A DNA stretch of 38,007 bases from an uncultured Bdellovibrionales bacterium. Lineage in GTDB: Bacteria > Patescibacteriota > Minisyncoccia > Moranbacterales > UBA9337. Positions 1 through 38,007 of the stretch are shown piece by piece. The notes under the pieces are model-generated. The model made no database searches, was not told where the DNA came from, and saw nothing but the letters and a program-made list of their open reading frames with translations. Location of the stretch: NCBI GenBank assembly GCA_964603325.1, contig CAZRUH010000002.1, positions 2,959-40,965 on the forward strand. Direction: 5' to 3'. Position 1 is the stretch's first letter. The number at the start of each line of letters is the position of its first letter. The position numbers and the translations under genes were made by a program.

Positions 1-1303
1 CATCATTGGAAGAAGGACAAATGTCAAAATCTTCACAGTTATATGTAGTTTCATAACTATCAACTTTGTTTCCATTTTTGTCATAAACCTCGGCTTTCAA
101 ATTTATTTTTTTGTAGTTTTTCTTGGCGACAAAATCAGTCTTATCGGCAAACATTGCCGATGGAATATTTCCTTGATAATTTATTTTAGCTATTTCCTTA
201 TTGTTTTCGTCAGTAAGAGTAACAACAACCCTTCCTGTGGTATTTTTAACGGAAGTATTGTGAAAACAAGTATACAGAGTTGCTTTTTCTCCTTTTTTAG
301 GAAAACTGGTAATCGCCGGATAATTAAGTCTCGGTTTTTCTTGAGGACTAACCAGTCTGATGTTTATAATTGATTTTTGATTTCCGGCAACAGCGGTAAT
401 TCTCAAAAAATACACACTGGTATTCATTTTCGGAAAAATATATGATATTTCTTTTTCTGATTGAGCGGGAATTGTTATTTTTTCAATGTCCGTTTTTATT
501 TTATTTTTTTCATTTAATCCGTCCCAATCATATAAATCGTAAAACAATTTTACCTCTTTAGGCTCTGAAAAAGTATTCTTAATCACTTGAGTTAATTTTG
601 CGGAAGAGTTTTTATCAATTACCGGCCAATTGCCAATTTGGTGATATGTCTTTCCATTTATTTTCGTTTTACTTCTATCAAATTTTATGTAATTATTGTT
701 ATCAGTTTTAATTTTAAAATCAGCAGAACCGATAATCACTTCGTTGGAAAAAGATAATCCACCAAGATTAAATTTTTTTCCAACCGTAAAGAAAAAATCA
801 GCTTTGTAATCTCCATTAGTAATTCCTTTTGGAATTCCCCAAAGAAACGCTATATCTTTGGTTTCTTTGGGTTTTAAGGAAATTTTTTCCAAAGGAAAAA
901 ATTCATCAACTATATCTCCCCAATTTTCCGAATTATCAATATCCTTACGAGAAATACGAACAAATACTTCCCCATTGGTTATCGGCTGATTATTTTCATT
1001 AACCAAATTACCGATAAATTTAATTATTTTTCCCGACTGATACTCCTCTTTGTCAGCATTAATATTCACCTGAACGCTCTGAAATTTATAATAATCAAAA
1101 CAATCAACTTTTGAAACCAAAGAAGGATCATCTCCTTTCAAATCATCAAATTTAGGGTTAAATACGGAAATGTCGTTATTTGTTGTTTTTTCATTGTAGA
1201 ATTCATCTTCCGCAAAGACATTTGTTGCAAAAAATAATAAAAACACCATTACAAAAGAAATGAACGGTAGATTTATTTTTTTATTTTTTCTTTTTTCTTT
1301 CAT
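1..1303 (-). CDS. secreted beta-rich protein, C-terminus cut off by the window edge
   Basis: Absent from the ORF track because it runs off the window. ATG at 1303-1301 is followed by MKEKRKNKKINLPFISFVMVFLLFFATNVFA, a signal-peptide-like start. Hand translation of both ends and a pass through the middle found no stop; the frame reads ...DSYETTYNCEDFDICPSSND at positions 61-2. No catalytic motif recognised. Confidence 0.6.
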   Translation of the reverse strand, partial: MKEKRKNKKINLPFISFVMVFLLFFATNVFAEDEFYNEKTTNNDISVFNPKFDDLKGDDPSLVSKVDCFDYYKFQSVQVNINADKEEYQSGKIIKFIGNLVNENNQPITNGEVFVRISRKDIDNSENWGDIVDEFFPLEKISLKPKETKDIAFLWGIPKGITNGDYKADFFFTVGKKFNLGGLSFSNEVIIGSADFKIKTDNNNYIKFDRSKTKINGKTYHQIGNWPVIDKNSSAKLTQVIKNTFSEPKEVKLFYDLYDWDGLNEKNKIKTDIEKITIPAQSEKEISYIFPKMNTSVYFLRITAVAGNQKSIINIRLVSPQEKPRLNYPAITSFPKKGEKATLYTCFHNTSVKNTTGRVVVTLTDENNKEIAKINYQGNIPSAMFADKTDFVAKKNYKKINLKAEVYDKNGNKVDSYETTYNCEDFDICPSSND

Positions 1304-1355
1304 TTTGTTTTTGTTAATTTTTATTTATAAAATAACTGAAACTATTCTCACTTTT

Positions 1356-1384
1356 ATTATACAAACATTTTCAAATATTCGCAA
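1356..1384 (-). promoter_or_regulatory. sigma70-type promoter (TTGCGA-17nt-TATAAT) for the 1-1303 gene
   Basis: Read on the minus strand: TTGCGA (1384-1379), 17-nt spacer, TATAAT (1361-1356). It lies about 50 nt upstream of the ATG at 1303. Confidence 0.5.
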
Positions 1385-1421
1385 GTTTTTAATGGCAAAT
1401 TGTTAATAATCACTTTTTTTA

Positions 1422-2408
1422 TTACCGCAAAACACAGCGACTGTCTCTCGTTTTTCCAAAAGATCCTATCCCAAGACTCTCAAACAATGTTCCATCCGGA
1501 GTAAGATTTTTTAAACCATCCCTGAGACTCTGCGATGCTTGACAAATATTGTTATTTATTCTTGCTTGAGCTTCTCTGCGCACACTGCCTATACCAACTT
1601 TAATTGCCTTACTGACAACTTGTCCAACAACAACTCCGGCCATTTCACCTACACTGTGCGCATTTGACAACATATCTATATTTATTTTATTCGCCGCCGT
1701 AGTAATATCCCTAATGAATGAACCCGGAGTAACAACTGCACCGGTTTCATCTATTTTCGCTTTAAAACCCCCATAAGCTTCCGCTTGCGCCAGCGCTTTT
1801 TGCTCTTCTTTTTTCTTAATATCATTTTCAACCTCTCCGGCAAAAATGTTGTAAGCGATTGGGTTGTTTTTTGGCTCCATTGCCTTCACATACCCTTCCC
1901 ACGATTCATTGCTAAACATATCCTGATAACCGCAAGCAAATTCTTCAAAGTCCGTTTGCCATTCCGATAAATCAAGAGTTGCGTTATAGTTATCTCTAGC
2001 TTTTGCGGTTCGCCATTCACTAAAATTAAAACCGCAAGCGGGAATATAATTGCCGGTAGTTTTTCCGCGAGTTGTTAATGTAAAAAAATCATTCATCGCT
2101 ACCTTTGTTTTATTAGCCGGTTCTCCAAATAGATAATTACTCCAGTCGGTAATAAATAATGACCCCGCTTGATTTGCTCCGGATACCAAATTATTTACGG
2201 TATCAACCAGCATTTGTGAAGCTTCCACCTTAAAAGCGGCAACCAAAGCATCTTGCGTTTGTTTGGCGATTTGTTCTTGCGCGGTCTTCATTGCCGTAGC
2301 GGCATAGTTTGAACCCCACATATCAGCCATAGTAATTTCGGGAAACAAAAAAGAAACTAGAAACAAGACACTGATTGTAATAAAAATTTTTTTATTCATA
2401 AAATGCAT
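1422..2408 (-). CDS. hypothetical secreted protein (signal peptide, no recognised domain)
   Basis: 328-aa ORF with N-terminal KKIFITISVLFLVSFLF hydrophobic segment. Its start overlaps the stop of the upstream ORF (TAATG at 2410-2406). Confidence 0.7.
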   Translation of the reverse strand: MHFMNKKIFITISVLFLVSFLFPEITMADMWGSNYAATAMKTAQEQIAKQTQDALVAAFKVEASQMLVDTVNNLVSGANQAGSLFITDWSNYLFGEPANKTKVAMNDFFTLTTRGKTTGNYIPACGFNFSEWRTAKARDNYNATLDLSEWQTDFEEFACGYQDMFSNESWEGYVKAMEPKNNPIAYNIFAGEVENDIKKKEEQKALAQAEAYGGFKAKIDETGAVVTPGSFIRDITTAANKINIDMLSNAHSVGEMAGVVVGQVVSKAIKVGIGSVRREAQARINNNICQASQSLRDGLKNLTPDGTLFESLGIGSFGKTRDSRCVLR

Positions 2409-3463
2409 TAAATATTGATTTCACCAAGAGAAAGCCCCATTTCAGAAAATTTATCATTGATTTCATCTATAAAATCACTTGTCAAAACCAATAAACTCTG
2501 TACATTGCTTAACGCTATAATTGATTTTATCGGATCGTTGTGATTTAATTTGGTATTTTTGCCCAGCTCAATAGCATAAGAAAGTATTTTCATACCTTTA
2601 ATATGCATATCTAACATATCTTCGGGAACCTCTATATCTTTTAGTTGTTTAAACGCTATTATCGCTTTATTCACCATATTGTTAAAATAATCGGTAGCGC
2701 CGGAAACTCCCTCGGGAGTTGACATTTCCGTTATCTTTTTCATTATGTCTTTTGTAAAACCGTCAATATCTTCCGGTTTAGATATTTTATAGGGAATATT
2801 GTTCATAACCAAATAAGAAACAGCTATCAGATATTCCTCATTGTCCTCTCTTTTTCGTTTTTCTCTTTCTTCTTTGCTCAGTTTTGAATATTTTTGTTTT
2901 TTAATTTTAATTTCCGATTTATCAATTTCCGGCAAATCATCAAATGTTATTTCACTCTCAGTCATAGCTTGATCAACAATAGCATTCAAATCATCAACTG
3001 TGATTTTTTTTGTATCGGAACTATTACTGGAAATTATTACAGCTAACTTCTCTGAAAGTTCTTTTGTGAGATTTTTGTCATCACCATTTTCTCTTCTATC
3101 AGTGTTTTTAAAGTCAATATCTTTTACATTGTTTTTGGGTGCTACGTCTATGTTTTTTTTATTCTCATCATCTTTTTTGTCGGAAATTATTTTATCATTG
3201 GGCGCCGGCTTCAAAGGATCGTAACCGCTCTTAATTTCAATACCATCAGAATAACCATCGCCATCCGTATCCGATTTTTTCGGATCCGTCCCGTAAACAA
3301 TTTCCTCCTGATCGCTCAAACCATCTTGATCTGTGTCAAGGAATATATTTTTATCACTACCGGAATTGTTTTTTGCAAAAATTGAAACGGAAAAACCAAA
3401 GAACAACACTACGAAAAAAATCAAAAGAGTTTTTTTTATTTTTTTTGTTTCCAGATAATACAT
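2408..3463 (-). CDS. secreted protein with thrombospondin-type-3-like Ca-binding Asp repeats
   Basis: 351-aa ORF with an N-terminal TM/signal segment. It carries DTDQDGLSDQEE...DPKKSDTDGDGYSDGIE repeats (DxDxDGxxD pattern), then a charged region and a helical C-terminal domain. Confidence 0.75.
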   Translation of the reverse strand: MYYLETKKIKKTLLIFFVVLFFGFSVSIFAKNNSGSDKNIFLDTDQDGLSDQEEIVYGTDPKKSDTDGDGYSDGIEIKSGYDPLKPAPNDKIISDKKDDENKKNIDVAPKNNVKDIDFKNTDRRENGDDKNLTKELSEKLAVIISSNSSDTKKITVDDLNAIVDQAMTESEITFDDLPEIDKSEIKIKKQKYSKLSKEEREKRKREDNEEYLIAVSYLVMNNIPYKISKPEDIDGFTKDIMKKITEMSTPEGVSGATDYFNNMVNKAIIAFKQLKDIEVPEDMLDMHIKGMKILSYAIELGKNTKLNHNDPIKSIIALSNVQSLLVLTSDFIDEINDKFSEMGLSLGEINI

Positions 3464-3499
3464 ACCGATTTACAATTTAAAAAATTCTTATTTTATCGG

Positions 3500-3529
3500 A
3501 TTATAACACAAAATCACTTGCCATGCCAA
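3500..3529 (-). promoter_or_regulatory. sigma70-type promoter with extended -10 (TTGGCA-18nt-TGtTATAAT)
   Basis: Minus strand: TTGGCA (3529-3524), 18-nt spacer ending in TGT, TATAAT (3505-3500). It is about 37 nt upstream of the ATG at 3463. It overlaps a weaker divergent plus-strand promoter, TTGCCA (3518-3523)-18nt-TATGCT (3542-3547). Confidence 0.45.
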
Positions 3530-3565
3530 CAAATTTGATGATATGCTAAAATAAACAGTCTTAAT

Positions 3566-5230
3566 TTGTTTTTGCATATGCCTAAAATGCTTATATTTAT
3601 TGGAAAAAACATTAAAAATATTGTTAAAAATATAGAAAAATCGCCAACAAATTTTTATCTGTGGTCTCTTTCTTTTTTTTCCATAATCATTATCAGACTG
3701 CTGACCGAAGTTTTTCTTTTTAAACTGACCATCAAAAAAGATTCTTATTTCTTTCTTTATGAATTTACTCACACCTTTCTTTTTTTTCTTATTTCTTATC
3801 TATTGTTTCTTTTTTTATTAACGTCTATCTTAAAAACCAATATTAAAAAATCTTCAAATCTATTGCTTTTTGGCTTTGTGTCCATAATCATTCCACCAAT
3901 TGTTGATTTTATTTTTTCCGGAGGAAAAGGTTTTTGGAGTTTCTACAAGTTTGATAGTATTTTTGGTTTAATCAAAAGATTTTTTACTTTTTTTGGTGAT
4001 AACCCTCAAATGGGAATAACTTACGGAGTCAGATTTGAAATTTTGTTAATGTTGTTTTTGTTATTTTTGTTGTCGTACATAAAAACAAAAAGGAGATTCT
4101 TTTCATTTTTTATTGTTTTTATATCTTATCTCGTTTTTTTTATTTTAGGTACATTTCCTTCTTATATAACTTTTTTATTGAAAGGTTTTCAAAAAAATAT
4201 TTTTCAAATTAGCGATCTCGCTATTGCTCAACTTTTTTTAACTCCAATCACATTGTTTGCGCAAAAAACGCATTCCATAGAAAGCGCTCTCAATATTAAA
4301 ATGAGTTTAATTTATACAATATTTCTTAGTGGAATTATTTTAATCGGATTTTTTTTGAATTACAGAAAGAAATTTTTAATATTTTTATCCAATATTCGTC
4401 CGGCTCAAATAGTTTATCATTTGGGACTATTTGCTATCGGTGTTAAATTAGGAGAAACATTTACCAAGACAACCATTTCTTGGAATTTTTTTAACATTAT
4501 TGCGCTATTAAATATATCATTGGCAATAACCTTATCTTGGATAACCTCAGTTATTATTAATGATATTTTTGATGAAAAAATTGATCGCATTAGCAATACG
4601 GAAAGACCTTTGGTTTCCGGAGGTTTTACAAAAAACGATTATTTGGCTATCGGAATGTCAACTTTCTTTTTTTCAATATTGTTTTCAATAATTGTTTCTC
4701 CAAAAATATCATTATTACTTATTGCTTACCAAGCATTGGCATCAATTTATTCCATTCCACCGCTAAGATTTAAAAAAATCGTCTTTTTGTCTGCAATTAT
4801 CAGTTCTTTCGCTTCCGTCTTGATTTTTATTTCCGGATTTATCTTAATTTCACCAAATCAAGACATTGTTCAGCTTCCTTATCAAATAATATGGCTATTA
4901 TTTATTTCATTATCATTGTCTTTACCGATAAAAGATCTGAAAGACATCTCCGGAGACAAAAAATATTACGTAAAAACTATTCCGGTAGTCTTTGGAGAAT
5001 ATTGGGGAAAAATTATTATTGGCTTTGGCGTTTTTATTTCTTATATTTTAAGTGTTATTCTTTTAAATGAATACCGACTTTTTTGGTGGGCTGTCATTTT
5101 TGGATCTTTTTCGTTTTGGACAATAAACTGTCCCGGAAAAATAAAGTTGATTACCAATAAAAATTTAATTTGGTGGTTATTAATAATCTTGTTTTTTTAT
5201 TTAATCGTTATTTATTTTAAATTTATTTAA
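3566..5230 (+). CDS. UbiA-family prenyltransferase fused to a long N-terminal polytopic membrane extension
   Basis: 554-aa ORF. The track start is TTG; the first ATG is at 3578. The first Asp-rich motif NDIFDEKIDR sits near residue 332 and the second motif KDLKDISGDKK near the C-terminus, with multiple TM helices throughout. Confidence 0.75.
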   Translation: MFLHMPKMLIFIGKNIKNIVKNIEKSPTNFYLWSLSFFSIIIIRLLTEVFLFKLTIKKDSYFFLYEFTHTFLFFLISYLLFLFLLTSILKTNIKKSSNLLLFGFVSIIIPPIVDFIFSGGKGFWSFYKFDSIFGLIKRFFTFFGDNPQMGITYGVRFEILLMLFLLFLLSYIKTKRRFFSFFIVFISYLVFFILGTFPSYITFLLKGFQKNIFQISDLAIAQLFLTPITLFAQKTHSIESALNIKMSLIYTIFLSGIILIGFFLNYRKKFLIFLSNIRPAQIVYHLGLFAIGVKLGETFTKTTISWNFFNIIALLNISLAITLSWITSVIINDIFDEKIDRISNTERPLVSGGFTKNDYLAIGMSTFFFSILFSIIVSPKISLLLIAYQALASIYSIPPLRFKKIVFLSAIISSFASVLIFISGFILISPNQDIVQLPYQIIWLLFISLSLSLPIKDLKDISGDKKYYVKTIPVVFGEYWGKIIIGFGVFISYILSVILLNEYRLFWWAVIFGSFSFWTINCPGKIKLITNKNLIWWLLIILFFYLIVIYFKFI

Positions 5231-5234
5231 AATA

Positions 5235-7748
5235 TTAGAAACTAACGCTGATTTTTTCGGTTTTTTTATCCTTATTTCCATTTTTATCTGTTATTTCAGC
5301 TTCTATTTTCAATGTAGAATTGTTTTTCTCGGTCGGTATATCATAAACAAAACTGAAGGAACTACTCTCCGCGGAAAACACCTCATTGTTATCAATGTAA
5401 ATTTTTATATTTTTAACGCCATAACTTGCATTTGCTTTTGCTGTAATTTTTATTTGTGAAGGATTGTTTTTGTGAATACTTAAATCAAGTTTTGGTTTGT
5501 ATTTTGAGAAATCTTCTTCCCGACACTCTTTTTCCGGAGTGTCATCCAAGATATATTTTTTCTTTTTATTTTTTTTATACCACATTCTCACGGCATCTTC
5601 CCACCTTCTAAATTGAGGATCTTTTTCCGGATGTTTTGGAATATCTCCACGAGGATCTTTCCTGTTAACATACCAAAGGATTGAGTGTGCATTAACAAAA
5701 GTTTTCTTTTTTCTTTCTTTTTTTGGACAATACTTATTTGCTAAACACCAGTGTTTTTTCTCTCCGGGAATTTCACAAACTTCTTCCTTTTTCTCAATTT
5801 CCAAATCTCCCTTCAAAATACCCTTTTTAACTTCTTTCATTTCTTCATCTTTATTATATTTGGGAAATTCTTCTTTATCATAGTTTTCCAAGACCTGATC
5901 CATAAAACTTCGCCAAATTGGCGACGCGACATTAGCACCGGCCGCTCCAACTTTCATCGGACGATTATCGTTATTCCCCGCCCAAACACCAACGGCAATT
6001 GATGGTGTATACCCCATTGTCCAGCCATCACGAAACTCATTGGTTGTTCCCGTTTTGGCAACAACCTGACGATCATCAAAGCGTAATGGGTTTTGTTCGC
6101 CAAAAGCGGGAGCGCGAAATTTATTATTTGATATAATGTAGTCCAACATTGCTACATATTTTTCTTTGACGACACGAGTTCCGACATTATTTTTGAATTC
6201 TTCTATCACCTTACCGTCTTTATTTTCAATTTTAAGAATTGCCACTTTATCATGTTTAATCCCTCCATTCGCCAGAGTCGCAAAAGCGTTGGTATGATCT
6301 AAGAGACGCACTTCTCCTCCTCCAAGAACCAAGGATAATCCGTAACGATCAGGATTGTTTAATCCGGTAACTCCCAAATTTTTTGCCATCTTAATGGCAT
6401 TTTTAACTCCCACAAGATAGAGCGTTTTTACCGCCGGAACATTTAGAGACATTCCCAATGCATCCTGCATTTTTATCGGACCACGAAATTTACCATCATA
6501 ATTTTGAGGAACATAATTATTATCACTCCCTTTATTGAAATCAGTTTCCACATCATACAAAATCGTTTCCGGCAAATATCCCTTGGTAAAAGCGGTTAGG
6601 TACACATATGGCTTAAAAGATGATCCCGGTTGTCTTTCACTTAAAGCTACATTTACTTGTCCATCAATAGATTTGTCAAAATAATCCTTACTTCCAACCA
6701 TTGCCAAAATTTGACCGGTTTTCGGATCAATGGCAACCAAAGCGGCGTTTTCCGCATTCCATCTCTTGGCATTTTTTTCCACACCTTCTCTAACAACTTT
6801 TTCAGCAATTTGTTGTTTATCCCAATCCAATGTGGTATAAACCTTTAGCCCGCCCTCCTTCATTTCCTGTTCGCCATATTTACTATCCAAATACTCTTTT
6901 ACATACATTACAAAGTGAGGCGCTTTAATATTTTCTCTTTTGACTATTATTTTTTTAAATACATCAACTTTTTTTGCATTCTCCGCTTCTTCTTTTGAAA
7001 TATATCCGAGTTCAGCCATATTATCTATGGCCATTTCTTGGCGAATCTTTAATTTTTTTCTATGAGAACCGTACGGGGAATAATATGTTGGGGCTTTTGG
7101 TAATGAGGCCAGAAGCGTTGCCTCATCAATGGTTAAATTCTTAGCCGATTTGTTAAAAAAAGTTTTTGCCGCCGCTTCTATTCCATAAGCGTTTGAGCCA
7201 TATGGAATTTCATTTAAATACATTTTTAAAATTTCATCTTTAGAAAATTTCTGTTCAATTTCAAACGCCAAAATAACTTCTTTGATTTTCCTTGTCAATG
7301 TCCTTTCTCTTGTCAATATTGAATTTTTTATAAGTTGTTGCGTTATCGTAGAGCCACCTTGAGCCGCACCCCTCTTAACAATATCTTTAAAAAGAGCTCT
7401 GATTATAGAAGAAATCTTTACTCCGTGATGATAATAAAAATCACGATCCTCTAAAACTATTGTTGCATTTTTTATGTTATCGTTCATTTGATCAAAGGGA
7501 ATAAGTGTTCTTTTTTCCTCTCCGTGTATTTCATATAGCAAATGTTTTCCCGTACGATCAAATATTTTTGTAGACTCTGCAATAATTCTTTTATTGACTT
7601 TGTTGGGGTCCGGTAAGTCTTTGGCAAAATAAGCAAAAATTCCCATTACGGAAACAACCCCCAAAATCAAACTGATGAAAAATAATTTTAAAACAATACT
7701 CCATCGGTTTCTTTTTCTTTCTTTTGTCTCTTTTTTTTGTTTAACCAT
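5235..7748 (-). CDS. class A penicillin-binding protein (glycosyltransferase + transpeptidase) with C-terminal extension
   Basis: GT51 motifs EDRDFYYHHG and GGSTITQQL. Transpeptidase motifs SSFKP (SxxK), SLN (SxN) and KTGTT. N-terminal TM anchor. C-terminal Lys/Cys-rich linker plus a beta-rich tail. Confidence 0.9.
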   Translation of the reverse strand: MVKQKKETKERKRNRWSIVLKLFFISLILGVVSVMGIFAYFAKDLPDPNKVNKRIIAESTKIFDRTGKHLLYEIHGEEKRTLIPFDQMNDNIKNATIVLEDRDFYYHHGVKISSIIRALFKDIVKRGAAQGGSTITQQLIKNSILTRERTLTRKIKEVILAFEIEQKFSKDEILKMYLNEIPYGSNAYGIEAAAKTFFNKSAKNLTIDEATLLASLPKAPTYYSPYGSHRKKLKIRQEMAIDNMAELGYISKEEAENAKKVDVFKKIIVKRENIKAPHFVMYVKEYLDSKYGEQEMKEGGLKVYTTLDWDKQQIAEKVVREGVEKNAKRWNAENAALVAIDPKTGQILAMVGSKDYFDKSIDGQVNVALSERQPGSSFKPYVYLTAFTKGYLPETILYDVETDFNKGSDNNYVPQNYDGKFRGPIKMQDALGMSLNVPAVKTLYLVGVKNAIKMAKNLGVTGLNNPDRYGLSLVLGGGEVRLLDHTNAFATLANGGIKHDKVAILKIENKDGKVIEEFKNNVGTRVVKEKYVAMLDYIISNNKFRAPAFGEQNPLRFDDRQVVAKTGTTNEFRDGWTMGYTPSIAVGVWAGNNDNRPMKVGAAGANVASPIWRSFMDQVLENYDKEEFPKYNKDEEMKEVKKGILKGDLEIEKKEEVCEIPGEKKHWCLANKYCPKKERKKKTFVNAHSILWYVNRKDPRGDIPKHPEKDPQFRRWEDAVRMWYKKNKKKKYILDDTPEKECREEDFSKYKPKLDLSIHKNNPSQIKITAKANASYGVKNIKIYIDNNEVFSAESSSFSFVYDIPTEKNNSTLKIEAEITDKNGNKDKKTEKISVSF

Positions 7749-7783
7749 ACCTTATAAATATTAGCATTTTTGTTATAAATATG

Positions 7784-8674
7784 CTATCTGATCAACCTCC
7801 TGATAATTTCCCTAGCCACATTTGTTCCGGTTGCTTTTTCAAATCCTTTAAATTGAGCGGAAGTATTTATTTCCAGAGCTAAATACCCTCTATCGCTTTT
7901 TATAAAATCAATGCCCGCATAAAAAAGATTTCCCTTTTTCATAATTTTTTTTGCCATTTTTTTTATTTCCTCATCTATTTCTACAATTTCCGCTTTACCG
8001 CCCAAAGAAACATTGGCGCGAAAATCTCCATTTTGCGAAGTCCTTTTAATTGCTCCCAAAATTTCTCCTCCCAAAACCAATACTCTAAAGTCGGTGCCTG
8101 CGGATTCTTTAATAAATTCTTGAAGAATAAAAGAACTTCTTCTAAAAGGAACATCCACAGTCGCTTCCATTTTTTTCTTAATAAAGTTTTTAACGTCGTT
8201 TGAGGAATTAACTATTTTTACGCCACTACCCATTGAACCAATATTGGCCTTAATTATACAAGGATAACCGCCTATATGATTAGCCAGCCTGTCAAGCTTA
8301 TATTCCTTAAAAGTATTTACAAAAATAGTTTTCGGCGTTGGGATGTTTATTGATGAAAAAAAACTGTTTCCAAAAAATTTATCCGCATAATTTATCGCCC
8401 CTGTATTTGTCCAAATAAATTTTATTTCTTTTTTAAACCTTGATGTTAAATATCTAATCAAATGATGGGCTGCCGCATTATTGGAAATTGTCCAAACAAT
8501 ATCCCCTCTCTTAAATTTTATTTCTTGGTCATTATTGATAATTTTATTGTCAGTAATTTGCACATTATATGTTTTGATAATTTCCAGCTCTACACCCAAT
8601 TTTTCACCCTCTTCTCTAAATCTATTTAAACGAATACATTCTCCAAAGGTAATTATCCATATTTTTTTTGCCAT
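7784..8674 (-). CDS. RimK-type ATP-grasp amidoligase (alpha-L-glutamate-ligase-like)
   Basis: 296 aa. The pattern IIKANIGSMGSGVKIV...QEFIKESAGTDFRVLVLGGEILGAIKRTSQNGDFRANVSLGG...AGIDFIKSDRGYLALEINTSAQFKGFE matches the canonical RimK/LysX family layout. Confidence 0.8.
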   Translation of the reverse strand: MAKKIWIITFGECIRLNRFREEGEKLGVELEIIKTYNVQITDNKIINNDQEIKFKRGDIVWTISNNAAAHHLIRYLTSRFKKEIKFIWTNTGAINYADKFFGNSFFSSINIPTPKTIFVNTFKEYKLDRLANHIGGYPCIIKANIGSMGSGVKIVNSSNDVKNFIKKKMEATVDVPFRRSSFILQEFIKESAGTDFRVLVLGGEILGAIKRTSQNGDFRANVSLGGKAEIVEIDEEIKKMAKKIMKKGNLFYAGIDFIKSDRGYLALEINTSAQFKGFEKATGTNVAREIIRRLIR

Positions 8675-8715
8675 AATTTTAATTTTGTTACATTTTTTTG
8701 TTAAAATTTTACAAC

Positions 8716-9660
8716 TTAAAATTTTTCCGGAAAAAAGAAATATTTTACAATTTCATCCGCAACATTGTGTGATTTCCCTTTAACGGGATAAATATGCAAC
8801 AGCAATCCGGGAAAAGCATTTATTTCAATAATTGTAAACTTATTTCCACCGATATCTTCCGTTATTATATCAAAACCGGCAACATCCATTTTTAATTTAT
8901 TCGCGATATCAATTACCACTTTTTTAATTTCGGAAGATATTTTATCGGTAAAATCAACCGGGGTCCCACCACTTTTTATATTAGCGGTTTTTTTCAAATA
9001 AACTTTTTGGTTTTTTTTGATAATACTGGAAAATGAAAGATTTTGGTCATTCAAACACTTTTCCATAAGATCATCTCTTTCCGCGCGATATCGCTTTATC
9101 AATTTTTTGTTCCGTTTTTGCAATAAATTGCTTATATCATTTTGCCCATCACCAATAATAAAAACCGGTTCTTTTTTGGATACGAATATTTTTTTTCTGC
9201 CAATGATCAAAACTCTATAATCATCACCACAACTATATTTTTCCAAAACAACCTTATTGTAAGCATCGTTTTTTTTGGCAAATTCAATTGCCGGTACCAA
9301 TTCTTTCTCTTTCGTTATTCCAACGGTAATTCCCTTTCCGTGTATTCCTCTTTCCGGTTTAATTACAATTTTTTTGTGTTTCTTTAAAAATTTTATTGCT
9401 TGATTTATATTCAAATAACGTTCCATTTCCGAAACCGGAACACTCCATTTTCTCAAAAAAACATTTGTCAAAAATTTACTTTCGGTTAATCTGTAACTGA
9501 TTGCACTGGTGGTTTCCGGCATACTCTCCGTAAACATTATTTTCTTTTCTGCGTTTTTTAAATAATAATATGTTCTATGAATAAATTCAAACTCCACTCC
9601 TCTTTTCTTGGCAGCTTGAGCAATTTCCAAAATTATCTTGTTTTTAGTTCTTTGAATCAT
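8716..9660 (-). CDS. stand-alone ATP-grasp ligase resembling the N-terminal ATP-grasp module of cyanophycin synthetase
   Basis: 314 aa. IVIKPERGIHGKGITVGI...EKYSCGDDYRVLIIGRKKIFVSKKEPVFIIGDGQNDISNLL...AGFDIITEDI...IIEINAFPGL resembles the CphA-type pattern (RlLVvg..vvAa.kR.Pa.ViGDG). Its start overlaps the upstream ORF end by 17 nt. Confidence 0.7.
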   Translation of the reverse strand: MIQRTKNKIILEIAQAAKKRGVEFEFIHRTYYYLKNAEKKIMFTESMPETTSAISYRLTESKFLTNVFLRKWSVPVSEMERYLNINQAIKFLKKHKKIVIKPERGIHGKGITVGITKEKELVPAIEFAKKNDAYNKVVLEKYSCGDDYRVLIIGRKKIFVSKKEPVFIIGDGQNDISNLLQKRNKKLIKRYRAERDDLMEKCLNDQNLSFSSIIKKNQKVYLKKTANIKSGGTPVDFTDKISSEIKKVVIDIANKLKMDVAGFDIITEDIGGNKFTIIEINAFPGLLLHIYPVKGKSHNVADEIVKYFFFPEKF

Positions 9661-10507
9661 TTTTTTGTTCTTTTTTATGCTTACTTACTAAAAAATCAAC
9701 CATCGCCCCGGAAATATCCACGCCCGTAGTTAATTGATTTCTTGGAAAATAACAAGGGAAATTTACTTCAGCCAAGTACGGTTCGTTATTTTTTCCGATT
9801 AAAATATCTATTCCACTAAATTCCAGGTCAAGAATTTCAATCGCTCTTATGGCTATTTCTTCAAATATCTTGGGAAATTTTTCCGCTTTAACCCGGGGCT
9901 TACCAACATTTGTCCTAAAATCATTTTTAGGAACAATGTATTCAATGCTATCAATAACCTCATTTCCCAGAACAATCAATCTCGCGTGCCGGTAAGATTC
10001 AATGTATTGTCGTAGCACCATTTTTTTTGCTCCACTTTTTTTCAAAAAACCGATAACTGAAATTAAAGATTCCATAGAATTCATTTTCATAACTCCGGCT
10101 CCGTGACTTAATCCCGTCACCTTTAGAATAATGGGAAAACCGCCGATTTCATCAACCAAATTTCTTAAAATTTCGTAATCATCATTTATAACGGTTACCG
10201 TCTTGGGCATGGGTATGTTATAAAATTTTTGCAAAGGAATATCCATAGCATTAAAAAACGCTCGTTTATTTGTTTTATAAAAAGTTGTTAATTTGTTTTT
10301 TTGCAACAAAAAAAGCTCTATATTTTTTGCCAGCTCTCCCGAAGTTATCCTATATAAAACCCCTTCGTTGTTTTGATATTCTTGATTTAAAACATTAAAC
10401 TCATTAACATCCACATTTACAAATTTCAAGCCTTTGTCTTGAGCCGATTTTTTTAATAATCCTCTGGTTATTTTTTGTGTTTTTTGAGAGATACAAAAAA
10501 ATTTCAT
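9644..10507 (-). CDS. divergent RimK-like ATP-grasp amidoligase
   Basis: 287 aa. PIILKVTGLSHGAGVMKM...LRQYIESYRHARLIVLGNEVIDSIEYIVPKNDFRTNVGKP...SGIDILIGKNNEPYLAEVNFPCYF has the RimK layout, but the usual GG loop is replaced. Confidence 0.7.
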   Translation of the reverse strand: MKFFCISQKTQKITRGLLKKSAQDKGLKFVNVDVNEFNVLNQEYQNNEGVLYRITSGELAKNIELFLLQKNKLTTFYKTNKRAFFNAMDIPLQKFYNIPMPKTVTVINDDYEILRNLVDEIGGFPIILKVTGLSHGAGVMKMNSMESLISVIGFLKKSGAKKMVLRQYIESYRHARLIVLGNEVIDSIEYIVPKNDFRTNVGKPRVKAEKFPKIFEEIAIRAIEILDLEFSGIDILIGKNNEPYLAEVNFPCYFPRNQLTTGVDISGAMVDFLVSKHKKEQKNDSKN

Positions 10508-10565
10508 ACTATTCTTGTTTAAATTTATTTAAATTGTGTTTTTCAAAAACCTATCGCCAACTAGT

Positions 10566-11966
10566 CTAAACCTTATTAACATCAATCATAAACTTTCTCA
10601 AATTTCTTCTACCTATAATTACGGGGTATTTTAAGTGCGAACGCTTAATAATGGTCATTTTTGCCGTTACCGGCCTTTTATCCATAACAAAACTTAGTTT
10701 AACTATGGGACGATAACTTATGCCATGTGAAGATCTGACCATAACCGTTGAGGTTATATATGGTATATTTTTATAAATATTCCATCGTTGCTCTTTGTTT
10801 AAACCTTTTAATTCTTTATAGTCCTTGCCGATTGCATTAAAAGCTTCTATTGTCTTTTTAAATCCCAATTTTTTTACCAATTCTTCATCAATGGAAGATG
10901 TGTATGCCCCCGTATCAATTTTAGCTTCCACATAAAACTCCTTTCCGTTGCGACCAATCAATTTTATTTTTTCTTTGAAACCGATAACTTTTTTTCCGGA
11001 AATTTCTTCCAACTCATCTTCCACCTCTCCACCGAACAAATCAACGCCCACATTTACACCTCTTTTGATTGTTTTTATTTTAAGACCGGCAACTCTTTCC
11101 ATTCTTTCTTGCAACCCGGCGGAATTGGCAATTTGAATTGATAATCCCGCCCTTGCATTAAGTTCCAAAAAAACCGGCCCCCTCTCCTTATCAATGGCAA
11201 CATCGGCACCAAGAAAACCCAGTCCGGAAACATTTTGAGCTTTAACCGCCAATTCCAAAATTTCTCTCCAGTAAGGAATTTTTAAGCCGGAAACACTAAG
11301 TCTGGTTCCGGGAATTATTTCTATAATTTTTGATTTCTTTCCCTGCACCGCCATTGTTGTAATTCCGGTTGCCAAATCAATCCCCATTCCTATACCGCCC
11401 TGTTGTAAATTCGCTTTTCCTCCGGATTCCTTCGTTGGCAAGCGCAACATTGCCATAATCGGTACTCTGTTGTAAACAATAACCCTAATATCTGGAATTC
11501 CTTTATAAACATACGGTTTAAATAGTTTCAATAATGTTAATCTTTCTTCAAAGAAAGCAATATCAGGAATTCCCGAAAGAGAAAAGTTCCCATCCAAGAT
11601 ATTTCTAATATGATTTTTCAGATCTTCTACGGTTACAATTTTTCCATCCGCCTTAACCCAAGCATCATTTCTTCCTTTTTTTTTACCGAATACAACCAGT
11701 ATTCCCGCCCCTCCCAGTCCTTTGTTTGGTTTTAATGCAAAACTATTTGGCAATTTATCCCAATTAAAATCCTCCAGTTTTTCGTGGCTGACAATTTTGG
11801 CAATCAACTTTGGAACCGGAATATTTTCCTTGCGTAAAACTCTTTTACTCAACAATTTATCATCCGCAATTCTGATTGCTTTCTTGCGATTATTTGGCCT
11901 AATATAACGCAAATAACGCGCATTCATTCCCAGAATCTTGCGACTATTTTTAATATAGTTAAACAT
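10566..11966 (-). CDS. fusion: alpha-L-glutamate-ligase-like ATP-grasp (TIGR02291/ATPgrasp_ST type) + C-terminal retropepsin-like protease (DUF785/PF05618 type)
   Basis: 466 aa. N-terminal part: GMNARYLRYIRPNN...DDKLLSKRVL...GKANLQQGGIGMGIDLATG...FLELNARAGLSIQIAN. C-terminal ~140 aa: VEAKIDTGAYTSSID (aspartic-protease DTGA signature)...RPIV...VIIGRRNLRKFMIDV. Confidence 0.8.
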   Translation of the reverse strand: MFNYIKNSRKILGMNARYLRYIRPNNRKKAIRIADDKLLSKRVLRKENIPVPKLIAKIVSHEKLEDFNWDKLPNSFALKPNKGLGGAGILVVFGKKKGRNDAWVKADGKIVTVEDLKNHIRNILDGNFSLSGIPDIAFFEERLTLLKLFKPYVYKGIPDIRVIVYNRVPIMAMLRLPTKESGGKANLQQGGIGMGIDLATGITTMAVQGKKSKIIEIIPGTRLSVSGLKIPYWREILELAVKAQNVSGLGFLGADVAIDKERGPVFLELNARAGLSIQIANSAGLQERMERVAGLKIKTIKRGVNVGVDLFGGEVEDELEEISGKKVIGFKEKIKLIGRNGKEFYVEAKIDTGAYTSSIDEELVKKLGFKKTIEAFNAIGKDYKELKGLNKEQRWNIYKNIPYITSTVMVRSSHGISYRPIVKLSFVMDKRPVTAKMTIIKRSHLKYPVIIGRRNLRKFMIDVNKV

Positions 11967-11986
11967 AAAAAGATAGTTTATTCCTC

Positions 11987-12655
11987 TTAAATTTTCTTTA
12001 GAATCTCCTTAAATCTCCAGTATTCTAAAACACGTAATCCCGTCCATTTGCCCAAAAATATATTTATCGGTATTGTCAACAATACAACCCATGGATGTGT
12101 TAAAATAAGCACAATCAAACTATTCCAACTTATAATAAAATATCCTATTAAAGAAATAAAAAGAGTTTCCGTTGCTAAAAAAAATGCCGTTTTGTTTCCT
12201 TTTTGAATTTGAGTGGAAACAAACTTTTCCACAATTGTAATCATAACCAAAAGAGGAAAAATCGGCACCGTTGCCAGTCCTGTTCTTTGCAAAGAACCAC
12301 CAATAACCAAAACCGTTAGAATTGAAAAAGCAACTACACTTAAAGTTATTGCTACCCTTGGCAAATAAAGCAATCTAAACTTTTTAAGAATATATCGGGT
12401 AGCCATCCCAACAAAGATAACACTTATAAAAATTGTTACTCCATATTTAATTCCTTTTGATCCTGCCTCCCCCGCCATTGCCAAAAATGCAAACGTGATT
12501 ATTGATGGCGTATAAATACCAAACGCTTTGATACCGAAAACTTGACGAAAAAACGCAATCAAAGTCACTACCACCGGAAGCATTAAAATAAGCAAGATAC
12601 TTTCTTGCGGAACGCCTTGCGAAACAAAATAATTAATTGTAAAATAATTTGACAT
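11987..12655 (-). CDS. 7TM membrane protein of the type normally fused to an inactive transglutaminase domain (7TM_transglut-like), here stand-alone
   Basis: 222 aa with about 7 hydrophobic helices. The pattern FGIKAFGIYTPSII...RLLYLPRVA...FPLLVMITIVEKF matches my recollection of the PF14402 module. It lies 20 nt upstream of the ligase-protease fusion. Confidence 0.7.
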   Translation of the reverse strand: MSNYFTINYFVSQGVPQESILLILMLPVVVTLIAFFRQVFGIKAFGIYTPSIITFAFLAMAGEAGSKGIKYGVTIFISVIFVGMATRYILKKFRLLYLPRVAITLSVVAFSILTVLVIGGSLQRTGLATVPIFPLLVMITIVEKFVSTQIQKGNKTAFFLATETLFISLIGYFIISWNSLIVLILTHPWVVLLTIPINIFLGKWTGLRVLEYWRFKEILKKI

Positions 12656-12714
12656 ACTTTTATCTTTTAAAGGATTATATAATTTCTTATTTTGATTATA
12701 GCACTAAACAATAG

Positions 12715-13224
12715 TTAGACATATAAACTTTTCTTGGATGTGGTTGCATTTTTAATTGCGCTTTTTTCTTCCTCAGTCAATGGAAAATCCAAACATTTAT
12801 TATTGCTGATTGATTTTGCAAAAAATCTCACACCCTCTCTTGTGTAAAGAGATGAAATAATCACTCCGGAATTATCTTTATCCAAAAAAGCGATTACAAA
12901 GCTTTGGTTTCCACCGATATCTCCAAAGGGATTATATCTTATTACACCTATTTTTTGCACCGCTTTAGTTGTAATTTTGTAAATTTTTTCATAAGCATCA
13001 AATAATTCTTTGATATCATTTTTATTTTTTTGTCCTTGTTCTATCCACCTTAAAATAATTTTTTCCAAATCTTCGCCATTTTTACCGGAAAAAATCTCCT
13101 TGCCAACTTTTTTTATTTCTTTGATTTTGAGTAAAATGTAAAAATTCCAAACCGACAAAATAATTAAAAAAATAATTAAAAATAAAAACGCGTAAGTTAA
13201 ATTGTTTTGAAAAAAGCCGTTCAT
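12715..13224 (-). CDS. DUF4446-family membrane-anchored protein
   Basis: 169 aa with an N-terminal TM, a coiled region, then GVIRYNPFGDIGGNQSFVIAFLDKDNSGVIISSLYTREGVRFFAKSI...LTEEEKSAIKNA, which is typical of DUF4446. Confidence 0.75.
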   Translation of the reverse strand: MNGFFQNNLTYAFLFLIIFLIILSVWNFYILLKIKEIKKVGKEIFSGKNGEDLEKIILRWIEQGQKNKNDIKELFDAYEKIYKITTKAVQKIGVIRYNPFGDIGGNQSFVIAFLDKDNSGVIISSLYTREGVRFFAKSISNNKCLDFPLTEEEKSAIKNATTSKKSLYV

Positions 13225-13235
13225 ATTAATTAACT

Positions 13236-14657
13236 CTATTTAATTTTCAAACTGATGGAATAAAACAGATTATCTTTGTTGATAAAAAACAAATTATCAT
13301 TTATGCCGGAATAAACCACTTTCGTATCGGGATTGCCTGTGTTAAAAATATCATAAATGTTTCTGTGCGAACGACGATCAATTTCCGCCATCATAATTTT
13401 ATTATCAACTGTAAAAATTATGTGTTCATAATCACGAAACCATTCTACATTGTTAATATTTTTTAAAAATCTTGCAATATCAACTATTTCACCTTTTCTC
13501 CTGACAGGTTGAGTTTCCCACTTACGCAAGAAATAAACAAAAATTTCTTTTTCATTCCAATAAACCATTTTTTTGCCATCATCAGAAAAATGTAAACCCA
13601 AAACTCCTGTACTTATTTTTTCCAAACTTCTGTCACCGTCATCATTATTGTATAAATATAACTCTCCATTTTGAGAGATAATTGCCACTCTATCTTTATC
13701 ATAAACAATAATTTTAAATTCATTACCTCCGGCAACTTTTATGGTCTTGGTAGATATTTGTTCAGTGCGATTATTTCCCTTAACGCTTTTTCTGTAAATT
13801 ATTCCATTTTGCTTTGATAAATAATAAAAATACGACCCCGAAAAATCATAGCCAAAAATATTTTTGACTAATACTTTTTTATTGCTTGTGCTTAAATCAA
13901 GTTTTAAGAGATTATTTTTGTGCATATAAAAAATCGCATTTTTTTCTTTTGAGCTCCAACGAAGCCATCTTATTTCCTTTTCTCCAATCAATTCATTTAA
14001 ATTTATAATCTCCTTGTTTCCAATACTGATAACAAAATATTCTTTTTTGTTATTTTTTATCAATGGAACAATTAGACGACCTTCTTTTGGTGACCATTCA
14101 ATGTTTTCCTTTTCCGTCTTTGAGAAAAAAAATCCATCAAAAGGAAATGCGTAACTGACTTTCTTTTTTTTGACATCAATAATTTTAACAATCGCTCCAT
14201 TTTTTGTATTTTCTACCAGAGCAAATTTTCTATTGTCCGGAGAAATAAAAAAATTATCTACAGAGTCAGATAAATATTTCGTTTCCTCATATCTATTTTT
14301 TATCAAAAAAATGTTCCAGAATTCCGTAGATATGCCACTATGTATATGTATATTCTTAAACCAATCCTTAAATCCCGGTGCCTGAACCTTAAGAGAATGT
14401 TTCCCCGGCTTCAACCCATCAATGTGATATGAATAATTTAAAAAATTAATCACCCCCTTTGAAACAGGTTTGTTGTCAATAAAAACACTTATTTCCTTTG
14501 GGGTTGATTTTAGCGTAATGGATCCGGTATAGATAAATATCCCCCTATCAAAACTAAAACGATAACCCATCGCGTAAAAAACCACCAAAGGAGCTGTTGC
14601 CAAAAAAATAATCGCCAACAACCAAAAAAATATTTTCCTGGTTTGAGTTTCCGTCAT
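13236..14657 (-). CDS. membrane-anchored PEGA-domain protein with C-terminal beta-propeller-like (TolB-like) region
   Basis: 473 aa with an N-terminal TM. PEGA-like segment: ITLKSTPKEISVFIDNKPV...LKPGKHSLKVQAPGFKDW. It is followed by repetitive beta-strand-rich sequence. Confidence 0.7.
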   Translation of the reverse strand: MTETQTRKIFFWLLAIIFLATAPLVVFYAMGYRFSFDRGIFIYTGSITLKSTPKEISVFIDNKPVSKGVINFLNYSYHIDGLKPGKHSLKVQAPGFKDWFKNIHIHSGISTEFWNIFLIKNRYEETKYLSDSVDNFFISPDNRKFALVENTKNGAIVKIIDVKKKKVSYAFPFDGFFFSKTEKENIEWSPKEGRLIVPLIKNNKKEYFVISIGNKEIINLNELIGEKEIRWLRWSSKEKNAIFYMHKNNLLKLDLSTSNKKVLVKNIFGYDFSGSYFYYLSKQNGIIYRKSVKGNNRTEQISTKTIKVAGGNEFKIIVYDKDRVAIISQNGELYLYNNDDGDRSLEKISTGVLGLHFSDDGKKMVYWNEKEIFVYFLRKWETQPVRRKGEIVDIARFLKNINNVEWFRDYEHIIFTVDNKIMMAEIDRRSHRNIYDIFNTGNPDTKVVYSGINDNLFFINKDNLFYSISLKIK

Positions 14658-14687
14658 TTTTAGTTGAATTTTATTTATAACACTGCT

Positions 14688-14708
14688 AGACTGTTAAATA
14701 AACAGTCT
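14688..14708. promoter_or_regulatory. 8-bp inverted repeat (AGACTGTT-5nt-AACAGTCT) in divergent promoter region
   Basis: Perfect palindrome arms in the 94-nt gap between the divergent PEGA-protein gene and tsaD. It overlaps the likely -35 regions on both strands. Confidence 0.3.
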
Positions 14709-14751
14709 GTTAATTAATATAATTTATTTAAACCGTTTTGTCCATAAAAAT

Positions 14752-15825
14752 ATGATTATTCTCGGCATTGAAACCTCTTGCGATGACACAAGCATATCCG
14801 CGGTAAAAATAAACGAAAAAAAACAAACTTTTAATGTTCTTTCCGATAAAATATCCTCGCAAATCAAACTGCATGCCAAATGGGGAGGCATTGTCCCCAA
14901 TTTAGCCGCCAGAGAACATTCCAAAAATATTATTCCCATTCTAAAAAAAGCGCTAAAAGAAGCTTCAGTTAGTGTTTCCGATATAAATTTAATTTCCGTT
15001 ACGCAAGGACCGGGTCTTATTCCCTCACTTCTTATCGGTTCCAATTTTGCCAAAACCCTGTCTTATCTTTGGCGAAAACCGTTAATGGGAATTCATCATA
15101 TTGAGGGACATATTTATGCCGGATTACTTTCCTCGGTCAAAAAAAATAACTCTCTTGATAAAATAAAATTTCCCGCACTGATTCTTATAGTATCCGGTGG
15201 ACACACTCAATTAATAACGATGAGACATCATCTTGATTATAATATTATCGGCGAAACACAGGATGATGCTGTTGGTGAGGCTTTTGACAAGGTTGCCAGA
15301 ATTTTGGATCTTGACTATCCGGGTGGTCCCATAATATCCAAAAAAGCGCTTTTTTTTACCAACAAATCAACTTTTTCCTTTCCTCGCCCAATGATTGATT
15401 CTCCGGATTTAAATTTCTCTTTTTCAGGATTGAAAACGGCCGTTTTATACAAAACAAAAGAACTAAAAAAACACTTAAACAAAAAAGATTTTTTAAAAAA
15501 AATACCGGAAATATGCTTTGAATTTCAACAATCTTGTATTGATGTTTTGATACACAAAACGGTTATCGCATCTAAAAAATTTAACCCTCAAACACTTATT
15601 TTATCCGGCGGGGTTAGCGCCAATAAAGAATTACGAAAACAGTTTAAAAATCAATTTAAAAATATCCAATATTTAACCCCCGATCCGTTATACACTTCCG
15701 ACAATGCCACTATGATTGCTTTAGCGGGATATTTTCGTTGGAAAAACATGGAAAAATCCGAAAAAGAAAAAACTTTGCAAAATTGGAAAACTTTGCAAGC
15801 GGATGCAAACCTAAATTTTTGTTAA
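14752..15825 (+). CDS. tsaD: tRNA N6-adenosine threonylcarbamoyltransferase
   Basis: 357 aa: ILGIETSCDDTS...HIEGHIYA...SGGHTQL...GEAFDKVARILDLDYPGGP...LSGGVSAN. Confidence 0.92.
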   Translation: MIILGIETSCDDTSISAVKINEKKQTFNVLSDKISSQIKLHAKWGGIVPNLAAREHSKNIIPILKKALKEASVSVSDINLISVTQGPGLIPSLLIGSNFAKTLSYLWRKPLMGIHHIEGHIYAGLLSSVKKNNSLDKIKFPALILIVSGGHTQLITMRHHLDYNIIGETQDDAVGEAFDKVARILDLDYPGGPIISKKALFFTNKSTFSFPRPMIDSPDLNFSFSGLKTAVLYKTKELKKHLNKKDFLKKIPEICFEFQQSCIDVLIHKTVIASKKFNPQTLILSGGVSANKELRKQFKNQFKNIQYLTPDPLYTSDNATMIALAGYFRWKNMEKSEKEKTLQNWKTLQADANLNFC

Positions 15826-16173
15826 AAATTTTGAAATTATTTATACAATATAATAAAATACAAAAGAAATGAAAAAGAAAATCGTTCTAAATTCTTGTCT
15901 CGGGAAAAATTGTCCAAGTGACAAACAATAAGATAATTTTAAAACGAGCAGACAAAATTATAAAAAATCTGTTTATGGTTGTTCTGAATATTCCGATAAA
16001 AAACTGACCAAAAAACCACCCATTCCGATTGTTAAGAAAAAATATACCCGATAAGTGAAAATAGAATTGAAGTATCCGATGGTTATTGCGAGAGACGCAG
16101 AAAGAAAGAATAAAACAAAATAAGTAAGGCACTAAAGGATTCTAAAAAATAATTTAAAATACGATAATCGTTT

Positions 16174-18861
16174 ATGATAAAAGAAAAACTGCCAAAACAA
16201 TACAATCCAAAAAAAACCGAAAATTATATTTACAAAAAATGGGAAAATTCCGGATATTTTAATCCCGACAATTTAAATTTATCCAAAAATGCTCCTTCTT
16301 ATACAATTGTTCTTCCTCCGCCAAACATTACCGACAAACTTCATTTGGGACACTCTTCAATGCTGGCAATAGAAGATTTGTTAATTCGCTTTCACAGAAT
16401 GAAGGGATATAAAACTCTGTGGATTCCCGGAACTGATCACGCAGCTATTGCCACTCAAAATGTGGTGGAAAAAAAGATTTTAAAAGAAACCGGAAAAACC
16501 AGACACGATCTGGGCAGAGAAAAATTTCTAAAAGAAGTTTGGGATTTTTTAAAAACCACCCAAACTACAATTCTAAAACAAACTCGCAAAATGGGAGCCA
16601 GTCTTGATTGGTCAAGGGAAGCATTTACCCTTGATAAACAAAGACAAAAAGCGGTAGCTCAAATGTTTTCCGAGATGTATAAAGAGGGTGTCATTTATCA
16701 AGGGGAAAGAATTGTTAACTGGTGTCCTCGTTGCCATTCTACTTTAGCAGATGATGAGGTTGAACATCAGAAACAAAAAGCGAAATTTTACACTTTTAAA
16801 TATTGGAAAGGCTTTCCCATTTCCATATCAACCACCAGACCGGAAACAAAACTTGGAGATACTGCCGTAGCTGTCAATCCCGGAGATAGGCGCTATCAAA
16901 AATATATCGGAAAAATTTTTAATGGAAAATTTTGCGGATTATCATTAAAAATTAAAATTATTTCTGACCGAGAGGTTGATATGAATTTGGGAACCGGAGC
17001 CCTTGGTGTTACTCCGGCACATTCTATAACCGACTGGAAGATGGCTGAAAAAAATAATTTGGAAATCAAAAAAGTAATCAATGGGGATGGAAAAATCTAT
17101 TCGGAATTTAAAGATTTTTCCGGATTGACCACTAAGAAGGCCAGGGAATTGGTTATTGAAAAATTAAAAAAAGATAATTTGTTGGAAAAAGAAGAAGAAA
17201 TTGAAAACTCTCTATCCGTTTGTTATCGTTGCGGTACTGCCATTGAACCATTGCCATCTAAACAATGGTTTGTTTCCGTTGATAAAAAAATTAAGCGCTT
17301 ACACAATAAGTCATTAAAAGATAAGGCTATTGAAGTTGCCACCAATAAACAAATATCATTCATTCCTTCTCGCTTCAAAAAAAAGTATATCAATTGGATG
17401 GAGAATCTTCACGACTGGTGTATTTCCAGACAAATTTGGTTTGGGCATCGCATTCCCGTGTGGTATAAAAAAAATAAAAGCAATCATTTAGCAAAAAAAG
17501 AAATTTATGTCGGAATCAAACCGCCAAAAAATATCCAAAATTGGAAACAAGATGAAGATGTTTTGGACACATGGTTTTCTTCCGGAATGTGGACCTTTTC
17601 TACGCTGGGTTGGCCTGATAATTTTAAAAATGGAAAAAAATACGGTGATTTAAATAATTTTCATCCCACTCAAGTTTTAGAAACCGGTTATGAAATTTTA
17701 ACTCTCTGGGTTTCCAGAATGATTATGATGAGCTTGTTTGCTGTTGGGGAAATACCTTTTGAAAATGTTTATTTACATGGAATGGTTTTGGATGAACATG
17801 GAAAAAAAATGAGCAAATCAAAAGGAAACGGCATTGACCCCATTGAAGTAATTGACAAATTTGGCACCGATGCCGTTCGTTTATCGTTATTAATCGGCAA
17901 CACTCCCGGAAATGATTTGCGTATCAATGAAAAAAAAATTGAAGGCTATAGAAATTTTATAAACAAATTGTGGAATATAAATAGATATATTTTGTCAACG
18001 GTTGATTTTAACGGAAAAAAAACACCCGATGATAAAACTGGTCTTAATTTAACAATATCGGATATATGGATTTTAAATAAAATGAAATCAACCATTATTC
18101 AAACAACTTCCGATATTAAAAACTACAAATTTTCTCAAGCCGGGGAAAGATTATATAATTTTACTTATAGAGATTTTGCAGACTGGTATTTGGAAATCAG
18201 TAAATTTGAAAAAAATAAAAAGGAAAAAAATATCATTTTAGAAATTATTCTCAAGGATTTGTTGAAACTTTGGCACCCATTTATTCCATTTATCACTGAA
18301 ACCATTTGGGAACAAATCAGTGATAATGATGACTTGTTGATGATTTCTTCGTGGCCAAAAACAAAAAAATACTCCTTATTATTAAAAAATAAAACCAACT
18401 ATAATTATTTTGAAATAATACAAAAAACAATTATTGCCATCAGAAATGCTCGCGCTGAAAACAAAATAAATCCCACCGAAAAAATTGATGCTGTTCTGTA
18501 TTCAAAAAAACATTTTGATACTCTGACAAACTCAAGCATTTTGCTAAAAAAATTAAGAACGGGAATTAAGAGTGTAGAAATAAAAAGAACGGGACAAAAA
18601 ATTAACAATGCCATATACATAAAAGAAAATGATATTGATATTTATTTGATTATAAATATCAATAAAGAGAAAGAAATTGAAAGAGTTGTCAAAGAGTTGT
18701 CAAACCTTAAAAACTATACAAACATTTTAAAAAAGAAATTGTCCAACAAAAACTTTATAAAAAAAGCGCCCAAACAAATTGTTAACAATGAGAAAAATAA
18801 TTTATTAAAGTCAAAAGAAAAAATAACCAAACTTGAAAAATACCTAAAAAACCTAGAGTAA
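16174..18861 (+). CDS. valS: valine--tRNA ligase
   Basis: 895 aa with a HIGH-type motif (PNITDKLHLGH), KMSKS (KMSKSKGN), an editing domain and a C-terminal coiled coil. Confidence 0.97.
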   Translation: MIKEKLPKQYNPKKTENYIYKKWENSGYFNPDNLNLSKNAPSYTIVLPPPNITDKLHLGHSSMLAIEDLLIRFHRMKGYKTLWIPGTDHAAIATQNVVEKKILKETGKTRHDLGREKFLKEVWDFLKTTQTTILKQTRKMGASLDWSREAFTLDKQRQKAVAQMFSEMYKEGVIYQGERIVNWCPRCHSTLADDEVEHQKQKAKFYTFKYWKGFPISISTTRPETKLGDTAVAVNPGDRRYQKYIGKIFNGKFCGLSLKIKIISDREVDMNLGTGALGVTPAHSITDWKMAEKNNLEIKKVINGDGKIYSEFKDFSGLTTKKARELVIEKLKKDNLLEKEEEIENSLSVCYRCGTAIEPLPSKQWFVSVDKKIKRLHNKSLKDKAIEVATNKQISFIPSRFKKKYINWMENLHDWCISRQIWFGHRIPVWYKKNKSNHLAKKEIYVGIKPPKNIQNWKQDEDVLDTWFSSGMWTFSTLGWPDNFKNGKKYGDLNNFHPTQVLETGYEILTLWVSRMIMMSLFAVGEIPFENVYLHGMVLDEHGKKMSKSKGNGIDPIEVIDKFGTDAVRLSLLIGNTPGNDLRINEKKIEGYRNFINKLWNINRYILSTVDFNGKKTPDDKTGLNLTISDIWILNKMKSTIIQTTSDIKNYKFSQAGERLYNFTYRDFADWYLEISKFEKNKKEKNIILEIILKDLLKLWHPFIPFITETIWEQISDNDDLLMISSWPKTKKYSLLLKNKTNYNYFEIIQKTIIAIRNARAENKINPTEKIDAVLYSKKHFDTLTNSSILLKKLRTGIKSVEIKRTGQKINNAIYIKENDIDIYLIININKEKEIERVVKELSNLKNYTNILKKKLSNKNFIKKAPKQIVNNEKNNLLKSKEKITKLEKYLKNLE

Positions 18862-18866
18862 ACCGA

Positions 18867-19445
18867 ATGTTTTTAATTAAAACCATTTTAATTTATGCAC
18901 AATCTTTTTTTTGGGGAATAATTTCTGCCGGATTGGCTTTGGTTTTTCAAGTTTTTGCAACTATATTTACGGGAAACATTAATTTAAATATTTTGTCCAT
19001 TTCCTCAATATTTTTTTTGGTTTTAATTGTTTTTCTTGAAGAAATATTTAAATATTTTGTTATTTTAAAAAAAATAATTCATTTATCTGTTAACAAAATA
19101 AATACCCTTGTGCTTGCTTGGTTATTTGGAACAGGTTTTTCATTTTTTGAATTATTGATACTTATTCAAAAAAATATCAATTTAAACAAAATAAACCTTG
19201 CGGAAATATTTTTGTTGCATATATTAACATCCGGTATTTTTGGGTATTTTATTATCACAAAAAAAAGCCCAAGAAAAAATGTTTTATTCTTCGCCTTTCC
19301 TTTTTTCACTCACATTTTTTATAATTTTGCTTCTTTATATATAAATTATAAAGTGTTTTATTTGAAATTATCAATTATATCGTTTTTGTTATTGGTTAAT
19401 TTTTTATTATTTTCATTGTTAATAAAAAAACTTGCCCAAGAATAG
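18867..19445 (+). CDS. PrsW-like intramembrane protease family membrane protein (putative)
   Basis: 192 aa, polytopic. Motifs in family order: LEEIFKY (EExxK), GTGFSFFELL (FxxxE), LHILTSGIFGY, THIFYNF (HxxxN). It starts 5 nt after the valS stop. Confidence 0.55.
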   Translation: MFLIKTILIYAQSFFWGIISAGLALVFQVFATIFTGNINLNILSISSIFFLVLIVFLEEIFKYFVILKKIIHLSVNKINTLVLAWLFGTGFSFFELLILIQKNINLNKINLAEIFLLHILTSGIFGYFIITKKSPRKNVLFFAFPFFTHIFYNFASLYINYKVFYLKLSIISFLLLVNFLLFSLLIKKLAQE

Positions 19446-19460
19446 CAAGTGTTTTATAAT
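19432..19460 (+). promoter_or_regulatory. sigma70-type promoter (TTGCCC-17nt-TATAAT) for hsp20
   Basis: TTGCCC at 19432-19437, 17-nt spacer, TATAAT at 19455-19460. It overlaps the 3' end of the upstream CDS. Confidence 0.55.
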
Positions 19461-19486
19461 AGTAATATAAAAATGAAAATAAACAA

Positions 19487-19522
19487 CATGTGTTGCGCTT
19501 AAGTGATTGGGCGCAACGTGTG
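19487..19522 (+). promoter_or_regulatory. GC-rich hairpin / inverted repeat in the hsp20 5' leader
   Basis: GTTGCGC (19492-19498)-12nt-GCGCAAC (19511-19517). In RNA it is extendable by G-U pairs and two Watson-Crick pairs to about 12 bp. It lies between the predicted TSS and the first ATG (19532). Confidence 0.35.
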
Positions 19523-19531
19523 AAATTATGT

Positions 19532-20089
19532 ATGACAAAACAAAAAAAATCATTTATGGAAAAACTAATAGGATCAAAAAGGGAAGATGTTTCCGTTGAA
19601 GAACCGACAACAAACTCTGTAAGCATGAATGTATCGTCCGATGATAAAGCCACCGACATAGATGTTCCCCAAACCCCTCAAGCGGAAATGTCCACTCAAA
19701 TAAATGATATTCCTTCTACCAATGAGGGTGATTGGTCAACTTCAGACGAAGAAAGTGGTGAGGGTCAATTAACCATAGATGTTTATCAAACTGATGATGA
19801 CATAATTATAAAATCAACTATTGCCGGCGTTAATCCGGAAGATTTGGATGTTTCCATAAATAACGATATGATAACCATCAAAGGTGAGCGAAAATTTGAA
19901 GATGAAGTAAGCGAAGATAATTTCTACTACCAAGAATGCTATTGGGGAAGTTTTTCTCGCTCAGTTGTTCTACCCGTTGATGTTGTTGCGGAAAAAATTG
20001 AAGCATCTTTAAAAAACGGAATTCTTACCATTAAACTTCCCAAAGCGGATACTAATAGGACAAAAAAAATTAAAGTTCGCGGATTTTAA
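19532..20089 (+). CDS. Hsp20/alpha-crystallin small heat-shock protein with acidic N-terminal extension
   Basis: C-terminal alpha-crystallin domain: GQLTIDVYQTDDDIIIKSTIAGVNPEDLDVSINNDMITIKGER...SFSRSVVLPVDV...ASLKNGILTIKLPK. The track ORF begins at GTG 19490, inside the leader hairpin, so I prefer the first ATG at 19532. Confidence 0.85.
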   Translation: MTKQKKSFMEKLIGSKREDVSVEEPTTNSVSMNVSSDDKATDIDVPQTPQAEMSTQINDIPSTNEGDWSTSDEESGEGQLTIDVYQTDDDIIIKSTIAGVNPEDLDVSINNDMITIKGERKFEDEVSEDNFYYQECYWGSFSRSVVLPVDVVAEKIEASLKNGILTIKLPKADTNRTKKIKVRGF

Positions 20090-20116
20090 TTATAATTAAA
20101 ATCTTTTTTAAATTAA

Positions 20117-20147
20117 AACAAGCCGGCGAATTACAGGCTTGTTTTTT
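20117..20147. terminator. bidirectional rho-independent terminator between convergent hsp20 and hypD
   Basis: AACAAGCC (20117-20124)-11nt-GGCTTGTT (20136-20143). It is flanked by an A-run upstream and a T-run downstream. Confidence 0.75.
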
Positions 20148-20230
20148 GCAGTGTCTCAAAATCCGAAAATTGGTTAGATAAATATAGTAGGACGAAATTG
20201 GTTAAGCGAACGAACTTAGAATAACAAATT

Positions 20231-21262
20231 TTACTCAAACTGACTCTTAAAAATCACATTGCAAGCTCCTTCAACTGAAACCATACATGGGCCAATGGGA
20301 TTTTCCGGCACACATTTTTTACCAAACATCGGACATTGCTTTGGTGTTTTTAAACCACGAATAATTTCTCCGCAACTGCAACCAATCGGTTCCTTTGATT
20401 TGGAAAAATCAACTTTGTTTAAAATATCTTTATAAATTATTTTTGCATCTTGCCGAGCATATTTTTTTTTCAACTCCAAACCGGAACCCGGAATATCTCC
20501 AAATCCTCGCCAGTTTCCACTATTAACTTCAAAAACATCAAAAATTATTTTTCTCGCTTTTAAATTTCCTCCTGTTTCAACAACCCTATCATATTGATTT
20601 TCAACATCTTTTCGATTTTCCGCAATTTGTTTAAGCAACAAATAAATTCCCTCCAGAACATCTTTTGCTTCAAATCCCGCAATAACTTGGGCTACTTTCA
20701 TTGACTTATACACATTTACTCCAACAATAGCACTCACATGTCCGGGATTAATGAAGCCATCAATTTTAATTTCACCGATTTTTAATAAAGCTTCCATTGC
20801 CGGCAAAAAAAGTTTATGAGCAGAATAAATATTCAAACCTTTTTTAACCGCATAAGCCGTCATCGGAGTTGTTGTGTCAAAACCAATTCCGAAAAAAACT
20901 AATTTTGAAAAATTTTTTTGTATTTTCAAAGCATCTTCCACGGAGTAAACATCAAAAACCTTAGCGCCCTTTTCACGAGCGTCATTTAAACTTCCAAATA
21001 CTCCCGGAACTCTCAAAACATCACCATAAGTTGCTATGGGAATTCCGGACAATGCCAAACTGACAATTGCATCAACGTCTTTTTGTGCCGTTACGCAAAC
21101 CGGACAACCGGGACCGGTTATCAAGTTTACATTTTCCGGCAAAATATTTCTAATTCCAAACCGACTGATTGCCTGAGTGTGTGTTCCGCAAACTTCCATT
21201 AGGTTTATGTTCCGCCCAATTTTTTTCGCCACCGTTTTAATATTTTTTAACGTTTTTTGCAT
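20231..21262 (-). CDS. hypD: [NiFe]-hydrogenase maturation factor HypD
   Basis: 343 aa: CGTHT, GPGCPVCV, GIGFDTTTP, NPGHVSAIVG, and the C-terminal Cys cluster CSCGEIIRG...CPMFGKKCVPENPIGPCMVSVEGAC. Confidence 0.9.
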   Translation of the reverse strand: MQKTLKNIKTVAKKIGRNINLMEVCGTHTQAISRFGIRNILPENVNLITGPGCPVCVTAQKDVDAIVSLALSGIPIATYGDVLRVPGVFGSLNDAREKGAKVFDVYSVEDALKIQKNFSKLVFFGIGFDTTTPMTAYAVKKGLNIYSAHKLFLPAMEALLKIGEIKIDGFINPGHVSAIVGVNVYKSMKVAQVIAGFEAKDVLEGIYLLLKQIAENRKDVENQYDRVVETGGNLKARKIIFDVFEVNSGNWRGFGDIPGSGLELKKKYARQDAKIIYKDILNKVDFSKSKEPIGCSCGEIIRGLKTPKQCPMFGKKCVPENPIGPCMVSVEGACNVIFKSQFE

Positions 21263-21327
21263 AAAACTGTTTCTGCTTTTTTAAATTACCAAAGTTGCAA
21301 TATTTTTAACAATTTTACTTTCCACCA

Positions 21328-21552
21328 TTATTTTTTAATATTTTTGGTTTCTTCATTTTTGTATTCAAGTATTTTTTTTGCTTCTTTTTTGTTTATTTTT
21401 TCAATCGCAAAACCTGCATGAATAATGACAAATTCTCCAATCTTAATATCTGAGATCAATGAAATATTGACTTCTTTTTTTATGCCATTAAAATCAACTA
21501 TGGCATGATTATTTTTGATTGATTTTATCTTTCCCGGAAAGGCTAAGCACAT
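21328..21552 (-). CDS. hypC: hydrogenase maturation chaperone HypC/HupF family
   Basis: The sequence MCLAFPGKIKSI...VDFNG...VNISL...GEFVIIHAGFAIEKI is typical of HypC. The family needs Cys at position 2, so I chose the ATG at 21552 rather than the track start at 21561. Confidence 0.85.
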   Translation of the reverse strand: MCLAFPGKIKSIKNNHAIVDFNGIKKEVNISLISDIKIGEFVIIHAGFAIEKINKKEAKKILEYKNEETKNIKK

Positions 21553-21557
21553 ATGTT

Positions 21558-22271
21558 TCATTTGTTAAAAAATTTTTTAATTTTATCTTTGTTAATAATT
21601 TCATCATCAAGTTTAGCCAACTCACTCTCCATTTTTTCTTTTGATACGCTTCCCTTTTCAAGTTCACTAAAAAACTTAAAGTAGGGAAGTTTTTTGCCTC
21701 CTGTTGGAAAATGGCGACGTTGCTTTTTAATAAAGAAAAATTTTTCAAATCTTTGCAAATAACCGTTTTCCGAACATAATTCCAAAATAAGTTTATTTTC
21801 ATCATCACAAAGTTCGTCAATATAATAAGTGGCGACATTTTCATTGGTTTCTCTTTTTATATAATCATCAATAACTCTTCTGGTGGCGGATTCGGCATTA
21901 AAAATCTTTTTCTGCACTTTTTCGTTATCACTATCAATATTTTCCGCAACCCAAACTATTCTATTTAACACATTTAGGACGGAGTTTCCCAAAACATCTC
22001 TGATGCTACCGTAATCAATAACTAAAATATCTTTTTCGTCAATAATTTTTTTCATTCTTTCCAGAAGAATTGGTATTTTTTTGTCTATATACAATCTCAG
22101 TTTTTCAAAGTCAACATTTAAAAGTTTTTCCGTTTCTAAAATCGTTTTTTCCGAAAGATTATCCAATCTATTTAAAATTTGAAAATACTCTTTCTCAACA
22201 AAGTCTAAAAATCTTTCAAATTTTTCTTTGTTATTCTCTTTACGCGTAAATTCGTTGATTATTTCTATCAT
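21558..22271 (-). CDS. hypothetical protein, no recognised domain
   Basis: 237-aa ORF wedged between manC (11-nt gap) and hypC. Its TGA stop at 21560-21558 overlaps the upstream alternative hypC ATG. Predicted mostly helical and charged. Confidence 0.6.
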   Translation of the reverse strand: MIEIINEFTRKENNKEKFERFLDFVEKEYFQILNRLDNLSEKTILETEKLLNVDFEKLRLYIDKKIPILLERMKKIIDEKDILVIDYGSIRDVLGNSVLNVLNRIVWVAENIDSDNEKVQKKIFNAESATRRVIDDYIKRETNENVATYYIDELCDDENKLILELCSENGYLQRFEKFFFIKKQRRHFPTGGKKLPYFKFFSELEKGSVSKEKMESELAKLDDEIINKDKIKKFFNK

Positions 22272-22282
22272 ATATCCAAAAG

Positions 22283-23701
22283 TTAAAATTCTATCACATC
22301 ATCGGCACCCAGATAATTACCTGTTTGAACTTCAATAATTTCCAGGTTTATTTTTCCGGGATTTTTTATTTGATGCTTTACAGATGGAGGAATAAAAACA
22401 CTCTCATTGGCAACTAAAATCTTTTTGTTTCTTTTGTAAATAACTTCTGCTGTTCCTTTTACAACAACCCAGTGCTCCGCCCTATGATAATGCATTTGCA
22501 ATTTTATCTTTTTTCCGGGATATATTGTCACCTTTCTGACTTTATGTCTTCGTCCATCTATCAAAACCTCATACTTACCCCAAGGACTGTGCACTATCAC
22601 ATTATGGTCTATTTCTTTGTAGTTATTCTTTTTTAATAATTCAACAATATCTTTTACTTTTTCAGATTGACCTCTTTTTTGAATTAATATACTGTCATTA
22701 TTTTCAACAACAATCAAATCTCTTACACCCATTGTGGCAATTAGTTTATTGGTAGTGCTGTGTATAAAAACATTATTACTGTCCACCTTTATGTGTTTCT
22801 TATTTTTATCTTCTTTTTTCAACAAAACTTCCGCCAGATTATCAAAAGATCCAATATCACTCCAACCAAAATCACCCTCAAAAACAACCACTTTTTTGGA
22901 TTTTTCCGACAAAGCGTAGTCTATTGAAATATTTGGCATTTTTCTAAAATTTTTTATGAAAACATCATAATTGTTTTTTAAGTTTTCAAATATTACCGGA
23001 GAATATTTTTTTATTTCATCAAAAAATGTTTTACAATTAAAAACATACATTCCGGCATTCCACAGATAATCTCCCGATTTCACATATTTTTCCGCTGTTT
23101 TTTTGTCCGGTTTTTCTTTAAATTCCAAAACCTTATTAACCGTAACACTCTTTTTTTTGTTTATTTTTTTGTTTTTTCTATCTTTTGCTTGCAACTTATT
23201 CTTTTTGCCGTTTGTCATTTTTTTAATGTATCCATATCCGGTCTCCGCTCCCACAGGAGTAATTCCTATTGTTCCTATGTTATTATTATTTTTAGTTAAC
23301 GCATCTTTAACAACTTTCAAATATTTTTTTTGATTGGTTATATAATGATCCGCCGGCAGAAAAATTATTTGCTTTGATTGGTCAATTTTTATTTTATCTT
23401 TTAAATATTTAACTGATAACGCAATTGCCGGAGCGGTGTTTCGTTTTTCCGGCTCTTCTAAAAACCTATCCTCGGAAAAATTTGGATAAACCTCTCTTAT
23501 TTGATTAACAACATTATAAAAATCACTCTTGTTAGCAACAAAAAAAATATTGTTTTTAGGAATTATTTTTGAGATACGCAAAAAAGTTTCTTGCAAAAGA
23601 GATTTATTGCTGTAAAGTTTTAAAAATTGTTTAGGATAATTCTTTCTACTTAACGGCCACAACCTTGTTCCGGATCCTCCACATAAAATTACACTATACA
23701 T
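22283..23701 (-). CDS. manC: mannose-1-phosphate guanylyltransferase / mannose-6-phosphate isomerase (type II, cupin C-terminus)
   Basis: 472 aa: ILCGGSGTRLWPLSR...FLPADH...EKPD...NAGMYVF...SIDYA. C-terminal cupin HYHRAEHWVVVKGTA. It contains a Lys-rich insertion (GKKNKLQAKDRKNKKINKKK). Confidence 0.88.
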   Translation of the reverse strand: MYSVILCGGSGTRLWPLSRKNYPKQFLKLYSNKSLLQETFLRISKIIPKNNIFFVANKSDFYNVVNQIREVYPNFSEDRFLEEPEKRNTAPAIALSVKYLKDKIKIDQSKQIIFLPADHYITNQKKYLKVVKDALTKNNNNIGTIGITPVGAETGYGYIKKMTNGKKNKLQAKDRKNKKINKKKSVTVNKVLEFKEKPDKKTAEKYVKSGDYLWNAGMYVFNCKTFFDEIKKYSPVIFENLKNNYDVFIKNFRKMPNISIDYALSEKSKKVVVFEGDFGWSDIGSFDNLAEVLLKKEDKNKKHIKVDSNNVFIHSTTNKLIATMGVRDLIVVENNDSILIQKRGQSEKVKDIVELLKKNNYKEIDHNVIVHSPWGKYEVLIDGRRHKVRKVTIYPGKKIKLQMHYHRAEHWVVVKGTAEVIYKRNKKILVANESVFIPPSVKHQIKNPGKINLEIIEVQTGNYLGADDVIEF

Positions 23702-23709
23702 AAAATTTT

Positions 23710-24885
23710 TTAGTCATTTTTAATAATATTGGCAATATTTCTGGCACAACCATCCCAAGAAAATCTTTCAATGTTTTTATACCCTAATTTTATTATATCA
23801 TTACGAGTTTTTTTGTCATTAATAATTTTAAGAGAAACTCGCGCTATTTCCTCCGGATTATTTGGATTAACTAAAAATGGTTTCATGTATCGTCCCACCA
23901 CTTCCGGTATGGAAGATTTGTCAGATGCCACTATGGGAACTCCCATTTTTTGGGATTCAAGAACCGGCAAACCGAAACCCTCGTAAAAACTTGGAAATAA
24001 AAACAAATCACTCTTACGCAATAAATATACTTTTTTATTTTGACTAATATATCCGGTTAAGAAAATATCATTTTTAATTTTACTGTTTTCTATTTGATCA
24101 ATAATTTTCGTATAACCATATCCAAACCCACCGGCCAAAATCAACTTGTGAGGAATATTGTGTTTTGTTTTTAAAATTTCAAAAGATTTAATAATGCCAA
24201 AAATATTTTTTCTTTCCTCTATTCTTCCAACAAAAAGAATATATTTGTGTTTTTTTATTATTATTTCCAAATCTTTCGATATTTTAGTTGTTTTATTATT
24301 TTTTTTCTCAAGAAGCACATTTCCTATTCCTTCATAAATAACTTTTATTTTATTTCTGGGGATATTATATAATCTTGTCAAATCTTTTTTTGTGTTTCCG
24401 GAAACCGCAACTATGTTAGTTGCCCACTGACAAGATTTTTTTATAGATTGACGCATATAAAATCTCTCCCACCGAGAATATGCTTTTGGCAAAAACTCAT
24501 ATTCCAATCCATGAATAACCACTATGGTTTTTGGCTTACGTTTATTTTTTTTAAGTTGATTGATTGTTTTTAATAAAAAATTATTTGGATGTATAACTGG
24601 AACGGTGTGTGCGGGAACAAATAAAACATCCACGGGATTTCTTATCATCTCCAAGGATAATCCAACCTGAGTCCATAATCTTGGGAAGTTTATAGTTCTC
24701 AGTTTCCATTTTTTGGGAATAGAAAAATCACAACACTTAAAAAAACTCTTATTCGGTCTCAAATATAGAACAACTTCAAAATTCTTTAATTCATTGCGCA
24801 AGTATTTAACAACTTGATAACAATATTCTTCTATGCCTGTTCTGTTTTTTAAAAAAGCGCGCGAAGCATCTATTCCAATTTTCAT
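23710..24885 (-). CDS. GT4-family (GT-B) glycosyltransferase
   Basis: 391 aa with the C-terminal signature FPSFYEGFGLPVLESQKMGVPIVAS (E-x7-E). Confidence 0.85.
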   Translation of the reverse strand: MKIGIDASRAFLKNRTGIEEYCYQVVKYLRNELKNFEVVLYLRPNKSFFKCCDFSIPKKWKLRTINFPRLWTQVGLSLEMIRNPVDVLFVPAHTVPVIHPNNFLLKTINQLKKNKRKPKTIVVIHGLEYEFLPKAYSRWERFYMRQSIKKSCQWATNIVAVSGNTKKDLTRLYNIPRNKIKVIYEGIGNVLLEKKNNKTTKISKDLEIIIKKHKYILFVGRIEERKNIFGIIKSFEILKTKHNIPHKLILAGGFGYGYTKIIDQIENSKIKNDIFLTGYISQNKKVYLLRKSDLFLFPSFYEGFGLPVLESQKMGVPIVASDKSSIPEVVGRYMKPFLVNPNNPEEIARVSLKIINDKKTRNDIIKLGYKNIERFSWDGCARNIANIIKND

Positions 24886-24891
24886 AAAAAT

Positions 24892-25899
24892 CTATTTAGA
24901 GCTCATTAATGTTCTTTTATATGTATCTAAATTATCTAACGCTTTGCCCGCGCCTTTAACAACACAAAATAAAGGATCTTCCGCCACATAACAGGGAACA
25001 TTTATGGTTTTTGACACCAATTTATCTAAATGTTTAAGAAGCGCGCCACCCCCGGACAGAATCATTCCTTTGTCCATAATATCGGCAGCCAATTCCGGAG
25101 GTGTTTCTTGTAAAACTTTTTTAATGGCGCCAATCACTTCCCTTAACTCATCTTGAAGGGCTTCGGTTATCTCATTGGAAGAAATTTTAATTGTTTTCGG
25201 CAATCTTCCGGATAGATCTCTTCCTTTAACATCTATATAATCTTCTTTAACCTGCGCAATAGCCGAGCCAATTTTTATTTTAATTTCTTCGGCAGTTCTA
25301 TCACCGATAACCAATCCATGTTTCCTTTTGATGTAATTAGCTATAGCATAATCAAACTTATTTCCGCCAACCCTTGCGCTATGAGCTGAAACTATTCCAC
25401 CCAAAGATATTACCGCCACCTCAGATGTTCCTCCGCCAATATCAATAATCATATTTCCTTGAGCGTTTTGAATTGGTATCTCTGCTCCAATTGCCGCTAA
25501 GATGGGCTCCTTAACGACATAAGCGCTTTTGGCTCCAGCTTTAACAGCCGCATCAATGACAGCTCTTTTTTCGGTAGAGGTTATACCAGCCGGAACAGAA
25601 ATCATTACATCCGGCCTCACCAATCTAACTCTACCGCTAACTTTTCCTATAAAATATTTAAGCATTGCTTCCGTAACCCTATAGTCCGCAATTACTCCGT
25701 CTTTCAGTGGTTTGGTGGCCACAATGGTATCAGGCGTTCTCCCTATCATATCCTTGGCCTCATTTCCAACAGCCAAAACTTTGTTATCCAATAACGAAAC
25801 CGCCACCACTGACGGCTCATTAACAACCACCCCTTTTCCGGGAATAAAAACCAAAGTATTTGCTGTTCCCAAATCAATTCCAATCTTTTTTAATAGCAT
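24892..25899 (-). CDS. mreB: rod-shape-determining actin homologue MreB
   Basis: 335 aa: IGIDLGTANTLVF...DGVIADY...DIGGGTSEVAVISLGG...GGGALL. Confidence 0.95.
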   Translation of the reverse strand: MLLKKIGIDLGTANTLVFIPGKGVVVNEPSVVAVSLLDNKVLAVGNEAKDMIGRTPDTIVATKPLKDGVIADYRVTEAMLKYFIGKVSGRVRLVRPDVMISVPAGITSTEKRAVIDAAVKAGAKSAYVVKEPILAAIGAEIPIQNAQGNMIIDIGGGTSEVAVISLGGIVSAHSARVGGNKFDYAIANYIKRKHGLVIGDRTAEEIKIKIGSAIAQVKEDYIDVKGRDLSGRLPKTIKISSNEITEALQDELREVIGAIKKVLQETPPELAADIMDKGMILSGGGALLKHLDKLVSKTINVPCYVAEDPLFCVVKGAGKALDNLDTYKRTLMSSK

Positions 25900-25903
25900 A
25901 TGC

Positions 25904-27208
25904 TTAATTCTTTTTTAATTCAATTTTTGCACCAATAGATTTTAGTCTTTTTTCCAAATTTTCATATCCACGATTAACCGAATAAACTTCTTTTAAAACC
26001 GATTTTCCCGATGATGCCAGCATTGCCACCAATATTATCGCAGCCGGGCGAAGCGCGGGAGGAGAGATTATCTTGGATCCTTTTAATTTTGTTGGACCCT
26101 CAACCTCCACTCTATGAGAATCAATCAACTTTATTTTTCCTCCCAAATTATTTAATTCCGCAAAATATACCGCTCTGTTTTCATAAACCCAATCATGAAT
26201 AAGCGTTCTTCCTTTTGCAATCATTGCTATCGGAACAAAAAATGGCAAATTATCCATATTTATTCCGGGAAATGGTAACGCATGAATTTTATCCTTTAAC
26301 GCAACCAGTTTTGATGGAATAATTTCAATATCTATCAGTTTTGTTTTTCCGTTCCGCGAAACATATTTTTTTAAGATATTATATTTTTGTCCCATTTTTT
26401 CCAGTTTCAACAATTCTAACTCCAAAAATTCAATCGGGCATCTTTTTATTCTCAACCTACTATTCGTAACAATTGCCAATGAGATAAAAAACATTGCTTC
26501 AATGGGGTCCTCACTAATTTCATAAGATATATTTTTTTTAATATTTTTCAATCCAACAACTTCAAGCGTTGTTGTTCCTATGCCTTTTATCTTTACGCCC
26601 AATTTTTGTAAGAAAAAGCAAAGATCTTGAACCATATAATTGGCTGTTGCCATTTTAATGGTGGTTTTTTGAGGAATTTGCGCCGCAACCATTAATGCCG
26701 TTTCCGTCACCGTGTCTCCCGATTCGTATAAAACAACCTTTTTTGCCGGTCTTAGTTTTCCGGCATCTATAAAAAAACCATCATTTCTGTTTATTATTTT
26801 AACTCCAAATTTTTCCAAAACAAACAAATGCGGTCTAATAGTCCTTTCTCCCAATTTACAACCTCCCGCTTGAGGAATAAAATATTTATTCAATTTACCA
26901 ACAAAAGCGCCTATGAGCATAATCACACTCCTTGTTTTGCAAGCTGATTTTTTGTTTATTTTGTCTACCTTAAACTCTACGGGCGGAATTATTTTCAAAT
27001 TCTTACCCACTTTTTCAATTTTTACGCCAATACTTTCCAATATTTCAACCCAACGATTAACTTCTTCTATTTGAGGCACATTTCTCAATGTCGTGGTGCC
27101 TTTGTTTATCATACTCGCCGCTAACAATGCTACTGTGGCATTTTTTGATCCATTAACCGTAATTTCTCCCTTTAATTTTTTTCCACCTTCTATTTCAAAG
27201 TATTGCAT
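25904..27208 (-). CDS. murA: UDP-N-acetylglucosamine 1-carboxyvinyltransferase
   Basis: 434 aa: GEITVNGSKNA...AGGCKLGERTIRPH (active-site Cys loop)...C-terminal RGYENLEKRLKSIGAKI. Confidence 0.95.
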   Translation of the reverse strand: MQYFEIEGGKKLKGEITVNGSKNATVALLAASMINKGTTTLRNVPQIEEVNRWVEILESIGVKIEKVGKNLKIIPPVEFKVDKINKKSACKTRSVIMLIGAFVGKLNKYFIPQAGGCKLGERTIRPHLFVLEKFGVKIINRNDGFFIDAGKLRPAKKVVLYESGDTVTETALMVAAQIPQKTTIKMATANYMVQDLCFFLQKLGVKIKGIGTTTLEVVGLKNIKKNISYEISEDPIEAMFFISLAIVTNSRLRIKRCPIEFLELELLKLEKMGQKYNILKKYVSRNGKTKLIDIEIIPSKLVALKDKIHALPFPGINMDNLPFFVPIAMIAKGRTLIHDWVYENRAVYFAELNNLGGKIKLIDSHRVEVEGPTKLKGSKIISPPALRPAAIILVAMLASSGKSVLKEVYSVNRGYENLEKRLKSIGAKIELKKN

Positions 27209-27341
27209 AAAAATTTTAGTTTAAATTCACAAATATTGACACTCTTAGTTTACTTCATTTAATCATCTTTTTCAAGCAATTTTATTATTTTGCATTTCCA
27301 AATAATTTCAAGTGATATTTTTAAAAACAATCATACAAAAA

Positions 27342-27370
27342 TTGACTTTCTTATAAAAACAGTGTATAAT
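27342..27370 (+). promoter_or_regulatory. sigma70-type promoter (TTGACT-17nt-TATAAT)
   Basis: TTGACT at 27342-27347, 17-nt spacer, TATAAT at 27365-27370. Confidence 0.55.
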
Positions 27371-27398
27371 AAAGACAAATGAGAAGTTTGTAAATAAT

Positions 27399-27419
27399 CG
27401 GGTGAAACCCGTTTTTTTT
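27399..27419 (+). terminator. terminator-like hairpin + U8 immediately before a start codon (candidate attenuator)
   Basis: CGGGT-GAA-ACCCG (27399-27411) is followed by TTTTTTTT (27412-27419), and the ATG is at 27420. It lies only about 25 nt downstream of the predicted TSS. Confidence 0.45.
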
Positions 27420-28004
27420 ATGCAAAAAATAAAAAAACAAAAATTATTTTTGAATCGTTATGCAAAAAACTTTCTTTTGACATTGTTTTTTCTTTTTCTT
27501 TTTTCTTTTTCTTTTCTTGTCTTAGAAATTAAAAAAGAAATTTCACTGATAAATGACTCTTTCAATTTTAAAATCAACATAAATTCAAACAGAATTAAAC
27601 TAAGGAGCAAGATAAATGAAATAACCGCCGGATACCCCATAAGCGAAATGTCTTATTATTTATCATTTCAAAACAAAGAAGTTGTCGCCTTTATGATTGC
27701 TATAGCAAAAAAAGAAAGTAATTGGGGTAAAAGAACTCCAAAATTAAACGGAAAAGAATGTTATAATTATTGGGGTTTTAGAAGAAAAAGAAATCGTATG
27801 GGAAGTGGAGGACATACTTGTTTTGACAATAAAAAAGATGCCGTTTTAACCGTGTCTGAGAGAATAAAAAATCTTTTAGCGCAGGGAATTGATACACCGC
27901 AAAAGATGGTCATTTGGAAATGCGGTTATTCTTGCGATAATCAAAATCCAAAAAATGTTGACAAGTGGATTAGAGATGTTGATTTATATTACAGCAAATT
28001 TTAA
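27420..28004 (+). CDS. membrane-anchored putative peptidoglycan hydrolase (glucosaminidase/lysozyme-like)
   Basis: N-terminal TM (FLLTLFFLFLFSFSFLVL). The motif AIAKKESNWGKR...YNYWGFRR resembles the E-S-x-W-G ... N-x-x-G-I-K signature of glucosaminidase domains. The track start at 27402 is GTG inside the hairpin; the first ATG is at 27420. Confidence 0.55.
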   Translation: MQKIKKQKLFLNRYAKNFLLTLFFLFLFSFSFLVLEIKKEISLINDSFNFKININSNRIKLRSKINEITAGYPISEMSYYLSFQNKEVVAFMIAIAKKESNWGKRTPKLNGKECYNYWGFRRKRNRMGSGGHTCFDNKKDAVLTVSERIKNLLAQGIDTPQKMVIWKCGYSCDNQNPKNVDKWIRDVDLYYSKF

Positions 28005-28011
28005 CAGATAA

Positions 28012-29205
28012 TCAGATAGATATTATTTCTGTTTTTTTTATAGCTTTTTTAATCACTTCATTCAAATTAATATTTTTCTCTGCCATTATGACACTTTCCA
28101 ATTTTGCATGAATTTCCGGATGTTTCGGAATAAATCTCGTACAACAATCTTCATGAGGTAAAATTGAAATATCATAAGTTTCTATTTTTTTAGCAATTTT
28201 TATTATCTCCGCTTTATCAAAACCACATAAAGGACGCATTATTGTTATGTTTACCGCACTATTGGTTGCCAAAATATTTTCCAGAGTTTGGGAAGCTACC
28301 TGGGCAACAGACTCTCCGCTATATAGTGCCAAGTATTTATTTTTCTGAGCTATTTTTTCAGCAATTTTCAGCATCAATCTCCTATACATTATCACCCGCA
28401 ACTTTTCCGGACATTTTATTATTATTTCCTGTTGAATTTCGGCAAAAGGAACCATAAAAACTTTGCCAAATTCTTGAAATTTTGAAAGTTTTTTTGCTAA
28501 AGAGATTACTTTTTCGTTAGACGCTGAAGATGTGTATGGCAAAGAATGAAAATGTATAAAATCAATTTTGACACCTCTTTTTAGTCCATAATAAGCGGCC
28601 ACGGGAGAATCAATCCCGCCGGAAAGCATAGCTAACGCTCTTCCTCCCGTTCCCACCGGCATACCGTTTAATCCCATTTTTTTCTTTAAAAAAATAAATG
28701 CCCATTTGTTTATAATTTCAATAAAACACTCAATGTCGGGATTTTTTAAATTAACTCTTGGATTAAGTTTTTTGTTTTTTAATTTTTCAAAAATATATCC
28801 TCCGATTTCCTTGTTTATCTCCTCAGATGTCATTAAAAAATTCTTATTTAATCTTTGTGTTGTTATGCGAAAGGTCTTTTCCGAAGAAAGAATTTTTAAT
28901 TTAATCAACTTCCAACACTCTTTTTTCAAAATATCAATATCCTGAGAAATTTTTTTAGCAAAAGAAAAATTTGCAATTCCAAAAATTTCCGATAATATTT
29001 TTTCTATCTTTAACAAATCACCATTACTTACCTTCTCACTCATAATTTCCAGTAAAATTCTTCCGGGAACTCTTTTTGTTTTTATACAAAAATTAAAATT
29101 TTCCTTTTTGATTTTATTTTTTATATTTTGAACCAATTTTTTTTCAAACCAATCACGATTTTTTCCCTTAAGCCCTATTTCATTGTAACGAATTATTATA
29201 GTCAT
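28012..29205 (-). CDS. thiI: tRNA 4-thiouridine synthase / sulfur-carrier transferase ThiI (no rhodanese domain)
   Basis: Homology begins at MTIIIRYNEIGLKGKNRDWFE (ATG 29205). It has a THUMP region and the PP-loop SGGIDSPVAAY. The 60-aa upstream extension in the track ORF crosses a terminator hairpin and is rejected. Confidence 0.88.
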   Translation of the reverse strand: MTIIIRYNEIGLKGKNRDWFEKKLVQNIKNKIKKENFNFCIKTKRVPGRILLEIMSEKVSNGDLLKIEKILSEIFGIANFSFAKKISQDIDILKKECWKLIKLKILSSEKTFRITTQRLNKNFLMTSEEINKEIGGYIFEKLKNKKLNPRVNLKNPDIECFIEIINKWAFIFLKKKMGLNGMPVGTGGRALAMLSGGIDSPVAAYYGLKRGVKIDFIHFHSLPYTSSASNEKVISLAKKLSKFQEFGKVFMVPFAEIQQEIIIKCPEKLRVIMYRRLMLKIAEKIAQKNKYLALYSGESVAQVASQTLENILATNSAVNITIMRPLCGFDKAEIIKIAKKIETYDISILPHEDCCTRFIPKHPEIHAKLESVIMAEKNINLNEVIKKAIKKTEIISI

Positions 29206-29221
29206 AAAATCAAAAAATAAC

Positions 29222-29255
29222 AAAAAACACTCTTGATAAATATAGAGTGTTTTTT
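29222..29255. terminator. palindromic, bidirectional terminator-like hairpin 17 nt upstream of the thiI ATG
   Basis: AACACTCT (29226-29233)-10nt-AGAGTGTT (29244-29251). It is flanked by an A-run (29222-29227) and a T-run (29250-29255), so it is followed by U-tracts on both strands. Confidence 0.6.
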
Positions 29256-29324
29256 GTTTTCGGTCAAATAATAACCAACGCTTATATTTTAGGCTAATTA
29301 CATATTTAACAAAAAATCTATATG

Positions 29325-29476
29325 GAAACCGGGCGTCGCACGCCCAAGATATATAAAAATTGGCTGGACGCCCGATGTTTAACATGTACCAACATATAAG
29401 CCGGAAATTCCCTAGCCCGGGTGAGAGGCGTCAGAAATTATATAAGCTATATGTACTTTGCGTACATGTTTTTTTT
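29325..29476. ncRNA. GC-rich structured RNA element of unknown class (cis-leader of thiI or independent sRNA; strand unresolved)
   Basis: Complementary GC blocks: CGGGCGTC (29330-29337), ACGCCC (29340-29345), GACGCCCG (29367-29374) and GGCGTCAG (29427-29434). These allow mutually exclusive helices. A plus-sense hairpin ATGTAC-5nt-GTACAT + T8 sits at 29451-29476. A minus-sense TATAAT sits at 29442-29437. Confidence 0.35.
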
Positions 29477-29567
29477 CTCCTACTTTTCTCCGGCGCAAAG
29501 CCTTTTTAAAGAACTGAATTTTTCTTTTTTATTTTTGTTTTTTAAGAAAAATTTTTCTTGAAACGCT

Positions 29568-29605
29568 CCGCATTTGATATACTTATTCAAATATACCAAA
29601 TGCGG
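29568..29605 (+). terminator. long hairpin followed by T-rich tract (plus-sense terminator-like)
   Basis: CCGCATTTG (29568-29576) pairs with CAAATGCGG (29597-29605), and 4 further bp follow one mismatch. The downstream sequence aacatttcttttttgtttttgttttt is T-rich. Confidence 0.35.
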
Positions 29606-29678
29606 AACATTTCTTTTTTGTTTTTGTTTTTATAATTTGAAGTGCGTTAACTTCAAAAATTGATACAGAGAGAATAGT

Positions 29679-29731
29679 AGAAGAAATTTTGCCTAAAACT
29701 AAAAATTCATTTCAAAAACAAAATTTCTTCT
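29679..29731. repeat. 13-bp perfect inverted repeat with 27-nt spacer
   Basis: AGAAGAAATTTTG (29679-29691) and CAAAATTTCTTCT (29719-29731). Confidence 0.6.
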
Positions 29732-29750
29732 GCTATCTATTTGTCAAAAA

Positions 29751-29770
29751 ACTAAAAATAACTAAAAATA
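29751..29770. repeat. perfect tandem 10-mer ACTAAAAATA x2
   Basis: 29751-29760 and 29761-29770 are identical. They sit between the minus-strand promoter and the 13-bp inverted repeat. Confidence 0.6.
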
Positions 29771-29786
29771 TCAACTTTACAAACAA

Positions 29787-29815
29787 ATTATACCACTTTT
29801 TACGCTACCTATCAA
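29787..29815 (-). promoter_or_regulatory. strong sigma70-type promoter with extended -10 (TTGATA-17nt-TGgTATAAT), no ORF downstream for ~575 nt
   Basis: Minus strand: TTGATA (29815-29810), 17-nt spacer ending in TGG, TATAAT (29792-29787). Confidence 0.55.
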
Positions 29816-29933
29816 GTAAAACGAGAAAAACCCTTATAAAATGGCCATTTTTTCAAATAAACATTTTTATTTACCCTTTATATTTTTTTTAAAAACTATT
29901 CTTTATAAAAAATAAAATTTCTTTATTTGGCAA

Positions 29934-29953
29934 TTATCCACAGTTTATCCACA
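29934..29953 (+). promoter_or_regulatory. two perfect tandem DnaA boxes (TTATCCACA) spaced 11 bp start-to-start
   Basis: TTATCCACA at 29934-29942 and again at 29945-29953, in the same orientation. Both lie just past the stop of the 29971-31185 gene. Confidence 0.6.
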
Positions 29954-29970
29954 GAATTATTAAAAACCAA

Positions 29971-31185
29971 TTATTTCACATTGATTATCACCTCATTATC
30001 CTTTGCTTTATTGTCATTATTATCACCACCAATGCTGTCATTTTGAACATTTTCATCACCTCCATCGTTATCATTTTTATATTTTAACAACTTATCAATA
30101 ATATTTCTCCCCATGTCTTTGCTTGTTGCTATCACCAGTTTGTCTCCAATAACCGCATAATCCAATGATAAATCGCTATTTTCTCCGATATTATTATATC
30201 TAATATTAATATTTTTGTAAGAACTGGTATTAAAACCGCTAGCTTCTCTTTCTTTAGATATGGAACTTTCCAGTAGTATGGGCTTTAAATATTCTATTAA
30301 GCGATTACTGTTTTGACTGATAGCGGAAATCAACTTTTCCTTGTTTTTAATCTGTAAAACTAACCCCATCCTTGCATTTCCGTTGTTATTTTTATATAAA
30401 AATAAGGAAAAATTATCATCAATATTATTCATTATATTTTCAGGCAAACTCAATCCGATAGAATTAGAAAATTCCGGAAACAATAATTCCACATTGTCTT
30501 TGTCGGTAATCACAAACTCAATAAGTTTGTTTTTGGGAATTTTTTTGGAAGTATTTTTAATGGTGTCTATCGCTAAGGTACCGTCAGAAGTGTCAATCAT
30601 TAGATAGTTTGCATCTTCTGAAAATTGATCATCCGTGTTTTTTTGTTCATTATTGTTATCACTATTAACTTGATTTTCATCCAATTTTTGATTCGTTTCA
30701 TTGGGGTTGTCAAAAATAACCTCTTTATTTTTCCACCCATAATAGACAACTATGCCGACTCCGGCAATAAGCAACACCAGTGTTATCAAAACCATTACCA
30801 CCTTTTTACGACCGGAACCGGATTTTTTATTTTCTTCAGCGACAGAGTTTTTAATAGCAACATCTCCATTGTTTAAGTTGCCGTTTAAGTCATTTTTCCT
30901 ATCGGAAAAATTTAAGGAAGGTGTTTTTTCTGTCCCCAATGTCGCTTTATCGCTTTCGTTGTTTACCGCATCCTTTTTTTCAGCACCATTTTTGATATCG
31001 CTTTCTTTAGTTACACCGCCTTTATCCAAAAAAGGACCTTCTTCAATACCACCACTTTTATGTTCTTTGTCTGCAACGTTCTCAGCGTCAACCATTTTTT
31101 CACTCAAATCATCTTTCATTGTGTGCATTTTCACATTAAAAAAAGTCTTTTTATTATCATTGTTGTTTTTGTTTTTATCAAGCAT
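29971..31185 (-). CDS. single-pass membrane protein with disordered N-terminal region and extracytoplasmic C-terminal domain (hypothetical)
   Basis: 404 aa. Low-complexity Asn/Lys/Asp-rich N-terminal third, TM VVMVLITLVLLIAGVGIVVYYGW, and a folded-looking C-terminal domain. No motif recognised. Confidence 0.7.
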   Translation of the reverse strand: MLDKNKNNNDNKKTFFNVKMHTMKDDLSEKMVDAENVADKEHKSGGIEEGPFLDKGGVTKESDIKNGAEKKDAVNNESDKATLGTEKTPSLNFSDRKNDLNGNLNNGDVAIKNSVAEENKKSGSGRKKVVMVLITLVLLIAGVGIVVYYGWKNKEVIFDNPNETNQKLDENQVNSDNNNEQKNTDDQFSEDANYLMIDTSDGTLAIDTIKNTSKKIPKNKLIEFVITDKDNVELLFPEFSNSIGLSLPENIMNNIDDNFSLFLYKNNNGNARMGLVLQIKNKEKLISAISQNSNRLIEYLKPILLESSISKEREASGFNTSSYKNINIRYNNIGENSDLSLDYAVIGDKLVIATSKDMGRNIIDKLLKYKNDNDGGDENVQNDSIGGDNNDNKAKDNEVIINVK

Positions 31186-31200
31186 TTTTTTAAGTTTAGA

Positions 31201-31229
31201 TTTATAATATAGACAAAAAGATAAGTCAA
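31201..31229 (-). promoter_or_regulatory. sigma70-type promoter (TTGACT-17nt-TATAAA), very short leader
   Basis: Minus strand: TTGACT (31229-31224), 17-nt spacer, TATAAA (31206-31201). The ATG is at 31185. Confidence 0.5.
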
Positions 31230-31314
31230 ATGTATTTTACCACAAAAACAATGTTTCGCAAAAATAAAAAATAGACTATACTAAATATGTTGTTAAATAT
31301 TTTTTAAAAATACT

Positions 31315-31695
31315 ATGATTTTTATTGAGTCAATGACATCTGTTTTTAAAAAACTAAACAAAGATAATTCTAAAGAGAGTATCCAAGAAGAAATTGATAA
31401 ACTTCAAGAACACATAAAAGAGCAATATTTAACCGGTTCCGTATTGTTTTTGCCGGAAGCAGAAAACAAAATTGCCACAACATTAAACGAATTCACAAAA
31501 AAACGAGAGTCAGAAAAATATATCCTAGACACACTCAAAAAAATAAATCAAATCCTTTTAGATTTTTCTTCTTATAAAATTATGTTGATTAAATCTGCAG
31601 AGAAAAATGATGCCGATAAATTTAACAATGCAAAAAACAACTTGGAAAATTTGCTCAAAGAATTATTATCCTTGTTATCTATTGATAAACTGTAA
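31315..31695 (+). CDS. hypothetical helical/coiled-coil protein
   Basis: 126-aa ORF with charged heptad-like sequence. It ends 8 nt before the next ORF. Confidence 0.55.
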   Translation: MIFIESMTSVFKKLNKDNSKESIQEEIDKLQEHIKEQYLTGSVLFLPEAENKIATTLNEFTKKRESEKYILDTLKKINQILLDFSSYKIMLIKSAEKNDADKFNNAKNNLENLLKELLSLLSIDKL

Positions 31696-31703
31696 AAATT
31701 CTT

Positions 31704-33032
31704 ATGAAAATTTTTAAAAAATTATCCATAAAAAAGCTTTTGCCTTTTGTTTTTTATTTTTTTGTTTTTACGCTTCCATTACAGACCGTTTTTATATTAA
31801 AAAATACATATATAAACAATTACAAATTTCAGTACGCTACCATAAATTTGTTTTTTTTTAATTTTGTTGCTTTTTTTTGGATAAACCTGGTTTTACTTTA
31901 TTTTCTAAAAACCAAAACCAACTTTAAGCGACTTATTCTCTTTTTTGACAACAAAATAATAATATTAACTGTTCTGTTTGTTTCTTGGGCGTTTATTTCT
32001 ACTTTTTGGGCACCTGACAAAAAATTATCCCTGATTTATGCGTTAAATTTATTCTTTGCTTTGATTTTATTCCTAGCAACATCTTTTTTTGTTAAAAATA
32101 AAATTCTCAAAATTAAAAAAATAGCCATTGTTTTTTTGGCTTCCGCATTTATTCAATCTTGCTTGGGATTGTGGCAATTTGTTCAGCAAAACACCTTTTC
32201 AAACAAGTGGCTCGGTATTCAATCTTTTAATATTTGGCAAGGTGGGGCTCCCGTTCTGCAAAACACTGATGGACGGTGGTTGCGCGCCTATGGAGGACTT
32301 CCTCATCCCAATATTTTTGCAGGTTTTTTACTAATCGCTCTATTTTTCAATTTTTATCTCTTATCATCATCAAAAAATCTTAGTCCTTTAAAAAAATTTT
32401 TTCTTTTTCTTGCGCTAATGGTAATTTTTTCATCTTTTTTACTCTCTTTTTCTCGTTCCGCATTTTTTTCCTTTTTTATTGGCATATCTTTTGTTTTTTT
32501 ATTTGCTCACAAAAAATTTTCCAAAAAATTATTAACTCCGTTATTGTCTGTTTTTCTTGTTTTTCTGTTGTTTTTATCTCTTTTTTTCAATGTTTTTTTA
32601 TCCAGAACAAACACAAACTCCCGTTTGGAAAAAAATTCCATCAGTGATCGCTCTCTATATGTATTGGAAGCGGAAAAAATTATTAACCGGCATCCATTTA
32701 TTGGGATAGGACTAAACAATTACACATTAACCGTATACAAGCAAAATCCAAATAAAAAACCTATTTGGGAATATCAACCTGTTCACAATGTACTTATTCT
32801 TGTTGTTGCCGAACTTGGTTTGTTCGGTTTATTTCTTTTTCTGGGAATAATTTTTAATATTATTTATAGTCATTCCAAAGACTTAAAACTTTTCGCAACT
32901 AAAAAATTTTCCAATGTTCTTATGCTGGGAATGTTTCTTTCTTTAATTAGTTTGTTTGTTTTTGATCATTGGTTGTGGTCAAATAGTTTTGGAGTTTTTC
33001 TTTTTTGGTTAATTGCGGGATTGGCAATTTAA
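31704..33032 (+). CDS. O-antigen ligase / Wzy_C-family polytopic membrane protein
   Basis: 442 aa with about 10-12 TM helices and the characteristic loop LSFSRSAFFSFFIG. It sits in a glycan-gene context. Confidence 0.8.
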   Translation: MKIFKKLSIKKLLPFVFYFFVFTLPLQTVFILKNTYINNYKFQYATINLFFFNFVAFFWINLVLLYFLKTKTNFKRLILFFDNKIIILTVLFVSWAFISTFWAPDKKLSLIYALNLFFALILFLATSFFVKNKILKIKKIAIVFLASAFIQSCLGLWQFVQQNTFSNKWLGIQSFNIWQGGAPVLQNTDGRWLRAYGGLPHPNIFAGFLLIALFFNFYLLSSSKNLSPLKKFFLFLALMVIFSSFLLSFSRSAFFSFFIGISFVFLFAHKKFSKKLLTPLLSVFLVFLLFLSLFFNVFLSRTNTNSRLEKNSISDRSLYVLEAEKIINRHPFIGIGLNNYTLTVYKQNPNKKPIWEYQPVHNVLILVVAELGLFGLFLFLGIIFNIIYSHSKDLKLFATKKFSNVLMLGMFLSLISLFVFDHWLWSNSFGVFLFWLIAGLAI

Positions 33033-33821
33033 AAAGTTAACAATTTTTCTTATCATTATTAAAGCCAAAAAGTGGAATATTCCAAACCACTTTTTAAAAA
33101 AATAATCCTGAGACTTGTAATATTCTTTTTTTTGTTTTTTTTGACTAATAGCACTTCCTCCTCCTATATGTTTCACGACAAATTTTGGAAAATATATAAT
33201 CCTGCAACCCATTGATTGCACTCTCTTACATATGTCCACATCTTCAAAATAAAGAAAGAATCGCTCATCAAAACCGTTAACTTTGTCAAAAATATTTTTT
33301 TTAATAAATAAATTTGCCCCCGTAATCCACGACACCTCTCTCTTTTCATTTGATTGCCAAATTTTCTCATCACCAACAAATCCAAAGTTATTTTTTATAA
33401 TTTTCCACAAACCAACACTTTCTCCGGATGTCCATTTTTGATTTTTGCCATTTTTTGTTATTATTCTACCTCCAACAATACCAACTTTATCATCCTCAAA
33501 GACATCAAGAATAATTTTAATATCTTTTGAAACTATTTCCGTATCCGGATTTAAGAAACACAAAATATCTCCCTCTGCTTTTTTTGCCCCAATATTACAA
33601 CCTTTTCCAAATCCAATGTTTTTATTAATTTCAATTATTTTTAATTTTTTGTGATAATCGTTTTTTAAAAAACCAAAACTATTTGTTGCGAGAGTTTTTT
33701 TGTCATTATTGACGACAAACACCTCAAAATCAATATTTTTTACTGACACAACAATAGATTGAATGCACTTTTTTAAATAAATCCTACTTCTGTAGTTTAC
33801 AATAATGAAAGATATTTTCAT
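33009..33821 (-). CDS. GT2-family (GT-A) glycosyltransferase
   Basis: 270 aa: ISFIIVNYRS...GFGKGCNIG...FLNPD...FFLYFEDVDICKR. Its 3' end overlaps the convergent O-antigen-ligase-family gene by 24 nt. Confidence 0.85.
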   Translation of the reverse strand: MKISFIIVNYRSRIYLKKCIQSIVVSVKNIDFEVFVVNNDKKTLATNSFGFLKNDYHKKLKIIEINKNIGFGKGCNIGAKKAEGDILCFLNPDTEIVSKDIKIILDVFEDDKVGIVGGRIITKNGKNQKWTSGESVGLWKIIKNNFGFVGDEKIWQSNEKREVSWITGANLFIKKNIFDKVNGFDERFFLYFEDVDICKRVQSMGCRIIYFPKFVVKHIGGGSAISQKKQKKEYYKSQDYFFKKWFGIFHFLALIMIRKIVNFLNCQSRN

Positions 33822-33831
33822 AAGAAAATCA

Positions 33832-35169
33832 TTAATTTTTTAAAATATTCCTCACCACTTTTCTATCGTCCCAGGGAATTAGTTTTCCATTGGCCACGGC
33901 AATAGCTTGTTCTGAACCTTTGCCGGTAATCAAGACGATATCTTTATTATCCGCTAAAGATATTGCTTTTTTAATACCTTTTTCTCTGTCTTTAATTAAA
34001 AATAAATTTTCGTTTTCAATTTTACCAACTTTCCTGGCTCCGTCAGCAACATCTTTTATTATTTCTAACGGATCATCATCATAAGGGTCTTCGTTGGTTA
34101 CAATAACATAATCCGCCTCTTTACCGGCCAACCCTCCCAGTTTTTCTCGCCGAGAAATATCTCGCCCACCACCGGCAGAACCTAAAACATGAATTATTTT
34201 ATTGTGCCTAATTTTAGAAATTGTTTCATATGTTTTTTTTAATGCCTTTGGTTCAAAAGCATAATCAACAATAACCATAAAATCTTGCCCTTCGTTTATT
34301 TTTTCCAATCTTCCCGGAATATTTTTTATTTTTTGCAATCCGGCTTTTATGTTATTCTCGCTTATATTTAAGGCAACACCTACGCTTCCCGCAATAGTCG
34401 CATTTATTGCATTAAAACTCCCCAATATTTGCAAATATATTTTGGTTTTGTTAAATAAAAATGTTGTACCAAAATCTCCACTATCTAAAATTTTATACAT
34501 TATCACATTTTCGCTTTTATTTTGCCATACATCCTTTTTTGAAAAAATAATCTTTTTAGGTACCGAAAAATTTTGAAATTCATTAAAATATTTATCATCT
34601 CCGTTTACAATTATTGTTTTTTTAATATTGCTAAATTCTATTTTTTTCTTTTTTTTAGAGTGTTCCAAGTGCTTAAAAAGTTTCAGTTTTTCTTTTTTAT
34701 AATTTTCAAAACTCCCATGAGATTCAATGTGTTCCGGATAAAGTCCTGTAAAAACAACAATATCATAATTGATAAACTTATGACGAAATTGTCTAATACC
34801 TTCTGATGTTGTTTCAATAATTGCAATTTGACAACCGTTTTTTACCATTTGTCGCAACATTTTTTGTGTAAAAAATCTCCCCAACATTGTCATTTTTTTA
34901 TCATTGAGCCACTCTTTTTTCCCATCACTCAACAATGCTGTTGATGTCCATCCAATCTTGAAACCGGCATTTTTCAACATTTTTGCCATCAAATAAACGC
35001 TGGTGGTTTTCCCTGTAGTTCCCGTAACGCCAACTACCAATAATTTTTTACTTGGAAAACGATAAACTACGGACGCCAAAAAAGCCATTGAAAAATGATA
35101 AACCGGCTGAAAAAACAAAAAAACTTTTTTTGGAATAATCTTTTTTATAAAAACCAGAACTCTATCCAT
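33832..35169 (-). CDS. murE: MurE-family Mur ligase lacking the canonical N-terminal domain
   Basis: 445 aa. P-loop VGVTGTTGKTT already at about residue 47. Also ETTSEGIRQFRH, PEHIESHGSFENYKKEKLKLF, GSFNAINA, IPGRLE, VDYAFEPKAL, GSAGGGRD...VTNEDPYDDDP and ITGKGSEQ. Confidence 0.85.
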   Translation of the reverse strand: MDRVLVFIKKIIPKKVFLFFQPVYHFSMAFLASVVYRFPSKKLLVVGVTGTTGKTTSVYLMAKMLKNAGFKIGWTSTALLSDGKKEWLNDKKMTMLGRFFTQKMLRQMVKNGCQIAIIETTSEGIRQFRHKFINYDIVVFTGLYPEHIESHGSFENYKKEKLKLFKHLEHSKKKKKIEFSNIKKTIIVNGDDKYFNEFQNFSVPKKIIFSKKDVWQNKSENVIMYKILDSGDFGTTFLFNKTKIYLQILGSFNAINATIAGSVGVALNISENNIKAGLQKIKNIPGRLEKINEGQDFMVIVDYAFEPKALKKTYETISKIRHNKIIHVLGSAGGGRDISRREKLGGLAGKEADYVIVTNEDPYDDDPLEIIKDVADGARKVGKIENENLFLIKDREKGIKKAISLADNKDIVLITGKGSEQAIAVANGKLIPWDDRKVVRNILKN

Positions 35170-35242
35170 AACACTGTTTTAAAAATATACATTTTACCAA
35201 CTAAAACAATATTAGCATATTTTAAACAATAAGTCTTAATGC

Positions 35243-35279
35243 AAAAAAAAAACAACCCCCGTACGGGGGTTGTTTTTTT
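35243..35279. terminator. strong bidirectional rho-independent terminator
   Basis: AACAACCCCC-GTAC-GGGGGTTGTT (35251-35274), flanked by A8 (35243-35250) and T5 (35275-35279). Confidence 0.8.
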
Positions 35280-35318
35280 AAATAATCTATGTAAACATAA
35301 GTTTTTAATTTTAAAAAA

Positions 35319-35453
35319 TTATACTATGCCAAAATTCACAAAAAAGGTCAGGACCAATAATGGCATCAGTGATAGTAAAATTGCAAATCTCCCCTCCTCA
35401 TTATAATCATTTTCAAAAATATCTTTTTTCAGAACTTTTTTTATTTTTTTCAT
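35319..35453 (-). CDS. possible 44-aa tail-anchored small membrane protein (below ORF-track cutoff)
   Basis: Hand translation gives MKKIKKVLKKDIFENDYNEEGRFAILLSLMPLLVLTFFVNFGIV-stop. It has a charged N-terminus and one C-terminal TM, and the strong terminator follows it. No clear SD. Confidence 0.3.
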   Translation of the reverse strand: MKKIKKVLKKDIFENDYNEEGRFAILLSLMPLLVLTFFVNFGIV

Positions 35454-35574
35454 AGTTTTATTTTTGTTTTTATTTTTTTAAAAATAATATAGGACGATTA
35501 TCCGAGCGAGTTTAAAATATTTTTTATTTAATAAACACCGACCAATAAATATTAAAATATTTATTATTTAAAAA

Positions 35575-35638
35575 ACAAAAAATGAACTCCCACCCACGAG
35601 AATTCACCCTATATTTCAAAGCTTGATTATCAAGCTTC
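35575..35638 (-). ncRNA. candidate ~64-nt sRNA: 5' palindromic hairpin + linker + intrinsic terminator
   Basis: The predicted TSS is about 7 nt downstream of the TATAAT. Hairpin 1 is AAGCUUGAU-A-AUCAAGCUU (35637-35619). The terminator is UGAAUUCUC-GUGGGU-GGGAGUUCA (35606-35583) followed by UUUUUUGUUUUUU. No ATG lies inside. Confidence 0.4.
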
Positions 35639-35644
35639 AACACA

Positions 35645-35673
35645 ATTATACATCAAAAAAGATAAAAAGTCAA
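35645..35673 (-). promoter_or_regulatory. consensus-like sigma70 promoter (TTGACT-17nt-TATAAT) with no ORF behind it
   Basis: Minus strand: TTGACT (35673-35668), 17-nt spacer, TATAAT (35650-35645). Confidence 0.55.
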
Positions 35674-35805
35674 ATTTTCACATCTACTTGTAAATTGTAA
35701 GTGGGTAAACAAAGACCTTTTCGCCCCGACTCAGAGTCTAAATACTTATACTTACTTACACCTCCTTCAATTATATTCACTTTTTATTTTAAGTTAATTT
35801 TAAAA

Positions 35806-35836
35806 CAAAAACCGTATTTAATTAAATACGGTTTTT
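35806..35836. terminator. palindromic terminator immediately downstream of tRNA-Gly
   Basis: AAAAACCGTATTTAA/TTAAATACGGTTTTT is a perfect palindrome centred at 35821. It starts 11 nt past the tRNA 3' end. Confidence 0.7.
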
Positions 35837-35846
35837 GTTTATCTTG

Positions 35847-35919
35847 AGCGGGTGAAGGGAATCGAACCCTCGTCCTCAGCTTGGAAGGCTGATATAATAA
35901 GCCACTATACGACACCCGC
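35847..35919 (-). tRNA. tRNA-Gly (anticodon UCC), CCA not encoded
   Basis: 73 nt. Acceptor GCGGGTG/CACCCGC. Anticodon arm TCAGC-CTTCCAA-GCTGA (anticodon TCC). T-arm GAGGG-TTCGATT-CCCTT. Discriminator T. Confidence 0.93.
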
Positions 35920-36004
35920 TTACACATTCTTTATATTAAACTTTTCAAAAATTCTCTTCCACAATCAAAATTAAACATTTGATTATTTTTTTGTGTTGTA
36001 AACA

Positions 36005-36217
36005 TTATAATGCAAAAAGCATCCAAATATTTACCAATAATGCTACGGTAAAAAATATCGCCCCCACAAAACATTTAGATGTATAAGGTTTTTCATGAAC
36101 TCCAACCGAACAAGTTTTACATTTTCCCTGCAAAACCAATATCCAATTATACCAAGCATAACCGGTGCCACTTAACAATATAATAAAATTTAACCAAATC
36201 AATGTAGCTATACTCAT
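36005..36217 (-). CDS. small two-TM membrane protein with CxxC (hypothetical)
   Basis: 70-aa ORF with two hydrophobic helices flanking GKCKTCSVGVHEKPYTSKC. It lies between ggt and tRNA-Gly on the same strand. Confidence 0.5.
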   Translation of the reverse strand: MSIATLIWLNFIILLSGTGYAWYNWILVLQGKCKTCSVGVHEKPYTSKCFVGAIFFTVALLVNIWMLFAL

Positions 36218-36294
36218 TTTTTTGTTTTTTACAACTTAACACATAAAGTATATACAAATATAAAAATTTGTCCATACCCTTCATTTAAATACTC

Positions 36295-37860
36295 TTAAAC
36301 ACTTAAACAAATTCCCTCTCTACGCTCATCTCCCGCACCGGAAAAACTATTTTTTCTTTTATCAAACACTACGCAATTTGCCCCACCGAAAAACAAATTT
36401 TTTTCTTTCCAAACATTTACATTTTCAAACTCTTTTTTAATTTTCTCAATAACTTTCACGGAAAAACCCGGCTCAATGTCTAATTTTCCATTTTCAAAAT
36501 GAAGTCGCGGACCATTCACGGCATCATTAATATTTTTTTCAAAATCCAAAATATTTATCAATGTCTGAAATATGGCAGATCTTAACCTGTTTGAGCCGGC
36601 AGATCCCAATGCCATTTTTAAATCATTATTAATTGCAATAGATGGGGCCATCATTGATGAAATTCTTTCGTCTTCCTTCCAATTAAAAAATCCTTCCGGA
36701 TTCAAATCTTCTTCACCAAGCATATTGTTTAAAACACTGCCCGTTCCCGGAATTAAATATCCCGAACCCTCTCCATTTGTTGTTGTCATACTTGCCATAT
36801 TTCCCTCTTTGTCAATAACACTGATTTGAGTTGTGCTTCCCCATTTATTTACCCTATCAAAAATATCTTCCGCAAAAATATCCAAATATTTTGGAGACAA
36901 AATCTCTTCAATAATTTTTTTATTTCTAATATTTTTATTTATCTTATCTTTTCTAATGATACCGGTTTTTTCCATCGCCAATACCAAAGAACCTAAATGT
37001 TTCTCTGAACCATAATCTTCTTTTTTTAAATTAACTTTTTCTAAAAGTTTTAGAGTTATTGAAATTAATATTCCCCCGGCAGATGGTGGTGGGTTGGTTA
37101 TAAAATTTGTATCTTTATATTCAATTGTTATTGGTTTTCTTTTTTTTATTTCATATTTTTTCATATCATTCATACTAATCAACCCACCCATTTTTCGCAT
37201 ATCTTCAACCATTTTTTTGGCAATCTCTCCTTGATAAAATTCTTCAACGCCATTCTCTGCCAAAAATTCCAAAGTACTTGCCAAATCATTGTTTTTTAAA
37301 ACCTCCCCTTGCTTTAATAGTTCTCCCTTTTCTTTTGAACTTTTAAAAAGATTTAGAGTTTCTTTTTGAGATTTATATATTTCACTCAAAATTTCAAAAG
37401 CAAACCCGGAGAACCAATTCATTTTTATTCCCTCTCTGGCAAACTTAACTGCCGGCTCTATAACTTTTTTAATTGGTAAGACACCTAACTCCTTTTGAAT
37501 CTCAAAAGCTCCCCTGGCGCTACCGGGAACCGCTGATGAGGCCATTCCGATATGAAAAATTTGTGTTGCTCCACCAAAATCAACCTCCACAGGATAAAAA
37601 TCCATTTCTTTTTTTGCTTTTTTTTGCCTGGGAGTTTGCACAAAAAAATCATACAAACAACTTTTATTATCTTTTGTATAAACCATTAAATAACTCCCCC
37701 CGCCTAAAGACGCCAAACTTGGTTCCGCCAAACAAGCCGCAAAAAATGCTCCTATGACGGCATCATAAGCATTTCCGCCGGCTTCTAAAATTATTTTTCC
37801 GGCTTCAGCAGTTATGGGATGTCCCGCAGAAATAATTCCTTTTGATTTTGATTTTTTCAT
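36295..37860 (-). CDS. ggt: gamma-glutamyltransferase (Ntn-hydrolase)
   Basis: 521 aa: GGNAYDAVI...GGGSYL...autoprocessing/catalytic Thr context GSTTQISVIDKEGNMASMTTTNG...GSAGSNRL...GAGDERREG. Confidence 0.9.
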   Translation of the reverse strand: MKKSKSKGIISAGHPITAEAGKIILEAGGNAYDAVIGAFFAACLAEPSLASLGGGSYLMVYTKDNKSCLYDFFVQTPRQKKAKKEMDFYPVEVDFGGATQIFHIGMASSAVPGSARGAFEIQKELGVLPIKKVIEPAVKFAREGIKMNWFSGFAFEILSEIYKSQKETLNLFKSSKEKGELLKQGEVLKNNDLASTLEFLAENGVEEFYQGEIAKKMVEDMRKMGGLISMNDMKKYEIKKRKPITIEYKDTNFITNPPPSAGGILISITLKLLEKVNLKKEDYGSEKHLGSLVLAMEKTGIIRKDKINKNIRNKKIIEEILSPKYLDIFAEDIFDRVNKWGSTTQISVIDKEGNMASMTTTNGEGSGYLIPGTGSVLNNMLGEEDLNPEGFFNWKEDERISSMMAPSIAINNDLKMALGSAGSNRLRSAIFQTLINILDFEKNINDAVNGPRLHFENGKLDIEPGFSVKVIEKIKKEFENVNVWKEKNLFFGGANCVVFDKRKNSFSGAGDERREGICLSV

Positions 37861-37898
37861 ATTTTAAAAATAAATTAAATTCGTTAATCACATTACAA

Positions 37899-37927
37899 AT
37901 TGTATTTCATAGAAAACAAAATATCAA
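37899..37927 (-). promoter_or_regulatory. sigma70-type promoter (TTGATA-17nt-TACAAT) for ggt
   Basis: Minus strand: TTGATA (37927-37922), 17-nt spacer, TACAAT (37904-37899). It is about 39 nt upstream of the ATG at 37860. Confidence 0.5.
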
Positions 37928-38007
37928 GCTTCCATACAAAACCACACTTATTATCAAAACCCCCTACCGGCTTACCGATAAGGGGTTAAAAAACAGTTTG
38001 TTTTTTG

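Follow-up and report, generated by a model that had tools for sequence, protein, structure and literature searches.

What is made by a block of five minus-strand genes that places a stand-alone 7TM protein beside four ATP-grasp ligases, one of them fused to a retropepsin-like protease? A preliminary description of this locus proposed stepwise addition of amino acids to a membrane-proximal acceptor, with trimming by the fused protease, and regarded the underlying 7TM/ligase/protease triad as having no experimentally defined function. The latter view is out of date. The same domains, grouped earlier as inactive transglutaminase-7TM, ATP-grasp and DUF785 protease (Iyer et al., 2009), form the RloABC envelope-stress system of Pseudomonas aeruginosa (Lormand et al., mBio 2025, PMC12239564), so that a triad with a TIGR02291-type ligase is no longer uncharacterised, and data on RimB and RimK also bear on it (Little et al., JBC 2025, PMC11957791). 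The proposal as a whole is partly supported by our analysis of the window (the entire 38,007-nucleotide stretch of DNA) and of related loci. Our tentative reading is that the block encodes an envelope-linked machinery, docked at the membrane, that synthesises Glu-rich peptides and trims them.

Organization of the locus

The five ORFs occupy positions 7784–12655, and the ORF list reproduces exactly the coordinates and gaps first described, with 20, 58, −17 and 41 nt between successive genes (Table 1). None of the intergenic gaps within the block contains a terminator-like site. Each ORF is a real gene, with many conserved homologues. Pfam and TIGRFAM profile searches agree with all five original domain assignments, including the absence of a transglutaminase domain from the 7TM protein and the fusion of protease to ligase. 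The catalytic ATP-grasp motifs are preserved in each of the four ligases. A housekeeping ATP-grasp identity was rejected for each of them by profile searches and solved-structure matches.

Table 1. Positions of the genes and domains discussed, numbered from the first nucleotide of the window
Feature	Position	Strand	Size or residues	Remarks
ORF1, stand-alone 7TM protein	11987-12655	minus	222 aa	PF14402
ORF2, ATPgrasp_ST::retropepsin fusion	10566-11966	minus	466 aa	PF14397 + PF05618
ORF2, ATP-grasp ligase domain	11034-11966	minus	aa 1-311	ATPgrasp_ST/TIGR02291 (RloC-like) type
ORF2, linker with acidic block	10989-11033	minus	aa 312-326	Predicted disordered
ORF2, retropepsin-like aspartic protease domain	10566-10988	minus	aa 327-466	RloA/RimB type; positions include stop codon
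ORF3, accessory ligase G3	9644-10507	minus	287 aa	Divergent RimK-like ATP-grasp
ORF4, accessory ligase G4	8716-9660	minus	314 aa	CphA-G-domain-like
ORF5, accessory ligase G5	7784-8674	minus	296 aa	RimK-family alpha-L-glutamate ligase
Class A penicillin-binding protein PBP1A	5235-7748	minus		35 nt downstream of ORF5

The 7TM protein is conserved on its cytoplasmic face

ORF1 matches PF14402 (7TM_transglut) at 3.7e-26, in line with the relationship first claimed for it. The NF052267 RloB model is matched only at model positions 311–507, and the inactive transglutaminase domain is missing; ORF1 is the counterpart of the C-terminal half of RloB, without its ectodomain. An AF2 model (pLDDT 84.8) comprises seven TM helices and a C-terminal helix. 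No solved structure shares this fold (best Foldseek E = 0.45) and, as it matches no transporter or receptor, export of a product is unsupported by the fold. The predicted topology places the N terminus outside and the C terminus inside, with 16 Lys and Arg residues on the inner side and 2 on the outer. Invariant residues are concentrated on the cytoplasmic face (26 of 60, or 43%); their share falls to 19% (7 of 37) outside and to 17% within the membrane. The C terminus is basic and variable among homologues, which makes the 7TM protein, one of the acceptors originally suggested, unlikely to receive a C-terminal tail.

A ligase joined to a retropepsin

The ligase domain of ORF2 matches PF14397 (ATPgrasp_ST) at 2.2e-68 and retains the catalytic K, D and E-x-N; among solved structures, ArgX/LysX, RimK and CphA1 come closest to it in fold. 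Its TIGR02291 score of 274.6 bits falls below the 314.2 cut-off, which counts against our reading. The N-terminal ILGMNxR motif is invariant, yet predicted to be disordered. The linker contains an acidic block, GGE[IV]EEE[VL]E[ED]ISG[RK][RK], and residues 314–328 have pLDDT below 50. The longest invariant block in an alignment of 54 homologues runs from L310 to G324, with L310 and F311 lying in the ligase domain directly before the linker. The acidic run is missing from triple-fusion and stand-alone relatives and is thus specific to this clade.

The protease domain matches PF05618 ('Zn_protease'/RimB-like) at 9.3e-12 and the RloA3 model at 1.4e-12, and can be aligned with two retropepsins of solved structure, 9g59 and 9g58; the RimB equivalog model gives 18 bits against a cut-off of 200. 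Among homologues, no variation is seen in the catalytic D351-T352-G353-A354 (encoded at 10905–10916), R419 or R442, and hardly any at K349. RloA cleaves poly-Glu through K-x-D, R and R contacts (PMC12239564), and alignment and residue spacing suggest that the K-x-D, R419 and R442 of the present domain match them. Being internal to a cytoplasmic protein, the domain has no signal peptide.

A two-gene core with a variable cassette

The 7TM gene is carried by at least 328 species-level genomes, and the fusion gene directly follows it in each of the 108 distinct loci that have space for it. Only this pair is the conserved unit. The three additional ligases, although present as first described, represent one make-up of a cassette that varies greatly and takes at least 40 compositions, rather than components of a defined system. 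Elsewhere it carries Mur-ligase-like, GT4, GNAT or MATCAP genes, the last as a separate gene in several cassettes; some have YdjC-like genes, and in some related cassettes a G4-type gene is accompanied by a Mur-ligase-like gene that resembles the M domain, in effect a split CphA. Outside the closest relatives (L001, L147 and L148/L149; 7TM proteins 86%–91% identical), the exact five-gene order does not recur, so the comparison of relatives upholds the link between the 7TM protein and the fusion ligase but not a fixed five-gene operon.

Accessory ligase G3 matches PF08443 (RimK) at 5.5e-19, with RimK as its best solved match (1.3e-16), but scores 90 bits on TIGR00768, below the cut-off of 143; its orthologues are confined to the closest relatives (L001, L147 and L148). 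G5 clears the TIGR00768 cut-off (176.3 against 143.4 bits), matches the RimK structure at 4.9e-25 and belongs to a cassette cluster (C3) of 10 members. Identity of G5 as a RimK equivalog was rejected (NF007764, 95 bits against 331). G4 aligns with positions 164–472 of the 862 in the cyanophycin synthetase model TIGR02068 (7.6e-66; 222.7 bits against a cut-off of 850), corresponding to the ATP-grasp G domain, the backbone extender of that enzyme, and matches the structures of CphA1 (1.8e-35) and CphA2. It also matches NAGGN synthetase (1.9e-48) and GshAB C-terminal domains. In contrast to CphA1 and CphA2, G4 is a separate protein without an M domain or a complete N domain. Its cluster (C2) has 18 members, 17 of them from other loci.

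Comparison with Rlo and RimK/RimB

All three RloABC modules recur here in close same-strand linkage: the PF14402 7TM protein, the ligase of TIGR02291/ATPgrasp_ST type and the PF05618 retropepsin, which has the DTG motif. In contrast to Rlo, the 7TM protein has no inactive transglutaminase ectodomain, a single protease replaces three redundant ones, and the pair is followed by the cassette of extra amidoligases. The host, an uncultured member of the Moranbacteria within the Patescibacteria, lacks an outer membrane; RloB is reported to be 96% proteobacterial (PMC12239564). Deletion of rloB or rloC suppresses protease-null phenotypes (PMC12239564), as expected if ligase and 7TM protein make what the protease must process. 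However, because RloA is secreted and the protease here is fused to the C terminus of a cytoplasmic ligase, the periplasmic-processing logic of Pseudomonas is not simply transferable.

RimK and RimB likewise pair a cytoplasmic ATP-grasp ligase with a retropepsin-like protease, and for them Glu ligation and poly-Glu cleavage are known. RimB cleaves poly-Glu, strips Glu tails from RpsF and raises RimK ATPase activity four-fold, and RimK requires it for the synthesis of free poly-alpha-Glu of up to 28–36 residues (PMC11957791). By analogy, the fused protease may promote synthesis besides trimming the product, and the case for the original idea, peptide tailing on a membrane-proximal acceptor, is no stronger than that for a free Glu-rich peptide of the kind made by RimB-stimulated RimK. 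A natural RimBK hybrid with an active protease has already been described (Little et al., JBC 2025, PMC11957791). There the protease is N-terminal and here C-terminal, and from this opposite domain order it follows that the two fusions arose independently. The present ligase also differs in subfamily (ATPgrasp_ST), in its obligatory 7TM partner and in showing no link to RpsF in the window.

A model for Glu-rich peptide synthesis and its alternatives

In our model, the conserved unit would be a two-protein machine in which the cytoplasmic ATPgrasp_ST::retropepsin protein probably docks on the cytoplasmic face of the 7TM protein. The ligase domain would add amino acids singly to a peptide carboxylate, spending ATP. 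The residue added is most probably L-glutamate, a specificity extrapolated from the partner protease and RimK; against this, the literature reports no product or substrate for any TIGR02291-type ligase. The retropepsin, as a dimer, would cut Glu-rich chains, limiting their length and regenerating primer ends as RimB does for RimK. G3, G4 and G5 would attach further residues, yielding an oligopeptide or polymer that is rich in Glu and specific to the lineage. The 7TM protein would link this chemistry to the envelope, by outward passage of the product or by gating the enzyme, and the system probably serves envelope or osmotic homeostasis, as Rlo does. The invariant pairing of the two genes, the topology and cytoplasmic conservation of the 7TM protein, the folds and intact motifs of the ligases and the protease residues that match those of RloA all favour this model. 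The cassette content (several ATP-grasp classes, Mur-ligase-like genes including split CphA, MATCAP carboxypeptidase and GNAT) fits peptide chemistry. Against it, the GT4 and YdjC-like genes in some cassettes and the Pfam label 'sugar-transfer associated' for the ligase would also suit a glycan acceptor.

The ligases could instead place Glu or mixed residues on the C terminus of a specific protein whose gene lies elsewhere (ribosomal protein S6 or an envelope protein, for example), with the retropepsin, and in relatives a MATCAP carboxypeptidase, taking the tail off. MATCAP-family enzymes remove C-terminal residues from the acidic tail of tubulin. Fusion relatives that join an ATP-grasp ligase to a MATCAP domain share this add/remove logic, the nearest solved folds RimK, LysX and ArgX all act on protein C termini, and both the RimK-family score of G5 and the removal of Glu tails from RpsF by RimB point the same way. 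However, the TTL family is only weakly matched here, the window has no MATCAP gene and no rpsF, and, as first reported, no acceptor is encoded nearby: no ORF of at least 25 aa in the whole window has an acidic C-terminal tail, that of the 7TM protein being basic and variable. No ligase of the block reaches the RimK equivalog cut-off (best scores 95 and 66 bits against 331), at least 40 ligase complements are hard to square with a fixed protein acceptor, and the obligatory 7TM partner is left unexplained. We consider protein tailing unlikely.

Modification of a cell-wall precursor is similarly improbable. The 7TM protein would here retain a lipid-linked precursor, of peptidoglycan or of a glycan, at the inner membrane face, on which the ligases would assemble a peptide side chain or cross-bridge particular to the species; the neighbouring PBP1A (Transgly 8e-61, Transpeptidase 5.4e-21) would then use the product. 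Peptidoglycan cross-bridges are known to vary, which the variability of the cassette would parallel, and some cassettes have Mur-ligase-like and GT4 genes. PBP1A follows the cassette in 90 of the 108 loci with the fusion gene and is its usual boundary; in the most divergent loci, the pair lies beside mraZ-rsmH, a complete Mur ligase and a MurJ/Wzx-type flippase. Rlo mutants have cell-shape, ampicillin and hypo-osmotic phenotypes, and a Vibrio operon of Rlo type is under the cell-wall stress system VxrAB (PMC12239564). However, the other flank of the block is housekeeping (YebC and RuvC in about 50 loci), so the adjacency of PBP1A may be inherited synteny, and in L001 and L148 PBP1A lies upstream, with unrelated genes between. 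Whether PBP1A belongs to the system by function is uncertain. Moreover, it is hard to see what a poly-Glu endopeptidase fused to the core ligase would do in building a bridge, and no ligase of the block matches Ddl or pseudomurein ligase models above noise.

A cytoplasmic NAGGN-like dipeptide osmolyte, or a cyanophycin-like or poly-Glu reserve, with the 7TM protein as an on/off membrane sensor, would accommodate the G4 matches to NAGGN synthetase, GshAB and CphA, the GNAT genes and split CphA pairs of other cassettes, the osmotic-stress association of Rlo and a receptor-like pattern of cytoplasmic conservation with an interchangeable ectodomain, but is quite improbable, as the stand-alone 7TM protein has almost no extracellular residues to sense with, the window has no GNAT or M-domain gene, and the Pseudomonas proteases act outside the cytoplasm, so that the product must leave the cell there.

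The 7TM ectodomain is an inactive transglutaminase, a PKD-containing domain or absent. The PKD-containing form occurs in a locus of another CPR lineage (L065), where the ligase is fused to both a retropepsin and a MATCAP carboxypeptidase; that the basic arrangement recurs there favours our model. So does a 7TM::ATPgrasp_ST fusion (P0388), although it is a single sequence on one contig.

A Constant Pair Followed by a Variable Ligase Cassette

The operon contains five minus-strand ORFs with spacings of 20, 58, −17, and 41 nt, reproducing exactly the coordinates of the preliminary description, and profile searches bear out the domain assigned there to each of the five proteins. The first two genes, encoding a 7TM protein and a fusion of an ATPgrasp_ST ligase to a retropepsin, are referred to here as the pair. 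The three accessory ligase genes that follow (G3, G4, and G5) form the cassette, which extends from the fusion gene to PBP1A.

Features of the operon, of its surroundings, and of related loci (positions in the window unless a locus is named)
Feature	Location	Strand	Description
7TM protein	11987-12655	-	222 aa; PF14402 "7TM_transglut", 3.7e-26
Fusion protein	10566-11966	-	PF14397 ATPgrasp_ST, 2.2e-68; PF05618 retropepsin-like protease, 9.3e-12
Acidic linker of fusion protein	10989-11033		aa 312-326; GGE[IV]EEE[VL]E[ED]ISG[RK][RK]
G3	9644-10507	-	Weak RimK-like ligase
G4	8716-9660	-	Cyanophycin synthetase G-domain region, positions 164-472 of 862, 7.6e-66
G5	7784-8674	-	RimK-family ligase, family cut-off passed
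PBP1A	5235-7748		Directly downstream of the operon
UbiA-family gene	3566-5230	+	Prenyltransferase domain, aa 310-518
DUF4446 gene	12715-13224	-	Directly upstream of the operon
PEGA-domain gene	13236-14657	-	Directly upstream of the operon
HypD homolog	20231-21262	-	Hydrogenase maturation, 4.2e-124
Mur ligase	33832-35169		24 kb from the operon
γ-Glutamyltranspeptidase family gene	36295-37860	-	PF01019, 9.1e-102; 24 kb from the operon
Locus L001, cassette gene	15084-16484		466-469 aa family
Locus L056	4097-11405		Pair beside divergent mraZ/rsmH
Locus L060	8273-12077		Pair beside divergent mraZ/rsmH
Locus L065	1870-10678		YebC, RuvC, 7TM, triple fusion, three ATP-grasp genes, MATCAP-like gene

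The tblastn survey returned 63 and then 146 loci, which reduce to 118 distinct loci. The fusion gene lies directly after the 7TM gene in all 108 loci with room for it, and the 7TM gene is found in at least 328 species-level genomes. Upstream of the pair, most loci carry YebC and RuvC. The cassette ranges from one to five same-strand genes, mostly no more than four, and at least 40 combinations of them occur. Its commonest member, an ATPgrasp_ST/YheCD-like ligase, is absent from the window. Other members are RimK-like ligases, some of them fused to DUF3541, CphA-G-like ligases of the G4 type, RimK-family ligases of the G5 type, and Mur-ligase M+C proteins, placed after G4-type genes so that the two resemble a split CphA. 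Also present are a GT4 glycosyltransferase, GNAT acetyltransferases, MATCAP-family carboxypeptidases, and a 469 aa family without assignment. Ligase genes of the cassette are thus swapped freely between species, and only the 7TM and ligase-protease pair is constant. Such swapping points to a product chemistry that is diversifying quickly, in organisms whose surface biology is almost unexplored.

The exact five-gene order recurs in loci L147 (7TM 91% identical, PBP1A downstream), L148 and L149 (86%), and L001 (88%), and is therefore conserved in some related genomes. Orthologs of G3 are confined to the closest relatives. The expansion by three ligases noted in the preliminary description, however, is how the variable cassette looks in this clade and does not define the system. 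The 466-469 aa family has no Pfam match; it includes the L001 gene listed in the table and the third cassette gene of L003 and L005 (L001 and L003 copies 48% identical), and it recurs after the RimK gene of the G5 type. The window lacks this family, and there PBP1A directly follows G5.

Nearly all relatives of the 7TM protein are found in metagenome-assembled genomes of Moranbacteria (Patescibacteria). Moranbacteria-type loci with the same synteny (7TM 60-68% identical) also occur in many such records titled "uncultured Bdellovibrionales bacterium" (L012, L018-L020, L026, and many of L079-L146), which suggests that these titles are taxonomically wrong.

The Fusion Protein Joins a Ligase to an Internal Retropepsin

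The fusion protein scores 230.9 bits against PF14397 (cut-off 31.4) and 45.5 bits against PF05618 (cut-off 27), and both domains are confidently modelled. TIGR02291, the RloC-type model, aligns over positions 9-291 of 317 at 274.6 bits, below its curated cut-off of 314.2. The retropepsin domain aligns with the solved structures 9g59 and 9g58 and matches the RloA3 model at 1.4e-12, with the specific RloA1-3 models remaining below cut-off (47.7 versus 210). D351-T-G-A is invariant in 54 homologs, and K349, R419, and R442 are also kept. The spacing of these three residues matches that of the K-x-D, R, and R contacts of RloA with poly-Glu, and from this and the alignment we infer that they are equivalent. 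Because the protease domain occupies residues 327-466, behind a soluble ATP-grasp domain formed by the N-terminal 311 residues, it can have no signal peptide.

The longest invariant block in the 54 homologs, LFGGE[IV]EEE[VL]E[ED]ISG, falls in the linker region. The acidic linker, situated between ligase and protease, is predicted to be disordered although it is invariant across this set. Relatives of the protease cut Glu-rich sequences, and the linker might act as a cis pseudo-substrate or offer the retropepsin a site for self-cleavage. The acidic run is missing in triple-fusion and stand-alone relatives, so we treat it as a clade-specific lead and reject it as a family-wide feature.

The Stand-Alone 7TM Protein Has a Conserved Cytoplasmic Face

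The 7TM protein matches PF14402 at 92.5 bits (cut-off 25), and the NCBIfam RloB model NF052267 aligns through its C-terminal half only (positions 311-507 of 508; 75.2 bits versus a cut-off of 900). Just 18 residues precede TM1, and the inactive transglutaminase ectodomain is absent. The AF2 model is confident (pLDDT 84.8, pTM 0.80) and shows seven TM helices followed by one further helix at the C terminus. A fold search with this model against the PDB found nothing significant (best E = 0.45, to NqrD/RnfE-type subunits), so the fold is assigned to neither a transporter nor a receptor class.

An N-out/C-in topology is predicted from the charge distribution, with 16 Lys and Arg residues inside versus 2 outside. 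Invariant columns make up 26 of the 60 cytoplasmic positions, 7 of the 37 outside, and 21 of the 125 in the membrane. Conserved cytoplasmic motifs include RQ.xG.K.FG, LYLPR, EKF..Q..KG, and GKWTGLR..EY.RF, and E163 is an invariant Glu in mid-membrane. The last residues are basic and variable, and the C terminus is consequently rejected as a RimK-type acceptor, contrary to the earlier suggestion that the 7TM protein might itself carry the tail.

The Ligases Are Distinct from Housekeeping ATP-Grasp Enzymes

The catalytic Lys, Gly-rich loop, Mg-binding Asp, and E-x-N are present in all four ligases, whose nearest solved structures are RimK, LysX/ArgX, CphA, and GshAB. G5 passes the cut-off of the RimK subfamily model TIGR00768 (176.3 versus 143.4 bits) and G3 does not (90.2 bits); against the RimK equivalog NF007764 (cut-off 331) they score 95.4 and 65.7 bits, respectively. 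G4 reaches 222.7 bits on the cyanophycin synthetase model, the cut-off of which is 850, and covers only its G-domain region. Cyanophycin synthetase carries the G domain and a Mur-ligase-like M domain together, whereas the operon has no Mur-ligase gene and the Mur ligase of the window is distant. The preliminary description had named Ddl, PurK/PurT, CarB, GshB, and biotin carboxylase as housekeeping identities that would undo its proposal. No such model reaches its cut-off, and all fall far below: at most 33 bits versus 243 for Ddl, at most 67 versus 272-408 for glutathione synthase models, and at most 29 versus about 600 for AccC.

A Ground Plan Extending beyond Moranbacteria

An exhaustive search with the fusion protein recovers 2,199 representatives with E ≤ 1e-3, of which 417 reach E ≤ 1e-30. 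The best matches include ligase-retropepsin proteins of about 430-510 aa, numerous proteins of about 790 aa that add a MATCAP carboxypeptidase, versions that instead carry a second ATP-grasp domain or YdjC, and stand-alone RloC-like ligases of about 300-330 aa. One match, P0388 (564 aa), carries in a single chain a stand-alone 7TM domain at residues 35-227 and an ATPgrasp_ST ligase at residues 247-523, and has an amino-acid composition unlike CPR sequences. It may be a genuine fusion or a read-through artifact; being a singleton cluster from one 5-kb metagenome contig and absent from species genomes, it is downgraded as Rosetta-stone proof.

Locus L065, from another CPR lineage, has the same layout, with a 516 aa 7TM protein bearing a PKD-containing ectodomain and an 800 aa ligase::retropepsin::MATCAP triple fusion, and the ground plan therefore extends beyond Moranbacteria. 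Its elements are a 7TM protein, an ST-type ligase that has one or more peptidases built in, and a varying set of amidoligases. The ectodomain of the 7TM protein is interchangeable: an inactive transglutaminase in Proteobacteria, a PKD-containing domain in L065, and none in the window.

Relationship to the Rlo and Rim Systems

The view that the triad of 7TM protein, ligase, and retropepsin lacks an experimentally defined function is out of date, as the triad is RloABC of P. aeruginosa (PMC12239564). There, hypo-osmotic and antibiotic tolerance, biofilm formation, and normal cell shape depend jointly on the three secreted RloA retropepsins, which cut stretches of at least eight Glu, and deletion of rloB (inactive transglutaminase-7TM) or rloC (ligase) suppresses the protease-null defects (PMC12239564). 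The phenotypes of hypo-osmotic tolerance, cell shape, and antibiotic tolerance are known from Pseudomonas only (PMC12239564), and the organism of the window is uncultured. In Shewanella, transposon insertions in an RloB homolog cause hypervesiculation. In the paralogous Rim system, RimB removes the Glu tails of RpsF and stimulates RimK by a factor of four, and the formation of free poly-α-L-Glu, in chains of up to 28-36 residues, depends on it; a RimB::RimK hybrid that occurs in nature has protease activity (PMC11957791).

The Moranbacteria system is a ligase and retropepsin system of the Rlo/Rim type, sharing with RloABC the PF14402 7TM domain and a retropepsin with D-T/S-G. It is set apart by its stand-alone 7TM protein, by a protease fusion that arose independently at the C terminus and remains in the cytoplasm, and by the variable amidoligase cassette. 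RloB has an N-terminal inactive transglutaminase ectodomain, whereas the 7TM protein of the window has none, and the three RloA proteases are secreted with a signal peptide, in contrast to the single protease here, internal to a cytoplasmic protein. In RimBK the protease precedes the ligase, the reverse of the present order, and the RimB equivalog NF052261 gives the window protease 18.4 bits versus a cut-off of 200. Our literature search found no paper on a CPR version of the ligase/retropepsin system.

The Moranbacteria version is a minimal form, with no ectodomain, one protease, protease and ligase in a single polypeptide, and a 222 aa membrane partner, and is therefore attractive for reconstitution to identify the product. 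Its main value lies in offering the Rlo/Rim-type system in this reconstitutable form.

Models for the Function of the System

The best-supported reading, which we hold tentatively and at rather less than even confidence, is that the cytoplasmic ligase-protease docks on the 7TM protein at its conserved cytoplasmic face. Once docked, it would make and size Glu-rich peptides, the accessory ligases would diversify them, and their synthesis would be coupled to the envelope. The earlier peptide-tailing interpretation is partly supported overall; its ligation and trimming at the membrane are retained in this reading, and its 7TM acceptor is not.

Of the alternatives, tailing by the ligases of a protein encoded elsewhere seems unlikely. 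The Rim acceptor is RpsF with its C-terminal Glu, whereas rpsF is absent from the 38,007 nt window and none of the ORFs there ends in an acidic tail or contains a poly-acidic run, in agreement with the earlier statement that no acceptor gene lies nearby. Modification of a peptidoglycan or glycan precursor, to which we give the same low probability, draws on gene neighborhood: PBP1A follows the cassette in 90 of the 108 loci, and mraZ-rsmH, a Mur ligase, and a MurJ-like flippase adjoin the pair in the most divergent loci. These loci, L056 and L060 (7TM 52-54% identical), represent a second, independent cell-wall neighborhood, and in L056 the pair is followed by a Mur ligase that is complete and by a flippase of the MurJ/Wzx type. 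However, RuvC and YebC on the opposite flank are housekeeping genes, and in the close relatives L001 and L148 PBP1A lies elsewhere; both facts weaken the adjacency of PBP1A as functional evidence. Cytoplasmic synthesis of an osmolyte or storage peptide, with the 7TM protein as sensor, is the least probable.

A joint reading across CPR is also improbable, on a par with the first two alternatives. The 7TM protein would represent a novel type of translocase or assembly platform, and stand-alone ATP-grasp, Mur-type, and GNAT enzymes would be interchangeable modules building lineage-specific cell-surface peptides or glycopeptides without ribosomes or NRPS, sized by the built-in endo- and carboxypeptidases. 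On this reading the variable cassette would serve the epibiotic CPR bacteria as a surface-diversity locus, and the invariant acidic linker would be a built-in pseudo-substrate or retropepsin self-cleavage site.

Genomic Setting of the Operon

The operon is embedded among chromosomal housekeeping and envelope genes in DNA of about 31% GC. Other genes of the window encode TsaD, ValRS, MreB, a MurA-like protein, a Mur ligase, GT4, ManC, a Wzy-like protein, γ-glutamyltranspeptidase, and one tRNA-Gly. In a promoter and terminator scan, promoter-like sites do not exceed chance and no intergenic terminator is found, so the scan sets no operon limits. None of the five proteins matches a PADLOC family at E ≤ 0.001, and membership in a known anti-phage defense system is rejected. 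The DUF4446 and PEGA-domain genes lie on the same strand as the operon and adjoin the pair in no other locus; they are rejected as members of the system. The window has therefore been rearranged at this upstream border of the operon, where RuvC and YebC lie in most relatives.

The γ-glutamyltranspeptidase family includes enzymes that anchor or degrade poly-γ-glutamate. The HypD homolog is accompanied by no hydrogenase or other hyp gene among the window ORFs scanned. The UbiA-family gene, convergent with PBP1A, carries its prenyltransferase domain after approximately 300 residues of extra hydrophobic sequence.
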